Source: Pseudomonadota bacterium (lineage in GTDB: Bacteria; Desulfobacterota; Binatia; Binatales; Binataceae). Taken from it: a stretch of 64,000 bases of DNA. Positions within the stretch are counted from its first letter, which is position 1. Each line of letters opens with the position of its first letter. Positions 1 through 64,000 of this stretch are shown in pieces. The position numbers were made by a program, and so were the translations under genes. Where the stretch lies: assembly GCA_021324455.1 (NCBI GenBank), contig JAJPJA010000100.1:12068-76067 (forward strand). Reading direction: 5' to 3'. The notes below the pieces were generated by a model. The model worked only from the letters and a program-made list of their open reading frames with translations. It ran no database searches and had not been told where the DNA came from.

Positions 1-89
1 GCACGGCGGATATCGAAAAGCGCATCGTGATCGGTGTCCACGGTCCCAAAGAATTGTACGTCGCATTGATCGGAGATTTGCGGCGGTAA
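1..89 (+). CDS. 3' end of an upstream gene (partial; last ~29 codons, ...KELYVALIGDLRR*); product unknown
   Basis: Open frame from window edge to TAA at 87-89, 4 nt upstream of lutA-like start; no family recognisable from the fragment. Confidence 0.2.
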   Translation, partial: TADIEKRIVIGVHGPKELYVALIGDLRR

Positions 90-93
90 ACGC

Positions 94-816
94 ATGCGCG
101 AAGTGACGCTTTTTTCAACCTGCCTGGGCGAGGAGTTGTTCCCGGGCGCGGTGGCGGCGGCGAGAATCGTGCTCCAGCGGCTCGGGCTCGAAGTCAAAAT
201 GCGCCGCGACGCGTTTTGCTGCGGACAGGCCGCGTTTAACGAGGGGATGCGCCGCGACGCCGCCGAACTGGCCGCGCGCTTTCTCGATACGCACCAGCCC
301 GGCACTGCGCTGGTGGTTCCCTCGGGTTCGTGCGCGAGCATGATCCGGATTTTCTATCCCGATCTGCTGGCCGACCAGCCGGCGCTGCTAAAGAAGGCGC
401 GCGCACTGATTCCCTGGGTGCACGAGTTCTCCGAATTTCTGGTTGACGTGCTGGGGGTGACCGATGTCGGCGCGTCGTTTCCTCATTCGGTGACCTACCA
501 TCCGTCATGCCATCTGCTGCGCGAACTGCACGTCATCGACGCGCCGCGCAAGCTTCTGGCGCAGGTGCGCGGGCTGCGGCTTTGCGAACTGCCGCGCGGC
601 ACGGAATGCTGCGGATTCGGCGGGCTGTTCTCGGTCAAGTTTCCCGATATCTCGGCCGCGATGCTGGCGGACAAGTGTAAATGCATCGAGCAAAGCGGCG
701 CCGAGTTCGTGGTTGCCAACGACGGCGGGTGTCTGATGCAGATGGGCGGCGGACTGCATCGCGCGCACAGCCGCGTCAAAACCCTTCATCTGGCGGAAAT
801 CCTCGCCAGCCGGTGA
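94..816 (+). CDS. lutA: LutA/LldE-like (Fe-S) oxidase subunit with two cysteine-rich CCG domains (lactate/glycolate utilisation family)
   Basis: ATG at 94; 240 aa; repeated Cx..CCG..C motifs (FCCGQAAF, ECCGFGG), typical LutA/GlcF C-terminal architecture; high-GC third positions. Confidence 0.8.
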   Translation: MREVTLFSTCLGEELFPGAVAAARIVLQRLGLEVKMRRDAFCCGQAAFNEGMRRDAAELAARFLDTHQPGTALVVPSGSCASMIRIFYPDLLADQPALLKKARALIPWVHEFSEFLVDVLGVTDVGASFPHSVTYHPSCHLLRELHVIDAPRKLLAQVRGLRLCELPRGTECCGFGGLFSVKFPDISAAMLADKCKCIEQSGAEFVVANDGGCLMQMGGGLHRAHSRVKTLHLAEILASR

Positions 817-1062
817 GCATCCGGCTTTACAGTCCGTATTTGAATGGGAACGCGCAGTGGGCGGCGCAAAGAGCGCTCCCCATCGGGGCGCGCGATTCTG
901 ACCTGTTACCCGTACCGCCGGACAATCGCCGCGCTGGATCGGGCCGGCGGAGCACTCCTTGCCGCGAAGGTTTTTTCCCGCCGGCATGCGGCCGATTGAC
1001 GCCAAACTTCGATTTTTTTCGGCCGCCTATTTCTGCGGGTCCGGCCGCCGAGCTGAAAACCG

Positions 1063-1656
1063 TCATGGTTCCGCGATCGGTGCCGCTGGCCGAGAACCGA
1101 AGAAAAGGCTTCGCACGCCGGTTCCGCTGCGCGCCTCGCGGATTTGGCGGGAAAGATGGCTGCTCAGTTCGGTCCGCAACTGATTCACTCGCCAGCGCAC
1201 CTCCGCCAAATCGCTCTCTTTTGTTTCGAAGTAGGCGCGCGCGGCCGCGCTGCCGCGCGCCTGCCTGATCTGGTCCGACTGCCCGACCGCGGCGAGCGCC
1301 TGACTGACCGCGGCCTCCAGGCCCGCAAGCAGGCCCTGACTGAGTCCGCTGGCGGCGGCGGTCGCCCTCAGCACGCCGGTGTGCGTCTCCAGCGCCTCTG
1401 CGTTCTCGATCACACCGTCCTGGAAACGCGTATCGCCGGTGGACAAAAAAGCCTGTTGATCGACGTTGAGGCGGGCCAGATCGTCGAGCACGGCGTCAAG
1501 ACGATCGGCGGCCATGAAGCCGGTGGCGAACACGGCATTCACGTTCGCCAGGGTCCGGTCGTACGCGTATGCCAGTGAAACCACGCCCCAGACAAACGCA
1601 AGCGCAAGACCCAGCACGATCGAGGTGCGAGGATTGTCCTCCCATTTCCAATTCAT
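1063..1656 (-). CDS. Membrane-anchored CHASE3-like sensor-module protein without output domain (197 aa)
   Basis: N-terminal TM helix (IVLGLALAFVWGVVSLAYAY) then helical periplasmic region with CHASE3-like ...FLSTGDTRFQDG... signature; strong SD (GGAAGGAG) 8 nt upstream of ATG at 1656. Confidence 0.55.
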   Translation of the reverse strand: MNWKWEDNPRTSIVLGLALAFVWGVVSLAYAYDRTLANVNAVFATGFMAADRLDAVLDDLARLNVDQQAFLSTGDTRFQDGVIENAEALETHTGVLRATAAASGLSQGLLAGLEAAVSQALAAVGQSDQIRQARGSAAARAYFETKESDLAEVRWRVNQLRTELSSHLSRQIREARSGTGVRSLFFGSRPAAPIAEP

Positions 1657-1769
1657 CGCCGGCTCCTTCCTGCGGCGGCGGGTGCGCTCTGGGCGCAGCC
1701 TGGGCCGATGACGGCGGCGGTTGCCTGCCCGCGATTTTCCGGAGCGGCCAACTCCGGCATCCGTTGGAT

Positions 1770-1979
1770 TCAGGCTCGCTGAACCCGGGTCAGAGTGATC
1801 ACCATCTCGCGGCCGGAAACGCTCGGCACGTGGATCGCTTCGCCGCCGCGCAGGCGGGCGGACCGGCCTGTGGGCGGCGCCGCGCTTCTATAGCGAAAGC
1901 CCCAGACGTACCACTGCGCGATTGCCGCGGTTGCGGTTGCTATCAGTCCGGCAAATATCGATGGAATCAGCGCCGACAT
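1770..1979 (-). CDS. Possible small (69 aa) single-TM membrane protein, hypothetical
   Basis: ATG at 1979 with GGGAG 9 nt upstream; hydrophobic N-terminus (MSALIPSIFAGLIATATAAIAQWYVWGF); no homology recognisable. Confidence 0.25.
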   Translation of the reverse strand: MSALIPSIFAGLIATATAAIAQWYVWGFRYRSAAPPTGRSARLRGGEAIHVPSVSGREMVITLTRVQRA

Positions 1980-2422
1980 CGGTTTTCTCCCTATGTATCG
2001 ATTCACTGTTCGGATTCGCGCCGCCAAACTGCATTGCGCTTTTTGCTGGTGACCTATTGAGCAAGCTCGATGCCATCGAAGCGGCGCCCGCCTGCTAACG
2101 GCAAATTGAGCCAAATGCCTTGCCCTGGCGGGTTCAATGCAATTCTCTGGCTGCATGGGCGGACTGCGGCGGAATTGCGCCGCGCCGCCATGGTTTACGC
2201 GCCGGCCAATAACGCCTCGCCGCTTCATCGGGACGCTCCGCTCATAGTCGTCTGGCGCGGTCAGCGATCGACGGTTCATGCCGGACTCTCCGGCATGGTT
2301 AAGACGCCGGCCGCTGAACAATGTGCAAAGCCAGCCGCGGCGCGTTGGGCCTCAAGCCGGGGGAGAGCCGGGCAATGGAAACGGGCGGCCATCATTGCTA
2401 TCCTGATCGCGGGACAACAACA

Positions 2423-2441
2423 TACATACAGACTGTATGTA
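2423..2441. promoter_or_regulatory. Perfect 9-bp-arm palindrome TACATACAG-A-CTGTATGTA, candidate TetR operator overlapping the RBS/start region of the TetR gene at 2455
   Basis: Seen directly in sequence, 14 nt upstream of TetR ATG; classic autoregulatory TetR operator geometry. Confidence 0.6.
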
Positions 2442-2454
2442 ACCGGCAACCGAT

Positions 2455-3057
2455 ATGCCAGTCAAGAGCCGCCAGGCCCGCAACTCCGCCGCCACCCGCG
2501 CCGCCCTGCTGCGCGCCGCCCGCAAGCTGTTCACCGAACGGGGCTATACCGAGGCCGCCACCGAAGAGGTCGTGCGCCGCTCGCGCGTTACCCGTGGCGC
2601 TCTCTATCATCACTTCCGCGACAAGCAGGCGCTGTTCAGGGCGGTCCTCGAAGAGGAACAACTGAAGCTGGCCGCCTCGATCAAAGCAATCGCCGCCCGC
2701 CAGACCGACCCATGGCGGGCGCTGATCGCCGGATGCCACGCTTTTCTGGACGCCTGCCTCGATCCCAGCGTGCAGCAGATCCTGCTGATCGACGCGCCCG
2801 CGGTGCTGGGATGGGAGGGATGCCGCGAGGCGGATGCGATGTATTATCTGGACAGCGTGAAAGCCGCCATCCAGTCCGCGATCGACCAGCGGATCGTCGC
2901 GCCGCAGCCGGTCGAGGCGCTGGCGCGGATGATCCTGGGCGCGCTGAACGAAGCCGCCATGATGATTGCGCACGCGGACGACGAAAAAGCCGCGCGCCGC
3001 GAAGTCAGCGAGGTCGTGGACCGGCTTTTGGAAGGCATCCGCGCCGCCCGAAGCTGA
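2455..3057 (+). CDS. TetR/AcrR family transcriptional regulator
   Basis: N-terminal HTH (TRAALLRAARKLFTERGYTEAATEEVVRRSRVTRGALYHHFRDKQALF) typical of TetR_N; 200 aa. Confidence 0.9.
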   Translation: MPVKSRQARNSAATRAALLRAARKLFTERGYTEAATEEVVRRSRVTRGALYHHFRDKQALFRAVLEEEQLKLAASIKAIAARQTDPWRALIAGCHAFLDACLDPSVQQILLIDAPAVLGWEGCREADAMYYLDSVKAAIQSAIDQRIVAPQPVEALARMILGALNEAAMMIAHADDEKAARREVSEVVDRLLEGIRAARS

Positions 3058-3092
3058 AGCCCGGCCCCTCAACGCGGCCTGACGCCGCCCTG

Positions 3093-3453
3093 TCAGTCCT
3101 GCGATCCGCCCTGCGCTTCGACGTGGAAGTGATGCAGGAAGCGATGGAAAATCGGCGCGAACAGGATGCCGGCGGCGCTGATTATCGCCAGCCCGCTGTA
3201 CAGCGCATAGAACGACGCGAACAGCTTGCCGGCCGTGGTCCGGATCGGATCCACCGGGCCCATTCCACCCGCGATCATCGACGCGTTCAGCAGCGCGTCG
3301 ATCCATGGCAGCCGTTCTAAGTAATGATAGCCCAGCACTCCGATAGCGAGCGATCCGATCAGGACGATGCCCGCCGCCGCGCTCCATCGCGCCATCCGGC
3401 GCACGAACAGGCGGCGGGGCAGCAGCCGTTGATGGCGTCGCTCGAAGGTCATG
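3093..3453 (-). CDS. Small polytopic membrane protein, hypothetical (start uncertain; ORF open to 3563)
   Basis: Two to three hydrophobic helices (AAAGIVLIGSLAIGVLGY; LFASFYALYSGLAIISAAGILFAPIF); no SD found, start assignment tentative. Confidence 0.35.
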
Positions 3454-3525
3454 TGTTGGGAATAAAATAGCCCAAAGCCGCCGCCGCGGCGAAGCGGCCC
3501 GGCGCGATTCCCGCCGGTTGCCGGC

Positions 3526-3945
3526 TTGAACCCAATGGACCGGCGCGCCATGATCGGGACCATGATCGCAATCCGCGCGCAGGTGTTGCTGCTGTCCGCC
3601 GCCCTCAGCGCCTGCTCGCTGTTTCACCGGCCCACACCGCAGCAGAAACTCTTTGACGCGCTCAACCGCGGCAACGCGGCCGAGGCCAGTCAGCTATGGT
3701 TGTCGATGAGCCAGAAGGATCGGATCAAATTCAACCGCGGCGAAGGGATCAAATCCGCCGTGCCGCCCGAGCAGGTGGTCAAGACGCTGACTCAGATGTC
3801 GCCCGACGAGATGCACGGCCAGGTCACCATCCAGGGGCCCAGCGGCGGCGGGAGCCTGCTCGATCTGCCCAAACTGGCGCAGCCCAAATCCGCCGCGCCC
3901 GCGGCTTTGTCCGGACAAAAAGGATCCGCGGAATCCGAGCCATAG
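3526..3945 (+). CDS. Putative lipoprotein, hypothetical
   Basis: Signal peptide with lipobox LSAC (…LLLSAALSACS); coding-like GC3 bias; no family recognised. Confidence 0.55.
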   Translation: MNPMDRRAMIGTMIAIRAQVLLLSAALSACSLFHRPTPQQKLFDALNRGNAAEASQLWLSMSQKDRIKFNRGEGIKSAVPPEQVVKTLTQMSPDEMHGQVTIQGPSGGGSLLDLPKLAQPKSAAPAALSGQKGSAESEP

Positions 3946-3982
3946 CCGCTCTTGCTTTGACGCGGCTAACTCGCAAGCATAA

Positions 3983-4444
3983 ATGATGATGCGTGCCGGC
4001 GCTCTGAAATGGATGGGGGCGGCTGCCGCCGTTATTGCCGCCGCGGCGCTGTTGTCCAATCTGGAACTGCCGCCGCGCTGCACCCGGGTGGCCGGCGCCG
4101 GCGGCGTCAGTATCGATCTGAGCGCGCTGGCTCGCGGTCAGGCGCGGCTGTTCTGCTACCAGGATCAGGCCGGCGATAAAATCCGTTTCATCCTGGCGCG
4201 CGGCTCTGACGGCGCGGTGCACAGTGTCTTCGACGCATGCCGCCAGTGCTACAGCTATCGCAAAGGCTACCGGCTCAATCCCAACGGCAACCTGGTGTGC
4301 CGGCTGTGCGGCAATCGCTACTCGGTGGATAACATGATGAACGGCAAGGCGTCGTGCGTTCCGGTGGCCTTGCGCCATCAGCAATCCGGCTCCACGGTAC
4401 GAATCAGCGCCGCCGACATCCGCGGCGGCCGCGGACTGTTCTGA
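3983..4444 (+). CDS. Secreted/membrane-anchored Cys-rich protein with CxxC...CxxC zinc-ribbon-like motif (DUF2318-like)
   Basis: N-terminal signal/anchor (WMGAAAAVIAAAALL); CRQCYSY...CRLCGNRY paired CxxC motifs. Confidence 0.55.
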   Translation: MMMRAGALKWMGAAAAVIAAAALLSNLELPPRCTRVAGAGGVSIDLSALARGQARLFCYQDQAGDKIRFILARGSDGAVHSVFDACRQCYSYRKGYRLNPNGNLVCRLCGNRYSVDNMMNGKASCVPVALRHQQSGSTVRISAADIRGGRGLF

Positions 4445-4655
4445 ACGCGCCAATCGCCCGGCAAGTATCCAGGCCGGCGCGCCTGGCGTGTGCGATGGCG
4501 CCGCGGTTTGCGGCAATCGCTGACCGCTTTCAGAACGCAGCCTTCTTTCGGTCCGGATTACTGGCCGGCCCTTTCGGAACATTTGGTTCGACCCCATCCA
4601 GCGGCTAATCTGGGTCGCGCAAACCCCCGCGTTCGCGCTCAGGAGGACCTCGAAG

Positions 4656-5843
4656 TTGGATCTCAACCTTTCATCCAGCGAGGAAGCTTTTCGCCAGGAG
4701 GTGAGGAGCTGGATCAGACAGAATCTGCCGCCCGAATGGACCGTCGACCGGCTCGAAGAGCTGGACCAGAGGGAAGCGGTCGCCTGTGCGCGAAAATGGC
4801 AGGAGCGGCTGGGCAGCGCCGGATGGCTCGGGTTGGCGTGGCCCAAAGAATATGGCGGGCGCGGCGCCACCCTGATGGAACAGGCGATTTACATCATGGA
4901 GGCGATTGCCGCGCGCGCGCCGATGCCGGCGGACAAAATCGGCCTGCAACTGGTCGGCCCCGCTCTGATCGAAATCGGCACGCCGCAGCAGAAAGCGCGT
5001 TTTTTGGAAAAAATCCTGCGCGGCAAAATGTTGTGGTGCCAGGGCTTTTCCGAACCCAACGCCGGATCCGACCTGGCCAGCGTCCAGACCAAAGCCGCGC
5101 TGGACGGCGACGAATGGGTGATCAACGGCCAGAAGATCTGGAGTTCCGATGCCCCCTGGGCCGATTGGTGTACGCTGCTGGCCCGCACCAATCCCGAGGC
5201 GCCCAAGCATAAGGGGCTCACCATGCTCGCCGTGCCGATGAACAGCAACGGCATCACCGTGCGGCCCATCAGGCAGATCAGCCGGCGCGAGGAGTTCGCC
5301 GAAATCTTTTTCGATAACGTCCGCGTGCCGCGCGACGCCGTGATCGGCGAACTGGGCACCGGATGGAACGTCACCATGCGGATGCTCACCTACGAGCGCG
5401 GCCTGTACACGCTGGTTGAGATACCGCGGTTCGAGAAAGCCTGGCGGCAGGAAGTCGATTTCGCCAAAACCATCCGCCGCAACGGCAAACTCCTGATTGA
5501 CGATCCCATCGTGCGCGAACGGTTGGCGCAGGCGTACGCCAACATCCAGATGATGCGGCTGACCAATCTGCGCTACATCACCAGTTATCTGCGCGGCGCC
5601 GCGCCGGGCGAGGAATCCTCGCTGATGAAGCTGCATTGGGCGATGACCGACCAGGGCCTGTACGACCTTGCGATGTCGCTGGGCGGACCGGCGTCGCTGG
5701 GGATGCTGGGTGCGCCGCGCGCGATTTGCAGCGGTCAGTGGAATGCGGATTATTTCTATTCGCGCGCCTGCACAATTTACGGCGGCACCCAGGATATCCA
5801 TCGCAACCTGGTCGCCGAGCGCATCTACGGCCTGCCGCGCTGA
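4656..5843 (+). CDS. Acyl-CoA dehydrogenase family protein
   Basis: TTG start at 4656 with AGGAGG 9 nt upstream; 395 aa; ACAD N/M/C domain signatures (…CQGFSEPNAGSDLASVQTKA…, …YGGTQDIHRNLVAERI…). Confidence 0.9.
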   Translation: MDLNLSSSEEAFRQEVRSWIRQNLPPEWTVDRLEELDQREAVACARKWQERLGSAGWLGLAWPKEYGGRGATLMEQAIYIMEAIAARAPMPADKIGLQLVGPALIEIGTPQQKARFLEKILRGKMLWCQGFSEPNAGSDLASVQTKAALDGDEWVINGQKIWSSDAPWADWCTLLARTNPEAPKHKGLTMLAVPMNSNGITVRPIRQISRREEFAEIFFDNVRVPRDAVIGELGTGWNVTMRMLTYERGLYTLVEIPRFEKAWRQEVDFAKTIRRNGKLLIDDPIVRERLAQAYANIQMMRLTNLRYITSYLRGAAPGEESSLMKLHWAMTDQGLYDLAMSLGGPASLGMLGAPRAICSGQWNADYFYSRACTIYGGTQDIHRNLVAERIYGLPR

Positions 5844-6098
5844 GGCGAAAGGACCTGGCTTTGCTGACGGTGCGGCGTGTTGACAATCCTGCCCTGCCTC
5901 GCCGCGCGCACCGTTATGGGACAGGGCGGCTGCATCTTTGGCGCATCGGCGGTCAGTTGTGAAAGGGTGTTGCTGTAAGCGTATCAGGCACCCTCATCCT
6001 GACCCCTCTTTCACGAAAGAATGTGGGAGAGGCGAGCAGATGCGGGAGGGGGAGCGAAACGCTGCGGCTGAGGGAACCGAAAAATAACGGGGTGAGAC

Positions 6099-7118
6099 AT
6101 GAAACTTGACCTGACATTGCACACCCAAGTCCTGCGCGAAGTGCCCGCCGACGCGCGCTTTGCCGAGGACGCCGGCTTCGCCGGACTGTGGTCGCAGGAA
6201 ACCGGCAACGACGGCCTGCTGCCGCTGGTTTTGGCCGCCGAACACACCGGCAAAATCACGCTCGGCACCGCGATTGCCGTCGCCTTTCCGCGCAGCCCGA
6301 TGACCATGGCGTACATCGCGTGGGATTTGGCGGGGCTGTCGCGCGGCAGGTTTGTTTTGGGATTGGGCACCCAGGTCAAAGGCCACAACGAGCGGCGCTT
6401 CAGCGTCAAGTGGGACGCGCCGGTGCCGCGGCTGCGCGAGTACATCGAATCGCTGCGCGCAATCTTCAAATGCTGGTCCGAGGGCGGCCAACGTCTGAGC
6501 TACCAGGGCAAGTTCTACAACTTCTCCCTGATGACGCCGTTCTTCACTCCGCCGCATCACGAATGGCCCAACATCCCGATCTATGTCGCCGGCGTCAATC
6601 CGCTGATTTGCCGGATGGCCGGAGAGTTGTGCGACGGCTTCCATGCCCATCCGTTCCACAGCGCCAAGTACCTGCGCGAAAGCGTGCTGCCCAATATCGA
6701 GAGCGGCCTGCGCAAGGCCGGACGCAGCCGCAAGGATTTCACCGTATTCACTTCGGTGTTTGCCGCGGTCGGACGCAACGACGAGCAGATTCATAAGGCG
6801 CGCGAGCTGATCCGCAGTCAGATCGCGTTTTACGGCTCCACGCGCAGTTATCAGCCGGTGCTCGACGCCCACGGATGGGGCGACATGTGCGCCCGGCTGG
6901 GGGAGAAGGCGGCGAAGGGAAAATGGGACCAGATGGCCGCCGAGGTCAGCGACGACATGCTGGAAGTTTATTGCGTCAGCGGCACCTTCGACACCATCGC
7001 GGCGCGCATCAAACAGCGCTACGAGGGCCTGCTCGACCGCTTCGCATTCTACTTCCCCTACCGCGCCGGCACTGAGGATGATCGGTGGCGCGCGATCATC
7101 ACGGAGTTCAACGGCTAG
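6099..7118 (+). CDS. Luciferase-like monooxygenase (LLM) class F420-dependent oxidoreductase
   Basis: 339 aa; LLM fold signatures (…GFAGLWSQE…, …FVLGLGTQVKGHNERRF…); purine-rich leader. Confidence 0.85.
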   Translation: MKLDLTLHTQVLREVPADARFAEDAGFAGLWSQETGNDGLLPLVLAAEHTGKITLGTAIAVAFPRSPMTMAYIAWDLAGLSRGRFVLGLGTQVKGHNERRFSVKWDAPVPRLREYIESLRAIFKCWSEGGQRLSYQGKFYNFSLMTPFFTPPHHEWPNIPIYVAGVNPLICRMAGELCDGFHAHPFHSAKYLRESVLPNIESGLRKAGRSRKDFTVFTSVFAAVGRNDEQIHKARELIRSQIAFYGSTRSYQPVLDAHGWGDMCARLGEKAAKGKWDQMAAEVSDDMLEVYCVSGTFDTIAARIKQRYEGLLDRFAFYFPYRAGTEDDRWRAIITEFNG

Positions 7119-8145
7119 AAGACCGCAGGCGGCGGCGGACCGACGCGGCCGCGAACTCGATCGCGGCGCGCATGCTTTGGGCGCGGGCGATTCCGCGGCC
7201 CGCGATATCGTACGCGGTGCCGTGATCGGGCGAGGTGCGGATAAAGGGCAGGCCCAGCGTCACGTTGACCGCATGGTCGAAATCCAGCGCCTTGACCGCG
7301 ATCAACCCCTGGTCGTGATACATCGCGACCGCCGCGTCGAATGCGAATCTGCCGGCGGTTGTGACAAACGCGGTATCGGGCGGTACCGGACCGTAAGCGT
7401 CGATTCCGGCGTTGCGCGCCTGCGCGATTGCGGGTGCGATCGCGTCTATTTCCTCGCGTCCGAACAGGCCGTTTTCGCCCGCGTGCGGATTGAAGCCGAG
7501 CACGGCCAGGCGGGGATTGGCGACCCCCGCGTCGGCGCGCATGTGGGCGGCCAGCAATTCAATCGTCTCGAAGATCTTTTTCGTGCTGAGCGCGCGCGAC
7601 ACCCGCGCCAGTCCGAGATGCACCGTGACCAGGGCGAGCCGCAGGCGGCGTCCGGCGAACATCATCCGCCAGCGCGGCACTTTTGCGATTTCGGCCAGCA
7701 GTTCCGAATGCCCGGGGAACCGATGTCCGGCCCGGTTGAGCCATTGCTTGCTGATGGGAGCCGTGACCAGCGCGCAAGCGCGGCCCGCCAGCGCCATCCG
7801 CGCGCCGGTCTGGATATAGCGGTACGCGGCGCGCGCCCCCGCCACGCCCGGACGGCCCGCCCTGAGCGCGCGCGCGGGGAGTCTGCTCACCTCCATGACG
7901 CACAGCGTATCGCCGCCGGCGTCGATGCGATCCCCGCCGATCCATCCGGCCGGGCGCGGAACCGGCTCCTTCAAACTGCTTGCCGCCGCACGCATCGCGC
8001 CCAGATCCCCGATCACGAGCAGCCGCGGCGCGCCGCGTTTGCCGGCCCATGAAGCCGCCGCCTTGAGGATTACCTCGGGACCGATCCCGGCGGGATCGCC
8101 CATGCTGATCGCGATTGGAGCTGAGCCGCGCGCCGCGGCGCTCAC
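7108..8145 (-). CDS. pdxA: 4-hydroxythreonine-4-phosphate dehydrogenase PdxA
   Basis: …ISMGDPAGIGPE… N-terminal signature and …NPHAGE…/…YHDQG… motifs; proposed GTG start at 8145 overlapping surA TGA (GTGA). Confidence 0.85.
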   Translation of the reverse strand: MSAAARGSAPIAISMGDPAGIGPEVILKAAASWAGKRGAPRLLVIGDLGAMRAAASSLKEPVPRPAGWIGGDRIDAGGDTLCVMEVSRLPARALRAGRPGVAGARAAYRYIQTGARMALAGRACALVTAPISKQWLNRAGHRFPGHSELLAEIAKVPRWRMMFAGRRLRLALVTVHLGLARVSRALSTKKIFETIELLAAHMRADAGVANPRLAVLGFNPHAGENGLFGREEIDAIAPAIAQARNAGIDAYGPVPPDTAFVTTAGRFAFDAAVAMYHDQGLIAVKALDFDHAVNVTLGLPFIRTSPDHGTAYDIAGRGIARAQSMRAAIEFAAASVRRRLRSSSR

Positions 8146-9113
8146 AGGTAGGTCTGCACGGAGTGGTTCTTGATCAATTCCGTACTGACCCATCGTTTGA
8201 ACTGAATCTCCATCTGCTGTTGGGCCAGCTTGGCGCGAATGGCGTCGCGCACGTCGGCCAGCGGTTTGACGCCCGCTTCCTGATGTTCTTCCACCTTGAT
8301 GATATGAAAGCCGTGGCCGGTCTTGACCACTTCCGAGATCTGCCCGGACTTGAGCTTTGAAATGGCGGCCAGAATCCGGTCGTTGATCTCGTCGGGTTTG
8401 AAGTAGCCCAGTTCGCCGCCCTGGGTTTTGGAATCGTCGTCGGAGTACTGCGCCGCGAGCGCCGCGAAGTCCTCGCCCTTGAGCGCGCGCTTGCGCAGCT
8501 GTTCGGCCCTGGCCCGCGCCGCTTCAACCAGCATCGGCGGCGCCGTCGCGGGATCGACCGCAACCAGGATCTGCGCCAGCTTGAAGCGCTCCTCCGAGGA
8601 TGTGAAGTCGGCGATGTGCGCATGGTAATAGGCTTCGATCTGCGCCTGGGTGACGGTAATTTTGTCGCGCACCTGATGCTCCAGCAGCAGCATCTTCTGC
8701 ACTTCCTGGCGCGCCCGCTTGCGGTACTGCTCGTAGGTGATGCCGTGCTGGGCCAGTTCGTCGCGCAGCTGGGCGTCGGTGACGTGGTTGCCGGCTTCGA
8801 ACTGGGCGATGAAGCGGTCGACCTGGTCTTCGTCGACCGGGATCTGGCTCATCTCGTGATCCATCACCTTCTGATTGATGAGCTGATCGAGCACCTTGCG
8901 CTCGATTTGGAGGCTTTGCGGGCTGTCGTCGGTGGGCAGCGTGGTGCCCGAAGCGGAGGCGAAGCGGCGCAGGTCCTGCATCGTGATCGGATCGCCGTCA
9001 ACGGTGGCGACGATTTTATCGACAATCTGATCGGCGCCCGCCGGGGCGGGAAAAAAAGCCGGCAGCAGGAACAGGACCGCTGCGCCGATGCCAATACGCG
9101 CGTAATGCCTCAT
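8142..9113 (-). CDS. surA: Periplasmic chaperone / peptidyl-prolyl isomerase SurA
   Basis: ATG at 9113 (MRHYARIG...), signal peptide, SurA N-domain and C-terminal parvulin-like PPIase (…GGELGYFKPDEI…GFHIIKV…); 4 nt after mfd stop. Confidence 0.85.
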   Translation of the reverse strand: MRHYARIGIGAAVLFLLPAFFPAPAGADQIVDKIVATVDGDPITMQDLRRFASASGTTLPTDDSPQSLQIERKVLDQLINQKVMDHEMSQIPVDEDQVDRFIAQFEAGNHVTDAQLRDELAQHGITYEQYRKRARQEVQKMLLLEHQVRDKITVTQAQIEAYYHAHIADFTSSEERFKLAQILVAVDPATAPPMLVEAARARAEQLRKRALKGEDFAALAAQYSDDDSKTQGGELGYFKPDEINDRILAAISKLKSGQISEVVKTGHGFHIIKVEEHQEAGVKPLADVRDAIRAKLAQQQMEIQFKRWVSTELIKNHSVQTYL

Positions 9114-9117
9114 CGAA

Positions 9118-12100
9118 TCAGTTAGCGAGCTGACCTGCCGCCCGCCCCACCCGAGGCTCCACCTTTTCACACGCCGCCAACGCCTGCAAGACGGTGTCCA
9201 GTTCCTCGAACAACTCCTCGTAATTGCGGTTTTCGATTCGAACCGTCAGTTGCGCGTTGGGCGCCAGCCGCATCCGCGAGCGGTTGGCGTTGACCAGTTT
9301 GGTCAGCAGCGCCGGATCCATCGGCGCCTGCGGATGCACGCGGATTTGCAGGCTGTTGCCGCGCAGCACCGCGCTCATGAGCATCAACTCGCGCATCTGG
9401 CGCCGCACGTTCATCGCCGCCAACAAATTCTCAACCAGGGTGGGCACCGGACCGAAGCGGTCGCGCAGTTCGTCGCGCAAATCGTCGAAATCCTGCACCG
9501 ATTCCGCGCGCGCCATCCGCCGGTACAGGATCAGGCGCTCGCTTTCATCCGGCGCGTAGCTGTCGGGGATGTAGGCGGGGATGCCGAGCTGCAGCTCGGG
9601 CTCGAAGTCGGGCCGCTGCGGCTCGCCGCGCAGTTCGCGGATCGCCTGCTCCATCATCTCGGTGTACAGCTCGAAGCCGACCGCGGCGATATCGCCCGAC
9701 TGCTCGCGGCCGAGCAGGTTGCCTGCGCCGCGCAGCTCCAGGTCATGCATCGCGAGCTTGAAGCCGCCGCCGACCTCGACCAGCTCGCGCAGCACCTCGA
9801 TGCGCCGCTTGGCGTCGCGCGTGATCAGATGCTCGCCCGGCACCAGCAGATAGGCGTAGGCCTTTTGCCTGGAGCGTCCCACGCGGCCGCGCAACTGATA
9901 GAGCTGCGCCAGTCCGAAATGGTCCGCGCGATTGATGATAATCGTGTTGGCGTTGGGAATGTCCAGCCCCGACTCGATTATGGCCGAGCACACCAGCACG
10001 TTGACGCGCTTGCTGATGAAGTCGTGCATCACCACTTCCAGCTCGCGCTCCTCCATCTGCCCGTGCGCGATCGCGACCTTGGCCTCCGGCACCAGCGCGC
10101 GCAGATGACGCGCCATGTACTCGATGTTCTCGACCCGGTTATGCACAAAGAACACCTGGCCGTCGCGGTTGAGCTCGCGCAGGATCACCTCGCGGATGAG
10201 TCCGTCGTCGAAATGAGCGACGTAGGTATGAATCGCCTGGCGGTCCATCGGCGGGGTCTGGATGATCGAAAGATCGCGTATCCCGAGCATCGCCATGTGC
10301 AGCGTGCGCGGAATCGGCGTGCCGGTCATGGTCAGCACGTCGACCAGCTTGCGGAAGCGTTTGATCTTTTCCTTGTCGGCGACGCCGAAGCGATGCTCCT
10401 CGTCGATAATCAGCAGCCCCAGGCGCTTGAAATCGACGTCGTTCTGCAGCAGCCGATGGGTGCCGATGACGATATCGACCTTGCCCTCGCGCACCAGCTG
10501 CAGAATCGCCTTGTTGTCCCTGGGCGAACGGAAGCGCGAGACCATCTCGATCCGTACCGGGAAATCCTTGAAGCGCCCGGTAAAGTTCTCGAAATGCTGC
10601 TCGGCCAGAACCGTGGTCGGCACCAGCATCGCGACCTGGTACCCGTCGGCCACCGCGACCATCGCCGCGCGCAGCGCGACTTCGGTTTTGCCGAAGCCGG
10701 CGTCGCCGCAGATCAGCCGGTCCATCGGACGCGTCCTGGACATGTCGAGCAGCACCTGGTCGATGGCCGCCAACTGGTCCTCGGTCTCCTGGAATTCGAA
10801 GCGGTCGGCGAACTCTTCGTACATCGATCCGGGATGAGGAAAGGCGTGGCCTTCCTGCGCTTCGCGCGCCGCGTAGATTTCCAGCAGCTCCGACGCCATC
10901 GCCAGCACCGCCTCGCGCGCGCGTTTTTTGACCTTGTCCCACGAGCCGCTGCCGAGCTTGTCCAGCCTGGGCGTCACGCCGTCGCCGCCGACGTAGCGCT
11001 GAACCAGGTTGATGCGCTCCACCGGGACGTAGAGCGTGTCGTCGCCGAGGTATTCGAGATTGAGGAAATCGCCTTCGGCTTCGGCGACCTTCAGATGCTT
11101 GAGTCCGCGATAACGGCCGATGCCGTGGTCCAGATGCACCACGAAATCGCCCGGCTTGAGCTCCTCCAGGTTGACCAGCATCCCCTTGGCGGCGGGGCGG
11201 GTCCGCCGGCGCGTGCGCGGCTCGCCGAAGATGTCCTCTTCACTGTAGATGTACAGGCCGTCGAGCGGCAGCACGGTTCCGGCGCCCAGCTCGCCCTCCA
11301 GGATCGCGGGGTAGCCGGGCGGCGATTCCATCAGGCGGGGAAAGCTTTCCGCCTTGACGTTGATTTCGAAGCCGTAAGCCTCAAGATGGCGCCGCAGGCG
11401 ATTGCCCTGGCTGGGACCGTCGACCACGAAAATCGCGCGGCCCATCTGCCGGCGGATTTGCGTCAGCTCCTCGATCAGCGGTTCGAACGTCGGAGCTTTG
11501 GCGCCGTCCTTGCCGCCGGCGGTGAGCTTAAGGCTCGCCTGGGACTTGACTTCGATCGCAAGCGCGTGGCCGGTCTCCGGCGTGCGCAATGTCACCACCG
11601 AGCCGACCTCGACCGTAACCAGCTGCTCCAGGCGCGATTGCAGTTCGGCGGCGTCGAGGAACAGGCTTTCGGGAGGTGGAAAAAAGACGTGGCGCGCCAG
11701 ATTCTGCTCCGCCTCCTCGGCCACGTGATCGGCAAAGCGCTGGCTTTGCGCGAGGATGCGGCCGGGCTCGACCATCCATGTAAGCGCGTTTTGGGGCATG
11801 AAGTCGAAGATGGTCTGCAGCGGACAGTCGTACATGTAGGGCGTCAGGTTTTCGACCCCCGGAAAGAGCAAGCCGTTTTCCAGCGCTTCGGTCAGCTCGG
11901 CCACCTCCTTGCGCACCAGGCCGATCTCGGCCGCCCGCACCGCGACCTGATCGCGCAGCTTGCGATCGCGCAGCGCGCCCGGCGCCACGAACCGCGCCGG
12001 AATCACGATTGCTTCGAGCACTTCATCCAACGAGCGCTGGTCGGCCGGATCGAAGAAGCGAATCGAGGAGAGGATGTCGTCTTCCAGTTCAAGCCGCAGC

Positions 12101-12681
12101 GGACGGCGGTAAAGCGGCGAGAAGAGATCGACGATACCGCCGCGCACGCTGTAGTCGCCGGGCTCTTCGGTTTGCGGCAGCCGCTGATATCCAATCGCGG
12201 CCAGTTCCGCGCTTACGCCTTCCAGATCGATACGGTCGCCCAACGTCAGGCTCAGGACGGAATTTTCGAACACGCCGCGCGGCATCGTGCGGGTCATCAG
12301 GGCTTCGACCGAGGTGATGACCAGCGGGGCGGGTTTGCGAATCAAGGCGTAAAGCGCCTCGAACTCGGCGCTCTGGTTGTCCAGCGGCGGCGACATGCGC
12401 GCCAGCGGGGTCACGTCCCATCCGGTGTGGAGGTATACGGCATGCTCGGCCGATCCCGCGGGCGTCTGTCCGAGGAAGAATTTCACTTCAGCCGCCAAAG
12501 TTTCCGCTTCGGCGGAAAGCGGGGTGACGGCGAGGATCGGGCGCCTGAGCATGAGCATCGCTTCGCGCAGCAACAGGGGGCCGGCGGCGCCCTTGAGGCC
12601 CATCACCGGAAAATGCCGCTCCGTGCCGGCTTTGAGCCGCGCCTCCAGTTCGGCAATCGCTTCTTTAAGACTTCGCTCCAT
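9118..12681 (-). CDS. mfd: Transcription-repair coupling factor Mfd
   Basis: ~1190 aa; UvrB-homology N-terminus, CarD/TRCF domain (…GDFVVHLDHGIGRY…), SF2 helicase motifs (GDAGFGKTEVAL; DEEHRFGV), TRG motif; start at ATG 12681 (alternative GTG 12714). Confidence 0.95.
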   Translation of the reverse strand: MERSLKEAIAELEARLKAGTERHFPVMGLKGAAGPLLLREAMLMLRRPILAVTPLSAEAETLAAEVKFFLGQTPAGSAEHAVYLHTGWDVTPLARMSPPLDNQSAEFEALYALIRKPAPLVITSVEALMTRTMPRGVFENSVLSLTLGDRIDLEGVSAELAAIGYQRLPQTEEPGDYSVRGGIVDLFSPLYRRPLRLELEDDILSSIRFFDPADQRSLDEVLEAIVIPARFVAPGALRDRKLRDQVAVRAAEIGLVRKEVAELTEALENGLLFPGVENLTPYMYDCPLQTIFDFMPQNALTWMVEPGRILAQSQRFADHVAEEAEQNLARHVFFPPPESLFLDAAELQSRLEQLVTVEVGSVVTLRTPETGHALAIEVKSQASLKLTAGGKDGAKAPTFEPLIEELTQIRRQMGRAIFVVDGPSQGNRLRRHLEAYGFEINVKAESFPRLMESPPGYPAILEGELGAGTVLPLDGLYIYSEEDIFGEPRTRRRTRPAAKGMLVNLEELKPGDFVVHLDHGIGRYRGLKHLKVAEAEGDFLNLEYLGDDTLYVPVERINLVQRYVGGDGVTPRLDKLGSGSWDKVKKRAREAVLAMASELLEIYAAREAQEGHAFPHPGSMYEEFADRFEFQETEDQLAAIDQVLLDMSRTRPMDRLICGDAGFGKTEVALRAAMVAVADGYQVAMLVPTTVLAEQHFENFTGRFKDFPVRIEMVSRFRSPRDNKAILQLVREGKVDIVIGTHRLLQNDVDFKRLGLLIIDEEHRFGVADKEKIKRFRKLVDVLTMTGTPIPRTLHMAMLGIRDLSIIQTPPMDRQAIHTYVAHFDDGLIREVILRELNRDGQVFFVHNRVENIEYMARHLRALVPEAKVAIAHGQMEERELEVVMHDFISKRVNVLVCSAIIESGLDIPNANTIIINRADHFGLAQLYQLRGRVGRSRQKAYAYLLVPGEHLITRDAKRRIEVLRELVEVGGGFKLAMHDLELRGAGNLLGREQSGDIAAVGFELYTEMMEQAIRELRGEPQRPDFEPELQLGIPAYIPDSYAPDESERLILYRRMARAESVQDFDDLRDELRDRFGPVPTLVENLLAAMNVRRQMRELMLMSAVLRGNSLQIRVHPQAPMDPALLTKLVNANRSRMRLAPNAQLTVRIENRNYEELFEELDTVLQALAACEKVEPRVGRAAGQLAN

Positions 12682-12980
12682 GATCCAAAACAAGTTGGGG
12701 CCCCAGCCCAACACCGTGGGCGGGGCCGCAGGTTCTCAGGCCGCGGCGCAAACACAAACCGTCGGGCGGAGCTCCCGCTCCCGCCCGACGCGTCAGATGT
12801 TACCAGAAATCGATTCCCAAGGCGTCCCCGGACGCGGCAGTTCAGCCCAAGGCGAGGATTTGGGTCAAAGCGTCAAGATGAGCGCAAGATCGAACGGCCG
12901 CGGACCAGGCAACCCGGGCTCGGTTGGAAAAGACCGCAAGCGGCGGCGCGATTACTTCGCGACCGGATCTGCCGTCGCGG

Positions 12981-13289
12981 TTAGTCGCTGGAAGAAGTCC
13001 GGTCTTCGGCGCCGTCGTACTCGGGGCATAGACCCGAGGGACTGACGGCGGCGATCACGGTAAGAAACTGCTCAAACGTCATATGGAGGTTGACAAAACC
13101 CCCCTGACAGAAGACCCATCCGTAGTAGTCGAGGATCTCGTCCGGTATCATTACCGGCAACCGGGGAGGGGTGGTGACAACGGGAAATTGGCGTGGACCG
13201 GTCGACGGCGTGAACGGCATTGCCGCCTGCTTTTTGACGGCATCATCCTCCCACAGGGGGATGACTTTGCCCTTTAAGTTGCTCGCCAT
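12981..13289 (-). CDS. Hypothetical protein (~102 aa) upstream of mfd
   Basis: ORF with coding-like GC3 bias, first gene of the minus-strand mfd operon; start uncertain (ATG 13289 or upstream TTG 13346). Confidence 0.3.
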   Translation of the reverse strand: MASNLKGKVIPLWEDDAVKKQAAMPFTPSTGPRQFPVVTTPPRLPVMIPDEILDYYGWVFCQGGFVNLHMTFEQFLTVIAAVSPSGLCPEYDGAEDRTSSSD

Positions 13290-13424
13290 AGTTTTAGAAA
13301 GAGCCTGTTTGGGCTGACCTCCGCCCGCCACCAGTATTCTTGGCAAGGGGCTGGAGAGTCAAGGCTTTGGCGCCGGATTGATCGATCGGTCAGCTCAGCC
13401 GATCGCCGGCTAAACCTCGAAGTG

Positions 13425-14219
13425 ATGGGAGTTATGAATTCAGAGCTTCACGCGGCGATTTTGGGAATTATCCAGGGTCTGACGGAATTTCTGCCGGTTT
13501 CCAGTTCCGCCCATCTGACCCTCACCCCGTGGTTGTTCGGCTGGAACGACCCCGGACTGGCGTTCGACGTTGCGCTTCACATGGGTTCTCTGCTGGCTTT
13601 GCTAATCTACTATCGCCATGAATGGCTTGAGATCATCAATGGCGCGGTCAGCGGAGACCGCCGCGGACGCCGTCTGCTGATCCTGCTGATTGCCGCCTCG
13701 GTCCCCGGCGCGATCCTCGGATTTTTGTTTGAAAAGCAGGCCGAAACCGTTTTTCGTTCCCCGCTTCTGATAGCCGCGGCGCTGGCGGTTCTGGGTCTGG
13801 CTCTGTGGATAATCGATCTCAGGGCCCGCCAGGTGCGCGACCTCGACGCCATTCGGCTCGGCGACGCCTTGCTGATTGGCGTGGCGCAGGCATTCGCCCT
13901 AATCCCCGGCGTGTCGCGATCCGGGGCGACCATCACCGTCGGCCGCGCCCTGGGTATCAATCGGCAGGACGCCGCCAACTTCTCCTTCCTCATGTCCGCA
14001 CCGATTATCGCCGGCGCTGGTCTGTTGAAGGCGCACGAGCTGTTCCGTTCCGGCATGACCGGCGAGTTGACCGCGGGCTTCGTGGCCTCCGCCGTCTTCA
14101 GCCTGGCCGCGATCGCCGTCCTGATAGCGTACGTCCGCAGCCGCACTTACCAGGTGTTCGCCTGGTACCGGATCGCGTTGGCCGCCGTCGTGATCGCGAT
14201 CTACTTCATGCGAAGCTGA
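13425..14219 (+). CDS. uppP: Undecaprenyl-diphosphatase UppP (BacA)
   Basis: …ILGIIQGLTEFLPVSSSAHL… and …PGVSRSGATI… conserved BacA motifs; 8 TM helices. Confidence 0.9.
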   Translation: MGVMNSELHAAILGIIQGLTEFLPVSSSAHLTLTPWLFGWNDPGLAFDVALHMGSLLALLIYYRHEWLEIINGAVSGDRRGRRLLILLIAASVPGAILGFLFEKQAETVFRSPLLIAAALAVLGLALWIIDLRARQVRDLDAIRLGDALLIGVAQAFALIPGVSRSGATITVGRALGINRQDAANFSFLMSAPIIAGAGLLKAHELFRSGMTGELTAGFVASAVFSLAAIAVLIAYVRSRTYQVFAWYRIALAAVVIAIYFMRS

Positions 14220-14220
14220 A

Positions 14221-15177
14221 GTGGCGCAAACAGCTCAGAGAACCGGTTCGATGACCGCCGGTCTGGCGATGGCCGCGGTCACCACCGTGTCGGGAGCGAT
14301 GCTGCCGATAATCACCCGCTACGGCGCAACGCATATCGATCCGATGTTGTTTTGCGCCGGAGCCTCGGTAATTGCGTGCGGTTGTGCGATGCCGTTTATG
14401 GCGGGCGGCGACGGCGTCGGTATCCTGGTGCGGCCGCGCCACCGATGGCTGCTGGGCGCAATCTCGATGACGGGAAGCTTTTTGCCCGGTTTGGCGATGG
14501 TGTTCGGGATGCGCCGCGTCAATGCGGTGGCGGCGGTCCTGCTGCTTCAACTGGAACCGGTCTACTCTTTGGTCATCGCGACACTGGTGGTGGGCGAGGC
14601 GCCCTCGGCGCGCCAGATCGTTGCGACGGCGGCAATTCTGGCCGGTATCGTATCGGCGTTTTGGGGCGGCGCGGGAATCTTCCTCAGTCCCGCCGCCGTC
14701 CTGATCGCGCTGACTCCTCTGATGTGGCAAATCTCGCATGTGATTACGCTGCGGGTGATGCCGCCGCTGCGCCCGGTCAGCGTGACGGCGGCACGCAACG
14801 CCTACGCCTCGATCCTGCTGACCGCGATGCTGCTGGTCTCTCGGCCGGCGGCGTTGAGGCAGTTGGCCCAATTCAATACCGTCGCCACCCTGATCGCGAC
14901 CGGTGCGATGGTTTACTTCATCGGCACCCTGACCTGGTACGGCGCGATCAGCCGGCTGTCGCTGAGCTGGACCACCGCTTTGGTGGTGCCGGGGTCGCCG
15001 ATTCTGGCCGTGCTGTTGGCCGCGATTTTTCTGGGCGAGCGGGCGGGCGCGCGCCAACTGGCGGCAATCGGGGTGGCCATCGCGGGCATCATGGCCCTGG
15101 TGCTGGGTGCCGACCCGTCGCGTCCGGGCGCGGCGCAGCTCGAGGCGATCGAGGTCCCGGCGCCCCCCGGTGCCTGA
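14221..15177 (+). CDS. DMT superfamily (EamA-like) transporter
   Basis: 10 predicted TM helices in two EamA-like halves; GTG start 1 nt after uppP stop (alt ATG at 14251). Confidence 0.7.
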   Translation: MAQTAQRTGSMTAGLAMAAVTTVSGAMLPIITRYGATHIDPMLFCAGASVIACGCAMPFMAGGDGVGILVRPRHRWLLGAISMTGSFLPGLAMVFGMRRVNAVAAVLLLQLEPVYSLVIATLVVGEAPSARQIVATAAILAGIVSAFWGGAGIFLSPAAVLIALTPLMWQISHVITLRVMPPLRPVSVTAARNAYASILLTAMLLVSRPAALRQLAQFNTVATLIATGAMVYFIGTLTWYGAISRLSLSWTTALVVPGSPILAVLLAAIFLGERAGARQLAAIGVAIAGIMALVLGADPSRPGAAQLEAIEVPAPPGA

Positions 15178-15309
15178 CGCGAAATCGCGGCGGGCCGATT
15201 CTCTGGCGGCCGCATCAGCGCGTATTGACTATGAGTGACCGGGTGGTCTTTAGTTGGCCTGCTGCCGAGATCGGGAAACATTCAGACAGCGTTCCGTGGA
15301 GGGATCGCG

Positions 15310-15513
15310 ATGGCACGAATGGTCAAACACGAACAAAACGTTCCCTATGAAATCCCCGAAGGCACCGAACTGCCGCTCTACATCTGCGCCTGCGGGCTGT
15401 CCAAGAACAAACCGTTTTGCGACGGTTCCCACCGCCGGACCCGGGATGAGAACGCCGGCGAAGTTTACGTCTATGACGACAACGCCCGCGTTCCGGTGAT
15501 CAAACAGTACTGA
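15310..15513 (+). CDS. CDGSH-type iron-sulfur domain protein (67 aa)
   Basis: [18 protein letters not shown] matches the CDGSH [2Fe-2S] motif (C-x-C-x...-C-D-G-S-H); GGAGGG SD 8 nt upstream of ATG. Confidence 0.7.
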
Positions 15514-15585
15514 AGGGATAGAAGGAGCGGGCCGCCGCGGCCCGCTCTCGCCACCGGCGAACTGTCCGTCCGCGGCCTGGACGGC

Positions 15586-16284
15586 CTAGCGCACCGCGCT
15601 CGCGAACATCCGATAGATCTCGCCGGTGATCTCATGCAGGTCGGCGTCGTCGCGCTCGGGAGCGTACCAGTTGCCGATCGAGTTCAAGGCTCCGAACAGC
15701 AGCGAAACCAGGATGCGCGAGCGCGCCCGGCTCAGTTCCTTGCCGTTGGCCCGCGCCAGATCGGTCAGCAGAGCGCGGCAGGTCTCGGTGTACTGCCGCT
15801 CCATCGCGCGAATCTCCGAAAGGTACGGCTCGGAGAGCTTGCTGGTCTCCTGCAGCAACACCTTGGCCTCGGCCGGACTGGAGGTGGAAGCGCTGAAGTG
15901 GTTCTCAATAAAGATGCGCAGGCGCTCGGAGGGATCGGTGACATTGGCGGAGATCTTCTCGAACGAGGTGATCGATCGCTCAAGGCCGCGTTTGGCCACC
16001 AAATAGAGCAGCTCTTCCTTGTTGCGCAGGTAATAGTAGATGCGCGGGAAGGAGATACCGGCGCGCGCCGCGATTTCGCGAATCGAAGCCAGCCCGAAGC
16101 TTTTCTCCGCAAAGAGGCTGGCCGCCGAGCCCAGGATATTATCGACGTTGGCGTCGTGATGGCGCCTGGCGGCCGCCTTGGTTTTGGGGCGGCGCGGTTG
16201 CGCCGCGGCAGTTGCCGCGCTCTTGGTGGTCTTTCGCAGGGCCTTTTCTTTTGGCACGTCGCCTGTCCTCAACCTTTTAGCCAC
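15586..16284 (-). CDS. TetR/AcrR family regulator with Lys/Ala-rich N-terminal tail
   Basis: HTH …SIREIAARAGISFPRIYYYLRNKEEL…; GTG start at 16284. Confidence 0.85.
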   Translation of the reverse strand: MAKRLRTGDVPKEKALRKTTKSAATAAAQPRRPKTKAAARRHHDANVDNILGSAASLFAEKSFGLASIREIAARAGISFPRIYYYLRNKEELLYLVAKRGLERSITSFEKISANVTDPSERLRIFIENHFSASTSSPAEAKVLLQETSKLSEPYLSEIRAMERQYTETCRALLTDLARANGKELSRARSRILVSLLFGALNSIGNWYAPERDDADLHEITGEIYRMFASAVR

Positions 16285-16396
16285 TGCGATGCCTTGCGTG
16301 GTGTAAAAGGCGGCAGCGGCTTTGGTTTGCTCAATATATATGAAGAAACCGCCCGCGCAAAGGTCAGAACAGCCGTTTGGTCAAGCCGCACCGCGA

Positions 16397-16413
16397 TGTA
16401 CCGGTCCGGTACA
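16397..16413. promoter_or_regulatory. Perfect palindrome TGTACCGG-T-CCGGTACA, candidate operator for the adjacent TetR
   Basis: Seen directly; lies in the 237-bp gap between the small Cys-protein gene and the TetR gene. Confidence 0.5.
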
Positions 16414-16521
16414 CCATTTTTCGCCGCCGCTCCAAAGCGTTTGTCAGACTGGTAGCTTGCCGCCGCCCAAGGCGTACCGGCGCCTGGCCGGGAGCGCGCC
16501 CCGGCGCCGCCGGGCGTGAAA

Positions 16522-16722
16522 TCAGTTGCCGGCCAGATTGGTATGCTTGGCGCACGGCTTCAGCTTGGCGCTGCCGTCGCCCGCGAACACTTCAATCACG
16601 CAGCCGCATTGCCAGTAGAAGTCGTCGAACGCGCCGTTGTCGTCGATGCGCTCGTCGCAGGTTTTCATCCGGTTGTCGGCTTCGGTGCTCAGCACATTGG
16701 CAAAGGTGTCGTAGGTTGCCAT
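16522..16722 (-). CDS. Small (66 aa) Cys-containing hypothetical protein (C-x16-CxC-x15-C)
   Basis: Strong SD (GGAGGAAG) 7-8 nt upstream of ATG at 16722; MATYDTFANVLSTEADNRMKTCDERIDDNGAFDDFYWQCGCVIEVFAGDGSAKLKPCAKHTNLAGN; no known family recognised. Confidence 0.5.
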   Translation of the reverse strand: MATYDTFANVLSTEADNRMKTCDERIDDNGAFDDFYWQCGCVIEVFAGDGSAKLKPCAKHTNLAGN

Positions 16723-16897
16723 CGTCTAATCTTCCTCCGCCCGGGCGTCCCCGCTGTGGCGGTTAAACTCCGCTTGGCTTGTAACCCGGTGAAATTATTC
16801 AAGTCCTGACCAGACCACGGCACGCGCGGTTTCGGACAGGTCCCCGATGTTCTTAGAAACCATGGAGCCCCGGCATTTTCAAGAGCCGCTGCGATGC

Positions 16898-17524
16898 CTA
16901 ACGGCGGCGGGTTCCGATCACCGCGAACACCGGGTCGGCATACGCGGTTTCGCACCGCCGCTCGATTGCTTCGATATCGTCGAATACGCCGCTGGCCGCG
17001 AAATATTCCCGCACCAACACCACCCGCTGCGATTCCGATGCCCGCTGCCAGACCCATACCGCCTTGGTCGGGAACATCCGGTTGGAAAAGCTCACCACCA
17101 ATGGCGCCCCGGGCCGCAGCACGCGTCCAATCTCGACGAAGACTTCCACCGGCTTTATCAGGTACTGGATCGACACCGTCAGCATCGCGCCGTCGAAGCT
17201 GGAGGCCTCAAAGGGCAGGCGCGGGTCGCGGTTGAGGTCATGCACGACTGCCTGGGTAAGCGCCGGATTGTCCTCCATCTCGGCGCGATTAAGTCCCAGT
17301 CCGGTGACCGACGCGGGCGCGAGCGAGGCCGGCAGGTGCGAGCGCCAACTGCTCATCAGGTCGAGCAGCGCGCCGCCGGGCGGCAGCTTTTGTTCGAAGA
17401 TCCGGCCGATAGCGGCGATCGCCCAATCGTCGATATGGACGACGAAGCGGGGAAAGCTGTAGAACAGCGCATCGTCGGTTTCGTCGATGCGGCGGAAAAA
17501 ATCCTCTGGCATCGGCTCTGCCAT
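16898..17524 (-). CDS. Class I SAM-dependent methyltransferase
   Basis: Methyltransf_11-like motifs (…ALLDLMSSW… GLGLN…; …RVLRPGAPLVVSF…). Confidence 0.75.
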   Translation of the reverse strand: MAEPMPEDFFRRIDETDDALFYSFPRFVVHIDDWAIAAIGRIFEQKLPPGGALLDLMSSWRSHLPASLAPASVTGLGLNRAEMEDNPALTQAVVHDLNRDPRLPFEASSFDGAMLTVSIQYLIKPVEVFVEIGRVLRPGAPLVVSFSNRMFPTKAVWVWQRASESQRVVLVREYFAASGVFDDIEAIERRCETAYADPVFAVIGTRRR

Positions 17525-17625
17525 AAGCGGCCTCAAGTTGGGAATTGTAATCACTTTGCGCCGCCGCGCGCAAAACATCGCCGGGTGCCGATTGCGGCTG
17601 GTTTGGGATTTACATCTGGCGTTTA

Positions 17626-18972
17626 ATGAATCGGGTGATGCGCGATTTGAAGTCTGTCCGCCGGCCCGCTTTCGCCGGTATCATTCCGGCCGGCGAGCCG
17701 GTCCGTCTTCCGATTCATTTCTTTGCCGTCGCGATTTTCTTTTTCGCCCTGGGTACGGCGGCGGCGCCGTGGGCCGCGGCCAGGCTGGCCGACTATTTCT
17801 ATCAGCTTTCGGTGCTCGCCTGGGTGCATACGTTTACCCTGGGATGGATCACGTCGGCGATCCTCGGCCTGATCTACTGCTACGTCCCCGCATTCGGCCG
17901 GCGCGGGCTCCGGTTCCCGCGGCTTGCCGCGCTGCAACTGGTGCTTTATTTCCTGGGCGCTTCCGGCGTGATTGCGCATTTCATGCTGGGCAGCTGGGAC
18001 GGGGTGTGGATGGCGGGCGCGGTGGTGGCGCTCAGCGTTGTCCTGTTCGCGCTCAATGTGGTTCCCGCCCTCGCCCCCGACTTCGGCCGCGGCACCGCCG
18101 AAACAGGTCTGCTGCTGGGATTGTTTTTTCTTCTCTGCGCCAGTTCTTTGGGCACGATGCTCGCGTTCGACAAGGAACACAGCTTCATTCCCGGAACCCT
18201 GCTGCGCAACCTTTCCGCCCATGCGCATCTGGCGGCGATCGGATGGATTGCGATGGCGGTGTGCGGCGTTTCCTATCGCCTGAGCAGCGCGGCGGAATCA
18301 AGGCCAACGCCGCCGGGGATGCCCGCTGCGGCGATCGCGCAACTGTTCGCCCTGGCGGCCGCGGCGATGGTGTTATTTGCGGCGCTGATGGCGAGAATCG
18401 GCAATGTCGCCATCTGGACGGTGTTTACCGCGGCGGTGCTGATGCTATGGCTTGCGATTTTCCAGAGGCGCATCAGAGTACTCCACACGCCGGCCCTGTG
18501 GACAACGTTCCACGCCCTGGCGGCGGTAGTTTCGCTGGTACTGGTGTTGATTGCCGGAATCTGGCTGGCGGTTGCGGGTGCCGGCGGCGCTTTCGGCGCG
18601 CATCTGGCCTGCGCTTACGGGCTGCTTGGCCTGCTCGGCTTTGCCGGCAATTTTATTATCGCCCTGTCGTACCATCTGTTCTCCGGTTTCGTGGCGCGAG
18701 TGCGTTCCGCTCTGGGATGGCCCCATCTGAGCCGTGCTGAGTTGTCGGTCGACGGCGGACGGCCGCTGGCGTTCTGGGGCCTCAATGCCGGGATACTGAT
18801 GATGGCGGCCGGCCTGCTCGCGGATCGGGTCGAAATCGCGCAGGTGGGGGGAGTGCTGATTGCAATCGCGGGCCTGGTTTACAGCGCCGCGATGGCGTGG
18901 ACGCTCAGCTTTGCCTATCGCCGTTCGAGCCCCGAAGCGCCCGGGCGCCTGCTGAGCGCGGCACAGGATTGA
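17626..18972 (+). CDS. Polytopic (about 12 TM) membrane protein with conserved intramembrane His; possibly NnrS-like
   Basis: 448 aa almost entirely hydrophobic helices, several His in TM segments; family assignment tentative. Confidence 0.55.
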   Translation: MNRVMRDLKSVRRPAFAGIIPAGEPVRLPIHFFAVAIFFFALGTAAAPWAAARLADYFYQLSVLAWVHTFTLGWITSAILGLIYCYVPAFGRRGLRFPRLAALQLVLYFLGASGVIAHFMLGSWDGVWMAGAVVALSVVLFALNVVPALAPDFGRGTAETGLLLGLFFLLCASSLGTMLAFDKEHSFIPGTLLRNLSAHAHLAAIGWIAMAVCGVSYRLSSAAESRPTPPGMPAAAIAQLFALAAAAMVLFAALMARIGNVAIWTVFTAAVLMLWLAIFQRRIRVLHTPALWTTFHALAAVVSLVLVLIAGIWLAVAGAGGAFGAHLACAYGLLGLLGFAGNFIIALSYHLFSGFVARVRSALGWPHLSRAELSVDGGRPLAFWGLNAGILMMAAGLLADRVEIAQVGGVLIAIAGLVYSAAMAWTLSFAYRRSSPEAPGRLLSAAQD

Positions 18973-19049
18973 GTGGTTTAATCCGCGCCGCCGCGCCGCT
19001 AAGCTTAACTTGGGACTTTTCCACAACCGGCAACCGAGATTCGATTGGC

Positions 19050-20168
19050 ATGAAAATCCTCATCATAGGCGCCGGTATAATCGGCAATTCGATCGCGTGG
19101 CGGATGGCTCGCGCCGGCGCCGACGTTACTATCGTGGAGCGCGGCCGGGCCGGACAGGAGGCCTCGTGGGCCGCGGCCGGCATGATCGCGCCGCAGGCGG
19201 AAGCCGAAGGGCCGGGGCCCTTCCTGCGCTTTTGCGTCGAAGCCAAAAACGCCTTCGAGACGATTCTGCCCGAGCTGATCGCGCAAAGCGGCATCGATCC
19301 CGAGTATGACAAAGGCAGCGGCGTGCTGTATGTCGCGCTCAACGAGGCCGATCGCGCCGAACTGGCGGCGCGCGCCGCGTGGCAGCGCGAGGCCGGTTTG
19401 CAGGTCGAGGAAATCGGCGGCGAACGGGCGCGCCAAATCACTCCGGCGTTGTCGCCCAAAGTGATCCACGCGCTCTACATGCCCGACGAAAACCGCGTCG
19501 AAAACCGGCAGCTTACCCAGGCCTTTCTGATCGCGGCGCTGAAAGCCGGTGCGCGACTGATCGAGGACAGCCGCGTCGACGCGATCGAGACCCGCGGCGG
19601 CAGATTCTCCGGCCTGCGCCTGCAGGGCGGGGAACTGATCGAAGCAGACGCGGCGGTCAATGCCGCCGGATCATGGGCCAGTGTGATTCGCGGCACCGAA
19701 GCCGACCACGTCCGGCTGCATCCGGTGCGCGGCCAAATCGTATGTTTTCAGGCGCGGCCCAACCTGGTCGGTCCGTCGATCTTCTCTTTGCGCGGCTACG
19801 CCGTGCCGCGGCGCGACGGCCGTGTCCTGGCCGGATCGACGCGCGAGATGGCGCGCTGGAGCAAGGACGTGACGCTGGAGGGGATGGAGAGTATTGTGCG
19901 CGCCGCCAAAGACATGCTGCCGGCGCTGGCCACGATGCGTTTTCGCGAAGCGTGGGCGGGTCTGCGTCCGGCCACGGCGGATTTTCTGCCGGTATTGGGG
20001 CCCTCTCCGTCGATTCCCGGCCTGTATTACGCCACCGGCCATTTTCGCAGCGGAATCCTGCTGGCCGCGATTACCGGCCGCGTGCTGGAGGCGATGATTA
20101 CCGGAGGCAAGCCCTGCACCGACGTCACGCCATTTTCAGCGGCACGATTCATGCCCTCAGCAAAATAG
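19050..20168 (+). CDS. thiO: Glycine oxidase ThiO-like FAD-dependent oxidoreductase
   Basis: MKILIIGAGIIGNSIAW (FAD GxGxxG) and …SWAAAGMIAPQAEAEG… ThiO/DAO signature. Confidence 0.8.
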   Translation: MKILIIGAGIIGNSIAWRMARAGADVTIVERGRAGQEASWAAAGMIAPQAEAEGPGPFLRFCVEAKNAFETILPELIAQSGIDPEYDKGSGVLYVALNEADRAELAARAAWQREAGLQVEEIGGERARQITPALSPKVIHALYMPDENRVENRQLTQAFLIAALKAGARLIEDSRVDAIETRGGRFSGLRLQGGELIEADAAVNAAGSWASVIRGTEADHVRLHPVRGQIVCFQARPNLVGPSIFSLRGYAVPRRDGRVLAGSTREMARWSKDVTLEGMESIVRAAKDMLPALATMRFREAWAGLRPATADFLPVLGPSPSIPGLYYATGHFRSGILLAAITGRVLEAMITGGKPCTDVTPFSAARFMPSAK

Positions 20169-20176
20169 GACCAGCA

Positions 20177-20530
20177 ATGCGAGTACTTGGCCTCGTCAAA
20201 GACCTGATGTTCCGTTCCCGAATCGACGCCGTGTGCGAAGCGCTCGGCTTCGAAGTCGCCTATGTGTCGGTGCCCGCGCTGTTGGCCCAACGATGCGGCC
20301 AGACGCAGCCGTCGGTGGTTTTGGTGGATTTGTCGGAGCGCGCATTCGATCCTCAACAGACGATGAGCACGCTGCGCAGCTGCGCGGCAGGCGCGCAGAT
20401 CATAGGGTTCGCCTCGCACGTGGATCTGAAATCTCTGGACGGCGCCCGCCAGGCCGGCTTCACCCGCGTCCTGTCGCGCCAGGAATTCGCCGCCCAGCTT
20501 CCCTCGCTCCTGCGCACCGCCCGCGATTGA
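20177..20530 (+). CDS. Small receiver-like (CheY-fold-like) hypothetical protein, 117 aa
   Basis: ATG 9 nt after thiO stop; …VVLVDLSE… and …IIGFASHVD… resemble beta-alpha receiver strands but acidic pocket is incomplete. Confidence 0.4.
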   Translation: MRVLGLVKDLMFRSRIDAVCEALGFEVAYVSVPALLAQRCGQTQPSVVLVDLSERAFDPQQTMSTLRSCAAGAQIIGFASHVDLKSLDGARQAGFTRVLSRQEFAAQLPSLLRTARD

Positions 20531-20593
20531 CTCTCCCGGTCTGATCCGTCTGCTGAATTCCCCCGGCAGTCCGCGTTTCGGCGGCGAGGAAAT

Positions 20594-23500
20594 TCATCCC
20601 GGCACACGATGCGCGGCTGCCCGGGACCGGGCGCGGGCCGGGACCGGACCGGGCAGGCCGTCGTAGCGCAGGCTGCGGCCGTCGGAATGAAACCGCATCG
20701 CGGCCAATTCGCTGACGCGCGCGGAGCTGAGCGCCGGCTCGCCGTCGACGGTATCCAGTCTGAGCCGCGGCCGCAGTTTCAGGAGGGCGGTGACTGCGGC
20801 GCTGAAGCGCGTGGAATCCATCTCCCGCAGGCAGATCAAATCGCGTCCCGCCAGGCCCATTATCGGCCCTCCGCCCGCGATTACGATTACGTTGGAGGGC
20901 TCGCGCGCGATACCGCATCCGGGCAGCGCCGCGCCGAACGGATTGGCAGGGTCGATCGCGCTGAGCGCGGCGAGATGGTCCGGCGCCGCCGTCCGCGCCG
21001 CGCGCAGCATCTCGACCGCCTGCGGCAGCGCATACTGCTCGCCCGATAAGGAACGCACGAAGTAGCCGCGCCGGATGGTGCCGGCGTACTCCAGACGCCG
21101 CAAGGCAAACAGCAGATCCGACCAGTTGACGCCCTCCTCGGCCGCCATTACCTCGCGCGTCAGGACGCCGTGGCGGCGCAGCAGCGTCATCGCCAGTTCA
21201 CGTTCCCGCTCCACCCCGGGCTGAGTCTGAAGGCCGCCGCCGATCGCGACCCAGCGGCCGCCCAGGCTGGATTTGAGCCGCGCGCGCAAACCGGCGTCGT
21301 AGCGGCTCAGCTTGCGATCGGGTGTGGAAGCCAAAGCCGCGGACGGATCGGGAATGCCGGCCAGCAGCCGCAGCGGAGCAAAGCCGTCGTTGGTGGACAA
21401 GCCGGCGGCGGCCAGGCTCCACAACGTGCGCAGAACGTCGCGATCCGAAAGACCGGCGCGCTGCGCGATCTGATCCAGGTAAAGCGCACCGCCTTCACGC
21501 AGGATTTTCAGTACAAGTTGTTCTTTGACGTCATCCGGAGCGGGGGCCTCGTTGCCCGATCCGATCCAACCCTGTGCGCGCGGCATAAACGCGACGCGAG
21601 AAGGAATCTCGGCGCTCCCATCGCGGCGCGGCCCCGCCATCCACATTATCCGTCCGCTCAGACACAGCAGGTCGAGATATTCGGGGCGGTAATCCGGAAT
21701 GCGGGCGGGAAGGATCGCGCGTTCCCACAACTCCGTATCCAGCGCCAAACCGCTCAGCTGCTCCAGCACGGCGGCGGCGCCATCGGCGCCCGGCGGCAAA
21801 TCCGCGCCGCCAATATGATGCCATCGGAGCAGGAAAGCGGTGTACTCGCGATCCTCGCAGGGCTCGACCTCGGCGCGAATCTTTTCCAGGGTCAGGCGAT
21901 GGATGCGTTCCAAGTTGTAGCGGTCGCACCAGCTCTCGCCGGCGTCGACGAAGCGGCCGCGGAATACGGCGCCCTTTGCTTCCAGCGCAGCCAGGCAGCT
22001 CTCCGTCTGCGCCTGGCCAAACCCCAGCCGCGCGGCGACTGCGGACGCCGTGACCGGGCCCGAGGTGCGCAGCATACGCCGCACCAGTTCCAGGCGGGCG
22101 GCGCCGGCCTCCGGCGCGCTCTCGGTTGGCGCCGCAATCGCGGAGGAGGTCGAGGCGCCGGAATAAACGGCGTGAAACAGCGCGGCGTCCTCCGCCGCGA
22201 TCCACAGCGGGTTGTGCCGATGAGGCAGACGGATAGAGACGATGCGCGAAGTATCGGCGAGCATGCGGGTAAGTGCGGCGCCGGCGGCCGCACGCTGCGC
22301 GATTTCGTCTTCTTCCAGCGCGCCGTGCGATCGGATCAATTCATACAGTTCGTCGGCGTCGCGCGCCCTGCGTCCGCCCGCGATACCGGAGGCTTCGGCG
22401 GCGACCCGCGCGACAGCCTCGCGCGCCAGCATCTCCGAGACATCCTCGCTGCGCAGGACATCTTCGGCCATCCCGCGATTCATCGAGACCGAGCGGCTGC
22501 GCCGGTTGGCGCGCTCGCCGTCATCGAGGAAGGAATAATCCCACGCCAGCAGCAGGCGCTGGGCGAACACCGAGGGCGCTATGGAATCGACCGCGATCGT
22601 CCGCACGCGGCCGCGCTCGATTCCCTCGATCAGCGCGGTCAGCCGTTTGATGTCGGCGGATTCCTCAAGGCATTCGCGGATGGTTTCCTGAACGATAAAG
22701 TGCTCCGGTATCTCGACCTGCGGCGGCTTGTTGTCGAAGCAGGCCTGCTGCTGGGGGAACAGCGCAATCGTCAGGTCCTGCGAGCGCAGGCGCTGGATCC
22801 AAGCCGGCACTTTGCGCCCCCTGGAATTGCGCATCACGCTCAGCGCGCGCGTGGCCACGTGGCGAAAGCGCACCTCAAACATCGGCGCCGCCAGCACGGC
22901 CTGGGTCAGGCTGTCGCGCAGCGTGCGTGAATTCAGAAAGCTGAACACTTCTTCGAGCGCAAAGCTATGGCGCGAATTCAAGGCCAGCAGCACGCCGTCG
23001 TCGGTGGCTGACGCCTGGATCTCAAAATTGAACGACTGGCAAAGGCGCTTGCGCAGTGCCAGTCCGAAACCGCGGTTGAGCCGGATGCCGAGCGGCGAAT
23101 GCAGCACGATCTGGGTGCCGCCCAGACCGTCGAAGAAACGCTCGGCGACAATCGTGCGGTGGTCGGGAATCGCGCCCAGGGCGTTCAATCCGCGCCGCAC
23201 GTAATCGACCGCCTGCGCCGCCGCGGAAGGTTCGATCGCGCATTGGTCGACCAGAAATCGAGCGGCCGTGCCGGGGTCGGAGAGCCGCCGCGCGATCTCG
23301 CGGCGCAAATCATTGACCTCCTGCGACAGCGCCGGCGTGCGGCCCGCCGCCTCCGCCATCCAGAACGGCAGCGTCGGTGCCATCCCGGGCGCCGGTTCGA
23401 CCATCAGGCGGCCGCGCGAAATGCGCTGGATCTGCCACGGCATCGAGCCCAAAGCGAAAATATCGCCGCGCGAGGACTCCTGGGCGAAGTCTTCCTCGAC

Positions 23501-25084
23501 ATCGCCGATCTTGCGCTGCTGCGATTCGATCACGACGTCGTAGTTGCCGGCTTCAGGAATCGTTCCGCCCGAGGTGATAGCGGCCAACCTTGCGCCCCGG
23601 CGCGGCCTGATCCTGCCGCCGATGCGATCGTAAAAGATTTTGGGAGACGCGCCCTGGATCCGCTGGGGCAACTCCGCCGCCATCTGGTCGAGCAGGCGGC
23701 GGAGTTCGGGCGCGTCAAGCGCGGCGAAATTGTACGCTCCGCGCAGCGTGCGCAGAATTTCGGCTTCGGTGATCTCGCCCTCTTCCGCCGCCATCGCCAC
23801 GATCTGTTGGGCGGCGACGTCCATACATCCGCTGGGAATCTCCACCTGGTCCAGCCGCGCGCTGCCAATCGCGCGCACCGCCGCGCCGCATTCGATCAGG
23901 TCGTCCAGCGTCATCGCGAAAAAGCGCCCCTTGGGCGTCTGTCCCAGCGCGTGGCCGGAGCGGCCGATGCGCTGAATGGCGGCCGAGATCGATTTGGGCG
24001 AATCGATCTGGCAGACCAGATCGACCGCGCCGACGTCGATCCCCAGTTCCAGCGACGCGGTGGCGACGATCGCGCGCAGCTCTCCGCGTTTAAGCCGCTG
24101 CTCCGCCGCCAGACGCTCGGCGCGGGCAAGGCTGCCGTGATGCGCCATCACGGCGTCCGCGCCCACACGCTTCTGCAGCGCCAAAGCGACCCGCTCGGCC
24201 CATCGGCGGCTCAACGTGAAGACCAGCGTTGTGCGATGCTGCCCGATCAGTTCCGCGATCCGATCGTAAGTCGCTTCCCAATGCGAATGAGTCGCGAGCG
24301 GGCCCAATTCGGGTCCGGGAGCGAGCACCTGCAGGTCAAGCTCGCGCGGTCCGTCGCCGGCGCGGACGATGCGGCATGGCCGTTGGGTCCGCTCGCCGCC
24401 GCCCTCGACTTCGGCGCCGGTGAGAAAGCGGCCCAGCTCCTCGATCGGGCTGAGCGTGGCGGAGAGGCCGATGCGCGCCGGGCGGACGCCGGTGCGCGAT
24501 TTGACCATCCTCTCCAAACGCTCCAAAGTAACGGCAAGGTGCGCGCCGCGCTTGTTGCCGGCCAGCGCATGCAGCTCGTCGACGATCACCCATCGCACCG
24601 CCTGCAGCTTTTCGCGGAAGCGGCTCGTGGTCAGCAGGATGAACAGCGACTCGGGTGTGGTGACCAGAATATGCGGCGGCCGCCGCAGCATCGCGCTGCG
24701 CTCGGCCGCGGGCGTATCTCCCGTACGCAGGCCGGCGCGAATGGGTGCCAGGGCGATTGCGGCCGCGCAGGCGGCCGCGCGCACTCCGCCCAGCGGCTCC
24801 TCGAGGTTGAGTCTGATGTCGTTGGCGAGGGCCTTCAGCGGCGAGACATAGAGTACGGAAACCTGATCGGGAAGTACGCCGGATTGCGCTTCGACCACCA
24901 GCTGGTTTATCGACCACAGAAAAGCGGCCAAAGTTTTGCCGCTGCCGGTCGGCGCGCACAGCAAAACATCGTGGCCGCCGCCGATCAGGGGCCATCCGGC
25001 TTCCTGGATAGCCGCCGCGCGGCCGAAGCGGCCCTCAAACCAGGCGCGCACGATCGGATGAAATACGGATACCGCGGCACTCAC
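20594..25084 (-). CDS. lhr: Large ATP-dependent helicase Lhr (SF2 DEAD/DEAH, 1496 aa)
   Basis: Walker A LLCAPTGSGKTLAAF, DEAD-like VIVDELHAL, helicase C and extended Lhr-core plus long C-terminal extension. Confidence 0.9.
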   Translation of the reverse strand: MSAAVSVFHPIVRAWFEGRFGRAAAIQEAGWPLIGGGHDVLLCAPTGSGKTLAAFLWSINQLVVEAQSGVLPDQVSVLYVSPLKALANDIRLNLEEPLGGVRAAACAAAIALAPIRAGLRTGDTPAAERSAMLRRPPHILVTTPESLFILLTTSRFREKLQAVRWVIVDELHALAGNKRGAHLAVTLERLERMVKSRTGVRPARIGLSATLSPIEELGRFLTGAEVEGGGERTQRPCRIVRAGDGPRELDLQVLAPGPELGPLATHSHWEATYDRIAELIGQHRTTLVFTLSRRWAERVALALQKRVGADAVMAHHGSLARAERLAAEQRLKRGELRAIVATASLELGIDVGAVDLVCQIDSPKSISAAIQRIGRSGHALGQTPKGRFFAMTLDDLIECGAAVRAIGSARLDQVEIPSGCMDVAAQQIVAMAAEEGEITEAEILRTLRGAYNFAALDAPELRRLLDQMAAELPQRIQGASPKIFYDRIGGRIRPRRGARLAAITSGGTIPEAGNYDVVIESQQRKIGDVEEDFAQESSRGDIFALGSMPWQIQRISRGRLMVEPAPGMAPTLPFWMAEAAGRTPALSQEVNDLRREIARRLSDPGTAARFLVDQCAIEPSAAAQAVDYVRRGLNALGAIPDHRTIVAERFFDGLGGTQIVLHSPLGIRLNRGFGLALRKRLCQSFNFEIQASATDDGVLLALNSRHSFALEEVFSFLNSRTLRDSLTQAVLAAPMFEVRFRHVATRALSVMRNSRGRKVPAWIQRLRSQDLTIALFPQQQACFDNKPPQVEIPEHFIVQETIRECLEESADIKRLTALIEGIERGRVRTIAVDSIAPSVFAQRLLLAWDYSFLDDGERANRRSRSVSMNRGMAEDVLRSEDVSEMLAREAVARVAAEASGIAGGRRARDADELYELIRSHGALEEDEIAQRAAAGAALTRMLADTSRIVSIRLPHRHNPLWIAAEDAALFHAVYSGASTSSAIAAPTESAPEAGAARLELVRRMLRTSGPVTASAVAARLGFGQAQTESCLAALEAKGAVFRGRFVDAGESWCDRYNLERIHRLTLEKIRAEVEPCEDREYTAFLLRWHHIGGADLPPGADGAAAVLEQLSGLALDTELWERAILPARIPDYRPEYLDLLCLSGRIMWMAGPRRDGSAEIPSRVAFMPRAQGWIGSGNEAPAPDDVKEQLVLKILREGGALYLDQIAQRAGLSDRDVLRTLWSLAAAGLSTNDGFAPLRLLAGIPDPSAALASTPDRKLSRYDAGLRARLKSSLGGRWVAIGGGLQTQPGVERERELAMTLLRRHGVLTREVMAAEEGVNWSDLLFALRRLEYAGTIRRGYFVRSLSGEQYALPQAVEMLRAARTAAPDHLAALSAIDPANPFGAALPGCGIAREPSNVIVIAGGGPIMGLAGRDLICLREMDSTRFSAAVTALLKLRPRLRLDTVDGEPALSSARVSELAAMRFHSDGRSLRYDGLPGPVPARARSRAAAHRVPG

Positions 25085-25156
25085 GTTATTGTTATATCAC
25101 GGCCGCGCCTTGCGTTTGAGGCAGACCGCGCGGAGCTTGAGTCCGGCCCTGTCTGC

Positions 25157-26293
25157 ATGTGGATGAAAAAAAACGCGGCGTATGGCTCGCGCCGCCGCGC
25201 GGCGGCTAAGCTCAACACTGCTTTGAGAATTTCGCCGACAGTGCTGGCAGCCGGCGCCGCCGCGGCGTTGGCGTTGATTGCGTGGCGCGCGCCGATGGCG
25301 CTGGCCGCGGCGCCGCTTTCTCTGGGCCAGCAGGACGAGCTGCTCCGTCCGCCGCTGAAGGACGGCCAGCCGATTCCGGTTGCGATTGCGATCCACGTAA
25401 TCAATCTGACCGACATCGATGAGGTCCTGCAGCGCTTCCATGTGATGTTCTACCTGTTTGTGCAATGGCAGGACTCGCGTCTGGCCTTTACGCCGAGTCG
25501 GCCGGGCGAGCGGTTTCATGTTTATGCCGTCGATCAGGTGTGGCATCCGCGGCTGGATTTCATCAATGCGGTTGGCGCGCGCAGTGCGGGCGAATCGTCG
25601 CTGCGGGTGGAGCCCGGCGGAACGGTGCTTTACGCGGAACGCGGCGAGGCGCAGTTGAGCACGCGCTTCCATCTGCGGCGCTTTCCCTTTGACCGCCAGG
25701 CGCTGCAGATCATTGTGCATCCGTTCGTGGCGCAGTCCCATCTGCTCGCCTTCCGCGCCAGCCAGGAACATACCTGGTTGAGCGCCGAACAGACGGTGTA
25801 TTCCTCGCTGGCGGATTGGGACCTGGTCGGCATCCGGACCGAGCACGACCATATCTCGCTGTCCAAAGTGGGCGAGATCCCCGAAGCGCATTTCGAGATC
25901 TTGGTGCGGCGCAAGTACGCTTTTTATCTGTGGAAGATTTTTCTCCCGCTCCTGCTGATGGTGATACTGTCGTGGACCGTGTACTGGATCGATACCAGGG
26001 ATTTGAGCAGCCAGGTTCAAATCTCCATTACCACCATCCTGACCGTAATCGCGTTCGCGTTTTCGATCTCGCTCAGTCTGCCCAAGGTGCCCTACCTGAC
26101 CTTCATCGACGCGTTTTTCCTGGATTGTCTGGTGTTCGTGTTTTTCACCGCGATCGAGATGACCACGGTGCACGTGACCGGACGAACCCGGCGGGCCGCG
26201 TTTGGGGTGAAGATCCGGCGCGTCAGCAGGGTCGCGGTGCCGATTGCGTTCGTCGCCAGCAATCTGATTATCGCGGTTTATTATTTCGGCTGA
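25157..26293 (+). CDS. Prokaryotic pentameric ligand-gated ion channel (pLGIC / Cys-loop receptor family homologue)
   Basis: Signal peptide, ~200-aa beta-rich extracellular domain, then M1 (YLWKIFLPLLLMVILSWTVYWI), M2 pore helix (SQVQISITTILTVIAFAFSISLSLP), M3, very short M3-M4 loop and M4 (VAVPIAFVASNLIIAVYYFG); this is the real 3' part of the long 23099..26293 ORF. Confidence 0.8.
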   Translation: MWMKKNAAYGSRRRAAAKLNTALRISPTVLAAGAAAALALIAWRAPMALAAAPLSLGQQDELLRPPLKDGQPIPVAIAIHVINLTDIDEVLQRFHVMFYLFVQWQDSRLAFTPSRPGERFHVYAVDQVWHPRLDFINAVGARSAGESSLRVEPGGTVLYAERGEAQLSTRFHLRRFPFDRQALQIIVHPFVAQSHLLAFRASQEHTWLSAEQTVYSSLADWDLVGIRTEHDHISLSKVGEIPEAHFEILVRRKYAFYLWKIFLPLLLMVILSWTVYWIDTRDLSSQVQISITTILTVIAFAFSISLSLPKVPYLTFIDAFFLDCLVFVFFTAIEMTTVHVTGRTRRAAFGVKIRRVSRVAVPIAFVASNLIIAVYYFG

Positions 26294-26437
26294 GCCGGGC
26301 GGCGCAGCGCGGCGGGATTTCCGGTGCCGCCGGCATTTCATTGTTGAACCGCGATCGGGCTGATAATTTCTAATCAAGCTCAGCCGCTTTCGAGCACACC
26401 AGGCCCGGCGCTGGTACGGCGGCCGTTACTTTGACGC

Positions 26438-29400
26438 ATGCTGATGAATTCTGCTGCGAACAGCGGCCGCGCCGCGCCGACCGGCTACGCATCCGGCGAG
26501 CCGCCCGGCGGCGAGATGTCGATCCGCATGCGCGAGTTCGACTGGTCCACCACGCCGCTGGGTCCGATGCATACATGGTCGCCGGCGCTGGCAACCACGC
26601 TGCGGATTGTATTGGCGAACCGGTTTCCACACATACTGTGGTGGGGGCCCCGATACATACAGCTTTACAACGACGCCTATATTCCCTATCCGGGCGCCAA
26701 GCATCCGCATCAGGCGCTGGGGCGTCCGGCCGCCGAATGCTGGTCCGAGATCTGGCACATTATCGGGCCGCCGATCGATAAGCCCTTTCGCGGCGGGCCG
26801 GCCGCGTGGGACGACGATATCTGCCTGGTGATACACCGGCACGGCTTCGCCGAAGAAACCCACTTCACCATCGCCTACAGTCCGGTGCCCGACGAAACCG
26901 CACCGGGCGGAATCGGCGGCGTGCTCGGCACCGTTTATGAAATCACGGAAAAGGTCGTGGGCGAGCGGCGCGTTGTGGCGCTGCGCGACCTGAGCGCGCG
27001 GGTCGGCGACGCCAAGACCGCCGAAGAGGCCTGTGCGATCGCGGCGGCCACCTTGTCGGCGCACAACAAGGACCTTCCTTTCGTTCTGCTCTACCTGCTC
27101 GATGCCGATGAGAAGCGCGCGCGGCTGGCTGGCGCGGCCGGTGCCGCAGCCGGCGATGACCTCAGTCCGGCGCAGCTCGACCTCGAAAATCAGGCGCGGG
27201 GATGGCCTTTGGCCCAGGCGGCGCGAACCGCATCCATGCAGGTGGTTGAGAATCTCGACGCCAGATTTCGACAGCTACCGCCGGGACCGTGGCCGGATCC
27301 GCCGCATACCGCCGTGGTCGTACCGATTCCATCCAACAAGCCGCATGAGACCGCGGGTTTCATGATTGCCGGGGTAAGCTCGCGTCTGCGGCTGGACCAG
27401 TATTACCGCGATTTCTTCAACCTGGTGCGGACCCAGGTGGCGACCGCGATCGCCAACGCGCGCGCCTACGAAGAGGAACGCCAGCGGGCCGAGGCCCTGG
27501 CCGAACTGGACCGCGCCAAGACGCTGTTTTTCAGCAACGTCAGCCACGAGTTTCGCACCCCGCTCACCCTGATGCTCGGACCGATCGAAGATATCCTATC
27601 CGAAGACGGCGAGCTGTCGGCGGATAACCGCCAGCGGCTGCAGGTCGCGCATCGCAATTCGCTGCGCCTGCTGAAGCTGGTCAACACCCTGCTGGACTTT
27701 TCGCGCATCGAGGCCGGCCGCATCCAGGCCTCGTATGAGGCGGTGGATCTGTCCGAGCTGACGGCGGAGCTGGCCAGCGTCTTCCGATCCGCAATCGAGC
27801 GGGCGGGCCTGCGGCTGACTGTCCGCTGCCAACCGTTGTCCGAGCCGGTGTATGTGGATCGGGAGATGTGGGAGAAGATTGTATTCAATCTGATCTCGAA
27901 CGCGTTCAAGTTCACCTTCGAAGGCGGGATTGAAATATCTCTGCGGCAGGCGGGCCGGGCCGTTGCGCTGTCGGTGCGGGATACCGGGACCGGTATTCCG
28001 GCATCCGAGGTCCCCCACATTTTCGAACGCTTTCACCGCGTCAGCAACGCCCATGGACGCACGTTCGAAGGCAGCGGCATCGGCCTGGCGCTGGTGCAGG
28101 AGCTGGTCAAACTTCACGGCGGCAGCGTGGCGGTGGAAAGCGAGCCGGGGGCCGGCAGCACCTTTACCGTGCGGATCCCGCTGGGCTGCGGTCATTTACC
28201 GGCCGACCGGATTGCGGCGCCGCGCACGCTCGCCTCCACCGGCTTGCGCGCCGAAGCCTATCTTCAGGAAGTGCTGGGATGGCTGGCGGACGCCCCGGCC
28301 GCGCGCACGGCACAAATCGAGGCGATGCCGCCGGCCGATGACGCGCAGCCGGAGCACAAGGCGCCGCGCGGCTCCCGTCCGCTCATACTTCTGGCCGACG
28401 ACAACGCCGACATGCGTTACTACGTCGAGCAGCTTCTAAAGGAGCGCTGCGAGGTCCGCGCCGCCGCCGACGGACGGGCGGCCTTGCGCGCCGCCCGCGA
28501 GCATCCTCCCGACCTGGTGCTGGCCGACGTGATGATGCCCGAACTGGACGGCTTCGCGCTGCTGCGGGAAATGCGCCGCGATCCGGTACTGAAGACTGTG
28601 CCGGTAATCGTCCTGTCGGCGCGGGCAGGGGAGGAGGCGCGGGTTGAAGGACTGGAAGCGGGCGCCGACGATTACCTGATCAAGCCGTTCAGCGCACGGG
28701 AGCTGCTTGCCCGCGTCGGCGCGCATCTGGAGATGGGGCGGGTGCGCCGTGATGCGGCCCGCATGGAGCGGGAACTTCGAGCCGAAGCGCAAGCCGCCAG
28801 GGATCAGCTCGAAGGAGTCCTGGCCGCAATCACCGATCAGTTTCTGGCCTGCGACAGCGGCTGGCGATGTGTTTACGCCAACAATCGCGTCACCGAATTT
28901 ACCGGGCTTGCCCGGAATCAACTGTTGGGCCACAAACTCTGGGACATCTTTCCCGCAGTCGCCGGCACAGAGTTCGAACGTCAACTGCGCCGGGCGATGG
29001 CGGAGCGCAAGCCCACGCGGTTTGAATTCTATTTCCCGCCGCGCAAGCGATGGTTCGAAAACCACGTCTATCCTTCCAGTTCCGGCTTGACCCTCCTTTC
29101 GGCGGATATTACCGATCGCAAACGGGTGGAGGAGCGGCTGCGCGAAGCGGACCGCCAGAAGGACGAATTTCTCGCGATGCTGGCCCATGAACTGCGCAAT
29201 CCGCTGGCCGCGCTGTCCGCCGCCAACGAACTGCTGTTGCGCATCGTTCCGCCGCAGCCTTCCACTCAGGCCGCGCTGGCGATGGTCAAGCGTCAGGTGG
29301 GGCACCTTTCACGCCTCATTGACGATCTGCTCGACGTGTCCAGAATCACGCTGGGACGGATCGAACTGCGTCCGGCGCCGGTCAGTATCCAGAGCGTGCT

Positions 29401-30271
29401 GGTGCAAGCCATCGAAACCGCGCAGCCCTGGATCGATCGGCGCGGGCACCAGCTTGTTGTGGATGCCGGCAACGGGGACCGGCTTTGGGTAAAGGCGGAC
29501 CCCTCGCGACTGGTGCAATGCCTGACCAACCTGATCAACAACGCGGCGAAATACACGCCCAGCGGCGGCCGGATTGCCGTGCTGGTTGCCGAGGACGGCA
29601 ACCAGGTGAAAATCCAGGTCGAGGATAACGGTATCGGAATAGCGCCGGAGTTCCTGCCCTACGTGTTTGACCTGTTTTCGCAAAGCCAGCGCTCGCTCGA
29701 CCGCACCCAGAGCGGCCTCGGCATCGGACTGACTTTAGTCAAGCGCCTGATCGATCTTCACGGCGGAAAGGTCGAAGCCGCCAGCGCTGGCCTCTGGCGC
29801 GGCGCCACCTTTACGATATATCTGCCCAAAATTGAACCGCAGCAGACGCAGGATATCTGCAAAAATATGCCTTCAGCCAAAGCGGGCACCAAACGCGTGC
29901 TCATCGTGGACGATAACCGGGATGCCGCCGATGCGCTGTCGGAGCTTCTGATCCTGGAAGGGCATGAAGCGCAGTCCGTATACGGCGCGTTGGCCGCAAT
30001 CGACAAGGCGGCGCAGATTTGTCCGGACGCCGTCCTGCTCGATATCGGGCTGCCGCAGATAGACGGCTACGAACTTGCGCGGATGCTGCATGAGGTGCCC
30101 GCATTAAAGAACGTTACTCTGATCGCGGTCACCGGCTATGGCCAGGCCAGAGACAAAGAGTCGGATCGGGCCCGGGTATTCGATCATTATCTGGTAAAGC
30201 CGGTGGACCTCGACAAGTTGTCTGAAATACTGGCCTCACTGCCGCCAAAAGGCGGCGAACCAGAAAATTGA
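26438..30271 (+). CDS. Cytoplasmic tandem hybrid sensor kinase: PAS-GAF-HisKA/HATPase-REC-PAS-HisKA/HATPase-REC (1277 aa)
   Basis: Two H-boxes (SHEFRTPL; AHELRNPL), two HATPase_c G-boxes (DTGTGIP; DNGIGIA), two receiver domains with phospho-Asp (LVLADVMMPELDG; VLLDIGLPQIDG); no TM segments. Confidence 0.9.
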   Translation: MLMNSAANSGRAAPTGYASGEPPGGEMSIRMREFDWSTTPLGPMHTWSPALATTLRIVLANRFPHILWWGPRYIQLYNDAYIPYPGAKHPHQALGRPAAECWSEIWHIIGPPIDKPFRGGPAAWDDDICLVIHRHGFAEETHFTIAYSPVPDETAPGGIGGVLGTVYEITEKVVGERRVVALRDLSARVGDAKTAEEACAIAAATLSAHNKDLPFVLLYLLDADEKRARLAGAAGAAAGDDLSPAQLDLENQARGWPLAQAARTASMQVVENLDARFRQLPPGPWPDPPHTAVVVPIPSNKPHETAGFMIAGVSSRLRLDQYYRDFFNLVRTQVATAIANARAYEEERQRAEALAELDRAKTLFFSNVSHEFRTPLTLMLGPIEDILSEDGELSADNRQRLQVAHRNSLRLLKLVNTLLDFSRIEAGRIQASYEAVDLSELTAELASVFRSAIERAGLRLTVRCQPLSEPVYVDREMWEKIVFNLISNAFKFTFEGGIEISLRQAGRAVALSVRDTGTGIPASEVPHIFERFHRVSNAHGRTFEGSGIGLALVQELVKLHGGSVAVESEPGAGSTFTVRIPLGCGHLPADRIAAPRTLASTGLRAEAYLQEVLGWLADAPAARTAQIEAMPPADDAQPEHKAPRGSRPLILLADDNADMRYYVEQLLKERCEVRAAADGRAALRAAREHPPDLVLADVMMPELDGFALLREMRRDPVLKTVPVIVLSARAGEEARVEGLEAGADDYLIKPFSARELLARVGAHLEMGRVRRDAARMERELRAEAQAARDQLEGVLAAITDQFLACDSGWRCVYANNRVTEFTGLARNQLLGHKLWDIFPAVAGTEFERQLRRAMAERKPTRFEFYFPPRKRWFENHVYPSSSGLTLLSADITDRKRVEERLREADRQKDEFLAMLAHELRNPLAALSAANELLLRIVPPQPSTQAALAMVKRQVGHLSRLIDDLLDVSRITLGRIELRPAPVSIQSVLVQAIETAQPWIDRRGHQLVVDAGNGDRLWVKADPSRLVQCLTNLINNAAKYTPSGGRIAVLVAEDGNQVKIQVEDNGIGIAPEFLPYVFDLFSQSQRSLDRTQSGLGIGLTLVKRLIDLHGGKVEAASAGLWRGATFTIYLPKIEPQQTQDICKNMPSAKAGTKRVLIVDDNRDAADALSELLILEGHEAQSVYGALAAIDKAAQICPDAVLLDIGLPQIDGYELARMLHEVPALKNVTLIAVTGYGQARDKESDRARVFDHYLVKPVDLDKLSEILASLPPKGGEPEN

Positions 30272-30537
30272 CCAGCCGCCGGAGCGATGCTGGCGGCGCC
30301 GTCACCCGGGCGCACCTGCGGATTGCCGAAGCCCGGCGTCGTCGCAAAGCAAGCCTGAGTCTGGGCCGCTGGGCAGATCGCCTTTTCGTGAGCACAGCTC
30401 GAGCGGGCGGCAGGTTTCGCGGCTTCGACATGCCTACGAGTCGATCTCGATGGTTCGGGGCGATGACGACACTGTGCAGGCGGGTCTACAACGTGTGCCA
30501 GCATCCGGGGCGCCACTGCTGAGGATGGAGATGTCAA

Positions 30538-31752
30538 ATGGCTGAAGAGATTTCCGCAACAATGCTGCTTGATCCGAAAGTGATCGAAGATCCATATCCC
30601 TTCTACCGCCAGCTCCACAGGTATGCTCCGGTGTGGCAGGTCCCCGGTACCGAGGTGTTCGTCGTGAGCTCGTTCGCCCTGTTGGCAGAGGCTGCGAGCC
30701 GGGTCGAGGATTTCTCCTCGAACATGCCTTGTTTGCTCTACCGCGACGACAACGGGCTCCCGGCTCGTCTGGCGTTCGGTGATCCGGGTATGCAGGCGCT
30801 TGCGACCGCTGATCCGCCCATCCACACACTGCACAGGAGCACGGTCTTTCCCAATTTCGTTGCAAAGCGCATGGCACTGCTGGAGCCGGATATCGTGGAT
30901 CTTGCCAACGCATGCGTGGAGCGAGCGCTGGACAAAAGGAACGTCGATTTCATGGCCGAGATCGCAAACGTTGTCCCGATTACGATCATCGGTCGCCTCA
31001 TCGGCTTTCGCAACTTTGATGTGGACCGCCTCCTGCGCGCCGCGTTCGATTCAACGGAAATGGTGGGGGCGGCGCTGTCCCGCGAACGACTGATTGAACT
31101 CATGACGCGCAGCAACGAAATTGGAGCCTGGATCGCCGATCAACTTTCGCTTGCCGCGAACCAGCCAGGTGAAGACATTCTTACCTCCATCGGGAGCGGC
31201 ATTGAGAGTGGAGTGCTCAGTGCCGCCGCGGGCATCGTTATCCTGCAGACCTTGCTGGCCGCCGGAGGTGAATCCACGACGAGCCTGATCGGCAACGCCG
31301 TACGCATGATGGCGGACCATCAGGACCTCCAACAGCGGCTCCGCCAACAACCCGAACTCATTCCGAACTTCGTGGAAGAGGCGCTCCGCCTGGAGTCTCC
31401 ATTCCGCCATCACATGCGCTGGGTTCCCAGGGGGGCGAGGCTTGGGGATGTCGATATACCGGCCGGCGCCACGCTCCTGATGTTCTGGGGCGCCGCCAAC
31501 CGGGATCCCGCCGTGTTCGAACACCCCGATGAGATCGTGCTGGACCGGCCGCGCCGCCACTTGGCGTTCGGGCGTGACATCCACTTCTGCGTCGGTGCGC
31601 CGCTCGCCCGCCTCGAGGCGCGGGGCGTGCTCAAGGTGCTGCTCGAGCACACCAGCGGCATCACCCTAGCTCCCGGCCGGCGACCCCGGTGGGTCAACAG
31701 CCTTATGGTCCGACGTTACGAATCTCTCCCCGTGCAACTCGCTCCACGGTGA
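30538..31752 (+). CDS. Cytochrome P450
   Basis: EALRLESP (ExxR), and heme loop FGRDIHFCVGAPLARLE with the proximal Cys; GGATGGAG SD. Confidence 0.9.
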   Translation: MAEEISATMLLDPKVIEDPYPFYRQLHRYAPVWQVPGTEVFVVSSFALLAEAASRVEDFSSNMPCLLYRDDNGLPARLAFGDPGMQALATADPPIHTLHRSTVFPNFVAKRMALLEPDIVDLANACVERALDKRNVDFMAEIANVVPITIIGRLIGFRNFDVDRLLRAAFDSTEMVGAALSRERLIELMTRSNEIGAWIADQLSLAANQPGEDILTSIGSGIESGVLSAAAGIVILQTLLAAGGESTTSLIGNAVRMMADHQDLQQRLRQQPELIPNFVEEALRLESPFRHHMRWVPRGARLGDVDIPAGATLLMFWGAANRDPAVFEHPDEIVLDRPRRHLAFGRDIHFCVGAPLARLEARGVLKVLLEHTSGITLAPGRRPRWVNSLMVRRYESLPVQLAPR

Positions 31753-32099
31753 TAGGACGAAATCGCGTTTAATGTCATTGAACGCGGAAAAGCGCCTGGC
31801 GCGCATCGCCAAGCTTCCGGGCCGCCCCTGGGCGATCTCAAGGCTCAAGCGGCCCCGTATCACCCGTTTCGCGAGAGCGTTGGTCAACTCATGCGCCAAC
31901 AGCGCCGCCGCGCTTACCTCTTGCTCGATGCACTTGAGTGCGAGGTTCGCATCGACGACCCCTTTGTCCACACTCGCGGACTGGCTATCAGGTCGGCGGA
32001 GTCCTCAGGGAAACGCTTTGCTTGCTTTGCGCGGAAGCCCGCGAAGCGGCGAGCCGTATCTGTGGTGATGGCGCCATCGACCTTTTTCTTAAGCGCATA

Positions 32100-32970
32100 C
32101 TCCGACGGAAGCCGACGCCACCAACTCGCTCCGCTTTACTCCGAAGGGGCTTCTTCTGAGGCAAGGGAATTTGTTTTTCAGGGAAAGAAATACGCTCCAC
32201 GAGGGGATACTCATTGGAAAACAACTTTTAAGGGCCTCGAGAACCTCGCGAATGCGAACCGAATTGAAGTAATGGGCTCTGTCATGCGCTATCGTCGGTT
32301 CGTGCAGGACTTCCCTGTCATCGCGATCACCGACCAATGGGAATCAACCCAAATCGGCACGCAACACATATACGCTGTGCAGACGTCTCCGATTGTTGTC
32401 AGACGCGGCATGCTTATGACCACGGACCCGGGCGATCTCGTGCTCGACCCGACCTGCGGCAGTGGAACCACGGCCTACGTGGCCGAGCAATGGAGACGGC
32501 GCTGGATCACAACCGATGTTTCACGCGTGCCGCTGGCGCTTGGGCGCCAGCGCCTGCTCACCGCGACGTTTCCATACTATCAACTTAAAGACGAGGCGCG
32601 CGGCCCGGCGGGGGCTTCGTTTACAAGCGCAAGCAGAACGCCAAGGGCGAGGAGGTCGGCGGCATCGTGCCGCATATTACCCTTGAATCGATCGCCAACG
32701 ACCAGCCGCCCAGGGGAAGAAATTCTCGTTGACCGCCCCGGGGTCGTGAGCGGAATCACTCGCGTGACCGGCCTGTTCGTGGTCGAAGCGACCGATGGAT
32801 TTCGAGGCGGCCGAACGCGACGGCGGCGGCGGAGCCGCGTCAGGCGAGAATTACGCCTCGTTCACCGAAGCGGATGCTCGAAGTGCTGCGCAAGTCACCG
32901 GTGCTCCATGTCGGCGGCGGCAAAGCGGTCAATCTCAAGAACATCCACCCGCCCGCCGCGGCAACGAATT
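32100..32970 (+). pseudogene. Frameshifted, N-terminally truncated N6-adenine/N4-cytosine DNA methyltransferase remnant
   Basis: …LVLDPTCGSGTTAYVAEQWRRRWITTD… (motif I of the beta-class/ParB-type MTases) and downstream …ITLESIANDQPP…, …ITRVTGLFVVEA… pieces lie in three different frames; no DPPY motif found upstream; region is lower GC than flanks. Confidence 0.6.
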
Positions 32971-32985
32971 GATGGTGGTCAAGGA
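32956..32985. repeat. Imperfect 30-bp direct repeat, copy 1 (ccgcggcaacgaattgatggtggtcaagga)
   Basis: 26/30 identical to copy 2 at 33879..33908; lies 32 nt upstream of the MNT start. Confidence 0.8.
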
Positions 32986-33016
32986 CCTGAGAGATTTGCG
33001 AAAATAAGCGCGGGGA

Positions 33017-33373
33017 ATGGCTATGACGGAGCAAACCGACGGCGACCTGATTGCGCGTGACGCGAAGCTGGCGGAGATCGTGCGACGGTTGGCCGACGCC
33101 TACCATCCCCTTGCGATTTACCTGTTCGGCTCGAAAGCGCGCGGCGACGCCGGCCCTGATAGCGACTATGACCTGCTGCTGGTCGTGCCTGACGACGCCC
33201 CGGCGGAGCGGCGGCGCAGCCGGCTCGCGTACGAGACTCTGTGGCGTTGCGGGACAACGGGCGCGGTCGACGCCTTGGTCTGCACGCAGTCCTACTTCGA
33301 CGCCCGGCGCCATCTTAAAGCGTCGTTGCCCGGAACCGTCCTGCGCGAGGGAAAACTGCTCTATGCCGCATGA
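33017..33373 (+). CDS. Minimal nucleotidyltransferase (MNT) antitoxin-type protein
   Basis: LFGSKARGDAGPDSDYDLLLVV = GSx9-10DxD polymerase-beta-like NTase motif; 118 aa. Confidence 0.8.
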   Translation: MAMTEQTDGDLIARDAKLAEIVRRLADAYHPLAIYLFGSKARGDAGPDSDYDLLLVVPDDAPAERRRSRLAYETLWRCGTTGAVDALVCTQSYFDARRHLKASLPGTVLREGKLLYAA

Positions 33374-33777
33374 CCCGGCACGAGTCGCGGACACAGCGGC
33401 CTGGCTGCGGAAGGCAGACGAAGACCTCGCTATCGCGAAGGAATTGTTGAAGCCTTTAAAAGCTCTTTGCGGCGGCGCGGTGTTTCACTGCCAGCAGGCC
33501 GCCGAGAAGGCGTTGAAAGCGTTCCTGGTCTGGTACGATGTGCCTTTCCGCAAGACCCATGACCTGAGAGAGCTGGGCAATGCTTGCATCAGGATCGAGG
33601 CAACTCTGAAAGAAGCGATTGCCGGCGCGATTCCACTTACTGAGTACGCATGGAGGTTTCGATAATCCGGGCGAGCCGGCGCAGCCCACAAAGCGTGAGG
33701 CGCGGGCCGCGTTGGCGGCCGCGCGTAATCTTTACAGCGCGGTCGTGTCGCGCCTGCCGGACGACGTCAAGCCGTAA
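33363..33777 (+). pseudogene. HEPN domain toxin-type gene, interrupted by a 1-nt frameshift/premature TAA at 33663-33665
   Basis: Starts 11 nt before the MNT stop; frame 0 gives …KTHDLRELG…EYAWRFR*; the +1 frame continues (D)NPGEPAQPTKREARAALAAARNLYSAVVSRLPDDVKP*, which completes a typical HEPN C-terminus (…aRYPg…eea…). Removing one A of 'cgataatcc' restores F-R-Y-P-G-E-P. Confidence 0.6.
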
Positions 33778-33878
33778 ACTCCGAGAAGCAGCCGAGTACG
33801 AAGTTCAGGAATCAACGCTGAGCGCGAGGCCGCTCCAAGCGGGATGCATGGCCAGATCGCGGTCAAGGTGATCGCCGA

Positions 33879-33908
33879 CCGCGGCAAAGAATTGATGGCG
33901 GTTAAGCA
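33879..33908. repeat. Imperfect 30-bp direct repeat, copy 2 (ccgcggcaaagaattgatggcggttaagca)
   Basis: Non-coding context; 33 nt upstream of a GTG small ORF with GAGGGAG SD. Confidence 0.8.
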
Positions 33909-33940
33909 GTAGTGACGGCGTTTGAGGGAGATAGCGCAAC

Positions 33941-34099
33941 GTGGCGGCGGATGAAGAGAAGCGACCTCGTATTCCATCGGGCGACATACTGTCCCTGTTT
34001 GAGAAGTTAGACATTCAATCCGGGGAACGAGACGCGACCAAAGCTGCGGTAGCGCAGATCATCCTTTCCTTCAGGTTGCGCTTATTTCGAACTTAGTGG
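33941..34099 (+). CDS. Possible small ORF (52 aa), hypothetical, low GC
   Basis: GTG with GAGGGAG SD 10 nt upstream; positioned after repeat copy 2 in the same way the MNT gene follows copy 1. Confidence 0.25.
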
Positions 34100-34192
34100 T
34101 GATATGAGATCTTCAAGTGCGTTGATTATTGCTGATATACAGTCTCGACTATGATTTTATGACTGGTGGGCGGCTGGAGTGTGGGTCAGAAT

Positions 34193-34228
34193 GAAACGGG
34201 GCGCGCCCGTGGGCGCGCCCCGTTTTCT
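34193..34228. terminator. Bidirectional rho-independent terminator hairpin (AAACGGGGCGCGCCC-GTG-GGCGCGCCCCGTTT) with T-rich tail
   Basis: 15-bp perfect GC-rich stem, 3-nt loop, TTTTCTCCCTT on + strand; 19 nt downstream of the minus-strand TPP-enzyme stop. Confidence 0.65.
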
Positions 34229-34246
34229 CCCTTCGATACCGCCGGG

Positions 34247-35941
34247 TCAGCCGCGCGCGCCGGTCGATCCCAGCAGGTTGCCGCCCAACGTCGGATGGCC
34301 CACCGTCTTGTCGCCGATCACGTTGATGAATGACGGCTTGCCGGATTTGAAGGCCCGCTCCAGCGCCGGCACGATCTGCTCGGCCCTCTCCACGTGCTCG
34401 CCGTGGCATCCGAGCTCCGCGAAGATCTTGTCGTAGCGGATGTTGTCGAGCATGTTGAACGGGTCGGTGCGATCCTTAAGCAGCGGCATCGACTCGAAGC
34501 TCGGACCCCAGGAGCTGTTGTTCCACAGCACGCAGCAGACCGGCAGCTTGTAGCGGGCCGCGGTCTCCATGTCCCAGCCGCCGATGCCCAGTCCGCCGTC
34601 GCCGCTGACCACCACCACCTGGGCGCCGGGCCGCGCCAACTGCGCCCCGATTGCCATCCCGACTCCATGACCGACCGGCGCCAGCGGGCCGGCGTCAACC
34701 ACCTGGCCCATGAAGCGGCAGGTCAGCCACAGGCTGAGATAACCCGACAGCGTGAAGCTGTCGACGATCACGGTGGCGTTCTTGTCCAGTACGCTGACCA
34801 GGTCGTTGGTCAGGCGCGCGGGATGGATCGGCTGGCGGTCGGCGAATTTTTTGGTTTGTTCGACCAGCGCTTTGGCCATATTGGCGCGCCCTTCGGCGAC
34901 CTGCTTGACCCACTCCGAGCTGCGGTTTTTGGAGAAGTCGAGCTTGAGTTCCCGGGCCCGATTGATCAGCTGGCGCAGCACCAGCTTGATATCGCCGACC
35001 ACCGGCACGTCGGCGCCGACCTGCCATCCGATACGCGTTGGCGTCGGATCGACCTGAATGTACTTGGCCTTGTCGTTCCAGGTCGGCATCTGGCCGAAAT
35101 GCTCGCCGCTCCAGAAGCGGAAGCCGAGCGTCATGACCACGTCGGCGCGTCCGGTAAAGGGCTTTTTGAAGGCGCCGCGGATGACCAGCGGATGCTCTTC
35201 GGAAACCGCCCCCTGTCCGGCGCGGCGCGCGTACAGGGGGATATTCGTGAGCTCGATGAATTCCTTCAACTCGGGCCCGGCCTGCGACCAGAACAGCCCG
35301 TCGCCGCCCACGATCAGCGGCCGCTCCGCGCTTTGAAGCATCTCAAGGATGCGGTCGATTTTGGCCGGGTCGGCGGCGGTGCGCAGTTCGTCGGCGCTGA
35401 AGCCGCTGGCGCCGCGGCGCTGCCTGGACTCGTCCTCGGCGTTGTACAGGATATTTTGCGGAATCTCGAACAGCGCCACGCCCTGAGGCGGAGCGATGGC
35501 CTCGCGGAAGGCGGAGCGCAGATCGAATTCGATCGTCTTCCAGTCGGTCACGCGCTTGGTGTACTTGGCGAAGCTGCCGACCACGTCGGAACCGTACGCC
35601 TCCTGAAAGGAGCCGAGCCGATCTTCGTCGTGCGGATGTTGTCCGGAGATGCAGACCACCGCGCTGCCGGTCAGACCGGCCACGCACAAACCGGTGACCG
35701 CGTTGGTCAGGCCGCATCCCGCGGTGACCATGCATACGCCGACTTCGCCGCTGGTGCGGGCATAAGCGTCGGCGGCGTAGGCGGTCGCCTGCTCGTGCCG
35801 CATGTGGATGAGCTTGACCTCGTTGTTGCGCAGATTGGCGAGTATCGGGAACAGGTGTCCGCCGTTAATCGCGAAGCAGTACTTGACCCGGTTCTCGCGC
35901 AATACGCGTCCGATCAGCGCGCCGCCATCGAGTTTGGCCAT
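34247..35941 (-). CDS. Thiamine-pyrophosphate-dependent enzyme (acetolactate synthase / benzoylformate decarboxylase family)
   Basis: ATG at 35941 (MAKLDGGAL...); TPP-binding GDGG motif (…VVVSGDGGLGIGGWD…NN…); three-domain POX/ALS-like layout. Confidence 0.9.
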   Translation of the reverse strand: MAKLDGGALIGRVLRENRVKYCFAINGGHLFPILANLRNNEVKLIHMRHEQATAYAADAYARTSGEVGVCMVTAGCGLTNAVTGLCVAGLTGSAVVCISGQHPHDEDRLGSFQEAYGSDVVGSFAKYTKRVTDWKTIEFDLRSAFREAIAPPQGVALFEIPQNILYNAEDESRQRRGASGFSADELRTAADPAKIDRILEMLQSAERPLIVGGDGLFWSQAGPELKEFIELTNIPLYARRAGQGAVSEEHPLVIRGAFKKPFTGRADVVMTLGFRFWSGEHFGQMPTWNDKAKYIQVDPTPTRIGWQVGADVPVVGDIKLVLRQLINRARELKLDFSKNRSSEWVKQVAEGRANMAKALVEQTKKFADRQPIHPARLTNDLVSVLDKNATVIVDSFTLSGYLSLWLTCRFMGQVVDAGPLAPVGHGVGMAIGAQLARPGAQVVVVSGDGGLGIGGWDMETAARYKLPVCCVLWNNSSWGPSFESMPLLKDRTDPFNMLDNIRYDKIFAELGCHGEHVERAEQIVPALERAFKSGKPSFINVIGDKTVGHPTLGGNLLGSTGARG

Positions 35942-36364
35942 TTCAAACCTCCTGATTCTGCCGTCCGTGGCGCCGCAGCGCATCCGCGCAAGCGTCCGGA
36001 CGCAAGACCGTACCTTTCATTTGGCGCCATCCTGCCACGTTTCGATCAAAGCTCCAAGCGGAATCTGCGCGGCGCCGATACGCGCTTGCAACCGGCAGGT
36101 CTCTGCCGGCCGCCGGCGCCGCCTGTAAATGTCTCCACTTGCTTTCGCTGTACACGGGCTAAAGGTAGAATCGGGACGCGAGATCATTCGGGCGGTCAAG
36201 AGCGCTGGCGGATGACGCCAGGGCAACAGATGGGCGGCGATGCGGGGTGAAAGCTTTCAATCCGGACCGCCCTCTTGACCCGAGCGTAGCCAGTTGATTG
36301 GGTGGCCGGAATCGAATTGCGCTGAACCTTCGATGCTTGCCTCAGCGCCGGTGTAGTGATGTAG

Positions 36365-37648
36365 ATGCGCAGGTGGATTGTATCACTGGCAGTGCTTGTT
36401 CTGTGCTCGCTGGGGGCGAGCCGGGCGAGCGCCGACTTTTTAGGCTTGGATCCGGCCAATTGGGGACTGCCCCAATCGTGGACCTCTCCGGTATTTCATC
36501 CCACCCAGTGGCCCTTCAGCCTGTTTCCGGTTCCCGAGATCGCGACCGACCCGAACGCGGGGACCACGATCGGGATCCTGCCGGTCCTGTTGTTCAACGA
36601 CGAGCACGGGCAGATCAAGCAAATCATCGCGCCCGACATCGCGATCAACACCATTTTGGGCGCGACCGGCAACTTCCGCTATCTGGCCTATCCCTCGAGC
36701 AACACCCAGTACTACCTGATGGGCGGCGGGTCGCAGAACATCGCGCGGCGGGTGGACCTTTTCTACACCACCGGACGCGACCGCGATAAATGGTGGTCGT
36801 TTGAGGGGCGGCTTTTTTTCGAAAAGGATCCGACCGAGCGCTTCTTCGGACTGGGCAACAATTCCTCCCAGGGCAATGAAACCAATTACACCACGCAGCA
36901 GCTCTATGTGCGGGCTACGCTCGGCATCAACATCAGCCACAAATTCCAGTTGGCCATAACCGAGCAGCCGTGGTACGTGCGGATTGAGCAGGGCGCGCTG
37001 GACAATCTGCCGTTTATCGGCCGGCGCTACCCGCGGCTCAAGGGTCTGGACGGCGGCACTGAAGTCATGACCCAGCTAATGGCCAGCTACGACACCCGCG
37101 ATTCGATCGACATTCCCCAAAGCGGCGGCCTTTACCGCGCGTTTTACGGCGTCGCGGACCGCGCCTTTCTCAGTTCGGCGTCGTTCAACCAGGTGGGCTT
37201 CGAAATGCGCCATTACTTTCCGCTGACCCGGCGCATTACCCTGGTCGGCCATGTTTATTCCGAATACACGCCGGCGGGCGCGGAGACGCCGTTTTGGGCG
37301 ATGCCGCGGTTGGGCGGCGAGGAGAGCGTTGTATTCGGCCAGCAGACCCTGCGCGGCTACGGCGCCGGCCGCTTCGTCGACAACAATCTCACCGATTTCA
37401 ACGCGGAACTCAGGACCCGGGTCTACGAAATGACGATCATGGGCACTCACGGAATCCTGGAACTGGCGCCGTTCATCGATACCGGCAAGGTCTTTCATGA
37501 CGCCGCCGGCGATCCGGTTCTGCCGCTTCATCCGGTGGGCGGGATGGGCTTTCGCGGTATAGCGCAGCCCTTCGTGGTGGGTTACGTCGATGTCGGATGG
37601 GGTTCGCAGGGGCCGACGTTCTTCTCGGGCATCAACTATCCGTTCTGA
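36365..37648 (+). CDS. Omp85/BamA-family outer-membrane beta-barrel protein (Bac_surface_Ag type, short, no obvious POTRA array)
   Basis: Signal peptide; loop-6 RGY motif (…QQTLRGYGAGRF…); C-terminal aromatic …GINYPF. Confidence 0.7.
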   Translation: MRRWIVSLAVLVLCSLGASRASADFLGLDPANWGLPQSWTSPVFHPTQWPFSLFPVPEIATDPNAGTTIGILPVLLFNDEHGQIKQIIAPDIAINTILGATGNFRYLAYPSSNTQYYLMGGGSQNIARRVDLFYTTGRDRDKWWSFEGRLFFEKDPTERFFGLGNNSSQGNETNYTTQQLYVRATLGINISHKFQLAITEQPWYVRIEQGALDNLPFIGRRYPRLKGLDGGTEVMTQLMASYDTRDSIDIPQSGGLYRAFYGVADRAFLSSASFNQVGFEMRHYFPLTRRITLVGHVYSEYTPAGAETPFWAMPRLGGEESVVFGQQTLRGYGAGRFVDNNLTDFNAELRTRVYEMTIMGTHGILELAPFIDTGKVFHDAAGDPVLPLHPVGGMGFRGIAQPFVVGYVDVGWGSQGPTFFSGINYPF

Positions 37649-37684
37649 TTCGCGCCGCCCGCAACCGGACATTGCGATCCCCGG

Positions 37685-39034
37685 CTATTGCGCCTTCTTG
37701 CGCATGGTCACGAATTCCTCGGCCGCGGTGGGATGTATCGCGATGGTGGCGTCGAAGTCCGCTTTGGTTGCCCCGCATTTGAGCGCCACCGCGAAGCCCT
37801 GGATGATTTCGCCGGCTTCGGCGCCGATCATGTGGCATCCCAGCACCCGATCGGTGGCGCGGTCCACCACCAGCTTCATGAACGCGCGCTCCTGGCGGCC
37901 GCTGATGGTATGACGCAGCGGCCGAAAGCGCGTCTTGTACACGTCGATCTCGCCGCGCTGGCGCGCCTGCGCTTCGGTCAAGCCTGCGGTACCCAGACTT
38001 GGCTGACTGAATACCGCGGTCGGTATGAGGGAATGGTCCACCGCGGTCGGCTGATGGTTGAACAGGGTTTGCGCGACCGCCTGTCCTTCCGCGATTGCCA
38101 CCGGCGTCAGCATCGCGCGATTGGTGCAGTCGCCCACGGCGTAGATGTTCGGCTGCGAGGACTGCGAATAGCGATCCACCACCACCGCGCCGGCCGAATC
38201 GAGTTTGACGCCGGCATGCTCCAGTCCCATCCGATGGGTGTTGGGCGCGCGTCCGGTGGCGTACATCACCAGCCCCGCGGTCAGCGTCGAGCCGTCGTTC
38301 AACTGGGCGCGAAAGCCCTTGGCGTGAGGTTCGATTTCCGCGATGTCGGAGTTGAAGCGCAGGTCGACGCCGTTGTTGCGCATCTCCTGGGCCAGAATCG
38401 CGCGCAAATCGTCGTCGAACCCGCGCATGAACAGCTCGCCGCGATAGAGCTGCGTCACCTTGACTCCCATGCCGTGAAAAATGCCCGCGAACTCGGCCGC
38501 GATATATCCCCCGCCGACGATGATTACCGACTCGGGCAGCTCATTTAGAAAAAACGCTTCGTTCGAGGTGATGGCATGCTCGCATCCGGGGATCTTCGGA
38601 ATCACCGGCCAGCTTCCGGTGGCGATCAGCACGTAGCGCGCGCTGAGCCGCTGCTCGCCCACCGCCACGGTATGCGGGTCGAGCAGGGTCGCGCGGCCGT
38701 TGATGATGGTTGCTCCGGCGGTGGTCAGCAGATCGCCGTAAACGCCGTTGAGGCGCTGGATTTCCGTATTCTTGTGCGCGATCAGCCGGGCCCACTCAAA
38801 GCGGCCGCGTGCAATGCTCCAGCCGAAGCCCTGCGCCTCTTCGAGCAGGGCTCCATATTCGGACGCGTAGACCAGAAGCTTTTTCGGGATGCAGCCGACG
38901 TTGACGCAGGTGCCGCCCAGATAGCGCTCTTCCACCACCGCCACCCGCGCGCCATAGCCCGCCGCCACGCGGCTGGCGCGCACGCCGCCTGAGCCGGCGC
39001 CAATCGTAATCAGGTCGAAGTCGTATTGAGCCAT
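37685..39034 (-). CDS. gor: Glutathione-disulfide reductase (pyridine nucleotide-disulfide oxidoreductase)
   Basis: Redox-active GGTCVNVGCIPKK, dimerisation HPT…E motif (…IAIHPTAAEEFVTM…). Confidence 0.9.
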   Translation of the reverse strand: MAQYDFDLITIGAGSGGVRASRVAAGYGARVAVVEERYLGGTCVNVGCIPKKLLVYASEYGALLEEAQGFGWSIARGRFEWARLIAHKNTEIQRLNGVYGDLLTTAGATIINGRATLLDPHTVAVGEQRLSARYVLIATGSWPVIPKIPGCEHAITSNEAFFLNELPESVIIVGGGYIAAEFAGIFHGMGVKVTQLYRGELFMRGFDDDLRAILAQEMRNNGVDLRFNSDIAEIEPHAKGFRAQLNDGSTLTAGLVMYATGRAPNTHRMGLEHAGVKLDSAGAVVVDRYSQSSQPNIYAVGDCTNRAMLTPVAIAEGQAVAQTLFNHQPTAVDHSLIPTAVFSQPSLGTAGLTEAQARQRGEIDVYKTRFRPLRHTISGRQERAFMKLVVDRATDRVLGCHMIGAEAGEIIQGFAVALKCGATKADFDATIAIHPTAAEEFVTMRKKAQ

Positions 39035-39094
39035 GCGGTGAGCCTCTCGCCCAGAATCTAGCCGCGCGGCGCAGGCCCGCACCAGAGCGCGGCG

Positions 39095-41161
39095 CTACCT
39101 GCCCGCTTTGGCCAACTGCTCCTTTGACGCCGCGACCACGTGGTCCACGGTGAAGCCGAAATGCTTGAGCAGTTCCTTGATTGGCGCTGACGCGCCGAAC
39201 GTATGCATCCCGATACTGGCGCCGTCCACGCCCACATAGCGCGACCACCCGAAGGTGCCCGCTGCCTCCACCGAGACCCGCGCCCTTACCGCCGGCGGCA
39301 GTACGCTGTCGCGATACTCCTGCGATTGCAGCTCGAACAGCTCCCATGACGGCATGCTGACCACGCGCGCGCGCACGCCTTCCTTCGTCAGCCGCTCGTA
39401 CGCGTCGACGCACATCGCGACCTCGCTGCCGGTGCCGATCAGGATCACGTCGGGCGTGCCGCCGGCCGCGTCGGCCAGGACGTAGGCGCCATTCTTCACT
39501 CCGGTCGCCGGCGCATACTTCGACCGATCCAGAGTGGGCAGCGCCTGGCGGCTCAGGATAAAGGCGGCCGGGCGATGCTGCAGCGGCATCACCGCGCGCC
39601 ACGCCTCGACCACTTCGTTGGCGTCGGCCGGGCGCAGGGTGATCAGATGCGGCGTCGCGCGCAATGCCGCCAGCTGCTCGATTGGCTGATGGGTCGGGCC
39701 GTCCTCGCCCAATCCGATGGAATCATGCGTGAAGACATAGATCACCGGGAGCTCCATCAGCGCCGACAGCCGCAGCGCGGGCTTGAGATAATCGCTGAAA
39801 ATCAGAAAGCCCGACCCGAACGGACGCACCTTGCTGAGCGACAGGCCGTTGAGAATCGCGGCCATCGCGTGCTCGCGGATGCCGAAATGGAAATTGCGCC
39901 CGTGCCGATCCTCCGCTTCGAAGTCGCCGGCGCCGTCGAAGGTAAGCCGTGTCTTGGTCGACGGCGCCAAATCGGCCGCGCCGCCAATCAGCCATGGAAT
40001 GCGGCGGGCGAGCGCATTGAGCACCTGCCCTGAGCAATCGCGGCTGGCGATTCCCTTGGGGTCGGCTTTGTATGACGGCAGTTCCGCGTCCCATCCCGCG
40101 GGCAACTCGCGCCGCTGCATCCGCTCGAGCTGGTCGGCCAAATCCGGATAGGACCTGCGGTATTCGGTCAGCCGCGCATTCCACGCCGCGCGCATCTGGC
40201 GTCCGCGCGTGCGCATCGCCTGGGCAAAATGCTGCCGTACGTCGTCGGGCACCAAAAAATGGGCGTCCTCGGGCCATCCGTAGCTGCGTTTGGCCCCGCG
40301 GACTTCGTCCTCGCCCAGCGGCTCGCCATGCGCCGCGCTGGTATCGTGCTTATGCGGCGCGCCGTACGCGATGTGGCTGTCGACAATGATCAGGGTGGGG
40401 CGGTCGCGCGTTTCGCGCGCGCTGCGCAGCGCCCGATCGAGCGACTCCATCGAGTTCGCGTCGCCCACCCGCAGCACGTTCCAGTGATAGCCCAGAAACC
40501 GCGTCGCCACGTCGTCGCTGAAGGCCAGCGCGGTATTGCCCTCGATCGTGATGTGATTGTTGTCGTAAATCCAGCACAGGTTGGAGAGTCCCAGATGGCC
40601 CGCGACGGACGCCGCCTCGTTGGAGATGCCCTCCATCATGCAGCCGTCGCCAGCCAGCGCATAGACCCGGAAATCGAACAGCTCGAATCCGGGCCGATTG
40701 AAGTACGACGCCATCCACTGCGACGCGATCGCCATCCCGACGCTGGTCGCCACGCCCTGTCCCAGGGGCCCGGTGGTGGTTTCGATTCCGGAAACCATGC
40801 GGTACTCGGGATGGCCCGGGCATTTGCTGCCCAGCTGGCGGAAATGCCTGATGTCCTCCAGCGTCACCGCCGGCTGACCCAGAACCTCGTATTGCGGATC
40901 GACCGCCTTGACTCCGGTCAGATGTAACATCGAGTAGAGCAGCATCGAGGCGTGCCCCGCCGACAGCACGAAGCGGTCGCGATTGGGCCAGATCGGGTCT
41001 TCAGGGTCGAAGCGCAGGAAGCGGTCCCATAAGCAATAGACTACCGGCGCCATCGCCATCGGCGTTCCCGGATGGCCCGAGTTGGCCGCCTGCACCGCGT
41101 CGATCGAAAGAGTGCGAATCGTATTGATGCATTTCAGCTCGAGGCTTTCCTGCTCGGTCAT
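39095..41161 (-). CDS. tkt: Transketolase
   Basis: …SGHPGTPMAMAP… TPP motif, …GEDGPTHQP…, 689 aa from ATG at 41161. Confidence 0.95.
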   Translation of the reverse strand: MTEQESLELKCINTIRTLSIDAVQAANSGHPGTPMAMAPVVYCLWDRFLRFDPEDPIWPNRDRFVLSAGHASMLLYSMLHLTGVKAVDPQYEVLGQPAVTLEDIRHFRQLGSKCPGHPEYRMVSGIETTTGPLGQGVATSVGMAIASQWMASYFNRPGFELFDFRVYALAGDGCMMEGISNEAASVAGHLGLSNLCWIYDNNHITIEGNTALAFSDDVATRFLGYHWNVLRVGDANSMESLDRALRSARETRDRPTLIIVDSHIAYGAPHKHDTSAAHGEPLGEDEVRGAKRSYGWPEDAHFLVPDDVRQHFAQAMRTRGRQMRAAWNARLTEYRRSYPDLADQLERMQRRELPAGWDAELPSYKADPKGIASRDCSGQVLNALARRIPWLIGGAADLAPSTKTRLTFDGAGDFEAEDRHGRNFHFGIREHAMAAILNGLSLSKVRPFGSGFLIFSDYLKPALRLSALMELPVIYVFTHDSIGLGEDGPTHQPIEQLAALRATPHLITLRPADANEVVEAWRAVMPLQHRPAAFILSRQALPTLDRSKYAPATGVKNGAYVLADAAGGTPDVILIGTGSEVAMCVDAYERLTKEGVRARVVSMPSWELFELQSQEYRDSVLPPAVRARVSVEAAGTFGWSRYVGVDGASIGMHTFGASAPIKELLKHFGFTVDHVVAASKEQLAKAGR

Positions 41162-41163
41162 TT

Positions 41164-41220
41164 TGAAACCGCTCCCTTGCCTTGAAACCGCTCCCTTGCC
41201 TTGAAACCGCTCCCTTGCCG
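41164..41220. repeat. 3 x 19-bp perfect tandem repeat (ttgaaaccgctcccttgcc) abutting the tkt start codon; each unit carries an SD-like AAGGGAG on the tkt mRNA strand
   Basis: Seen directly; repeats begin 3 nt upstream of the tkt ATG (minus strand). Confidence 0.9.
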
Positions 41221-41444
41221 TCGCGAACCGGTTTTTATGTCGCGCAATGCCTAAAGGTTGCGCCATTAAGGTGAGCAGGTCCAGCAGCAAAGGAAAAGCT
41301 CAAAGCTCGGCCAGCTCAGAACCAAACTCAGGCGGATTGGGCTGCGCCATTGCGAACAGCTTTTGCTCTTTTTCCAATCTTAAAGTAAAAGCCGCCAAAG
41401 GCTGCAAAACCCCGCAGCTTGATGCGTCTTTTTTCCGGGAACCG

Positions 41445-42335
41445 ATGGGAGATACGATGGCGCACACGAAATTGACCGCAGCAATCGCGGCTATCGCTCT
41501 GATGCTGGCTGCAAACAGCAATGTGCGGGCCCAACTCGGCGGCTTCCATGGCCAACACTCGCCCGCAGCCGCGTTAATCTCGGAGCATAGCCGCCAGCCG
41601 CGGTACAATGATTTCCTGCGCCTGATCTTCGCGAATCTTCCTTCGCCCCCTGTTACGCTGGGCGCGCCGGCGGCCTATCGGGTTTTCTTCGGCGCCACGA
41701 TCTTTTATCAGCCGCCGCTCACGGTCGCTCAGATCGCCAATTTCTCCGGCATCCCGCTGCATTCGGATCGAGACCTTTACGTGCTCCGATGTATTCCGCC
41801 GCCGGGCTCCAATGCCGACCCGACTCTGGCCATGTGGCCCAACCTGATTTCCAGAATTCTCGACGACTATGACGCCAATCCGCCGGTGCCCGGTACGCCC
41901 GACGAAGCCATCCAGAAAATCGCACAGAGCTTCGACGACCTTCCCAGCATGGTGCTGACCGAGACTTTGGAAAATGCGCTCAGCGTGGGAAAACAGTTTT
42001 TCCAGAAGTATCCGCAAACCGGAGCGCAGCAGTTTACCGCGCAGCAGATGCAGGATCAGATGAGCAGGCGTTTCGGCACATTCACCGCTTTCACCGGGCT
42101 CGGATACGCTGCCGAAGGCACCGCTTCCTCGCCCGCTTTCGACGCGGAGCAAACCATGCGCTCGATGGTCATCCCCGATTTCGTGCTGCGCAACGTGACT
42201 TTAGCCGAAGCGGGATGCCACTGTATCGTGGCGCCGCCGGCGATTCGCAACCGCGATCAGCAGGAACTCGATCCCGACTTCGTCCTGCGCCGGGACAACT
42301 ACGGACGCTGCGTGAAGGTAAAGCGAATCAGCTGA
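41445..42335 (+). CDS. Secreted hypothetical protein (~295 aa)
   Basis: Signal peptide (AAIAAIALMLAANSNVRAQ); no family recognised; lower-GC upstream region. Confidence 0.5.
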   Translation: MGDTMAHTKLTAAIAAIALMLAANSNVRAQLGGFHGQHSPAAALISEHSRQPRYNDFLRLIFANLPSPPVTLGAPAAYRVFFGATIFYQPPLTVAQIANFSGIPLHSDRDLYVLRCIPPPGSNADPTLAMWPNLISRILDDYDANPPVPGTPDEAIQKIAQSFDDLPSMVLTETLENALSVGKQFFQKYPQTGAQQFTAQQMQDQMSRRFGTFTAFTGLGYAAEGTASSPAFDAEQTMRSMVIPDFVLRNVTLAEAGCHCIVAPPAIRNRDQQELDPDFVLRRDNYGRCVKVKRIS

Positions 42336-42439
42336 AAACCGAGCGGGAAAAGGGTTTGGGCGCTCCAAGCCCCGGACCTCCCGGCCGCTCTGGACCGAGT
42401 ACCGCGCCACCTATACCTTCACAGGCACGGACTTGGCTC

Positions 42440-43522
42440 ATGAAAATCAGAGTGGCAGTAGTAGGCGCAACCGGTATCGCGGGGCAGCAGGTCCTCGCCG
42501 GCCTCGACAACCATCCTACCTTTGAAGTGGCCGCGCTGGCGGCCTCTGAGCGATCGGCCGGCAAATCGTACGCCGACGCGATCGTGGATCGCGAGTCCGG
42601 TATCAAGCGATGGTACGTGGCGGGGACCGATCCCGCGCCCGCCGTGATGGCGCTGCCGGTGCAGGACGCCAAAAGCCTTGAACTGGAGGGAATCGACCTG
42701 GTCTTTGCCGCCGTCGAATCCGACGCCGCGCGCGAACTGGAGCCGATCTACGCCCGCCGCGTGCCGACCATCTCCACCGCCCGGCCCCATCGGATGGAAC
42801 CCGATGTCCCGCTGCTGATCCCCGGCGTCAACCTCGATCACCTGGCGCTGGTCAACGAGCAGAAGCGGCGCCGCGGATGGCAGGGATTCATCGCCACCCT
42901 GCCCAACTGCACCGCCACCGGGATGGCGGTCACGCTCAAGGCGCTGGACCTGCGCCTGGGTATCGACGCGGTGATGGTCACCACGATGCAGGGGATCTCC
43001 GGCGCGGGGCGCGATCTGCCCGCCCTCGATATCGTGGAGAACATCATTCCTTATATTCCGCGCGAGGAGGAACGGGTCCGCATCGAGACGCCGAAAATTC
43101 TGGGCCGGCTGGGCGAAGGCGCGATCATCCAGCCCTCGATCAAAATCAGTGCGACCTGCACGCGCGCGGGCGTGATTGCCGGCCATACCGAAGCCGTGAC
43201 GGTGGCGTTGAAGCAGCCCGCTTCCACCGATGACGTAATCGCGGCGTTCGAGAGTTTCGGCACCGAGTTCACCGGACTGCGATTGCCGACCTCGCCCCGC
43301 CACATGATCACGGTGCATCGCGATCCGATGCGCCCGCAGCCGCGCCTTGACCGCGACGCGGAGGACGGGATGACCACGTCGGTCGGACGTATCCGCCCCG
43401 ACGAAGTGCTGCCCAACGGCATCAAGTACCTGCTGGTGACGCACAACACGGCGATGGGCGCGGGCAAAGGCGCCGTCCTGCTGGCCGAGTACCTGGCCCA
43501 CGCCGGCTACCTGCGCGCCTGA
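42440..43522 (+). CDS. asd: Aspartate-semialdehyde dehydrogenase (archaeal/MCR-like subgroup)
   Basis: MKIRVAVVGATGIAGQ (NAD(P) GxxGxxG), active-site …NCTATGM…; 360 aa. The annotated 42215 start is an artefactual extension. Confidence 0.85.
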   Translation: MKIRVAVVGATGIAGQQVLAGLDNHPTFEVAALAASERSAGKSYADAIVDRESGIKRWYVAGTDPAPAVMALPVQDAKSLELEGIDLVFAAVESDAARELEPIYARRVPTISTARPHRMEPDVPLLIPGVNLDHLALVNEQKRRRGWQGFIATLPNCTATGMAVTLKALDLRLGIDAVMVTTMQGISGAGRDLPALDIVENIIPYIPREEERVRIETPKILGRLGEGAIIQPSIKISATCTRAGVIAGHTEAVTVALKQPASTDDVIAAFESFGTEFTGLRLPTSPRHMITVHRDPMRPQPRLDRDAEDGMTTSVGRIRPDEVLPNGIKYLLVTHNTAMGAGKGAVLLAEYLAHAGYLRA

Positions 43523-43737
43523 AATTTGACCGGCGCACATAGCGGGACAGGCTGCCCTGCCCAACGCGCGATTCTTCTCGCGCCGCCCCGCAGTGTCATT
43601 CCGACCAACCGAGCGCAGAGGCCGGCGCATTGTAGAAACTCCAGACGCAAAAGCTTTGCCGCTTGTGCCTGCGCATGAGAGGCGGGGACGCCTGTCCTGG
43701 TTAGGCGGGCGCGGGCTTCCGCGCCCGCCATATCGGC

Positions 43738-44511
43738 TCACACCTTAGGCTTGGTCGCCACCCAATGCTCTCCCGCGGCCAGGCCTTCCAGCGCCAGGCC
43801 GAGAGTCAGGTTGTCCAGCATCAGGCGTTTCAGATGCATGGTCAGGGCCTGACGCGCGTAGCGCACGGCCAGCGGCGGCTTTGAGGTTATCTGGCGCGCC
43901 AGCTCCCACGCCCGCGGCATCAGCTGGTCCCGCGCCATCACTTCCGCCACCAGTCCCATATCCAGCGCCTGACGCGCGGAGATCTTCTGTCCGGTCAGCA
44001 GAAAGTATCGTCCGCGATTGAAACCCATCAGCAGCGGAAAGACCACATGCACGCCGTCGCCCGGAACCAGTCCGCCGGGAAAATGCGGCAGGTCCTGGAA
44101 CTCCGCCGTCTCCGACGCGATCACCACGTCGCACAGCAGCGCCAGTTCCGCATGAATCAGCGCCGGGCCGTTGACCGCCGCGATCATCGGCACTTCGACA
44201 TCGAGATGATTCATCAGCAGATGCTTGCCGTCGCTGAAGGTATGGTCCCAGGCGCCGGGCGGGACCTTGTTGACGTCGCCGCCCCACAAGGCGTCGGCGA
44301 TGAATTCGTCTCCGGTGCCGGTGATGATCACGGCCTTGTTGTCGCGGTCGCGCGCGATCTCGCCAAAGGCGTATGACAGCTCCTCGTGCGGCCGCATCCC
44401 CCATTTCAGCGGACCGCCCTTGCTGTGCAGCGTGACCTGCAGGATACCGTCGGTGCGTTCCATCTTGATGAACTTGTACTTGCCCGCGTACTCTTCGAGC
44501 TTGATAGCCAT
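43738..44511 (-). CDS. Enoyl-CoA hydratase/isomerase (crotonase) family protein
   Basis: ATG at 44511 (MAIKLEEY…); crotonase fold signatures (…AVIITGTGDEFIA…, …IAAVNGPAL…HAEL…). Confidence 0.85.
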   Translation of the reverse strand: MAIKLEEYAGKYKFIKMERTDGILQVTLHSKGGPLKWGMRPHEELSYAFGEIARDRDNKAVIITGTGDEFIADALWGGDVNKVPPGAWDHTFSDGKHLLMNHLDVEVPMIAAVNGPALIHAELALLCDVVIASETAEFQDLPHFPGGLVPGDGVHVVFPLLMGFNRGRYFLLTGQKISARQALDMGLVAEVMARDQLMPRAWELARQITSKPPLAVRYARQALTMHLKRLMLDNLTLGLALEGLAAGEHWVATKPKV

Positions 44512-44608
44512 GGCTGTCCTCCTGTCGAATAGTGGATGGTGCGAAGGGAGTATACGTGAGCGTGCGCGCACAACCCCAACATCAAAAGCCGCACCGCGAG
44601 GTTTAATC

Positions 44609-45484
44609 ATGGATTTACGATCGATGCTGTTTGTGCCCGGCGACAGCGAGCGCAAGCTGGCCAAAGGCGCGAGTTCGGGGGCCGACGCGCTGGTGCTGGA
44701 TTTGGAGGACTCGGTGCCGGCGGATCGAATCGAAGCCGCGCGCGCGATGGTTCGTGAATACCTCGGCAGCCATCGCGACCGCTCGCGCCAGCAGCTGTGG
44801 GTGAGGATCAATCCGCTGTCGACGGACAAGGCGCTGGCGGATCTGGCCGCGATTACCGCCGGCGCGCCCGACGGTATTGTGCTGCCCAAGACCAATTCGT
44901 CCGCCGACGTAATCGCCGCGGGGCATTATCTGTCCGCGCTGGAGGTCCGCGAAGGCGTGCCGCGGGGCAGCGTGCGCATCTTCGCCATCGCGACTGAAAC
45001 CGCGCCGGCGCTGTTTGCCCTGGGGAGCTTCGCCGGATGCAGTCCGCGGCTGGCGGGTATCACGTGGGGCGCCGAGGATTTGGCGGCGGCGCTGGGCGCG
45101 GCCACCAATCGCGACGACAAGGGCGAGCTGGAATTCACCTATCGGCTGGCGCGCTCCCTGTGTTTGGCGGGCGCGGTCGCCGCGGGAGTGCAGCCGCTGG
45201 ATACCGTTTTCGTCGATTTCCGCGATTCCGAGGGCTTGCGCGCCGAGTCGCGCGCGGCGGCGCGCGCCGGCTTTACCGGCAAGATCGCGATCCATCCCGA
45301 CCAGGTGCCGATCATCAACCAGGCCTTTACCCCGTCGGCGGAAGAAGTGGCCCACGCCAGACGTGTAATCGAAGCGTTCGCCGCCGGCGCCGGCACCGTT
45401 GCGCTGGACGGCAAGATGCTCGACCTGCCGCATCTGAAGCAGGCCCGGCGCGTCCTGGAGATCGCCGGGCGCCTGCGCGATTGA
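44609..45484 (+). CDS. HpcH/HpaI aldolase - citrate lyase beta (CitE)-like / malyl-CoA lyase-like protein
   Basis: …RSMLFVPGDSERKLAKG… and …GIVLPK… CitE-family signatures. Confidence 0.8.
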   Translation: MDLRSMLFVPGDSERKLAKGASSGADALVLDLEDSVPADRIEAARAMVREYLGSHRDRSRQQLWVRINPLSTDKALADLAAITAGAPDGIVLPKTNSSADVIAAGHYLSALEVREGVPRGSVRIFAIATETAPALFALGSFAGCSPRLAGITWGAEDLAAALGAATNRDDKGELEFTYRLARSLCLAGAVAAGVQPLDTVFVDFRDSEGLRAESRAAARAGFTGKIAIHPDQVPIINQAFTPSAEEVAHARRVIEAFAAGAGTVALDGKMLDLPHLKQARRVLEIAGRLRD

Positions 45485-45541
45485 CAAGCGGCAGCGATGC
45501 ATGGCGGTATGCGAGGCGAAATCACGCGAAGGTGAAGCCTT

Positions 45542-46432
45542 ATGAAGATCGGCATGGGATCAATGGGGATCGGTCCGTTCGCGGACCCGGAAATAATGGC
45601 GCACGTGGCCCGCACGGCTGAACGATGCGGTTTTGAATCGCTGTGGATGCCCGATCATTCGGCGATTCCCGACGGACATCAGACCAAATGCCCCTACACG
45701 CCGGACGGGGAGATACCCGGCGGCCCCGACGCTCCACTGGTCGAACCGATTGCGGCGCTGTCATTCGTCGCGGGCCTGACGTCGAAAATCAAACTCGGCA
45801 CCGGCATCATGATCCTCCCGCAGCGGCATCCGTTTTACGTTGCCAAGGAAGTGGCCACCCTGGATCAGATTTCGAAAGGCCGGGCGCTGCTGGGAATCGG
45901 CAGCGGATGGTGCGCGGAGGAGTTCGCCGCGTTGGGACTGGATTTCCATCAGCGCGGCAAGCGCACCGACGAGGCGATGCAGGCGCTGCGGGTGTTGTGG
46001 CGCGAGGATCCGTCCACCTTCAAGGGCATCCATTTCAACTTCGAACGCATCCGCAGCTTTCCCAAGCCGATCCAAAAGGGCGGTGTGCCGATTCTCGTCG
46101 GAGGGCATTCGCGGGCGGCGGCGCGGCGCGCGGCGCGCTACGGCGACGGCTTCTATCCGCTCACGCCCATCGTTGATTCCGACCTCAGCAAGATCGACTT
46201 CCTCAAAGAGATCAAGGGGCTGATCGCGCTGCTCAAGGAAGAATGCGACAAGGCCGGCCGCAGGTTCGACGGGTTCGATATCACTACCGGCACCGGTCCC
46301 GATATGGACATGATTCGGCGCCTGGAGGATATCGGCGTCACCCGTGTCTTCATGAGTTCACCGGCGGCGGACCGCGACGGTATCACGCGTGCGCTGGAGC
46401 AAATCGGAAACGAGATTATCGCCCGGATGTAA
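45542..46432 (+). CDS. LLM class F420-dependent oxidoreductase
   Basis: …CGFESLWMPDH…, …ALLGIGSGW… LLM signatures; 296 aa. Confidence 0.85.
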   Translation: MKIGMGSMGIGPFADPEIMAHVARTAERCGFESLWMPDHSAIPDGHQTKCPYTPDGEIPGGPDAPLVEPIAALSFVAGLTSKIKLGTGIMILPQRHPFYVAKEVATLDQISKGRALLGIGSGWCAEEFAALGLDFHQRGKRTDEAMQALRVLWREDPSTFKGIHFNFERIRSFPKPIQKGGVPILVGGHSRAAARRAARYGDGFYPLTPIVDSDLSKIDFLKEIKGLIALLKEECDKAGRRFDGFDITTGTGPDMDMIRRLEDIGVTRVFMSSPAADRDGITRALEQIGNEIIARM

Positions 46433-46885
46433 TCAGGCGGAAGCGCGTTCGCCGTCATCCGCACCGGCCAACGCGCGGCGCGCCGCGGCCGGCGCGCGGC
46501 CGCCAAATGCCGTCAGCAGCACGAACATGGTGACGGCGCCGGCGCTGTCATAACCCAGATCGCGCAGGCTGCAGGTGCGTGCGGGAATAAAGTACTGATG
46601 CCCCTCGTCGGCCGCCGCGGCCAGCACGGATATGAGCAGCGCCAACCATGGCCGCAGCCCGACGATCCGGGCCAAAAGAAAGCACAAGACCAGATATTCC
46701 AAAAAGTGAGCGCTCCAGCGCACGATGGAAAGATCCCAGAACAGCTCGTTGGCGGTGCCGGCGTGGAGGAGCGATTGGAAATAGGGGTAGAACAGCGGCT
46801 CCATCCGCGCGGCCGAGAACAGCGCGGTGCCCAGCCAGTAGACCACCGCCATTAAAGCCGCGAGCAGAAAAAATCGCGCCGCCAT
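46433..46885 (-). CDS. VanZ-like family membrane protein
   Basis: ATG at 46885 (MAARFFLLAAL…); 4 TM; …ADEGHQYFIPARTCSLRDLGYDSAGA… VanZ signature. Stop abuts the LLM stop (tail-to-tail, 0-nt gap). Confidence 0.6.
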   Translation of the reverse strand: MAARFFLLAALMAVVYWLGTALFSAARMEPLFYPYFQSLLHAGTANELFWDLSIVRWSAHFLEYLVLCFLLARIVGLRPWLALLISVLAAAADEGHQYFIPARTCSLRDLGYDSAGAVTMFVLLTAFGGRAPAAARRALAGADDGERASA

Positions 46886-46962
46886 CCCGATTGGTTTCCG
46901 CCCGCATCCGGGAGATTCGGGAAGCTGTTCCACCAGCGCAACAATAGTCGATTTTAACTCAA

Positions 46963-46985
46963 AAAAATACCACCGGGTATTCGCT
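46963..46985 (-). terminator. Weak rho-independent terminator candidate downstream of the gmhB-like gene (AAUACC-cggu-GGUAUU + U7 on the minus-strand RNA)
   Basis: 6-bp AT-rich stem followed by 7 U; 126 nt after the gmhB-like stop. Confidence 0.3.
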
Positions 46986-47110
46986 TCTCCCGCTTCCCGA
47001 TTCACTGCCTTTCGGAGATGAGAAGTCGATTTTTTCCACTGGAAAAGCGCAGCGATGAGGCGGCCGTGCGGCAAAGCAGAAAGCGAACCGGACCCGCGCC
47101 AGTGGCGGCG

Positions 47111-47584
47111 TTAATGCCTGAAGAACTCGGCGGCATACACGAAACGCCCGACGCCCGCGGCCTTGGCGCATTGCTCGTCCACTGCCTGATCGCCCACCAT
47201 CGTCGAGTTGGCCAGATCGACGCCGTACGCCTGGGCCAACTCCGTGACCATTCCAGCCGCCGGCTTGCGGCATCCGCATCCGTCTTCCGGCCCATGGGGG
47301 CAGATTTCCCATGCGGTGAGGATTCCGCCCAGTTGCCGGTCGGTCTCCGCGATGGCCGCTTCGACCTGTTGGCGGGTGAAGCGTCCGCGTTTGATGCCGC
47401 GCTGATTGGTGACGATAAAAATCAGATGGTCGCGCAGCGGTCGCAGCGTGTCAGCGACGTTGGGCAGCAGCTTGATGCTGATATTGCCGCGGCTGTCGGC
47501 GGGCAGATCGCGATTTTCGTCCAGTTCGACCAGGGTTCCGCCGAGGTCACAGAACAGTCCGATATTTCCGGCATTGGGCGCCAT
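47111..47584 (-). CDS. HAD-IIIA phosphatase, D,D-heptose-1,7-bisphosphate phosphatase (GmhB)-like
   Basis: N-terminal DxGGT (…LFCDLGGTLVE…), …VTNQ…, C-terminal …MVGDQAVDEQCA…; Zn-binding CPHGPEDGCGCRKP loop typical of GmhB/HisB-N. Confidence 0.75.
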   Translation of the reverse strand: MAPNAGNIGLFCDLGGTLVELDENRDLPADSRGNISIKLLPNVADTLRPLRDHLIFIVTNQRGIKRGRFTRQQVEAAIAETDRQLGGILTAWEICPHGPEDGCGCRKPAAGMVTELAQAYGVDLANSTMVGDQAVDEQCAKAAGVGRFVYAAEFFRH

Positions 47585-47590
47585 GCAATC

Positions 47591-48952
47591 TCATCCCTCG
47601 CGCCAATTCAGATGGTCGCGCACGTGGGTGAAGACCTCTTCCAGGATGGCGGCGCCGGTTTCGGCCTGTTCCTGCGTGATTACCAGCGGCGGATTGATTC
47701 TGATGCGCGGAAAGTAGCCCATCATCAGCAGCCCGCGCCGGAGCGCCTGCTTGAAGATTTCCTCGGTCACGCGGCGGCTCAGCTCCTGTTTGGTGGCGCG
47801 ATCGCGCACCAAATCGATTCCGATCATCAGGCCGCGCCCGCGCACGTCGCCGACGAATTCGAATTTATGCTTCAGTTCCTGCAGACGGGCCAACAGCGAC
47901 GCGCCGACCTGACGCGCATTGTCCACCAGCTGTTCGTCCTTGATCGCGCGCAGGGTTTCGCCCACCGCCACCGCCGCCAGCGGGTTGCCGCCGTAGCTGG
48001 AGGACGACGCACTGGGCTTTGAGAACGGCTTGGCCTGCGCGACTTCCTCTCTCATGATTACGCCCGAGACGGGGAAGCCCGATCCCATCCCCTTGCCGAC
48101 GGTCATGATATCGGGGCGCACACCGGTGTGCTCGACGCCCCACATTTTTCCGGTGCGGCCGAAGCCGGTGATCATCTCGTCGGCGATCAGCACGGCATCG
48201 TTCTCGCGGGCGATTTGCGCGACTGCGGGCATAAATTCGTCGGGCGGGATCACGTTGCCGGCGGTGCCCTGAAACGGTTCCACCAGCACCGCGGCGACGG
48301 CGCCCGCCGACGCGTTTTTGATCTGCTTGCGCGCGAATTCGACGCAGAACAGACCGCATCCGGGGTACTCGAGCTTGAATGGGCAGCGGTAACAATCGGC
48401 GTACGGCACCAAATGCTGTCCGCCGGGCAGCGGGCCGTAGCCCTGCTTGGATTCGTCGCCGATAAGTCCGATCACGCCGCCGGTCTTGCCGTGGAAGCCG
48501 CCCCAGAAGCCGACCACTTCGTGTTTGCCGGTAAAGGAGCGGGCGGCGCGCAGGGCGGCCTCGACCGCCTCCGCCCCGCCGCTATAGAGATGAAACCGCT
48601 TAAGCGGCTCGGGTGCGGCCTCGGCCAGCGCCTGGAAGGACTGGGCGCGTTCGGGCGTCGCAAACGTCCCCACCATCAGGCGCGAAGCCTGTTCGGCCAG
48701 CGCCCGCGACATCCCGGGATGCCCGTGGCCGAGGCTGGCGACCGCCACTCCGGCAAAGAAATCCAGGTACACGTTGCCGTCGGCGTCGGTCAAAGTGGCG
48801 CCTTCGCCATGATCGAAAGCCACTCCGGCCAGCGAAGAAATCCGCTGCCGTCCGGGAGCCAAATGATGCTCTTCACGCTCGAATATCGCGCGCGATCGCG
48901 GTCCGGGAACCGGAGTCGTGATGGAAGGGAGTTTGCCTTTTTTATGTTTCAT
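47591..48952 (-). CDS. Class III pyridoxal-phosphate-dependent aminotransferase
   Basis: ATG at 48952 (MKHKKGKL…); …YLDFFAGVAVASLGHGHP…, …LIADEMITGFGRTGKMWG… with PLP Lys. Confidence 0.9.
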   Translation of the reverse strand: MKHKKGKLPSITTPVPGPRSRAIFEREEHHLAPGRQRISSLAGVAFDHGEGATLTDADGNVYLDFFAGVAVASLGHGHPGMSRALAEQASRLMVGTFATPERAQSFQALAEAAPEPLKRFHLYSGGAEAVEAALRAARSFTGKHEVVGFWGGFHGKTGGVIGLIGDESKQGYGPLPGGQHLVPYADCYRCPFKLEYPGCGLFCVEFARKQIKNASAGAVAAVLVEPFQGTAGNVIPPDEFMPAVAQIARENDAVLIADEMITGFGRTGKMWGVEHTGVRPDIMTVGKGMGSGFPVSGVIMREEVAQAKPFSKPSASSSSYGGNPLAAVAVGETLRAIKDEQLVDNARQVGASLLARLQELKHKFEFVGDVRGRGLMIGIDLVRDRATKQELSRRVTEEIFKQALRRGLLMMGYFPRIRINPPLVITQEQAETGAAILEEVFTHVRDHLNWREG

Positions 48953-49020
48953 CGTTGCGTTGAAAAAAACCTCGAACCGGCGTTGCCCCACGGCGCGCGG
49001 CGCGGGCCGCGGTCGTCGTC

Positions 49021-49845
49021 TTAATTCTCTTCCGGCGCCGGTCTTCTTTCCCGCATCAGGTGCAAGGCGCGGCGCGCGATCGCATCAGCCGCCTGCGCCC
49101 GGACGCGCTCGAAACTGGGCCAGTCGTTGAAATCAACTAACTTGAATTGTTGGCCGTTGACGATTGCGTCACCGCCCCAAACCTCCAGACCCAAAGCCAC
49201 CGCCGCGCTGTGGGCCGCTTCGTGGAGCCCCGCGGGAACACCAACGGCCGCATCGGCGACGCTGAAATAGCCGGTGCCGGTCACACCGTAGAACTTGATA
49301 ACACTACCCTCGACCGCAGCCTGAACATAGGCGAGCCTGACTCCGCGGGCGGCAAAACGCGCCAGCGCCTGCGCCAGCCCCGCCTCGTCGCCCACGCGCA
49401 GCACGTCATCGGCGCACAGCGCATGCAGGTCGCCGCGCTTGACGTACACTCCGCGCCGCGCATCGATCGCCCCCAGCCTGTCCCGATCCAATCCCTGCGC
49501 AGTGGCGACCAGCACACCTTGCGGCACCGGCGCCGCGCAAGCCTTCAGCGCGTCGCCCAGCCGGTCGCGATAACACGATCTGATGGCATGCGGCGAATTG
49601 ATTACCAGCGTCCCCGCCTGCTGCAGGGCGGCCAGCCGCGCCAACGCCGCCTCGCTCTGGCACATCGCCAGCACCAGATCGAAACCGCCGACTGTGCGGT
49701 GGAGCATTTGCGCGGCGGTAAGGGTGGATACGGCGGCGCCGGCGGTCTGCAGGCGCTTGAGGACGGCGTCGATGATGGCGGCGTCGGCGGCGCTCCTGCC
49801 GGGCGAGAACTCGCGTTCGCGATAAACGCCAAGCACCCGCAACAT
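49021..49845 (-). CDS. ATP-grasp fold ligase (Ddl/RimK-like), short form
   Basis: Pre-ATP-grasp N-terminus (…VYREREFSPGRSAADAAIIDAVLKRL…) and C-terminal …LEVWGGDAIV…LVDFNDWPSF…; family call tentative. Confidence 0.55.
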   Translation of the reverse strand: MLRVLGVYREREFSPGRSAADAAIIDAVLKRLQTAGAAVSTLTAAQMLHRTVGGFDLVLAMCQSEAALARLAALQQAGTLVINSPHAIRSCYRDRLGDALKACAAPVPQGVLVATAQGLDRDRLGAIDARRGVYVKRGDLHALCADDVLRVGDEAGLAQALARFAARGVRLAYVQAAVEGSVIKFYGVTGTGYFSVADAAVGVPAGLHEAAHSAAVALGLEVWGGDAIVNGQQFKLVDFNDWPSFERVRAQAADAIARRALHLMRERRPAPEEN

Positions 49846-50576
49846 CAGCGGCTCCCGCCGCGGCGCGATAAGGAAGTCGAAGCGCGCGCGATCAGGCGGC
49901 GCGCTGCCGTCAAATCCTCCGCGACGTCGATATCGATCGCTTCGCCCATATCAACGGCGTGCAGGGGCACGCCCCATTCCACCATCGCGCCCAAAAATTG
50001 CCGCAGCGCCGATAGACCCGCTTCGCGCGCCCGCGCCCTGAACCCGAAGATCGATTGGGGCAGGAAATAGACGCCCGCGGTGACGACGCAGCCGCTGCTC
50101 GCGCCGACTTTGCGGATCAAACCGGTTTGGTCGACTTCCACAAACAGGGGCCGCTCATCGCCGCGCCACCTGACGACGCCCAGGGCTCCCTCACCGCCGG
50201 GCAGCGTATCGGCGCGCCGCACCAAGCGGGTCATTTCCGCCGGCTCGACGATCGCGTCCACAGTCGCGGCCAAAAAACGGCCGCTGTCGATATGTCGGCC
50301 GAATTCGAACAGGGTCTCCATGGAATTGGGCGTATCCCGCACCACGACGCTGAGGCGAGCGGGAAGCGCAACCCCATCGCTCCTGATGATCGCGGCGGTC
50401 TCGGAGTTGACCACGGCGAGGACGCGCCGGGCGCCGGCCTGCAGCAGGATGCGCGCCTGGCGCGCCAGCAGCGTCTCGCTGTCGAGCATCACCAGCGGCT
50501 TGGGCAGATCGGGACCGTGCGCTCGCAGCCGCTCGCCGCGCCCCGCCGCCAGTATCGCTGCGTCAAATGGATCCAA
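49845..50576 (-). CDS. Sugar-phosphate/alcohol-phosphate nucleotidyltransferase (NTP_transferase, MobA/GlmU-N-like)
   Basis: AILAAGRGERLRAHGPDLPKPL = canonical (L)xxGxGxR(L)…K NTP-transferase signature; stop overlaps the ATP-grasp ATG (TGATG). Confidence 0.75.
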   Translation of the reverse strand: MDPFDAAILAAGRGERLRAHGPDLPKPLVMLDSETLLARQARILLQAGARRVLAVVNSETAAIIRSDGVALPARLSVVVRDTPNSMETLFEFGRHIDSGRFLAATVDAIVEPAEMTRLVRRADTLPGGEGALGVVRWRGDERPLFVEVDQTGLIRKVGASSGCVVTAGVYFLPQSIFGFRARAREAGLSALRQFLGAMVEWGVPLHAVDMGEAIDIDVAEDLTAARRLIARASTSLSRRGGSR

Positions 50577-51297
50577 GGCAGAACTCGACCACTTCCTGCA
50601 GAGTATGCGCCGTCAAATCCGCCTCCTGCGCGCGGCAATCAGTGTACCGCAGGGTGGCCGGCGTCAACCATATCGTCGTCAGTCCCAATTGGCGCGCCGG
50701 CGCACAGTCCTTGCCCAGAGAGTCTCCGATCATCATGGTCTCTTCAGGCCGCGCCCCAAGCATCGCCAGCGCCGCGCGGTAGATTGCCGGATCGGGCTTG
50801 AACGCACCGACGCGCGCGGAATCCGCCACCGCGCCGATCAACGGGAGCAGGCCGGTTTCATTCAGGACCGTTTCCAGGTTGCCGTAAAAATTGGATACCA
50901 CCCCGATTTTGAAATGAGGGGCCAAAGCGGCCAGCGCGGCGCGGCTTTGTTCGCAGCCCGCGGCGGTTTCGAGGCAAAACCGCTGCGCGAGGGTCGGGGC
51001 GCGGGTGCGGATGGATTCCGGCACCCGTCCCGGCATCCGCAGCAACAGGTAGTCGATTTGCCAGCTGACTAATTCGTCCACAAGCTGGCGCAGGCCGAAA
51101 CCGTAAATCCGTTCCCCCGCCTGGTAGCCGCGCCGGGTGGCGTCGGTAAAGGCGAGGTCGAGTTCGTCGCGGGTCAGGGTGACGCCGAGATCGCGGTAAT
51201 GACGCAGGAAGCGGTCGAGCCAATGCGCTCCGGGCAGATCGAGGGTGCCGCCGAAATCGAACAACAGGTTGCGGATATGTTTGCGCCGGGTTTCCAC
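50563..51297 (-). CDS. HAD superfamily hydrolase (phosphatase)
   Basis: Motif I …LLFDFGGTL…, motif III/IV …FKPDPAIY…, …MMIGDSLGKD…; 14-nt overlap with the downstream nucleotidyltransferase. Confidence 0.75.
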   Translation of the reverse strand: METRRKHIRNLLFDFGGTLDLPGAHWLDRFLRHYRDLGVTLTRDELDLAFTDATRRGYQAGERIYGFGLRQLVDELVSWQIDYLLLRMPGRVPESIRTRAPTLAQRFCLETAAGCEQSRAALAALAPHFKIGVVSNFYGNLETVLNETGLLPLIGAVADSARVGAFKPDPAIYRAALAMLGARPEETMMIGDSLGKDCAPARQLGLTTIWLTPATLRYTDCRAQEADLTAHTLQEVVEFCLGSI

Positions 51298-51559
51298 CGT
51301 GTTGCGGCAATACTATGGCCGATCAAAAGAAACGAGCCTAGAATGTTTTGGGTTAGAGGAAAGGGCCGCCGGTCTCAACTTTAAAACCGCTTTCTGTGCG
51401 CCATGACAGACCCGCGCACAACCACTCTGGCGCGCCTACTATGACCGCCGTCGTGCTTGAAAACCCCAGCTTCTTCCAAGGAATTTCCGACCTGTCTTGC
51501 CTTGCCTGACCGATTGGTCTAGTACATTGACCTTGAACTGACCGGAAAGTCAAAGTTAA

Positions 51560-52780
51560 TTGAACCCCACTTCCACCACTCAAGAGGTCCCCGTCGTGGC
51601 GCTGGTAAACGCACCCAGCCGCGGCACGGAATTGATTTTCGGCCGTCCGTTGCTCGAGCGGATGATTCGGGTCTGCGAGCGGGCCGGCGTTTCCCGGTTT
51701 TTCGTCAAATGTCCGGCGCAGGAACGGGAGCGGTTCGGCAACGCGCTGGGCCGTTTTTCCAGGGACCCGCGAATCCGCCTGGTCAGCTCGTTCGATGAAG
51801 TCAAAGACGCTGCCGATTTGGCCGACGCCAGTCCCTGCGTGGCGCTTAACGGCAATATCGTTTTCTCGCTCAATCAGCTCCGCGACCTGATGCAGTGGCA
51901 TGCGATAAACTCGACTGAAATCGTACGCCTGGCCAGCGCCAACGGCGACCCCGACGCCTCGGTCGCGGTGGGCAGGCTGTCCGACTTTACCGGCAATGGT
52001 AGCGGCGCAGTCGCCAGTGTGGTCAGTGAAATCGCCGGGATGCCGTTCGCGCTGGACGGACATCCGGAGGACCGCGACGCGGCGGAAAGAGTAATCGCCC
52101 GCACCCTGCGCCATGATACCGCCCACACCGACGGCTTCATGGCCCGCATCTTCGATCGCAAGCTTTCCTGGCGGCTCAGCTACCTGCTGGCGCATACGCC
52201 GGTAATGCCCAACCAGGTCACGATTGCCAACACCGCGATGGGGATGGCGATCGCGTGGATGTTCGCGCAGCCCGGCTACTGGATTCGGCTGATTGCCGCG
52301 GCTCTGTTCGTGGTCTCGATTACGATCGACGGCGTGGACGGAGAGTTGGCGCGGCTCAAGATGGCCGAAACGGCGGCGGGCGCGCGGCTGGACGCGCTGA
52401 CTGACAACCTGGTTCATATTGCGATTTTTCTCGGTATCAGTATCGGATGTTATCGCGCCGCGCATAGCGCGGCCTACCTCTATGTGCTGGGCGCACTGCT
52501 GGCTGGTTTCGGCCTGTGCGCCATCTCGGTGCATCGCGCGATGAGCGTTTCGAGCAGCGGGGCGGAAGCTTTTGTGCGCCAGGTGGATCGGCTTACGGGG
52601 CGCGATTTCGCTTATCTGGTTCTGCTTTTGGCGGCGGTAAATCGGCTCAATTATTTTATCGTCGGCGCAGCGGTCGGCACCTACATCTTCGCCGCCACCT
52701 TATGGTGGGCGACCAGCAGATGGACCCGCTCCGACGCGGCGCCTGGAAACGGTGGGGATCGGCTTGCGGAGGGCTTATGA
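51560..52780 (+). CDS. Fusion protein: N-terminal cytoplasmic domain (degenerate nucleotidyltransferase-like) + C-terminal CDP-alcohol phosphatidyltransferase
   Basis: CDP-OH motif DG-x2-AR-x8-G-x3-D-x3-D = DGVDGELARLKMAETAAGARLDALTD; 6 TM in C-half. N-half has VVALVNAPSRGTELIFGRPL in place of the LAAGxGxRL motif. Start TTG 51560 or, better SD-supported, GTG 51596. Confidence 0.8.
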   Translation: MNPTSTTQEVPVVALVNAPSRGTELIFGRPLLERMIRVCERAGVSRFFVKCPAQERERFGNALGRFSRDPRIRLVSSFDEVKDAADLADASPCVALNGNIVFSLNQLRDLMQWHAINSTEIVRLASANGDPDASVAVGRLSDFTGNGSGAVASVVSEIAGMPFALDGHPEDRDAAERVIARTLRHDTAHTDGFMARIFDRKLSWRLSYLLAHTPVMPNQVTIANTAMGMAIAWMFAQPGYWIRLIAAALFVVSITIDGVDGELARLKMAETAAGARLDALTDNLVHIAIFLGISIGCYRAAHSAAYLYVLGALLAGFGLCAISVHRAMSVSSSGAEAFVRQVDRLTGRDFAYLVLLLAAVNRLNYFIVGAAVGTYIFAATLWWATSRWTRSDAAPGNGGDRLAEGL

Positions 52781-54102
52781 AGAAACCCAGAATCCTGCTC
52801 ATTCAACCAACCACGGTTCATCTCGACGGCACCCCACATAAGACCCGCTGGCGTCTGATCATGGGCCTGATGATTCCGTTGGTGGCCGGGCTGACGCCCG
52901 ATGACTTCGACGTCACCCTATGCGACGAGCGCCTTGAGGACGTCGATTTTGACGCCGGATGGGACCTGGTCGGGATGACCACGACCATTGGCGCGTCGCT
53001 GCGCGCCTACCAACTCGGCGACGAGTTCCGCAAACGCGGAGTGCCGGTGGTATTCGGCGGCTTTCATGCCACCCTGCAGACCGAAGAAGCGCTCAAGCAT
53101 TGCGACGCTGTTATCCAGGGCGAGGCCGACCTCGTGTGGGAACCGCTGCTGCGCGACTGGCAGGACGGCAAACTCAAACAGGTGTACAAGGCCGACAAGC
53201 TGCACGACCTCAAAGGATTGCCGCGCCCGCGCCACGAGCTGCTCAAACTCAACCGCTACCTGTTCAAGGCGGCGCCCATCCAGGCCAGCCGCGGATGCCC
53301 CTACCGGTGCTCGTTCTGTGAAATCCCGGTGTTTTACGATGGCGCTTATCGCACCCGTCCGATCGGCGATATCGTCGAAGAAATCAAGCAGGTGGTGAAA
53401 ATCACCGGCATCCGCCGCTTTCAGTTCATTGACGACCAGATCACGGGCAAGCACAAGTTCGCGCGCGAACTCTTCCGCGCTCTGGAGCCGCTCAACATCC
53501 GCTTCTCCTGCCTGTGGACCATCAACTCCAATCACGACGACGAATTGCTGGAGCTGGCGGCCAAGGCCGGCATCTTCCACGTCAACATCGGGGTGGAGTC
53601 GATCAGCCAGGACAGCCTGCTGTCGATGAACAAGATCCAGAACCACGCCAACCAGTACAAGAAGCTGCTGGAGAAGATGCGCAAGTATGGCATCTACTAT
53701 TCGCTGAATTTCCTGTTCGGACTGGAGAACGACCATCCGCGGATCTTCGACGACACCCTCAAGTTCCTGCACGAAGTCAAGGCGCCCGAGGCGTTCTTCA
53801 ACACCGTCACGCCGCGCAAGGGCACTCCGATGCGCACGCAGTTGGAGGACGAAGGGCGCGTCATCATCCCCGACGCCGACATGTACACCAACAACTTCCG
53901 CTGCATGTTCGTGCCCAAGAACCTCTCGCCCCAGGAAGTCGAAGAGGGGGTGTGGCGCTGCACCACGGAGTTTTACTCGCTCAAGTCGATGTTCAAGCGG
54001 CTGCTGATGCCGCCGGGGCCGTTCACCTGGCAGGGCATCACCGAGAATATGCTCTTCTACTTTGGCGCCAAACGCCGCATCGACCCGGTGGATTACTATT
54101 GA
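52777..54102 (+). CDS. B12-binding-domain radical SAM protein (class B)
   Basis: N-terminal cobalamin-binding Rossmann-like region then CPYRCSFC (CxxxCxxC) radical-SAM cluster motif; ATG overlaps upstream stop (ATGA). Confidence 0.85.
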   Translation: MKKPRILLIQPTTVHLDGTPHKTRWRLIMGLMIPLVAGLTPDDFDVTLCDERLEDVDFDAGWDLVGMTTTIGASLRAYQLGDEFRKRGVPVVFGGFHATLQTEEALKHCDAVIQGEADLVWEPLLRDWQDGKLKQVYKADKLHDLKGLPRPRHELLKLNRYLFKAAPIQASRGCPYRCSFCEIPVFYDGAYRTRPIGDIVEEIKQVVKITGIRRFQFIDDQITGKHKFARELFRALEPLNIRFSCLWTINSNHDDELLELAAKAGIFHVNIGVESISQDSLLSMNKIQNHANQYKKLLEKMRKYGIYYSLNFLFGLENDHPRIFDDTLKFLHEVKAPEAFFNTVTPRKGTPMRTQLEDEGRVIIPDADMYTNNFRCMFVPKNLSPQEVEEGVWRCTTEFYSLKSMFKRLLMPPGPFTWQGITENMLFYFGAKRRIDPVDYY

Positions 54103-54256
54103 TTGCGCGGCTATAAGTTGCGCAGATATATATTAAGGGTCGGCAGTGGATCGGCTCCGACCCTCACGCGCGGGTCGGCCACGGAATTCGCGCGGACGCC
54201 GGTTGCGCCACAGGGGGAATCGGCCCTTTCCGATCTGCCCTGCCGATACGGTTTCG

Positions 54257-54934
54257 ATGCAGATGTTGGGCGGCATTGACAAAATCCTCGGTTTGGCGGC
54301 TGCCCTCCTGCTTTTCTCCGCCTGCGCAGTTGCTCCCGCACCTATGAAGCCCCAGCACCGGGCGGTGCCTACTCCAATCGATGGTCAGGTCTCGGTCGTC
54401 ACCGAGGCCGAGAAACCGGTGGGCGGATTGATTCCGGTTTATGTCGCGATCGCCAACGGCAGCGACGAGGGCAGGGCGATACATCCCAGCCAGGTCTTCG
54501 CGCTCAATCAGAACGGCGAGCGGATCGCGCCGGTGCCGCCGATCGAAGCGGCGCGCGAGGCGGGCGGCGCCAACAAGCTCAAGGCCGCGGTCGAAAGCGG
54601 CGCGCTCGGCGGCGCGGCGGAAGGCGCGGTCGGTGCGGGCGCCGGCGCTCTTGCCGGTCTGGTCAGCGGCGGCGTCGGTCCGGGCGCCGCGATTGGCGCT
54701 GCCGTCGGCGCCGCGCAGGGTGCGTTATGGAGCGCTCCGCTGGGCCAGGGCGAAGCGGAGAACCAGGCCAACGCCCAGATTCAGGGACTGGCGCTGAACG
54801 ATACCGAAGTGCGCAAGGACTTCACCGTCAGCGGCTACGTCTTCTTCCCCGCCGGTTCCTACACCGATCTGGAAATGCTGGTGGTTAACACCGAGACCGG
54901 CGCCACGGAGACGGTGAAGGTGCCGTGGCGCTAG
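54257..54934 (+). CDS. Lipoprotein with glycine-zipper (GxxxG repeats) segment
   Basis: Lipobox LLFSAC; …GALGGAAEGAVGAGAGALAGLVSGGVGPGAAIGAAVGAAQGAL… glycine zipper. Confidence 0.6.
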   Translation: MQMLGGIDKILGLAAALLLFSACAVAPAPMKPQHRAVPTPIDGQVSVVTEAEKPVGGLIPVYVAIANGSDEGRAIHPSQVFALNQNGERIAPVPPIEAAREAGGANKLKAAVESGALGGAAEGAVGAGAGALAGLVSGGVGPGAAIGAAVGAAQGALWSAPLGQGEAENQANAQIQGLALNDTEVRKDFTVSGYVFFPAGSYTDLEMLVVNTETGATETVKVPWR

Positions 54935-54938
54935 GCGG

Positions 54939-56615
54939 CTATCTCCATTGCCGCTGGTAATCGGGACCGCGCGAATCGGGCGGATTTGTCGGTGCCAGGA
55001 TCTGCACCGGCAGCGAGATCGGCAGGTCGGCGCCGATAATAATCGCCTCGCCCTCGCCCAGACCCGGAATAAACGCCATCGCCGAGCGATCCGCGTCGCT
55101 TGACGCGCTCTCCACCGCCACCCGGTCCATATGGTTGTTGAGCCGGTGAATGATGAACGTTCCGATCTGGCTGAGGATGCCTTCGGGAATATCGCGCGGC
55201 CGCTGTGTGGCGAGACAGAAATTCAGCGACAGCTTGCGCCCCTCTTTGGCGATCAATTCGAATGAGTCGAGCGCGTAGCGCGCATGATCCTCTTCCAGGG
55301 TCTGGTTGAGGAAATGATGCGCCTCGTCCAGCATCAGCACCAGCGGCCGTTTGCCGATCTTGCCGTGGCGCGCCAGATCCAGCGTGTAGCGCCCGATGGC
55401 GTTGGCGACAATCTCGCGCGCGTCGTGCGAAAAGGGCAGATGCTTGAGCGAGATCCGCATCACCCGCGCCTGGGGGTCGGCCAGGAAGGAGTCGATTCGA
55501 TCGAACACCGGCGTGGTCTTGCCCGGCTGAAAGACACAGGCCAGTTCGGGCGCATGCAGCATGTCCTCGATGCGGGTAATCAGATTGACGCAGTTGCTGC
55601 GCTCGACTTCGTTGGGTGCGCCCCAGCGCGACGCGTCGGGACTGGAAGCGAACCCGCCGGTCGGGAAGACGCATTCGGCGTCGATTTGCGCGGGCAGCTT
55701 GGTAATGTCGAAATTGGCGTGCGGATCTTCGACGTCCCGCGCCCGCGCCGCATACGCCGTCTCGAACGGAAATTTTAACTTGCCCGCCTTCATCACCACC
55801 CCGCCGGTGGCCAGATGCGGCACCCGCGCCAGCTTCAGGCTCTTGATGGCCGATCTCAGCTTGGGCCCCTGGGTCGGTCCGGTCGGCTTGAACAACGCGA
55901 ACAGGTCGGCTTCGGTGAGCGCAAAAAACGGCAGCACCACCTCTTCGGACTGCTCCTGTCCGCTCTGATCGACGCCGATATGCACGTGATGGACACCCGA
56001 GCGCAAGGTGTGAAATTCGCCGGTGCTGTCGAACAGAATCATCTTGGCCGAAAACCGCGACGATTCCTCGATCAGCTTGGCCAGTGTCCAGCTTTTGCCC
56101 ACCCCGGTCGCGCCGACCACCGCGCAATGCCGTCCGAAGGCGCGCTCCGGCGACAGTCCGACCTCGGTGCCGTCGCGCAGTTGCATCAGGTTGAGCATCA
56201 CCGGTTCGAACTCGCCTTCAGGGGTTTTGCGCACCTGACCGCATTCGAACAGCCAGCGTAGAAGTTGCGGCGGCGCCGCATACACGCCGCTGCCCAGACG
56301 CGGGTATTGGTTGATTCCGCGCAAAGCGTTCTCGCCGTCGGCGCCGATTGTGGTCAGGAGTTCGGCGGCGGCGGTCGCCGGCAACCCGGATTCCGGAGCT
56401 GAAGACCCGTTCGGGCCCTGGCGCGCGGACTGCACGCTGGTCAGACGTCCGAACAGAACCGACTGGCCGCACTCGATTACCACGAATCTGCCGACCTCTA
56501 CCGCTTGCGCGTCGGATCGCGACAAAATCACCCTGGCGGAATTGGGCAGGATTTCGAAGACCGTACCCAGGCGGCGACTGGAATCGAACGGATTGAGCGG
56601 CGGATTTCTCTTCAC
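54939..56615 (-). CDS. HerA-type (FtsK/HerA superfamily) hexameric ATPase with N-terminal HAS-barrel
   Basis: Walker A VVGATGVGKSWTLAKL, Walker B/DEAH-like LVLMLDEAHHF, C-terminal …LATQRPRDIPEGILSQIGTFIIHRL…; GTG start at 56615. Confidence 0.8.
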   Translation of the reverse strand: MKRNPPLNPFDSSRRLGTVFEILPNSARVILSRSDAQAVEVGRFVVIECGQSVLFGRLTSVQSARQGPNGSSAPESGLPATAAAELLTTIGADGENALRGINQYPRLGSGVYAAPPQLLRWLFECGQVRKTPEGEFEPVMLNLMQLRDGTEVGLSPERAFGRHCAVVGATGVGKSWTLAKLIEESSRFSAKMILFDSTGEFHTLRSGVHHVHIGVDQSGQEQSEEVVLPFFALTEADLFALFKPTGPTQGPKLRSAIKSLKLARVPHLATGGVVMKAGKLKFPFETAYAARARDVEDPHANFDITKLPAQIDAECVFPTGGFASSPDASRWGAPNEVERSNCVNLITRIEDMLHAPELACVFQPGKTTPVFDRIDSFLADPQARVMRISLKHLPFSHDAREIVANAIGRYTLDLARHGKIGKRPLVLMLDEAHHFLNQTLEEDHARYALDSFELIAKEGRKLSLNFCLATQRPRDIPEGILSQIGTFIIHRLNNHMDRVAVESASSDADRSAMAFIPGLGEGEAIIIGADLPISLPVQILAPTNPPDSRGPDYQRQWR

Positions 56616-56921
56616 TGGAAAACTACCCCGTGATGCCGATTCGGCAAGCCGCGTTTTAGACGACCTGCCTTAACTAACAGCAGCAGAGCATCCGGCGATA
56701 CAGGTGAGTTTTAGCCGAAGTCAGCAGTAATTCGGCCGGATTGCAGCGCTTGAGGCAAAATAACACACAGTCATCTCCGCACGCCAGCGAACCGGGTAGG
56801 GCCGCCGCGTGTTGTTGAGATGCCGGAAGGGAAATTGTTGGAGGAGCAGCAGAAGGGAAAAATTGTGGGAGCCGGATCGGGGGATTGAGGGACAGTGGGC
56901 AGACGCGAGAGTGAGGGCCGG

Positions 56922-57767
56922 TCAGGCGAAGCGGGAGATCAGCTCGCGCGCGCAGGCGCGAATGAAATCCAGCACGCCGGATTGATCGCGGGCGCGGGTG
57001 TAGAGCACGATCCGATGCACGCCGAGGTCAGCGTATTGACGCACCACCTCGGCGTCGACCGGCGCTTTGGGCGTGACGCTGATTTCCAACTCGCTGAATC
57101 GCCGGCCGTGCCGTTCGCATGCCTGCCTGATCGCGTCGATGTAATTGGCGGTGCGATCGCGATCCAACCCGAAGCCGAACCATCCGTCGCCCAGCCGTGC
57201 GGTGCGGCTGAACGCATATTTTGAATTGCCGCCGAAAACGATCGGCGGATGCGGCTGCTGGAGCGGACGCGGCTCGGCGCGCACGCCGCTGAAGGACACG
57301 AACCGGCCGTGAAACTCAGGCCGGTCCATGGTCCACAGCGCCTTCATCGCACCGACGTATTCTTCGGCGCGAAGGCCTTTGTTTTCGAACGGCACCCCGA
57401 GGCTGGCGTATTCCAGCGGCAGCGATCCGATTCCGAAGCCGCAGATCAGGCGGCCGCCCGAAACCACATCGACCGACGCCAACTCCTTGGCCAGAACAAC
57501 CGGATTGCGCTGCGGCAAAATGATGATACCGGTGGCGAGCTTGATCCTCCGTGTATGTCCCGCGGCGTACGCCAGCGCGACCGCGGAATCGACGAACGGG
57601 ACGTCAGGCGGCATCGGCGAGGGCGGGGTCTGCGGATCGGCCAGCACGATATGCTCGCCGGTCCACAGGCTGTCGAAACCGGCCTGGTCGGCGGCGCGCG
57701 CCACCGCCGCCGCCGCGGCCGGGTTATCGCACGGTCGCATATTGATTCCGAACAGGCCGAACTTCAT
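56922..57767 (-). CDS. LLM class F420-dependent oxidoreductase
   Basis: ATG at 57767 (MKFGLFGIN…); …AGFDSLWTGEH…, …LICGFGIGS… LLM signatures. Confidence 0.8.
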   Translation of the reverse strand: MKFGLFGINMRPCDNPAAAAAVARAADQAGFDSLWTGEHIVLADPQTPPSPMPPDVPFVDSAVALAYAAGHTRRIKLATGIIILPQRNPVVLAKELASVDVVSGGRLICGFGIGSLPLEYASLGVPFENKGLRAEEYVGAMKALWTMDRPEFHGRFVSFSGVRAEPRPLQQPHPPIVFGGNSKYAFSRTARLGDGWFGFGLDRDRTANYIDAIRQACERHGRRFSELEISVTPKAPVDAEVVRQYADLGVHRIVLYTRARDQSGVLDFIRACARELISRFA

Positions 57768-57894
57768 GAGTTGCCAGATAACACGAATCCGCCCGGCCTC
57801 GAAAGCGCTGTCTAAAAAATCAACGGTTGCGGTTTGATCGTGCGATCGAACCGTATCCATAATTGCGCAGAGCCCAGGGCGGAGGAATCAGCAG

Positions 57895-58530
57895 GTGAAG
57901 AGGCGAGCCGACCTGCGTTATGAGCGCAGACTATGGCACAGCGGTCTGCAGGCGGTGGCGGGCGTGGACGAAGCCGGAGTCGGTCCGATGGCCGGGCCGG
58001 TGGTTGCGGCGGCGGTCATCTTCGAGCCTGAAACTCATATCAAAGGCGTGCACGATTCCAAGCAGCTGCCTCCGCCCAGGCGCGAGGAACTGTACGGGAT
58101 CATTGTCTGGCGGGCGCGGGCGTTTGCGGTCGGCGTAGCCCAGGTCGAAGAAATCGATCGGCTCAATATTTATCACGCCACGCTCGCCGCCTGCGTCAGG
58201 GCCGTTCAGGGATTGTGCATCAAGCCTGAGCATGTGCTCATCGACGGACGCCGCGTGCGCAATTTGGAAATCCCGCAGACTCATATCGTGGGCGGAGACC
58301 GCAAGAGCTTCTGTATCGCCGCCGCCTCGATTATCGCCAAAGTTACGCGCGACCGGATGATGTGCGAGCTCGACAGGGTCTATCCGGGCTACGGTTTTGC
58401 GCGGCATAAAGGCTATTGCACGGCCGACCATTTGGAAGCGGTCAACCGGCTGGGCCCTTCACCGATCCATCGCACCTCGTTCTCGCCGGTGAGCGCCGCG
58501 GCGCAGCTCAGTTTGAGGTTCGAGGACTGA
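57895..58530 (+). CDS. rnhB: Ribonuclease HII
   Basis: …AGVDEAGVGPMAGPVVAAAV… (DEAGRG-type catalytic motif), …IVGGDRKS…IAAASIIAKV…. Confidence 0.9.
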   Translation: MKRRADLRYERRLWHSGLQAVAGVDEAGVGPMAGPVVAAAVIFEPETHIKGVHDSKQLPPPRREELYGIIVWRARAFAVGVAQVEEIDRLNIYHATLAACVRAVQGLCIKPEHVLIDGRRVRNLEIPQTHIVGGDRKSFCIAAASIIAKVTRDRMMCELDRVYPGYGFARHKGYCTADHLEAVNRLGPSPIHRTSFSPVSAAAQLSLRFED

Positions 58531-58650
58531 TGGCACGCGCGCTGCATTGAAGCGGCGATTTCGCGGCGGAAGGGATGGCGGCGGGAATCACGACGACCCC
58601 CCTATAATCCGCGCCGAATCGCGATACAATGTCTTTAAAGGAACAAGATT

Positions 58651-59655
58651 ATGGCGCTTGAACGCGAACGAATTGCGGAGCGAGCCATGTACCGGCTCGC
58701 CGAAGACGAATTACTGGAGATTTATCGCCTGATGACTTTAATCAGGCGCTTTGAAGATAAAGTGGCCGAGATGTACACCCGCGGCAAGATTACCGGCTTT
58801 TGCCATCTCTATGCCGGTGAAGAAGCGATTGCCGTCGGCGCGCTCCACGGCTTGTACGACAAGGACTACGTGGTTTCCACCTACCGCGAGCACGGCCATT
58901 GTTTGGCCAAGGGCGCTTCGCCGCGCGTGGTGATGGCGGAGTTGTTCGGCAAGTCCACCGGCATCTCCAAGGGGCGGGGCGGCTCGATGCATCTGTTCGA
59001 CCCGGTGCTGCGCTTCATGGGCGGCTATGCCATCGTCGGCGGCGGCCTGCCTATCGCAACCGGGCTCGCACTTTCGATCGCGTATCGCGGCGACCCGGAA
59101 GTGGTGTGCTGCTTTTTCGGCGACGGTGCCCTGCCGCAGGGCGCATTTCACGAAAGCCTCAACATGGCGTCGTTGTGGAAGCTGCCGGTGATTTTCGTGT
59201 GCGAAAACAATTTCTACGGCATGGGAACGCTGGTGCAGAACGCCATCTGCCAGGAAGAACTCTACCGCTTCGCCGACCCGTACAAGATTCCCGGTATCCG
59301 CGTTGACGGGATGGACGTAATCGAAGTCTATGCCGCGGTGAGCGAGGCCGCCGCGCGCGCCCGCGAGGGCAAGGGCCCGTCGCTGATCGAAGCGATCACC
59401 TATCGCTTCCGCGGCCATTCGATGTCCGACCCGGCGGAGTACCGCTCCAAGCGCGAGGAGCGGCTGTGGCAGGAGCGCGACCCGATCAAACGCTTCCGCA
59501 CTCTGCTGACGCATGAGCGGCGCATTGCGCCCTCGGTGCTCGACAAGATCGACCAGGAAGAGACCGCGGTGGTGGATGACGCGGTCAAGTTCGCCGACGA
59601 GAGCCCCGAACCGCCCCTGTCCGAGCTGACCAAAAACGTTTACGTGGAAGAATGA
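58651..59655 (+). CDS. pdhA: Pyruvate dehydrogenase E1 component alpha subunit (TPP-binding)
   Basis: …GFCHLYAGEEA…, TPP GDG…N motif (…FFGDGALPQGAFHESLN…); phosphorylation-loop-like YRFRGHSMSD. Confidence 0.9.
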   Translation: MALERERIAERAMYRLAEDELLEIYRLMTLIRRFEDKVAEMYTRGKITGFCHLYAGEEAIAVGALHGLYDKDYVVSTYREHGHCLAKGASPRVVMAELFGKSTGISKGRGGSMHLFDPVLRFMGGYAIVGGGLPIATGLALSIAYRGDPEVVCCFFGDGALPQGAFHESLNMASLWKLPVIFVCENNFYGMGTLVQNAICQEELYRFADPYKIPGIRVDGMDVIEVYAAVSEAAARAREGKGPSLIEAITYRFRGHSMSDPAEYRSKREERLWQERDPIKRFRTLLTHERRIAPSVLDKIDQEETAVVDDAVKFADESPEPPLSELTKNVYVEE

Positions 59656-59674
59656 TGCAGAGGTTGGCACAGCA

Positions 59675-60646
59675 ATGGCCCTGATCACATACCGCGAAGC
59701 CTTGAACCAGGCGCTGCGCGAGGAACTCGACCGCGACGAGCGGGTCTTCATCATGGGCGAAGAAGTCGGCTACTTCGGCGGCGCCTTCAAGGTAACCGAC
59801 GGGCTGATCGCCGCATATGGCGAAAAGCGCATCCGCGATACGCCGATATCCGAACTCACCATCGTGGGCGCCGGCGTAGGCGCGGCGATGGGCGGACTGC
59901 GTCCGGTGGTCGAATTGATGACCATCAACTTCGCGCTGCTCGCCATCGATCAGATCGTGAATACCGCGGCCAAGGCCCGCTACATGTTCGGCGGTCAGAC
60001 CAAGGTCCCGCTGGTGATTCGCGCGCCGCAGGGCGGCGGACATCAACTGGGCGCGCAGCACAGCCAGAGCCTGGAAGCGTATTTTGTCCATTGTCCCGGG
60101 ATTCGGGTGGCGCTGCCCGCCACCGCCGCCGATGCCAAGGGGATGCTGAAGTATGCATTGCGCCAGGAAGATCCGGTCATGTTCCTGGAGCATGAATCGC
60201 TTTACGGACTCAAGGGTGAAGTTCCCGAAGACGAATACCTGGTGCCGTTCGGCAAGGCCAACGTGATGCGCGAGGGCAAGGACGTCACCATCGTGGCGTA
60301 CTCCAAGACCGTTCACGACGCGCTCAAGGCCGCCGATATCCTGGAGAACCAGGGCACCGACGCCGAAGTAATCGATCTGCGCACGCTCAATCCGCTGGAT
60401 ATCGGCACCGTGCTCGAGTCGGTCAAGAAAACGGCGCGCGCGGTGATCGTCTATGAAGGATGGCTGACGGGCGGCGCTGGCGCCGAAGTTGCCAGCCGCA
60501 TCTATGAGGCCGCCTTCGACGATCTCGACGCGCCCATCCAGCGCGTGGCGAGCGCGGATGTGCCGATGCCGTATAATCGGCATCTGGAGGCCGCCGCGCT
60601 GCCCTCGCCTGGCCAAATCGTCGCGGCGGTCGAGCGCATAATGTGA
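59675..60646 (+). CDS. pdhB: Pyruvate dehydrogenase E1 component beta subunit
   Basis: Transketolase-like Pyr and C domains (…FIMGEEVGYFGGAFKVT…). Confidence 0.9.
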   Translation: MALITYREALNQALREELDRDERVFIMGEEVGYFGGAFKVTDGLIAAYGEKRIRDTPISELTIVGAGVGAAMGGLRPVVELMTINFALLAIDQIVNTAAKARYMFGGQTKVPLVIRAPQGGGHQLGAQHSQSLEAYFVHCPGIRVALPATAADAKGMLKYALRQEDPVMFLEHESLYGLKGEVPEDEYLVPFGKANVMREGKDVTIVAYSKTVHDALKAADILENQGTDAEVIDLRTLNPLDIGTVLESVKKTARAVIVYEGWLTGGAGAEVASRIYEAAFDDLDAPIQRVASADVPMPYNRHLEAAALPSPGQIVAAVERIM

Positions 60647-60694
60647 CCGCCCACGGCGGCGTTGACCGCGCGTTAACGCCAGGAGATCCCGCAC

Positions 60695-62164
60695 ATGAGC
60701 ATTGAGATCACAATGCCGAAACTCTCCGACACCATGGAGGAGGGAAAAATCCTCCGATGGCTCAAGCATCCGGGAGACAAGGTCAGCCGCGGGGAGCCTT
60801 TGGCCGAAGTCGAGACCGACAAGGCCGACATGATCATGGAGGCGTTCGACGACGGCGTGATGCAGGAAATCGTTCTGGCCGAGGGCGAAAGCGCGCCGGT
60901 CGGCGCGACTATCGCGCGGTTGGCCGCACTGGGCGAGGAGGTCAAGCCCTCCGCATCCGGCGCCGCCCCGCGGCCTGAGCCTGAGGCGCGCACCGGCGCG
61001 CCGGAACCGGTGCCGCGCCCTTCCAAACCCGTCGCCGTCAGGAAGCGGCCGGTTGCGGCCAGGGGTGCCGGTCAGGCCGAAGCTCCGGGCAACGGCTCTG
61101 CGCCGGCCGAACTTGCGCCGCAGCCGCGCCAGGAGCTGCCCGCGTCCGAAAGCCCCGAGCCGCAGTCCAACGGACAGGCCCCGCCGGCCGCGCAGCCGCA
61201 TCAGGAGTCGGCCCATCGCGAACCCGCGCGCGCCAGCGAAGAAGTCAGCGCGATGCGTCCGGCGGCGCCGCGGCCCGTGGCGGTCTCGCACGAAGCCGAT
61301 TTGGCCAAGCTCAAGGCGTCGCCGCTGGCGCGGCGGGCGGCCGAGGAAGCCGGCATCGACTTGTCGCAGGTGCACGGCACCGGTCCCGAAGGACGTATCA
61401 CCAAGCGCGATATCGACAGCTTTCTGCGCGAGCAGCAGCTCTTCCGCCAGCGCCGCCTGGTGACGCCGCGCGAAGGCTCGCCCGGAACCTGGGAAGAACT
61501 GTCCAAGATGCGCCGCACCATCGCGCAGCGGATGGCCGCCTCAAAGCGCGAAATCCCCCACTTCTATGTGACCATGGAAATCGACATGGAAGAGTCGGTG
61601 CGGCTCAAGAAGTCGCTCGAAGCCACCGAGATTTTCGACGAGTCCATCACTTACAACGACATCGTGATCAAGGCCTGCAGCCTGGCGCTGGGGCGCTATC
61701 CGCGGATGAACGCCAGTTTCGAGAATGACGGCATCCGCATCCATCCCAGTATCAACATCGGGATGGCGGTGGCGGTCGAGGACGGCCTGATCGTGCCGGT
61801 GATCAAGGAATGCCAGCAGCTGACGCTGCCGGAAATCGCGCGCGCGGCGCATCGCCTGGTCGCCAAGGCCGCACAGGGCGGCTTTACCGCCGACGAGCTG
61901 TCGGGCGCGACGTTTTCCATCTCCAACATGGGGATGCTCGGGATCGAGCATTTCTCGGCCGTGATCGTGCCGCCGCAGGCCGCGATCCTGGCCGTAAGCG
62001 CGATCAAGGAACGCCCCGTGGTGCGCAACGGCCAGCTCGCGGTCGGGACCACGATGATGCTGACGGTGTCGTGCGACCATCGCATCGTGGACGGCGTCGT
62101 GGCCGGGCGCTTCCTGCAGGAGATGAAACGCTTTTTGGAAAATCCCGCCAGCCTGCTGGTCTAG
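60695..62164 (+). CDS. pdhC: Dihydrolipoamide acyltransferase E2 (single lipoyl domain, long Pro/Ala/Glu linker, E3-binding and catalytic domain)
   Basis: Lipoyl-Lys context …VETDKADM…; catalytic …SCDHRIVDG… motif. Confidence 0.9.
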   Translation: MSIEITMPKLSDTMEEGKILRWLKHPGDKVSRGEPLAEVETDKADMIMEAFDDGVMQEIVLAEGESAPVGATIARLAALGEEVKPSASGAAPRPEPEARTGAPEPVPRPSKPVAVRKRPVAARGAGQAEAPGNGSAPAELAPQPRQELPASESPEPQSNGQAPPAAQPHQESAHREPARASEEVSAMRPAAPRPVAVSHEADLAKLKASPLARRAAEEAGIDLSQVHGTGPEGRITKRDIDSFLREQQLFRQRRLVTPREGSPGTWEELSKMRRTIAQRMAASKREIPHFYVTMEIDMEESVRLKKSLEATEIFDESITYNDIVIKACSLALGRYPRMNASFENDGIRIHPSINIGMAVAVEDGLIVPVIKECQQLTLPEIARAAHRLVAKAAQGGFTADELSGATFSISNMGMLGIEHFSAVIVPPQAAILAVSAIKERPVVRNGQLAVGTTMMLTVSCDHRIVDGVVAGRFLQEMKRFLENPASLLV

Positions 62165-62182
62165 TTTGAAAAGGAGTATCGG

Positions 62183-63595
62183 GTGGCGAACAACCGCTAC
62201 GACCTGGCAGTTATCGGATCCGGACCCGGCGGCTACGAGGCCGCCATTCGCGCCAGCCAGCTCAAGATGCGCGTATGCGTAATCGAACGCGACCGGCCCG
62301 GCGGAGTCTGCCTTAACTGGGGGTGCATCCCGTCCAAGGCGCTGCTCAACTCGGCCGAGACGATGGAGATAATCGGCGCCGCCGCCAGAGAGCATGGAAT
62401 CCAAACCGGCGAAGTGCGCTTCGATTTCAAACGTATCATCCAGCGCAGCCGTGAAGCCGCGGAGAAGCTGTCGCGCGGCGTCCGCTTCCTGTTGCGCAAA
62501 AACAACATCGAGCTGATCGAGGCCAGCGCCGCGTTCGACGGACCGCAGCGCCTGACCCTGACGCGCAGCGACGGCAACGCGCCGTCCGCTCCGGCAGTCG
62601 AAGCCGAGCGCATCCTGATCGCGACCGGATCGCGCGAGCGGCTGTTTGCCGGGATGAGAATCGGCGACGGGATGCTCACCAGCCGCGAAGCGCTGGTTTA
62701 CGATCAGCTGCCGGAAAGCGTCGCGGTGATTGGCGCCGGCGCCGTCGGTCTGGAATTCGGCTACTTCTACCAGGCCTTCGGCGCCAGGGTGACGATCATC
62801 GAACTGGAAAAACAGATGCTGCCCGGAGTGTGCGACGCCGAGGTGGCCGAAGAACTGCGCCGCGCCTTCGTCAAGCGCAAAGTCGACGTCCTGCTGGGCC
62901 ACGGCTACAAGTCCGCGGCCCGCCATGGCGATCGCTGGAGCGTGGCGCTGGACAACAACAGTCAGGGCAAGACGGTGGAAGCCGAGATGGTTCTGGTCGC
63001 GGTCGGCCGCACACCGAACAGCGACAGCCTCGGGCTGGAAAAAATTGGCGTGGAACTGGAGCGCGGGGGTTTTATCCGCATCGACGAGTACTTCCGCACC
63101 ACGCGCGATGGTATCTACGCCATCGGCGACGTGATCCGGCCGCCGCTGCTGGCGCACAAGGCGTCCGCCGAGGGCATCGCCGCGGTCGAGATGATGGCCG
63201 GGGTGCGCGAGCCCGGATTCGATCTGATGAATATCCCCGGATGCGTCTATTGCCAGCCCGAAGTCGCCACCATCGGGATGACCGAAGCGGCGGCCAAAGC
63301 GGCCGGCATCGAAGTCAAGGTCGGCAAATTCCCCTTCCGCGCCAACGGCAAAGCCGTCGCCGTCAACCATGTGGAAGGCTTCGTAAAGCTGGTGGCCGGC
63401 AGGAAATACGGCGAAGTGATCGGCTGTCAGATCATCGGGCACGGCGCCACCGACATGATTTCCGAGGTTGCGCTGGGCAAGACGCTGGAGGCGACCACCC
63501 TGGAGTTCGGCCGCACCGTCCATCCCCATCCGACCATCTCCGAAGCGATCATGGAGGCGGCGCTGGCGGCCGACGGCGAGGCGATCAATTTCTGA
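62183..63595 (+). CDS. lpd: Dihydrolipoyl dehydrogenase E3
   Basis: GGVCLNWGCIPSK redox disulfide, FAD/NAD GxGxxG/A motifs, C-terminal HPHPTISE. Confidence 0.9.
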   Translation: MANNRYDLAVIGSGPGGYEAAIRASQLKMRVCVIERDRPGGVCLNWGCIPSKALLNSAETMEIIGAAAREHGIQTGEVRFDFKRIIQRSREAAEKLSRGVRFLLRKNNIELIEASAAFDGPQRLTLTRSDGNAPSAPAVEAERILIATGSRERLFAGMRIGDGMLTSREALVYDQLPESVAVIGAGAVGLEFGYFYQAFGARVTIIELEKQMLPGVCDAEVAEELRRAFVKRKVDVLLGHGYKSAARHGDRWSVALDNNSQGKTVEAEMVLVAVGRTPNSDSLGLEKIGVELERGGFIRIDEYFRTTRDGIYAIGDVIRPPLLAHKASAEGIAAVEMMAGVREPGFDLMNIPGCVYCQPEVATIGMTEAAAKAAGIEVKVGKFPFRANGKAVAVNHVEGFVKLVAGRKYGEVIGCQIIGHGATDMISEVALGKTLEATTLEFGRTVHPHPTISEAIMEAALAADGEAINF

Positions 63596-63597
63596 AT

Positions 63598-64000
63598 ATG
63601 AGTGCCCGTTCGATAGCCTGCGCCTGGCTCGGGCGCGTTGATTACAGGCCAGCGCTGGGAGTTCAGGAGGAACTGGCGGCGGCGCGCCAGTCGGGCGCGA
63701 TTGACGACACCCTGCTGCTGCTGGAGCATCCGCACGTCTATACGCTGGGGCGCGGCGCCGCCGAGCATTTTGTGGTCGCGCCGCCGCCGGGCGTGCCGAT
63801 TCATCGCGTGTCGCGCGGCGGTCAGGTCACCTATCACGGGCCGGGGCAGTTGGTCGGCTATCCGATACTGAAACTCGAGGGCGCCGCCCGCGACGTGCAT
63901 CTGTATCTGCGTTCACTGGAGGAAACGATCATTCAAAGCCTGCGGCAGTATGGAATCCAGGCGGGACGGCGCGCGAAGCTGACCGGTGTCTGGGTTGGCG
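63598..64000 (+). CDS. lipB: Octanoyltransferase LipB (partial, runs off window end)
   Basis: ATG at 63598; …LLLLEHPHVYTLGR… and …RGGQVTYHGPGQLVGYPIL… LipB signatures; not in the supplied ORF table because no stop is reached. Confidence 0.8.
   Translation, partial: MSARSIACAWLGRVDYRPALGVQEELAAARQSGAIDDTLLLLEHPHVYTLGRGAAEHFVVAPPPGVPIHRVSRGGQVTYHGPGQLVGYPILKLEGAARDVHLYLRSLEETIIQSLRQYGIQAGRRAKLTGVWVG

What the first reader, a model, noticed from the sequence alone, without database searches (positions are those of the whole stretch)
25157..26293. Bacterial pentameric ligand-gated ion channel (Cys-loop receptor homologue)
The protein has the full pLGIC layout: a signal peptide, an extracellular beta-sandwich-sized domain, M1-M2-M3 helices, a minimal M3-M4 loop, and M4 ending at the C-terminus. 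This is the architecture of GLIC/ELIC-type channels, which are sporadic in bacteria and whose native ligands are mostly unknown. The gene starts only 72 bp from the divergent lhr start and lies 145 bp upstream of a giant cytoplasmic hybrid kinase.
Basis: partly seen in the sequence, partly recalled or inferred. Interest (0 to 1): 0.6.

Follow-up and report, generated by a model that had tools for sequence, protein, structure and literature searches.

The report
Bacterial pentameric ligand-gated ion channel gene
The gene is a genuine bacterial relative of nerve-cell neurotransmitter receptors, from an uncultured soil bacterium (Binataceae), but it is one more uncharacterised member of a large known family, and what opens it is still unknown.

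Summary
Confirmed. [quoted passage not shown] Both Pfam pLGIC domains pass their cut-offs. GLIC matches full-length at E~1e-46 (31% identity). An AlphaFold model (pLDDT 87.5) shows a beta-sandwich plus four helices and matches GLIC and GABA-A structures.

The pore-lining residues are the same as ELIC's, but the acidic -1'/-2' selectivity residue is absent; the filter reads D-L-S-S-Q. That motif is common among the nearest prokaryotic relatives, so it is not unusual.

GLIC's proton-sensor residues are mostly absent (E35 is Q92). The loop-B acid that holds the agonist amine in ELIC and GlyR is an invariant His. The extracellular domain is unusually His-rich (5.7% against a 1.8% mean). My best guess is proton or anion sensing through histidines, and this is inferred only.

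The host lineage is Binataceae, where the family is common, multi-copy and vertically syntenic. This copy sits head-to-head with lhr in orthologues. The downstream hybrid kinase is not conserved. The main paralogue lies just downstream of fumC.

The start codon is ambiguous. Verdict: a new member of a known kind, of modest interest.

The parts
25157..26293 (+). pLGIC (Pro-loop receptor) subunit gene, 378 aa plus stop
   Evidence: ORF and translation. Pfam LBD and TM domains above cut-off. GLIC at E~1e-46. 31% identity to GLIC and 28% to ELIC.
25157..25306 (+). N-terminal signal-peptide region (aa 1-50, A48-L49-A50 cleavage motif). Start codon ambiguous: in-frame alternatives at 25163 ATG, 25223 TTG, 25241 GTG.
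   Evidence: Hydropathy peak at aa 23-52. Low-confidence helix at aa 27-43. Orthologue alignment shows a conserved non-coding extended -10-like box where window codons 12-19 lie, with downstream TTG starts.
25325..25915 (+). Periplasmic extracellular (ligand-binding) domain, aa 57-253, beta-sandwich, 11 histidines
   Evidence: Pfam Neur_chan_LBD covers aa 60-254. AF2 strands at aa 73-252. His content 5.7% against a 1.8% mean in 128 representatives.
25682..25693 (+). Pro-loop (Cys-loop equivalent) motif F176-P177-F178-D179, without the flanking cysteines
   Evidence: P177 is invariant; F176, F178 and D179 are at least 90% conserved in 58 sequences. Aligns to GLIC YPFD and ELIC FPFD.
25718..25726 (+). 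Loop B H188-P189-F190. Aligns to ELIC E131-P132-F133 and GlyR E157-S158-F159.
   Evidence: Alignment mapping. H188 is His in 19 of 20 family members, and in 34/37 orthologues and 83/83 paralogues.
25916..25987 (+). M1 helix (aa 254-277) with conserved P264
   Evidence: AF2 helix, hydropathy, conservation.
26003..26077 (+). M2 pore helix (aa 283-307): D282(-4') L S S Q286(0') ... Q288(2') T292(6') L295(9') A299(13') F302(16') S305(19')
   Evidence: Alignment to GLIC and ELIC. The 2'-19' pore-facing residues are identical to ELIC's. No acidic residue at -1'/-2'. Q at 0' occurs in 86 of 126 nearest representatives.
26096..26185 (+). M3 helix (aa 314-343), includes H339 (= GLIC H277)
   Evidence: AF2. 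H339 is invariant.
26195..26287 (+). M4 helix (aa 347-377), ending one residue before the C-terminus
   Evidence: AF2, hydropathy.
25085..25156 (.). Divergent intergenic region shared with lhr. On the minus strand it carries TGATATAAC (25099 to 25091), an extended -10-like box ending 6 nt before the lhr GTG.
   Evidence: Sequence. The box is conserved in all 7 aligned loci. Promoter function is inferred only; the consensus scan found no -35/-10 pair.
20594..25084 (-). lhr (large helicase-related protein, 1496 aa), the conserved divergent neighbour of this pLGIC orthologue group (context)
   Evidence: Pfam DEAD, Helicase_C, WH_Lhr, DEAD_assoc and AlkZ-like. Divergent lhr is present at L001-4, L008-11, L013 and L075.
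26438..30271 (+). Soluble double hybrid histidine kinase (1277 aa). Downstream neighbour, not conserved with the channel (context only).
   Evidence: Domains. No TM segment. No orthologous locus carries it.
18897..20168 (+). Glycine oxidase ThiO-like FAD oxidoreductase. Convergent downstream neighbour of the channel in most orthologous loci, here on the far side of lhr because the lhr|pLGIC pair is inverted (context).
   Evidence: TIGR02352 at 315 bits against a cut-off of 250.8. Synteny.

Best explanation

Shown:
- The architecture is a cleavable N-terminal signal, a periplasmic beta-sandwich sensor domain, M1-M4, and almost no cytoplasmic loop.
- All the superfamily's gating hardware is present: the FPFD Pro-loop, the pre-M1 Arg R252, the M1 Pro P264, the M2-M3 'LPKVPY' loop, and the E89/D179/R252 triad corresponding to GLIC D32/D122/R192.
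- The M2 pore lining is identical to the cation channel ELIC at 2', 6', 9', 13', 16' and 19'.

Inferred:
- Five copies assemble in the inner membrane. Paralogues exist in relatives, so mixed pentamers are possible.
- A periplasmic chemical cue acting on the extracellular domain opens a hydrophobic gate at L295 (9') and F302 (16').
- Cations then flow down their gradient, with weak charge selection by the D282 (-4') ring, because the usual -1'/-2' Glu is missing.

My committed guess for the cue is protonation of extracellular histidines, possibly together with a small organic anion.
- The domain has 11 His, many at positions where relatives carry Arg.
- The loop-B acid that binds the agonist amine in ELIC and GlyR is an invariant His here.
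- R150 and R162 line the same pocket region.
- The closest characterised homologue, GLIC, is proton-gated and binds carboxylates (the latter is my own knowledge).

The confidence of 0.85 applies to 'functional pLGIC channel subunit'. The cue sub-claim (protons or anions via histidines) stands at about 0.3, and cation selectivity at about 0.55.
For: - Family and fold: Pfam LBD 79.3 bits and TM 46.7 bits, both above cut-off. GLIC full-length at E 1e-45 to 1e-47. 31% identity to GLIC and 28% to ELIC. AF2 pLDDT 87.5 with a beta-sandwich and 4 helices. Foldseek top hits are GLIC and GABA-A/RDL at E~1e-26.
- Purifying selection: M2 is nearly invariant across 120 homologues. W104, D106, R108, W129, P131, P177, W221, R252 and P309 are invariant in 58 sequences.
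- Pore: the residues map to ELIC Q233, T237, L240, A244, F247 and S250.
- Cue: GlyR E157 and ELIC E131 align to H188, which is His in 19 of 20 family members. ECD His content is 5.7%, above all 128 cluster representatives (mean 1.8%, maximum 5.1%) and above the neighbouring window proteins (0.9-2.3%). His and Arg alternate at positions 80, 121, 130, 172, 188 and 245.
- Habitat: MAG titles of relatives point to peat, palsa and soil.
Against: - No experiment and no pentamer model supports assembly or conduction.
- GLIC's own proton-sensing and gating residues are mostly not conserved: E35 to Q92, E26 to N83, E222 to S284, H235 to V297 and E243 to S305 (with residue roles from PMC5760087). GLIC-style proton gating therefore cannot simply be transferred.
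- His enrichment could instead reflect metal binding, or nothing functional.
- The loop C alignment is uncertain, so the pocket composition is only partly known.
- Selectivity cannot be read from the D-L-S-S-Q motif. Jaiteh et al. 2016 (PMC4795631) state that this region does not predict selectivity in prokaryotic pLGICs.
- The ancestral promoter box is degenerate in the window, so expression in this genome is not assured.
Confidence: 0.85

Rival explanations
1. An ELIC-like channel gated by a small primary amine (GABA, cysteamine or a similar compound) bound in an aromatic box at the subunit interface.
For: Pore-lining residues are identical to ELIC's at 2'-19'. The loop B 'P-F' (P189-F190 = ELIC P132-F133) and the loop D aromatic (Y99 = ELIC Y38 = GlyR F63) are conserved.
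Against: - The acidic residue that pairs with the agonist ammonium (ELIC E131, GlyR E157) is His188, and the only alternative seen is Arg.
- The ELIC loop C aromatics Y175 and F188 align to T228 and I241.
- The GlyR/GABA-A carboxylate clamp R65 aligns to F101.
- The roles of the ELIC and GlyR residues are from my own knowledge, not tested here.
Confidence: 0.2
2. A metal-gated or metal-modulated channel, functionally like the vertebrate zinc-activated channel, that uses the His-rich extracellular domain to bind Zn2+, Cu2+ or Ni2+.
For: There are 11 His in the ECD, the highest fraction among 129 compared sequences. One 54%-identical paralogue (L005) sits between RND efflux pumps and a multicopper oxidase.
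Against: - The His positions alternate with Arg, not with Cys, Asp or Glu, which argues for a positive-charge role rather than metal ligation.
- No metal-handling genes lie at the window locus or at orthologous loci.
- The single paralogue context is anecdotal.
Confidence: 0.1
3. The channel is functionally coupled to a neighbouring gene: the downstream hybrid histidine kinase (as a signalling module), the divergent Lhr helicase, or the glycine oxidase ThiO (glycine as ligand).
For: - Only 72 bp separate it from lhr and 144 bp from the kinase.
- The lhr|pLGIC pair is conserved in 10 other loci (9 distinct places, since L001 and L009 cover the same ground), down to 47% channel identity, and stayed together through an inversion.
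- ThiO is adjacent in 7 loci (6 distinct).
Against: - The kinase is absent from every orthologous locus.
- The lhr and ThiO linkage extends to further flanking genes (PNPOx, luciferase-like, methyltransferase). That is what ordinary vertical synteny within one family looks like.
- It is broken in L012, and ThiO is missing in L004 and L011.
- lhr and the channel each have their own -10-like box.
- The GlyR glycine-binding Arg is absent.
- No riboswitch or other Rfam element lies nearby.
Confidence: 0.07
4. The gene is a decaying or silent copy in this genome, with its promoter lost and no longer making a channel.
For: The extended -10-like box conserved upstream of the orthologues is degenerate in the window, and the annotated N-terminus runs through it. 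No sigma-70-type promoter was found by scan.
Against: - The reading frame is intact over 378 codons, and all invariant family residues are present.
- GC3 of 0.78 matches the neighbouring genes.
- Identity to the nearest orthologues is 80% with no frameshifts.
- The promoter scan requires a -35 box and is insensitive here.
Confidence: 0.05

Closest known systems
GLIC (Gloeobacter violaceus proton-gated pLGIC, e.g. PDB 3EAM/4HFI)
   Same: It is the best-scoring characterised relative: E~1e-46, 31% identity over aa 59-378. The compact layout is the same, with no N-terminal extra domain and a minimal M3-M4 loop. Shared residues include the Pro-loop, the D32/D122/R192-equivalent triad (E89/D179/R252), H277 (H339), E104 (E161) and R105 (R162).
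   Different: - The key proton sensor E35 is Gln here. E26, E222 (the -2' selectivity Glu), H235 (11') and E243 are N, S, V and S.
- The M1-M2 loop is two residues longer.
- The pore is lined L9'/F16' rather than I9'/I16'.
- The ECD has 11 His against 1 in GLIC.
ELIC (Dickeya/Erwinia amine-gated pLGIC, e.g. PDB 2VL0/2YN6)
   Same: The pore-facing M2 residues are identical (Q2', T6', L9', A13', F16', S19'). The loop B Pro-Phe and the loop D Tyr are shared. Overall identity is 28%.
   Different: - The -1' Glu (E230 in the 322-residue numbering used here) is Ser.
- The amine-pairing E131 is His.
- Loop C is shorter and lacks Y175 and F188 equivalents.
Eukaryotic anionic Cys-loop receptors (GlyR alpha1, GABA-A, RDL)
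   Same: They share the fold (Foldseek E~1e-26, TM 0.60-0.72). The TMD is as similar to GlyR alpha1 (45/125 identical, via the GLIC-GlyR chimera 4X5T, the top PDB hit) as to GLIC (41/125).
   Different: - There is no Cys-loop disulfide.
- There is no P-A-R anion filter.
- There is no long M3-M4 cytoplasmic domain.
- The glycine-binding R65 and E157 are F101 and H188.
fumC-linked Binataceae pLGIC paralogues (uncharacterised, 45-56% identical)
   Same: Same subfamily, with the same M2 core and the invariant H188, R162, R252 and H339. Same host lineage.
   Different: - They sit at a different conserved locus, directly downstream of class II fumarate hydratase. The modal gap is 6 bp, in 45 of 80 GTDB-species loci.
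- They carry Arg instead of His at position 121 and no His at position 130.
- They have fewer ECD histidines, mean 4.7 against 8.2.
NCBIfam NF033918 LGIC_1 / TIGR00860 LIC
   Same: The match is significant over most of the length (E 5e-47 and 1.5e-50).
   Different: Scores of 160.7 and 172.2 bits are far below the curated cut-offs of 500 and 280.2. It is not a member of those curated subfamilies.

Membership tests
pLGIC / Pro-loop receptor superfamily | Extracellular ligand-binding domain homologous to Neur_chan_LBD | tested here: met
   PF02931 at 79.3 bits against a cut-off of 26, aa 60-254.
pLGIC / Pro-loop receptor superfamily | Transmembrane channel domain homologous to Neur_chan_memb | tested here: met
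   PF02932 at 46.7 bits against a cut-off of 28.1, aa 262-342. The GLIC alignment runs through M4 to the last residue.
pLGIC / Pro-loop receptor superfamily | Conserved proline at the tip of the beta6-beta7 (Pro/Cys) loop | tested here: met
   F176-P177-F178-D179. P177 is invariant in 58 homologues. The feature is defined in PMC4795631.
pLGIC / Pro-loop receptor superfamily | Topology: N-terminal ECD outside, four TM helices, C-terminus after M4 | tested here: met
   AF2 helices at 254-277, 283-307, 314-343 and 347-377 follow a beta-sandwich. Hydropathy agrees. Fold match to GLIC and GABA-A.
pLGIC / Pro-loop receptor superfamily | Assembly as a pentamer around a central M2-lined pore | not testable with these tools
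   Only single-chain prediction was available. Inferred from homology.
pLGIC / Pro-loop receptor superfamily | Agonist-gated ion conduction | not testable with these tools
   Needs electrophysiology or flux assays.
GLIC-type proton-gated channels | Proton-sensing and gating residues E35 (key sensor), E26, D32, D122, E222, H235, E243, H277 (PMC5760087) | tested here: not met
   E35 to Q92, E26 to N83, E222 to S284, H235 to V297, E243 to S305. Only D32 (as E89), D122 (D179) and H277 (H339) are retained.
ELIC-type amine-gated channels | Aromatic box plus acidic residue for the agonist amine (Y38, E131, F133, Y175, F188; roles from my own knowledge) | tested here: not met
   Y99 and F190 are retained. 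E131 maps to H188, Y175 to T228 and F188 to I241. The loop C alignment is uncertain.
Eukaryotic Cys-loop receptors | Disulfide-forming Cys pair flanking the beta6-beta7 loop | tested here: not met
   There are no cysteines in the ECD. The loop reads LSTRFHLRRFPFDRQALQ.
Cation-selective pLGICs (classical signature) | Acidic residue at M2 -1'/-2' (the G-E-K/R type filter) | tested here: not met
   S284-S285-Q286 at -2', -1' and 0'. The only acidic residue is D282 at -4'. The same neutral motif is common in the nearest relatives.
Anion-selective pLGICs (classical signature) | P(-2')-A(-1')-R(0') motif | tested here: not met
   The sequence is L-S-S-Q, aligned against GlyR A-P-A-R.
NCBIfam LGIC_1 (NF033918) and LIC (TIGR00860) | Score at or above the curated cut-off | tested here: not met
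   160.7 bits against 500, and 172.2 bits against 280.2.

The most novel reading that the evidence does not exclude
This lhr-linked orthologue group may be a histidine-based sensor channel. In this reading, acid-soil Binataceae replaced fixed arginines of the extracellular domain (positions 80, 121, 130, 172, 188, 245) with titratable histidines. That would create a pLGIC gated near pH 5-7, or by protons plus an organic anion or a transition metal, through a mechanism unrelated to GLIC's Glu35. Binataceae would then use a small repertoire of such channels, including a fumC-coupled paralogue that might respond to C4-dicarboxylates, as periplasmic chemosensors. If so, this would give bacterial pLGICs a first physiological context.
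Probability: 0.12. Interest if true: 0.55.

Novelty: new member of a known kind. Interest (0 to 1): 0.3.

Why it matters
No bacterial pLGIC has a known physiological role (PMC4795631), and only a handful have been characterised. This gene adds nothing new in architecture.

It does belong to a lineage where the family is not sporadic. In Binataceae it is multi-copy, vertically inherited and fixed at two conserved loci: divergent from lhr, and immediately downstream of fumC.

It also carries an unusual His-rich sensor domain with a His in place of the canonical amine-binding acid. Together these give concrete, cheap hypotheses for ligand screens (pH, carboxylates, metals). They also suggest a natural comparative system, orthologue against paralogue, for asking what bacterial pLGICs sense.

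Tried and rejected
1. Kinase coupling. The hybrid kinase was searched for in 87 related loci and is not present at any orthologous locus. Rejected.
2. Glycine as ligand, prompted by the ThiO neighbour and the GlyR-like TMD. GlyR R65 and E157 map to F101 and H188. The ThiO linkage is part of general synteny and is broken in several loci. Rejected as unsupported.
3. A riboswitch or other cis-regulatory RNA near the gene. No Rfam match at gathering score across the window, and only chance-level hits in 16.5-30.5 kb.
4. Sigma-70 promoter and terminator scan of 24.9-26.6 kb. No promoter was found, and terminator-like hairpins were no more frequent than in shuffles.
5. 'The neutral selectivity filter is unusual'. 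Rejected: Q at 0' occurs in 86 of 126 nearest cluster representatives, and D/E at -4' in 57 of 126.
6. Exact-sequence contig look-up of the window protein: not on record. Cluster look-up gave no names or taxon. Taxon was inferred from related GTDB loci instead.
8. Literature searches for pLGICs in Binatia/Binataceae and for natural concatenated pLGICs found nothing relevant.
9. Other pLGIC copies in the window: none (tblastn).
10. A Tat-type signal ('SRRRAAAK', aa 11-18). Considered and judged unlikely. The stretch is not conserved in orthologues and overlaps what is non-coding promoter-like DNA there.
Full report
**1. Observation**

Window 25157-26293 (+) is an uninterrupted 378-codon ORF ending in TGA. 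The same 378-aa protein exists as an NCBI gene call on an 80-kb contig (P0001, 100% identity). A longer antisense ORF overlaps it (25097-26377, minus strand). In a 64% GC window that is expected by chance. All homology lies on the + strand.

It is 72 bp to the divergent lhr GTG at 25084 and 144 bp (not 145) to the kinase ATG at 26438.

**2. Identity**

- Pfam gives Neur_chan_LBD (79.3 bits, cut-off 26, aa 60-254) and Neur_chan_memb (46.7 bits, cut-off 28.1).
- Against PDB sequences, the top 60 hits are GLIC, GLIC mutants and GLIC chimeras, at E 1e-44 to 1.6e-47. The alignments run from aa ~57-60 to the last residue.
- BLASTP identity is 31% to GLIC and 28% to ELIC. ELIC and GlyR alpha1 were checked against PDB: ELIC is 100% identical to 2YN6, and GlyR alpha1 differs from 7MLY at one residue in 310. 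The GLIC numbering reproduces the published residue identities.
- NCBIfam's curated LGIC_1 and LIC models match but fall far below their cut-offs. It therefore belongs to the superfamily but to no curated subfamily.
- An AlphaFold2 model built from a 58-sequence alignment has mean pLDDT 87.5. It shows about ten strands (aa 73-252) followed by helices 254-277, 283-307, 314-343 and 347-377.
- Foldseek against PDB returns GLIC and GABA-A/RDL/GlyR-type receptors at E~1e-26 and TM 0.55-0.72.
- Hydropathy gives the same four TM segments plus an N-terminal hydrophobic stretch at aa 23-52.

**3. Anatomy in detail**

Gating hardware:
- The Pro-loop is F176-P177-F178-D179, without flanking cysteines.
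- The pre-M1 Arg (R252), the M1 Pro (P264) and the M2-M3 'LPKVPY' loop are conserved.
- The GLIC D32/D122/R192 triad is E89/D179/R252.

Pore:
- M2 reads D282(-4')-L-S-S-Q286(0')-V-Q288(2')-...-T292(6')-...-L295(9')-...-A299(13')-...-F302(16')-...-S305(19').
- The 2'-19' pore-facing residues equal ELIC Q233/T237/L240/A244/F247/S250.
- GLIC's E222 (-2') and ELIC's E230 (-1') are both Ser here. The anion-type P-A-R motif is also absent.
- I first took this neutral filter for a peculiarity. Among the 126 nearest 50%-cluster representatives, however, Q at 0' occurs in 86, and D/E at -4' in 57. It is the norm for this prokaryotic clade.
- Jaiteh et al. note that this region does not predict selectivity in prokaryotic pLGICs (PMC4795631).
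- I infer cation permeability from the ELIC-identical lining and the -4' acidic ring, at about 0.55.

**4. What might gate it**

GLIC-style proton gating cannot simply be transferred:
- GLIC's residues implicated in proton activation are E26, D32, E35, D122, E222, H235, E243 and H277, with E35 the key sensor (PMC5760087).
- They map to N83, E89, Q92, D179, S284, V297, S305 and H339. Five of eight are lost, including E35.

ELIC-style or GlyR-style amine binding is only partly supported:
- The loop D aromatic (Y99) and the loop B Pro-Phe (P189-F190) are kept.
- The acid that pairs with the agonist ammonium (ELIC E131, GlyR E157) is H188. It is His in 19 of 20 family members, and in 34/37 orthologues and 83/83 paralogues.
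- The GlyR/GABA-A carboxylate clamp R65 is F101.
- Loop C aromatics are not recovered, although that alignment is weak.

The extracellular domain is strikingly His-rich:
- It has 11 His in 194 residues (5.7%).
- That is above all 128 representatives (mean 1.8%, maximum 5.1%), above GLIC (1 His) and ELIC (2 His), and above the neighbouring window proteins (0.9-2.3%).
- The orthologue group averages 8.2 His and the paralogues 4.7.
- At positions 80, 121, 130, 172, 188 and 245 the alternative residue across relatives is Arg.

A His that alternates with Arg suggests a positive charge that has been made titratable. Together with the invariant R162 (GLIC R105) and R150, this gives a basic, titratable pocket. 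My best guess is therefore proton sensing through histidines, possibly with an organic anion. This is inference only, at about 0.3.

**5. Lineage and abundance**

- The word-indexed protein search returned 269 homologues at E<=1e-10. Those from sources that give names are Binataceae or Binatus MAGs.
- A scan of one genome per GTDB species found 239 relatives carrying the family's M1 motif. The best 80 are almost all Binataceae, 'uncultured delta proteobacterium' or Binatus MAGs from soil, peat and palsa, plus a few Acidobacteriota.
- Ten genomes contribute two loci each among those 80, so the family is multi-copy.
- The exhaustive representative search found 11,606 clusters at E<=1e-3, 3,634 at E<=1e-10 and 388 at E<=1e-30. 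The superfamily is large in metagenomes.

**6. Genomic context**

The window locus type:
- In the orthologue clade (67-80% identity), lhr lies divergently upstream at L001-L004, L008-L011 and L013. It also does so at L075, where the channel is only 47% identical. L001 and L009 cover the same ground, as do L002 and L003.
- A glycine oxidase ThiO-like gene (TIGR02352, 315 bits against a cut-off of 250.8) lies convergently downstream in seven of these loci.
- Flanking PNPOx, luciferase-like and methyltransferase genes are also shared.
- The linkage is broken in L012, L004 and L011. It therefore reads as ordinary vertical synteny.
- In the window the two-gene lhr|pLGIC block is inverted relative to the methyltransferase, 446-aa, ThiO and 117-aa block.
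- The hybrid kinase, P450 and methylase that now follow the channel are found at no other orthologous locus. The kinase association is incidental.

The paralogue locus:
- Clustering neighbour ORFs over all 87 loci shows that the main paralogue group sits directly after class II fumarate hydratase (TIGR00979, 797 bits). This holds in 45 of 80 GTDB loci, co-oriented, with a modal gap of 6 bp.
- Binataceae thus keep at least two fixed pLGIC loci.

**7. Regulation and start codon**

- The aligned lhr|pLGIC intergenic regions show two conserved boxes of the TGnTATAAN type.
- One sits on the minus strand, ending 6-7 nt before the lhr start codon, in all 7 aligned loci (window 25099 to 25091). This suggests a leaderless lhr mRNA.
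- The other sits on the plus strand (CTGCTATAAGG, 6 of 7), about 30 nt before a conserved TTG start of the channel.
- In the window the second box is degenerate (GGCGGCTAAGC) and lies inside the annotated CDS. The true start may therefore be 25157, 25163, 25223 (TTG, giving the signal peptide MRISPTVLAAG...ALA) or 25241.
- The mature protein is unaffected. Promoter function is inferred from sequence only. The consensus scan, which requires a -35 box, found none. No Rfam element is present.

**8. Comparison and novelty**

- It works like GLIC and ELIC and is a member of the pLGIC/Pro-loop superfamily: all testable defining features were met.
- It fails the residue-level tests for GLIC-type proton sensing, ELIC-type amine binding, Cys-loop receptors, the classical cation and anion filters, and the curated NCBIfam subfamilies.
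- None of this places it outside the known kind. It is a new, uncharacterised member.
- I found no paper on pLGICs in Binatia.
- Interest is modest (0.3). The identification is solid but unsurprising. The added value lies in the His-rich sensor domain, the His-for-Glu swap in loop B, and the evidence that Binataceae hold the family at stable, multi-copy loci, one of them tightly coupled to fumC.

Noticed in passing
Related loci L007, L018-L087 (45 of 80 GTDB-species loci); e.g. L007 4533-5993 fumC, 6001-7062 pLGIC: The main Binataceae pLGIC paralogue group (45-56% identical to the window protein) lies directly downstream of class II fumarate hydratase (TIGR00979, 797 bits). It is co-oriented with a modal gap of 6 bp, which looks like an operon and hints at a link to C4-dicarboxylate metabolism. 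A carboxyltransferase and MutS2 follow.
   Followed up: partly
Proteins P0158 (2451 aa) and P0243 (2697 aa) from the representative search; also P0174 and P0215 (two repeats): Each large protein carries five tandem pLGIC-subunit-like repeats after an N-terminal region of about 700 aa (in P0158 the domains are at 688-939, 1027-1337, 1440-1649, 1731-1968 and 2087-2336). They may be natural single-chain pentamers, or fused gene models. The source organism is unknown, and no literature was found.
   Followed up: partly
window 25085-25215 and the aligned regions of L002, L004, L008, L010, L011, L013: There are two conserved back-to-back extended -10-like boxes (TGnTATAAN). One ends 6-7 nt before the lhr start codon in all 7 aligned loci, suggesting a leaderless lhr mRNA. 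The other lies upstream of a TTG start of the channel in 6 of 7 and is degenerate in the window, where it falls inside the annotated CDS.
   Followed up: partly
window 16904-26293 compared with L001, L002, L008, L009, L013, L075: The two-gene lhr|pLGIC block is inverted in the window relative to the conserved block of methyltransferase, 446-aa protein, ThiO and 117-aa protein. The PNPOx and luciferase-like genes that flank lhr elsewhere are replaced on the channel's 3' side by a hybrid kinase, a P450 and a DNA methylase.
   Followed up: yes
window 18897-20168 (+): An FAD oxidoreductase scores as glycine oxidase ThiO (TIGR02352, 315 bits against a cut-off of 250.8), with no thiS, thiG or other thiamin genes adjacent. 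Its start overlaps the end of the upstream 448-aa ORF (17626-18972) by about 75 bp, so one of the two starts is probably mis-set.
   Followed up: no
window 26438-30271 (+): A soluble 1277-aa kinase has two complete HisKA-HATPase-REC units in tandem, the first preceded by a GAF domain and the second by a PAS domain. It has no TM segment. The first ~200 aa have no Pfam match.
   Followed up: no
L014 1729-2688 and 2896-3852 (Terriglobales MAG): A tandem pair of pLGIC genes, 57% and 53% identical to the window protein, suggests possible heteromeric channels in some bacteria.
   Followed up: no
L005 (paralogue P0039, 54% identical): This paralogue lies between two RND efflux pump genes (ACR_tran) and a multicopper oxidase, a metal-resistance-like neighbourhood.
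   Followed up: no
L001 7475-7996 and L009 (same position): In two orthologous loci a 173-aa ORF with no Pfam match is inserted between lhr and the channel, expanding the intergenic region from about 240 bp to about 990 bp.
   Followed up: no
window 9118-12714 (-) and 20594-25084 (-): Two large DNA-repair helicases lie within 12 kb of each other: Mfd/TRCF (1197 aa) and Lhr with an AlkZ-like C-terminal region. UppP (BacA) and an EamA transporter lie between them.
   Followed up: no

Follow-up and report, generated by a model that had tools for sequence, protein, structure and literature searches.

A soluble double hybrid histidine kinase in which a conserved sensor-kinase-receiver cassette may control a second kinase core

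Introduction

Receiver-controlled histidine kinases have a precedent in CheS3 of Rhodospirillum centenum (REC-REC-PAS-HK), a receiver of which is phosphorylated by CheA3 (PMC3868531). In CheS3, as in the protein described here, a receiver is positioned N-terminal to a PAS-HisKA-HATPase core, and in CheS3 the phosphorylation of the receiver by another kinase governs output. CheA3 acts on it from a polypeptide of its own, whereas in our protein the upstream kinase core (HK1) is fused in cis, and the likeness is one of shared domains. Polypeptides that combine two histidine kinase modules with two receiver modules have been described in the Basidiomycota "dual HK" group, represented by Tco2 of Cryptococcus neoformans; this group is eukaryotic and reportedly confined to Basidiomycota (PMC4965123). 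The present kinase also carries two HK and two REC modules in a single chain, but it is likened to Tco2 by architecture alone, the sensor domains being different, and its bacterial context excludes it from the basidiomycete clade. HisKA-HATPase-REC units are likewise shared with ArcB, BarA, TorS and RcsC, to which the protein gives partial NCBIfam matches well below each family's cut-off; those kinases are membrane-bound and have a single kinase core and an Hpt domain, whereas the present kinase is soluble and has two cores and no Hpt.

The gene lies in a 64-kb stretch of DNA, which is referred to here as the window. A preliminary description had called the product a tandemly duplicated hybrid kinase with an internal two-step phosphorelay or two integrated inputs, and had raised the possibility that it forms a signalling pair with the ligand-gated channel encoded upstream.

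Results and Discussion

Both kinase-receiver modules are intact and conserved

The kinase gene and the domains that it encodes are as follows.

26438..30271, + strand: soluble double hybrid histidine kinase, 1277 aa, ATG start (ORF list, translation, Pfam, full-length homologues)
26525..26947, + strand: PAS-like sensor domain, aa ~30-170 (AF2 PAS fold; Foldseek)
27005..27472, + strand: GAF domain, aa ~190-345 (Pfam GAF_2, E=4e-7; AF2 model)
27515..27718, + strand: HisKA/DHp 1 with putative phospho-accepting H370 (Pfam HisKA, E=8.5e-17)
27863..28183, + strand: HATPase_c 1, with N, G1, F and G2 boxes intact (Pfam, E=7.7e-29)
28385..28717, + strand: receiver 1, REC1 (Pfam Response_reg, E=3.9e-29)
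28718..28828, + strand: predicted helical linker, REC1 alpha5 extended into PAS2 (AF2 model of aa 646-985)
28829..29125, + strand: internal PAS domain, PAS2 (Pfam PAS_4, E=8e-17)
29156..29350, + strand: HisKA/DHp 2, with H917 on the helix leaving PAS2 (Pfam HisKA, E=4e-17)
29498..29830, + strand: HATPase_c 2 (Pfam, E=3e-26)
29897..30232, + strand: receiver 2, REC2 (Pfam, E=5.5e-17)

The order of domains that emerges from Pfam and AF2, namely PAS-like/GAF, HisKA-HATPase-REC, long helix, PAS and HisKA-HATPase-REC, agrees with that given in the preliminary description. Pfam matches cover residues 212-339 (GAF_2), 360-427 (HisKA), 476-582 (HATPase_c) and 650-760 (Response_reg) in the N-terminal half, and 798-896 (PAS_4), 907-971 (HisKA), 1021-1131 (HATPase_c) and 1154-1265 (Response_reg) in the C-terminal half; every kinase and receiver match far exceeds the Pfam curated cut-off.

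Each module has the H-box His in the DHp domain and the N, G1, F and G2 boxes of a class I (HisKA-type) sensor histidine kinase, and C-terminal to each core is a receiver with the acidic pair, phospho-Asp, Ser/Thr and Lys expected of a hybrid kinase. In the first module these include H370 (in SHEFRTPL; 47/47 sequences), an N-box at 484, DTGTG at 515 and GSGIGL at 545, with N488, D515/G517/G519 and G545/G547/G549 invariant, and, in REC1, the D654/D655 pair, D697, S727, Y746 and K749. The second module has H917 (in AHELRNPL; 47/47), an N-box at 1031, DNGIG at 1063 and GLGIGL at 1093, with N1035, D1063/G1065/G1067 and G1093/G1095/G1097 invariant, and, in REC2, the D1158/D1159 pair, D1202, T1232 and K1254. 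The H-boxes, G-boxes and receiver Asp residues were thus correctly reported as intact in both modules, and no catalytic residue varies among 47 full-length homologues, which come from several phyla; degeneracy of one kinase module, which had been named as an observation that would count against the proposal, was not found. Both HK-REC modules are under purifying selection, and autophosphorylation and His-to-Asp transfer are putative activities of each. The reported lack of a transmembrane segment also holds, the Kyte-Doolittle 19-residue mean peaking at 1.26 in the kinase compared with 2.08 in the channel. No other kinase or receiver sequence is present in the window and the genes flanking the kinase are unrelated to signalling; the kinase is, therefore, an orphan.

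Full-length homologues with the identical ten-element domain order are found in several phyla (51-72% identity, 96-99% coverage). Because the two HK-REC halves are only 29% identical to each other and the architecture recurs at this level across phyla, "tandemly duplicated" cannot be taken to mean a recent duplication; the architecture is old and widespread. The protein is collinear with uncharacterised PAS-GAF-HK-REC-PAS-HK-REC kinases of ~1250-1320 aa, among them those of Trinickia symbiotica, Cupriavidus sp. CV2 and metagenome-assembled Steroidobacteraceae, Gemmataceae and Verrucomicrobiae, in which the catalytic residues are invariant, and it is an orthologue or paralogue within this very widespread family of soluble sensor kinases. 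We found no substantive difference between it and these relatives, the one local peculiarity being at the beta5 switch position of REC2, which is His in 46/47 sequences and Tyr in the window's protein.

A conserved cassette is fused to different outputs

Conservation in the kinase is highest in the PAS-like domain, in which 50% of columns are at least 90% conserved (A1 set); the domain is Trp-rich and contains a near-invariant Cys, C101. The N-terminal PAS domain of the preliminary description has no significant counterpart in Pfam or NCBIfam (the best match is PAS_4, E=0.064), but the AF2 model of aa 1-351 (pLDDT 83) does adopt a PAS fold, followed by GAF. A second near-invariant Cys, C199, is located in the helix ahead of GAF, and the sensor-module motifs FDWSxTPLGP, WWGP, YNDAY and IAYSPVPDE are all present.

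In a Foldseek search with this model, the best PDB fold matches were bacteriophytochrome PAS-GAF fragments (E~1e-9 to 1e-10). The kinase shares with bacteriophytochromes (DrBphP, PsBphP) the order PAS then GAF ahead of HisKA, but the fold match is weak, with a TM-score of only ~0.35, an rmsd of ~16 A and ~13% identity. Pfam gave no match to PAS_2 or PHY, no PDB entry matched the sensor module in sequence, and C101 and C199 are presumably not at known bilin-attachment positions. We, therefore, do not regard the protein as a bacteriophytochrome.

A profile of the sensor module retrieved 7,854 cluster representatives (50%-identity clusters) at E<=1e-30; neither Pfam nor NCBIfam has a model dedicated to it, and no published description was found in the literature searched. 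The sensor-HK1-REC1 cassette was present in 80/80 genome loci, with HK1 46-76% and REC1 47-73% identical across phyla, and is the conserved unit of the family. What follows the cassette is variable. Among 77 complete ORFs, the tail contains a second HK and REC in 22 and a second HK with no blast-detectable second receiver in 28, and it was not recognised in 25 by blast with the kinase and receiver pieces of the window's protein. Ten tails were scanned with Pfam: six were PAS-(GAF)-SpoIIE/PP2C-HATPase_c_2, one of these with an added STAS, one was PAS-Sigma54_activat-HTH_8, two were diverged GAF/PAS-HisKA-HATPase-REC and one was PAS only. All such tails occupy the place in which a response regulator carries its output domain behind the receiver. 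Because the cassette is fused to outputs that can be exchanged, REC1 resembles a response-regulator receiver fused to its output, which in this protein would be HK2-REC2.

The cassette is, then, very common, soluble, unnamed in Pfam and NCBIfam and without a solved structure detectable by sequence, which gives it a modest interest of its own. Its repeated fusion to different outputs makes it a natural system for asking how a single conserved helical junction lets a receiver drive effectors that are unrelated to one another, and identification of its ligand would supply an annotation for thousands of proteins.

REC1 is joined to the second kinase by a predicted helix

The AF2 model of aa 646-985 (pLDDT 86) shows a single 45-residue helix (aa 753-797; 108-152 in model numbering) running from alpha5 of REC1 to PAS2, and a second helix (892-936) that exits PAS2 and carries H917. 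The segment described previously as a coiled-coil is thus helical, as proposed, but is predicted to be one helix. REC1 N-terminal to PAS-DHp with a continuous helix between is the structural arrangement of a receiver-regulated kinase, although the model is that of a monomer with a pTM of only 0.50, and the relative positions of the domains are uncertain.

The two receivers differ in conservation. In the alpha4-beta5-alpha5 face, 69% of REC1 columns are at least 90% conserved versus 26% in REC2, which is the less conserved receiver, and the Tyr switch residue Y746 of REC1 is found in 47/47 sequences. A conserved Tyr at this position marks allosteric "terminal" receivers and distinguishes them from receivers that are phosphorelay intermediates (PMC9981736). 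REC2, the last domain of the chain, is probably a receiver of the phosphorelay type. The segment KPFSARELLARV...RLRR that follows REC1 is conserved regardless of the type of output downstream, and at one locus (L048) it leads directly into the DHp H-box with no PAS between. The helical linker and PAS2 of the window's protein are poorly conserved, with 6% and 2%, respectively, of columns at least 90% conserved.

Two-tier signalling within one protein

One interpretation of these results, to which we assign a probability of roughly 0.55, is that the kinase is a cytoplasmic orphan in which a complete two-component system is joined to another hybrid kinase, that REC1 controls HK2, and that the position next to the channel gene is accidental. 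The PAS-like/GAF sensor would control HK1, which would autophosphorylate at H370 and pass the phosphoryl group to D697 of REC1. REC1 would then act as the receiver of a response regulator, its alpha4-beta5-alpha5 face and the helix from alpha5 conveying its phosphorylation state by way of PAS2 to the DHp helix of HK2 and switching HK2 between kinase and phosphatase states. HK2 would autophosphorylate H917 from ATP and load D1202 of REC2, which might feed an unlinked Hpt protein and a response regulator encoded elsewhere; PAS2 may contribute a second, lineage-specific input. That REC1 phosphorylation alters HK2 activity is suggested by the swappable outputs and the conserved signalling face of REC1. 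The direction of phosphoryl flow cannot be read from architecture alone, and the direction, the allosteric step and the downstream partners given here are those that we infer; it is just as possible that REC1 serves as a phosphate sink, or that it is a second donor to an Hpt protein in a phosphorelay. Two observations weigh against control of HK2 by REC1: the poorly conserved linker and PAS2 fit a passive or lineage-specific connector equally well, and the domain placement in the monomer model is uncertain. Two-tier signalling of some form within one protein is likely.

Alternatively, the protein might consist of two parallel units, the PAS/GAF module driving HK1-REC1 and PAS2 independently driving HK2-REC2, with the receivers feeding shared or separate Hpt proteins as an OR or AND gate. 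Each kinase core does have its own PAS-type domain before it and its own complete receiver after it, all residues are intact in both, and PAS2 differs from lineage to lineage, a common trait of ligand-binding domains. We consider this arrangement possible but rather unlikely. Where the cassette is fused to PP2C/anti-sigma or sigma-54 AAA+-HTH tails, REC1 is plausible only as a regulatory receiver; the second kinase lacks a blast-detectable receiver of its own in the 28 ORFs mentioned above; at L048, REC1 is joined to DHp by a helix without any PAS domain; and the signalling face and Tyr switch of REC1 are strongly conserved.

A more speculative proposal, and one that we think improbable as it stands, concerns the input: the PAS-like/GAF module might define a very large sensor family that binds a redox- or light-sensitive cofactor or chromophore, and would form with HK1-REC1 a self-contained, portable "plug-in two-component input" to which evolution has attached kinases, PP2C/anti-sigma partner-switching modules or sigma-54 activators. 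The two near-invariant Cys residues, the many invariant Trp residues and the phytochrome PAS-GAF as the nearest structure point in this direction.

A straight internal relay (H370 to D697 to H917 to D1202), the simple form of the two-step phosphorelay suggested in the preliminary description, would require DHp 2 to serve as a phosphotransferase like Spo0B or ChpT. The His-Asp-His-Asp order along the chain fits a phosphorelay, and no Hpt domain was found in the 1277-aa kinase. The ATP-binding domains of Spo0B and ChpT are degenerate, whereas HATPase 2 retains intact N, G1 and G2 boxes that do not vary across the 47 homologues. This invariance indicates selection for ATP binding, which argues that HK2 autophosphorylates from ATP and is no mere conduit for phosphoryl groups, and we rejected module 2 as a phosphotransferase of this kind. 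Furthermore, the long and rigid predicted helix ties REC1 to PAS2-DHp2, and it is not obvious how D697 could reach H917 in cis. We regard the straight relay as quite unlikely.

The neighbouring channel gene

The region upstream of the kinase comprises three features.

20594..25084, - strand: Lhr-type helicase, conserved divergent partner of the pLGIC gene (Pfam DEAD, DEAD_assoc, WH_Lhr)
25157..26293, + strand: pLGIC gene, 378 aa, not part of the kinase system (Pfam Neur_chan_LBD and Neur_chan_memb)
26294..26437, + strand: channel-kinase spacer, 144 bp, candidate inversion breakpoint (DNA alignment)

The neighbour is a true pLGIC by Pfam, encoded directly upstream on the same strand, as the preliminary description had it. 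No pLGIC gene was found near kinase-family genes at any of 83 loci (fetched flanks of up to 10 kb), including the loci of the 67-72%-identical orthologues L001-L003, and no kinase or receiver sequence was found at any of 11 pLGIC-orthologue loci (62-80% identity). The pLGIC-orthologue loci have the conserved order Lhr(-)/pLGIC(+)/117-aa(-)/DAO(-). Lhr adjoins pLGIC on the opposite strand in eight of them, which are those that reach upstream of pLGIC; a 114-117-aa gene follows the channel, directly or past a short insert, in ten of the 11, L007 being different; and DAO comes next wherever the contig extends so far. In alignments with L004, L005 and L007, DNA similarity stops at the pLGIC stop codon. 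From the order of the MT208, 446-aa, DAO and 117-aa genes we infer that the Lhr-pLGIC block has been inverted in the window, and the junction with the kinase would, therefore, be a rearrangement breakpoint. The adjacency thus appears to have arisen incidentally when the Lhr-pLGIC pair was inverted in this lineage.

A terminator or independent promoter between the genes, together with missing synteny, had been named as evidence against a functional pair. Synteny is indeed missing, but the spacer contains no detected terminator and no sigma-70 match, and its RNA structure is not significant (z=+0.74), with just a weak 5-6 bp hairpin. Because neither signal was detected, co-transcription by read-through from the channel gene is possible; by itself it would not show functional coupling. 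A channel-kinase pair, in which a co-transcribed kinase senses, for example, ion flux or ligand occupancy, is in keeping with the common strand and short spacer but is very improbable given the locus counts, the apparent breakpoint and a soluble kinase that has no membrane anchor with which to meet the channel. Signalling from a pLGIC to a dedicated kinase would have mattered, and the comparative data remove a tempting false lead. The long 1064-aa ORF at 23099-26293 is no more than a shadow of the oppositely oriented Lhr gene, joined in frame to the channel.

Domain organization and conservation of the kinase

The kinase is encoded by an uninterrupted frame of 1277 codons with an ATG start (26438..30271, plus strand; ORF list and translation). 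Two histidine kinase-receiver modules, HK1/REC1 and HK2/REC2, were located with Pfam, the kinase and receiver domains of the window protein giving E-values of 1e-17 to 1e-29.

Domains of the kinase (plus strand; Pfam assignments except for the sensor as a whole)
aa 30-345 (26525-27472), PAS-like/GAF sensor; PAS half without a family model, no sequence relative in the PDB
aa 212-339, GAF_2
aa 360-427, HisKA of module 1
aa 476-582, HATPase_c of module 1
aa 650-760, Response_reg (REC1)
aa 798-896, PAS_4 (PAS2)
aa 907-971, HisKA of module 2
aa 1021-1131, HATPase_c of module 2
aa 1154-1265, Response_reg (REC2)

The motifs read off the sequence are SHEFRTPL (H370), the N-box at 484, DTGTG at 515 and GSGIGL at 545 in module 1, with DD654/655, D697 and K749 in REC1, and AHELRNPL (H917), the N-box at 1031, DNGIG at 1063 and GLGIGL at 1093 in module 2, with DD1158/1159, D1202 and K1254 in REC2. 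In an alignment of 47 full-length relatives, the phosphorylation and ATP-binding residues of both modules are invariant with one exception: at D1158, where the REC2 acidic pair begins, 45 sequences have Asp and two have Glu. With this near-total invariance, neither kinase module is degenerate, contrary to one outcome that the preliminary description had envisaged. The PAS-GAF-HK-REC-PAS-HK-REC order that it proposed, with intact H-boxes, G-boxes and receiver Asp residues, is borne out by Pfam, by the motifs and, for the N-terminal PAS, by AlphaFold2. The proposed lack of a transmembrane segment also holds: the highest mean hydropathy over 19 residues is only 1.26, as compared with 2.08 in the channel encoded upstream, and the kinase therefore has no membrane helix. 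At the β5 switch position of REC2 (aa 1251, nt 30188-30190), the window kinase has Tyr, and the other 46 full-length homologues have His.

The N-terminal PAS-like domain has no significant Pfam match (PAS_4, E=0.064) and no NCBIfam family, and the whole kinase gave only sub-threshold partial matches in NCBIfam (TorS, LvrA, ArcB and others). An AlphaFold2 model of aa 1-351 (15 homologues, pLDDT 83) places a PAS-like domain ahead of a GAF domain. The best PDB fold matches of this model are bacteriophytochrome PAS-GAF fragments; a PDB search by sequence with the N-terminal module returned a chance match to ACE alone (E=0.76). We rejected the possibility that the kinase is a phytochrome because, unlike the bacteriophytochromes, it lacks a PHY domain, shows no sequence similarity to them and reaches a fold TM-score of only ~0.35. 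Within the sensor, C101 and C199 each occur in 46 of 47 sequences, and nine Trp residues are conserved, seven of them invariant and two present in at least 90% of the 47. A sensor profile matched 7,854 cluster representatives (50% identity) at E<=1e-30 among 1.84 billion, nearly always in the N-terminal position.

A conserved cassette with interchangeable outputs

The two HK-REC halves of the kinase are 29% identical by BLASTP (32% over the cores), which is below the level expected of a recent copy, and a recent tandem duplication was rejected as a reading of the preliminary description's 'tandemly duplicated'. Relatives found in a protein database search numbered in the thousands. Of the best 120, about 45 align collinearly with the kinase over 96-99% of its length, with 51-72% identity and sizes of 1233-1321 aa; they include proteins of Trinickia, Cupriavidus, Steroidobacteraceae, Gemmataceae and Verrucomicrobiae. 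The double architecture is old and kept by selection, the double kinase is a common arrangement, and the protein is a true member of the HisKA hybrid-kinase superfamily and, within it, of a large family. No name for this family was found in Pfam or NCBIfam, and literature searches (bacterial dual/tandem histidine kinase; actinomycete fusion) revealed no paper on it. The top of the protein search also contained many Myxococcota relatives of ~2000 aa. In Corallococcus sicarius, a single ORF of ~2007 aa (locus L064, from ~6620) carries the sensor-HK-REC-HK unit twice in tandem.

A scan with one genome per species gave 80 loci, which belong to Acidobacteriota, Planctomycetota, Cyanobacteria, Myxococcota, Burkholderiales, Bacteroidota, Chloroflexota, Actinomycetota and others. 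All 80 contain the PAS-like/GAF sensor, HK1 and REC1, with 46-76% (HK1) and 47-73% (REC1) identity to the window kinase. Among the 77 complete ORFs, the region after REC1 holds a second kinase and receiver in 22, a second kinase without a blast-detected receiver in 28, and a tail unmatched by blast with the window kinase and receiver pieces in 25. Ten of these 25 tails were scanned with Pfam. Six, all from actinomycetes (L054, L059, L071, L077, L081 and L083), are PAS-(GAF)-SpoIIE/PP2C-HATPase_c_2, with an additional STAS domain in L083; we take this fusion in Actinomycetota to be a partner-switching module reminiscent of Rv1364c. Two (Caballeronia and Hyphomicrobium) are diverged GAF/PAS-HisKA-HATPase-REC tails, and one, from a Mycobacterium MAG, is PAS only. 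In a Ca. Sulfotelmatobacter MAG (L044, 8020-11766), the cassette is followed by PAS-Sigma54_activat-HTH_8, so that kinase, receiver and enhancer-binding protein are combined in one chain. Because the first three elements are constant and the region after REC1 varies, the conserved entity is the sensor-HK1-REC1 cassette, and HK2-REC2 is one of several swappable C-terminal outputs. We consider a portable sensor-HK-REC cassette with conserved Cys and Trp residues, for which the searched family databases have no model, to be worth a note.

Proposed signalling mechanism

The tails occupy the position that the output of a response regulator takes, after the receiver, a placement that speaks for REC1 acting as regulatory receiver in a fused response regulator. 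Four observations agree with this interpretation. First, no stretch outside the sensor is better conserved than the α4-β5-α5 face of REC1, where 69% of columns are at least 90% conserved, as against 26% in REC2. Second, the β5 Tyr of REC1 is present in 47 of 47 sequences; a conserved β5 switch residue marks allosteric terminal receivers as opposed to phosphorelay intermediates (PMC9981736). Third, the REC1 exit sequence (KPFSARELLARV...RLRR) is conserved ahead of kinase, phosphatase or sigma-54 ATPase alike, and in a Cystobacter protein (L048) it runs directly into an H-box. Fourth, in an AlphaFold2 model of aa 646-985 (pLDDT 86), α5 of REC1 extends as one 45-residue helix (753-797) into PAS2, which is left by a second 45-residue helix bearing H917.

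The only analogues found in the literature were fungal dual kinases such as Tco2 (PMC4965123), which are similar to the window protein in architecture only, and CheS3, an experimental precedent for a receiver that governs a PAS-kinase (PMC3868531). By analogy, we infer that the window protein works like a receiver-regulated kinase of the CheS3 kind, with the difference that the upstream kinase is fused in cis.

Alongside the observed anatomy, conservation and modularity of the kinase, phosphoryl flow and allostery most likely follow a five-step scheme. A signal would act on the PAS-like/GAF sensor; HK1 would be phosphorylated at H370 and would in turn phosphorylate REC1 at D697; phosphorylated REC1 would switch HK2 allosterically; HK2 would then autophosphorylate H917 from ATP and load D1202; and the phosphoryl group would finally reach an Hpt protein and a response regulator that are unlinked to the kinase gene. 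One could also envision two independent kinases acting in parallel in one chain, which is possible but accounts poorly for the fusions of the cassette to non-kinase outputs. A straight H-D-H-D phosphorelay, the form of internal relay suggested in the preliminary description, is disfavoured because CA2, the HATPase_c domain of HK2, retains invariant ATP-binding boxes. For the same reason, a Spo0B/ChpT-type transferase role of the second module was rejected.

The channel gene and the other genes of the window

Genes of the window discussed in this section
16904-17524, minus, methyltransferase
19095-20150, plus, DAO
20177-20515 (ORF to 20518), plus, 117-aa gene (113-aa ORF); weak match to Response_reg over its full length (E=0.008, below cut-off)
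20594..25084, minus, Lhr helicase (1496 aa)
25157-26293, plus, channel (pLGIC)
30538-31752, cytochrome P450, between the kinase and the methylase/HEPN pair
31891-33665, plus, methylase/HEPN pair

The gene directly upstream of the kinase encodes a genuine pentameric ligand-gated channel (Neur_chan_LBD and Neur_chan_memb, Pfam), and its named relatives at about 50% identity are mostly from Candidatus Binataceae. A frame of 1064 codons (23099-26293, plus strand) is an artefact as a single gene: its first ~686 codons are an antisense shadow of Lhr, from which it reads in frame into the true 378-aa channel gene starting at 25157 or 25163.

Kinase orthologues of 67-72% identity have as neighbours cobalamin-salvage genes, or an AsnC regulator and glutamate synthase. 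No channel was detected in any of 83 kinase-family loci (tblastn with the channel; flanks up to 10 kb), and no kinase or receiver sequence in any of the eleven loci (L004-L007 and L088-L094) of channel orthologues at 62-80% identity. The co-occurrence comparison advised in the preliminary description thus revealed no conserved adjacency, which largely refutes the channel-to-kinase signalling pair that it raised as a possibility.

The usual order in the channel loci is Lhr(-), pLGIC(+), a convergent 114-117-aa gene, DAO, a 446-aa gene and the methyltransferase, except that a MazE/PIN insert follows the channel in L005 and L006 and an amidohydrolase in L007. Lhr lies beside the channel gene, in opposite orientation, in the window and in eight of the eleven loci, namely those that extend upstream of the channel; this pairing may reflect no more than shared ancestry within a narrow clade. 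The ancestral order appears to be Lhr(-) pLGIC(+) 117-aa(-) DAO(-). In the window, the methyltransferase, 446-aa, DAO and 117-aa genes are instead found on the opposite side, directly adjoining Lhr at its 3′ end, which suggests that the Lhr-pLGIC block is inverted. Since nucleotide similarity to the relatives also ends at the channel stop codon, the channel-kinase junction appears to be a rearrangement breakpoint unique to the window lineage. No convincing inverted repeats were found at the presumed boundaries (20516-20593 and 26294-26437).

The 144-bp spacer (26294-26437) contains no convincing terminator (one weak hairpin of 5-6 bp, counts not above shuffles) and no sigma-70 promoter match, and its RNA folding is no better than that of shuffles (z=+0.74); around 26335-26375 it is AT-rich. 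Of the two features that were to count together against a channel-kinase pair, the lack of conserved synteny was found, and a terminator or promoter between the genes was not. Read-through transcription is therefore possible; it would result from the inversion and would be no evidence for a signalling pair.

No other kinase or receiver gene was detected in the window by tblastn, and scanning its full length for Rfam families and tRNAs returned nothing. The 113-aa ORF at 20177 resembles a pseudo-receiver. As a partner of the kinase it was rejected because it has neither the acidic pair nor the Lys-Pro and because it is kept beside DAO in relatives without the kinase, where it is convergent with the channel gene. 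Two genes downstream of the kinase, past the cytochrome P450 gene, two ORFs overlap by 10 nt, one of 389 aa that partially matches N6_N4 DNA-methylase and one of 204 aa that carries a HEPN domain at its C-terminal end; the pair may be a defence or toxin-antitoxin-like system.

Follow-up and report, generated by a model that had tools for sequence, protein, structure and literature searches.

A conserved seven-gene cluster of the Binataceae may encode a CDP-polyol head-group pathway related to a putative inositol-lipid cluster of Bacteroidota

Seven genes in the analysed 64-kb stretch of DNA (hereafter the window) were shown to form a conserved unit in the Binataceae. Our best reading, held with moderate confidence and taken as a whole, is that they make up two divergent operons for a Kennedy-type CDP-polyol pathway supplying the head group of a membrane lipid, the CDP-polyol probably being CDP-inositol and the head group probably an unusual amino-inositol-phosphate. 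The cluster is not an orphan and links to a putative inositol-lipid cluster of Bacteroidota.

All seven open reading frames, their overlaps and the lower-GC divergent spacer were confirmed at the coordinates proposed in an earlier sequence-only reading, and every domain call made there proved correct. The minus-strand arm begins with a HAD-IA protein (REG-2-like, 50563..51297), followed by an NTP-transferase of the NTP_transf_3 type (49845..50576; motif AILAAGRGERL...KPL; PF12804, 41.3 against a cut-off of 27), a 274-aa ATP-grasp protein (49021..49845), a class-III (omega-type) PLP aminotransferase (47591..48991; PF00202, 328 bits; true start probably ATG 48952) and, as the last gene, a HAD-IIIA protein of the GmhB/HisB-N type (47111..47584). 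The plus-strand arm consists of a fusion of an N-terminal domain to a PF01066 CDP-alcohol phosphotransferase (CDP-AP; 51560..52780) and a B12-binding-type radical SAM protein (rSAM; 52777..54102; CPYRCSFC; PF04055, 73 bits). The HAD-IA and NTP-transferase genes overlap by 14 nt, the NTP-transferase and ATP-grasp genes meet in TGATG with an overlap of 1 nt, and the fusion stop overlaps the rSAM start in ATGA.

The divergent intergenic region (51298..51595) measures 262 bp to TTG 51560 and 298 bp to GTG 51596; the latter is the probable start of the fusion, and an identical database protein (394 aa) begins there. The divergent promoter region of about 260 bp proposed earlier was recovered in length and composition (GC 0.515 at 51298-51559 versus 0.634 for the cluster), but a search of the region for a sigma-70-like promoter or consensus found none. 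No Rfam family matched the spacer, which is 167-300 bp long in most orthologous loci. Terminator-like hairpins were present 3' of both distal stops (54103-54125 on the plus strand, 47097-47083 on the minus strand), the number of such sites being not above that in shuffles.

Among species-level Binataceae genomes with sufficient flank, all seven genes occurred in the same layout at 55 of 60 species-representative loci, and the flanking genes varied. This co-localisation is far above chance, and the neighbourhood comparison found the orthologues together rather than scattered, in keeping with the cluster as first proposed. All Binataceae genomes are MAGs, and the membrane lipid is a predicted product. 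Binataceae are uncultured soil bacteria.

The fusion protein joins a degenerate cytidylyltransferase-like domain (approximately residues 1-190) to a six-helix CDP-alcohol phosphotransferase of the AF2299/DIPPS type, whose catalytic motif, earlier judged genuine, is complete (D257GxxD260GxxAR...G274xxxD278xxxD282). Profile comparison with the PDB gave AF2299 (3.5e-24), IPCT-DIPPS (2e-13) and PIP synthases (about 1e-7), while the structure model (pLDDT 80) yielded full-length Foldseek matches to AF2299 and 4MND, with TarI, IspD and KdsB as fold matches of the N-terminal domain. The description of this domain as nucleotidyltransferase-like and motif-degenerate was upheld by its modelled cytidylyltransferase fold and by the full-length matches of the whole protein to AF2299 and IPCT-DIPPS; its relatives are not ordinary PgsA/PssA enzymes. 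AF2299 of Archaeoglobus fulgidus (PDB 4O6M/4O6N/4Q7C), the best match by both profile and full-length fold, has the same two-domain architecture, but it is archaeal and shares about 20% identity with the fusion; it binds CDP-glycerol (PMC4634129).

The best named families of the fusion were IPCT/DIPPS, archaetidylinositol-phosphate synthase and PIP synthase, all of which use inositol-1-phosphate. In IPCT/DIPPS a cytidylyltransferase fold is likewise fused to a CDP-AP domain; here, however, the fused N-terminal domain lacks the GxGxR...K signature, and a gene of its own encodes the active cytidylyltransferase, the NTP-transferase, which keeps that signature intact and gives a weak full-length match to the IPCT domain (1.6e-8). 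With the IPCT/DIPPS model (cut-off 580) the scores were 72 and 34 bits, and the ATP-grasp protein, aminotransferase and rSAM are without counterpart in DIP synthesis. The PIP-synthase route (BT_1523 PIPS, BT_1525 PIP phosphatase and BT_1526 MIPS in Bacteroides thetaiotaomicron; also mycobacteria) has a CDP-AP family enzyme in an inositol-phosphate context and an HpnL/BT_1521-like neighbour, as do relatives of the cluster. Its donor is CDP-diacylglycerol and, unlike the cluster, it needs no dedicated cytidylyltransferase; the fusion reached 42 bits (cut-off 170) and 16 bits (cut-off 350) with PIP synthase models.

The NTP-transferase, as a cytidylyltransferase-type enzyme, presumably makes the CDP-polyol donor. 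Its best solved relative is heptose-1-phosphate guanylyltransferase (E 1e-4), which, like the GmhB/HisB-N type of the HAD-IIIA protein, would fit a GDP-heptose-type nucleotide-sugar route (kinase, GmhB phosphatase, HddC-like nucleotidyltransferase) that supplies a glycan or capsule and whose amino sugar comes from the aminotransferase. We consider such a route very improbable: the cluster lacks an isomerase, a glycosyltransferase and a polymerase; what a CDP-alcohol phosphotransferase moves is a phospho-alcohol and not a glycosyl group; scores with the GmhB and HddC equivalog models were far below the cut-offs; and the HAD-IIIA protein, which lacks the Asp+2 residue, occurs only in the Binataceae cluster version and at none of 51 non-Binataceae loci.

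The HAD-IA, NTP-transferase, ATP-grasp and CDP-AP enzymes constitute a module found across many phyla, of which the ATP-grasp protein is a universal member. This protein belongs to a family without a name and had no HMM support in Pfam or NCBIfam; the fold of its structure model supplied the assignment, and the earlier guess of an ATP-grasp enzyme proved right. A profile search with it retrieved 1283 representatives (409 at E <= 1e-30), including a grasp+CDP-AP fusion. NTP+grasp fusions occur in Planctomycetota and Thermoanaerobaculia, and a HAD+NTP+grasp triple fusion (P0442) in Elusimicrobiota; the link within the module is proven by these natural fusions.

By sequence comparison, the module was shown to be homologous to a cluster of Phocaeicola vulgatus/Prevotella located beside the gene for MIPS, the myo-inositol-1-phosphate synthase. 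The HAD-IA protein (29% identity, E 4e-26), the NTP-transferase (29%, 5e-27) and the intervening ATP-grasp protein (30% over the full length, 2e-47) all have homologues there, the D-x-G-G-T HAD motif is common to both, a CDP-alcohol phosphotransferase is also present, and the proposed logic, in which a CDP-polyol is made and then transferred, is shared. The claim that the set matches no known pathway was therefore too strong, although its general logic of CTP activation followed by phospho-alcohol transfer stands. The P. vulgatus locus, identified by exact protein look-up (L169), has the order NTP, grasp, CDP-AP, HpnL-like, HAD, MFS, MIPS, which is the layout of the putative alternative inositol-lipid cluster of Heaver 2022 (BVU_RS13095 NTP-transferase, RS13105 CDP-alcohol phosphatidyltransferase, RS13115 HAD; PMC9246714). 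In the text of that paper the term ATP-grasp occurs 0 times, so this gene goes unmentioned; the paper reports that inositol phosphoceramide is made in P. vulgatus and P. veroralis by a way other than the PIP-synthase route (PMC9246714). In gut Bacteroides/Prevotella the four-enzyme core lies next to the gene for inositol synthase. The earlier reading set an inositol route aside for want of inositol-1-P synthase, yet MIPS neighbours the module at 18 of 51 non-Binataceae loci.

Several points weigh against the head-group reading. The Bacteroidota reference cluster is itself putative, and the CDP-AP of the fusion, with its extra N-terminal cytidylyltransferase-like domain, resembles the P. vulgatus enzyme in the catalytic core only (27% identity). 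The window lacks the adjacent MIPS and HpnL-like genes; no MIPS, HpnL-like or Mla gene was found within 10 kb of the cluster at any Binataceae locus, nor anywhere in the 64-kb window. Compared with the Bacteroidota version, the window adds the class-III aminotransferase, the GmhB-type HAD and the B12-type rSAM.

A soluble phosphodiester osmolyte, similar to di-myo-inositol phosphate or diglycerol phosphate, was weighed as an alternative product. An AF2299/DIPPS-like enzyme would join a CDP-polyol to a second polyol phosphate, a HAD protein would dephosphorylate the product, and amination would give a zwitterionic solute. This fits the enzymes that rank first among the solved and among the named relatives of the fusion, AF2299 and IPCT/DIPPS, six-helix enzymes that act on soluble substrates and acceptors only and process no lipids (PMC4634129). 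It also fits the cluster's possession of a cytidylyltransferase for soluble substrates and of two HAD proteins, and the lack of HpnL-like and Mla genes at Binataceae loci. We nevertheless regard it as unlikely, since in class B clusters the same CTD+CDP-AP type (31-45% identity) has an HpnL-like membrane protein directly 3' of it, MlaEFD genes are interspersed in homologous modules or OEP/MMPL lie 3' of them, the Asp+2 that a phosphatase should have is missing from both HAD proteins, and there is a correlation of the Bacteroidota version with inositol lipids (PMC9246714). The sequence-only reading had left the choice between lipid head group and compatible solute open; the head group is favoured because MlaEFD, an HpnL-like flippase-type protein, MMPL and OEP lie inside or beside related clusters. 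In one single same-strand operon (L149), the order is NTP, MlaE, MlaF, MlaD, grasp, aminotransferase, CDP-AP, GFO dehydrogenase, HpnL-like, HAD, MIPS.

The HAD-IIIA protein passes TIGR01662 (66.9 > 44.6) and TIGR01656 (85.8 > 84.15) and carries a C-x-H...C-x-C zinc loop. Its motif I (CDLGGTL) keeps the nucleophile Asp, but the Asp+2 position is replaced, being G/A/V/C/T in 82/82 homologues. Motif I of the HAD-IA protein is FDFGGTL, so that Asp+2 is Gly, and D-x-G-G-T was found in 138/138 homologues from all three cluster classes. Because this general acid/base residue is replaced in every homologue, phosphatase roles of both proteins are uncertain, and the simple dephosphorylation assumed earlier is not safe.

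In the head-group pathway that we favour, the NTP-transferase would activate a polyol phosphate with CTP, most likely myo-inositol phosphate with MIPS encoded elsewhere, or alternatively glycerol phosphate. The membrane CDP-alcohol phosphotransferase would then transfer the phospho-polyol from CMP to an alcohol that serves as acceptor and is probably a lipid. The ATP-grasp and HAD-IA proteins may prepare the correct polyol phosphate; this could be done, for instance, by an ITPK-like kinase combined with a phosphoryl-transfer/phosphatase step that would shift the phosphate from D-3 to D-1, by analogy with the kinase/GmhB/nucleotidyltransferase of GDP-heptose synthesis. A kinase role is advanced as a hypothesis: in fold searches, inositol-phosphate kinases came out level with ligases (RimK, LysX, Ddl), and the only sequence-level PDB matches, ITPK1/ITPK4, were not significant (E 0.2-0.6).

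The class-III aminotransferase would convert a ring carbonyl to an amine, so that the head group would be of the inosamine type, with the carbonyl provided by an IolG-like (GFO) dehydrogenase. In aminocyclitol pathways, scyllo-inosamine is formed by a GFO/IDH/MocA myo-inositol 2-dehydrogenase and an aminotransferase, and the combination of dehydrogenase, aminotransferase and MIPS is matched at two loci (L149 and L131). Known inosose aminotransferases, however, belong to the DegT/StsC family, whereas the enzyme here is class III with a predicted role, and among solved structures it is closest to archaeal ornithine/GABA-type aminotransferases and fold-type-I racemases. Orthologues (46-62% identity) occur in non-Binataceae cluster versions, usually adjacent to a GFO/IDH/MocA dehydrogenase, among them the one in the L149 MIPS operon (48%, E 8e-113). 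The dehydrogenase lies inside the operon in relatives and 3' of the arm in about half of Binataceae, but is absent from this window; the dehydrogenase-aminotransferase pair is seen in class B clusters and half of Binataceae loci. The best named family of the GFO proteins was inositol 2-dehydrogenase, with a score below threshold.

The acceptor could instead be a hopanoid, a phospho-(amino)cyclitol being placed on bacteriohopanetetrol, or an HpnO-type aminotransferase acting on ribosylhopane. A phosphorylated composite hopanoid would result, and rSAM would be a hopanoid-associated tailoring enzyme. Class-III aminotransferase, B12-type rSAM and HpnL-like families are indeed common to hopanoid side-chain genes (HpnH/HpnJ/HpnK/HpnL/HpnO) and cluster versions, and true hopanoid genes neighbour the latter in two Binatia lineages. 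HpnH (379 bits > 225) lies within 10 kb at 29 Binataceae-type loci, in the order HpnH, TetR, GFO, LLM, cluster. In other Binatia (L126, L137, L145), the order is HAD, NTP, grasp, aminotransferase, GFO, CTD+CDP-AP, HpnL-like, with true HpnK (334 > 233) and, in L137, true HpnJ (708 > 578). Against this, the window contains no hopanoid gene, about half of Binataceae loci lack a nearby HpnH, HpnH and the arm have a TetR gene between them, lineage synteny could account for the adjacency, and the module is present too in Bacteroidota, a group not known to produce hopanoids. We know of no phosphate-linked hopanoid and no hopanoid pathway with a CDP-alcohol phosphotransferase, and judge this acceptor improbable. 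Members of the rSAM family do lie between MlaA/MlaC and MMPL genes (L092 and L174), a triad proposed as the hopanoid transport proteins HpnS/HpnM/HpnN (2025-26 preprint).

The B12-binding domain of rSAM scored 29.0, slightly below the Pfam cut-off of 32.1. BchE, HpnJ, HpnR and PhpK were rejected as identities, all scores being far below the cut-offs (HpnJ, 83 bits against 578; HpnR, 54 against 650). Within the head-group pathway, rSAM and the Binataceae-specific GmhB-type HAD would serve in lineage-specific tailoring; the C-methylation suggested earlier is one option only. rSAM is part of a much wider family. A tentative alternative, less probable than a role in the pathway, is that rSAM is a widespread, independent (lipid-modifying) enzyme merely located 3' of the CDP-AP gene in Binataceae, and the functional cluster would therefore comprise six genes. 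In Geotalea, Desulfobacca, Elusimicrobia, a further Binatia lineage and elsewhere, homologues at 52-73% identity are for the most part found without the module, and clusters of classes A and B have no rSAM. No other gene of the cluster evolves as slowly: its median identity is 88%, versus 47-72% for its neighbours and 48% for the fusion. On the other side stand the ATGA overlap, the adjacency of rSAM to the cluster at 75 of 80 Binataceae loci although the flanks change, and a second, independent association, in which a homologue of 43% identity is divergent from MIPS-HAD-NTP-grasp (L166).

The seven genes of the cluster (47111-54102) were recovered by ORF listing where the sequence-only reading had placed them, and six of the seven were confirmed by Pfam and NCBIfam. 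On the minus strand these were a HAD-IIIA protein (47111-47584), a class-III aminotransferase (47591-48991), an NTP_transf_3 nucleotidyltransferase (49845-50576) and a HAD-IA protein (50563-51297). The plus strand carried a fusion protein with CDP-OH_P_transf in its C-terminal half (51560-52780) and a Radical_SAM protein whose B12-binding domain was just sub-threshold (52777-54102). The remaining gene, on the minus strand, encodes an ATP-grasp protein. The 14-nt, TGATG and ATGA gene overlaps agreed with the earlier description, as did the lower GC content of the divergent spacer (0.515 vs. 0.634 in the cluster). In the identical database protein, the fusion starts at a GTG at 51596.

Searching the protein collection with the fusion protein turned up 541 relatives; those carrying a name were Candidatus Binataceae. 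A scan at one genome per species yielded 156 relatives, the best 80 of which were essentially all from Binataceae MAGs. Conservation of the neighborhood of fusion orthologues, the check proposed with the original reading, was pronounced: all seven genes in one divergent layout were present in 55 of the 60 loci with enough flank, and the flanking genes varied from locus to locus. At the distance where the fusion was 48% identical, median identities were 88% for the radical SAM protein, 72% for the aminotransferase, 63% for HAD-IIIA, 50% for the ATP-grasp protein, 49% for the NTP-transferase and 47% for HAD-IA.

At 3-9 kb downstream of the radical SAM gene, panC, panB, a PDZ protein gene, a metallo-beta-lactamase gene and coaX were syntenic in roughly 44 of 80 loci from Binataceae (including L015, L020, L043, L060 and L072). 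The pantothenate genes panB, panC and coaX were rejected as cluster partners and judged lineage synteny, because they were absent from the window and from the other cluster classes.

An exact protein look-up assigned two related loci, L169 and L155, to Phocaeicola vulgatus and a Prevotella, respectively. The P. vulgatus genes (BVU_RS13095, NTP-transferase; RS13105, CDP-alcohol phosphotransferase; RS13115, HAD; the ATP-grasp gene is presumably BVU_RS13100, judging from the tag numbers) belong to the "putative alternative inositol lipid cluster" of Heaver et al., proposed as the source of inositol phosphoceramide in species without the PIP-synthase route, with functions explicitly unconfirmed (PMC9246714). 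Homology to the window proteins extended over the full length for the ATP-grasp protein (2e-47, 30% identity), was also seen for the NTP-transferase (5e-27) and HAD (4e-26), and covered only the catalytic core for the CDP-alcohol phosphotransferase (5e-10). The window encodes homologues of the NTP-transferase, the HAD hydrolase and the CDP-alcohol phosphotransferase together. The P. vulgatus-type cluster adjoins a gene for MIPS, the myo-inositol-1-phosphate synthase, whereas the window cluster has no such neighbor.

The cluster is real, strongly conserved, and a new, expanded version of a known but unverified bacterial head-group pathway. The enzyme logic of the sequence-only reading (CTP activation of an alcohol phosphate and transfer to an acceptor alcohol) largely held, but its claim that the set matched no known pathway was too strong, given the homology to the P. 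vulgatus/Prevotella cluster. In the literature searched, nothing beyond PMC4634129 and PMC9246714 turned up on this gene combination, on the function of AF2299 or on whether the alternative inositol pathway had since been tested. An orphan cluster of globally abundant, uncultured soil Binataceae is hereby linked to genes of gut bacteria, the sole candidate set for inositol sphingolipid synthesis in Prevotella and P. vulgatus. The ATP-grasp protein represents an overlooked, universally conserved fifth member of that set, and the HAD lacking Asp+2 is atypical; since P. vulgatus is genetically tractable, both are directly testable there.

When the ATP-grasp family profile was run against 1.84 billion representatives, 1283 matches were obtained, 409 of them at E ≤ 1e-30. 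Natural fusions were observed between NTP-transferase and ATP-grasp (six representatives), among HAD, NTP-transferase and ATP-grasp (P0442, 802 aa), and between ATP-grasp and CDP-alcohol phosphotransferase (P0476, 700 aa), in MAGs of Planctomycetota, Thermoanaerobaculia and Elusimicrobiota. Because such fusions occur among HAD-IA, NTP-transferase, ATP-grasp and CDP-alcohol phosphotransferase, these four proteins work together; they are referred to below as the module.

Scanning metagenomes with an alignment of 56 members yielded 80 loci and three architectures, the ORFs of high-GC loci being chosen with GC3 filtering. Class C (Binataceae) had the complete set of seven. Class B (high GC) contained, in this order, HAD, NTP-transferase, ATP-grasp, aminotransferase, a GFO/IDH/MocA dehydrogenase, the fusion with its cytidylyltransferase-like N-domain, and an HpnL-like membrane protein; identities to the window proteins were 46-62% for the aminotransferase and 31-45% for the fusion, and one cluster member was annotated as Candidatus Binatia. 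Class A (low GC) contained NTP-transferase, ATP-grasp, a CDP-alcohol phosphotransferase without N-domain, an HpnL-like protein, HAD, in some cases an MFS gene, and MIPS. In two class B loci, L126 (2685-5826, minus strand) and L145 (3766-8446, minus strand), a GlpD-like glycerol-3-phosphate dehydrogenase and an FAD-linked oxidase were encoded divergently, with an additional FGGY kinase in L145. This pairing hints at glycerol or DHAP chemistry, possibly toward ether lipids.

MIPS was adjacent in 18 of the 51 non-Binataceae loci, and none was found in the 64-kb window or in 109 Binataceae-type loci. Three loci bridged these architectures. L149 (GC 0.35) carries, in one tight operon, NTP-transferase, MlaE, MlaF, MlaD, ATP-grasp, an aminotransferase 48% identical to that of the window (8e-113), CDP-alcohol phosphotransferase, GFO dehydrogenase, an HpnL-like protein, HAD and MIPS. 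L131 combines MIPS, GFO dehydrogenase, ATP-grasp, CDP-alcohol phosphotransferase, HAD, NTP-transferase and aminotransferase. In L166 (GC 0.62), a radical SAM homologue (43% identity to that of the window) is divergent from MIPS, HAD, NTP-transferase, ATP-grasp and genes of HpnL-like, OEP and MMPL type. Through these loci, an inositol-phosphate context is established for the aminotransferase, the dehydrogenase and the radical SAM family, and the module is connected with genes of lipid trafficking.

The GFO dehydrogenases scored best against inositol 2-dehydrogenase, below its cut-off. In about half of the Binataceae species, a GFO dehydrogenase and an F420-type LLM oxidoreductase follow HAD-IIIA on the same strand; this dehydrogenase was absent from the window. 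The recurring arrangement of MIPS, IolG-like dehydrogenase, aminotransferase, CDP-alcohol phosphotransferase and Mla/HpnL-like genes predicts amino-inositol phospholipids. In place of phosphatidylinositol, these would offer a cationic or zwitterionic lipid, with a bearing on envelope charge and environmental lipid biomarkers.

The fusion protein carries a complete class I CDP-alcohol phosphotransferase signature (D1xxD2GxxAR...GxxxD3xxxD4 on transmembrane helices 2-3), namely D257-G-V-D260-G-E-L-A-R265...G274-A-R-L-D278-A-L-T-D282, with all signature residues invariant in 20 homologues and a PF01066 score of 46.3 (cut-off 22). Its AlphaFold model (pLDDT 80) comprised one juxtamembrane helix and six long helices at residues 200-391, a predicted six-helix membrane core of the kind typical of soluble-acceptor enzymes. 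Foldseek matched the model over its full length to AF2299, 4MND and PIP synthases. By fold, the N-domain resembled the cytidylyltransferases TarI, IspD and KdsB, with APSRGxE in place of GxGxR...K; the signature is retained in the separate NTP-transferase gene.

A profile of the 20 homologues matched AF2299 (3.5e-24), IPCT-DIPPS (2e-13) and PIP synthases (~1e-7) among solved structures, and PgsA/PssA only marginally. The fusion is thus a two-domain enzyme of the AF2299 type, with a signature-less cytidylyltransferase-like domain joined to the core. It was rejected as IPCT/DIPPS of DIP synthesis (NF041135), with 72.3 bits against a cut-off of 580 and only residues 155-365 aligned; IPCT/DIPPS combines an active IPCT domain with the phosphotransferase in one protein, in contrast to the degenerate N-domain here. 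A DIP/DGP-like solute is a possible product. The Binataceae loci contain no HpnL-like or Mla genes, and the substrates of the nearest enzymes with solved structures are soluble: AF2299 and DIPPS both bear a cytidylyltransferase-type domain, neither processes lipids, and AF2299 binds CDP-glycerol (PMC4634129).

Both HAD proteins retain the nucleophile Asp in motif I (FDFGGTL in HAD-IA, CDLGGTL in HAD-IIIA) together with motifs II-IV, and neither has the DxD of HAD phosphatases, in which Asp+2 is the general acid/base. Asp+2 was missing in 138 of 138 HAD-IA and 82 of 82 HAD-IIIA homologues, replaced by Gly (or Ala, Val, Cys, Thr). Such a loss is unusual for HAD phosphatases and, judged from sequence, points to a phospho-enzyme of long lifetime or to chemistry of the transferase kind; its presence in every homologue, with the other motifs kept, would argue against a plain phosphatase role. 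HAD-IIIA exceeded its subfamily cut-offs (TIGR01662, 66.9 vs. 44.6; TIGR01656, 85.8 vs. 84.15) and has the zinc-binding C-x-H...C-x-C loop (CPHGPEDGCGC), which places it in the GmhB/HisB-N subfamily; it was rejected as a GmhB equivalog (87.6 vs. 178). Membership in the DIP-synthesis and GDP-heptose routes was rejected on curated scores. Phosphonate and teichoic-acid routes were also rejected, as genes for a PEP mutase, a TagF-type enzyme or a glycosyltransferase were absent from the scanned ORFs (the seven cluster genes, their immediate flanks and ten larger ORFs).

The ATP-grasp protein has the three-domain fold, with conserved Lys residues and an acidic/Asn Mg-binding triad. Sequence comparison with the PDB gave only inositol-phosphate kinases (ITPK1/PPIP5K type), weakly at E 0.17-0.6, and fold scores were equal for inositol-phosphate kinases and ligases. 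The hypothesis that it is a kinase draws on two points, these weak ITPK matches and the class A clusters without carboxylate or amine logic.

In the proposed pathway, the NTP-transferase would activate a polyol phosphate with CTP, the CDP-alcohol phosphotransferase would transfer the phospho-polyol, the dehydrogenase/aminotransferase pair would carry out amination, and the product would be a membrane lipid. MIPS produces D-inositol-3-phosphate. Phosphorylation at position 1 by the ATP-grasp protein and phosphoryl removal at position 3 by HAD could yield the 1-phosphate for a canonical 1-linked head group, which would explain the fusion of HAD, NTP-transferase and ATP-grasp. GDP-heptose synthesis proceeds in the order kinase, GmhB, nucleotidyltransferase, which the proposed ATP-grasp, HAD and NTP-transferase order parallels.

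The genes around related clusters suggested a hopanoid as the acceptor of this head group. HpnH was near the cluster in 29 related loci of Binataceae type, and in class B, true HpnK lay behind the HpnL-like gene in L126 (11843-13801), L137 (6435-9862) and L145 (14608-16469), joined by true HpnJ in L137, all from another Binatia lineage. However, the window itself showed no hopanoid gene, as no shc or hpn neighbors were found in it. In many Binataceae, a block of HpnH (true adenosyl-hopene transferase), TetR, GFO/IDH/MocA and F420-type LLM genes recurred upstream of HAD-IIIA, at a distance of roughly 1-6 kb (L008, L009, L016, L034, L039, L068, L072, L076 and L077 among them); the window lacks this block. 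A single ORF of L145 apparently combines the HpnL-like part with the YdjC/HpnK part.

A wider proposal, which we consider rather unlikely, would make the module a general bacterial machine by which any lipid alcohol could be given a phospho-cyclitol. The acceptor in Binatia would be bacteriohopanetetrol, a hopanoid, or a different lipid not based on glycerol, and the group added would be an aminated, radical SAM-modified inositol phosphate. The ATP-grasp protein would then be an inositol-phosphate kinase of prokaryotes, and the HAD without Asp+2 would be a phosphoryl-transfer partner. If true, this would represent a phospho-inosamine lipid class so far undescribed.

Outside the cluster, the region is flanked by a pair of F420-dependent LLM oxidoreductases from family TIGR03619 (45542-46432, plus strand; 56922-57860, minus strand). 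With 33-40% identity to the LLM behind the cluster in other Binataceae, both are its paralogues rather than its orthologues. A VanZ-family gene is located upstream (46433-47074, minus strand), and a glycine-zipper lipoprotein-like gene (54146-54934, plus strand) and a HerA/DUF87 ATPase gene (54939-56615, minus strand) downstream; synteny of the latter two is limited to the nearest relatives (L005-L011).

An Rfam scan of the whole window returned no family, and thus no riboswitch in the spacer; a sigma-70 promoter scan found none, and terminator-like sites did not exceed shuffles in number. Among the spacers of 75 loci, shared 10-mers were confined to one sub-lineage, with none in the window. 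An imperfect palindrome, TGACCTTGAACTGACCGGAAAGTCA, just upstream of the fusion gene (51500-51560) may be an operator; the distant loci that were compared do not share it.

The radical SAM protein contains CPYRCSFC (PF04055, 73 vs. 29.5), and its B12-binding domain (PF02310) scored 29.0 against 32.1, a cut-off reached by homologues. Across Binataceae (L007-L121) it was 85-99% identical, compared to 45-77% for neighboring genes, reflecting very strong constraint. Its best solved relative was AprD4 (4e-12). Assignments as BchE (106 vs. 481), HpnJ (83 vs. 578), HpnR (54 vs. 650) and PhpK (92 vs. 600) were rejected, the last together with PhpK-type P-methylation.

Homologues were found at 73% identity in another Binatia lineage and at 52-57% in Geotalea uraniireducens, Desulfobacca, Nitrospirota and Elusimicrobia. 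The enzyme may act independently of the pathway; most members of the wider family stand alone. The exceptions were L092, a metagenome contig with the gene after MMPL, MlaC and MlaA (5298-11302), and L174, a Nitrospirota MAG with the gene between MlaEFD-MlaC-MlaA and MlaC-MMPL (512-8826). The hopanoid transport proteins HpnM, HpnS and HpnN are, according to a proposal in a recent preprint, proteins of the MlaC, MlaA and MMPL types, respectively. Two unassigned families gain context from the cluster, HpnL and this highly conserved B12-type radical SAM family, which extends from Geobacter relatives to Nitrospirota.

The top NCBIfam match of the window protein was the same sub-threshold BchE model. 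A "bchE" gene is listed as ubiquitous in Binatota, in which the bacteriochlorophyll pathway is otherwise incomplete (Murphy et al. 2021, PMC8262859), and the radical SAM gene described here may be the source of those calls.
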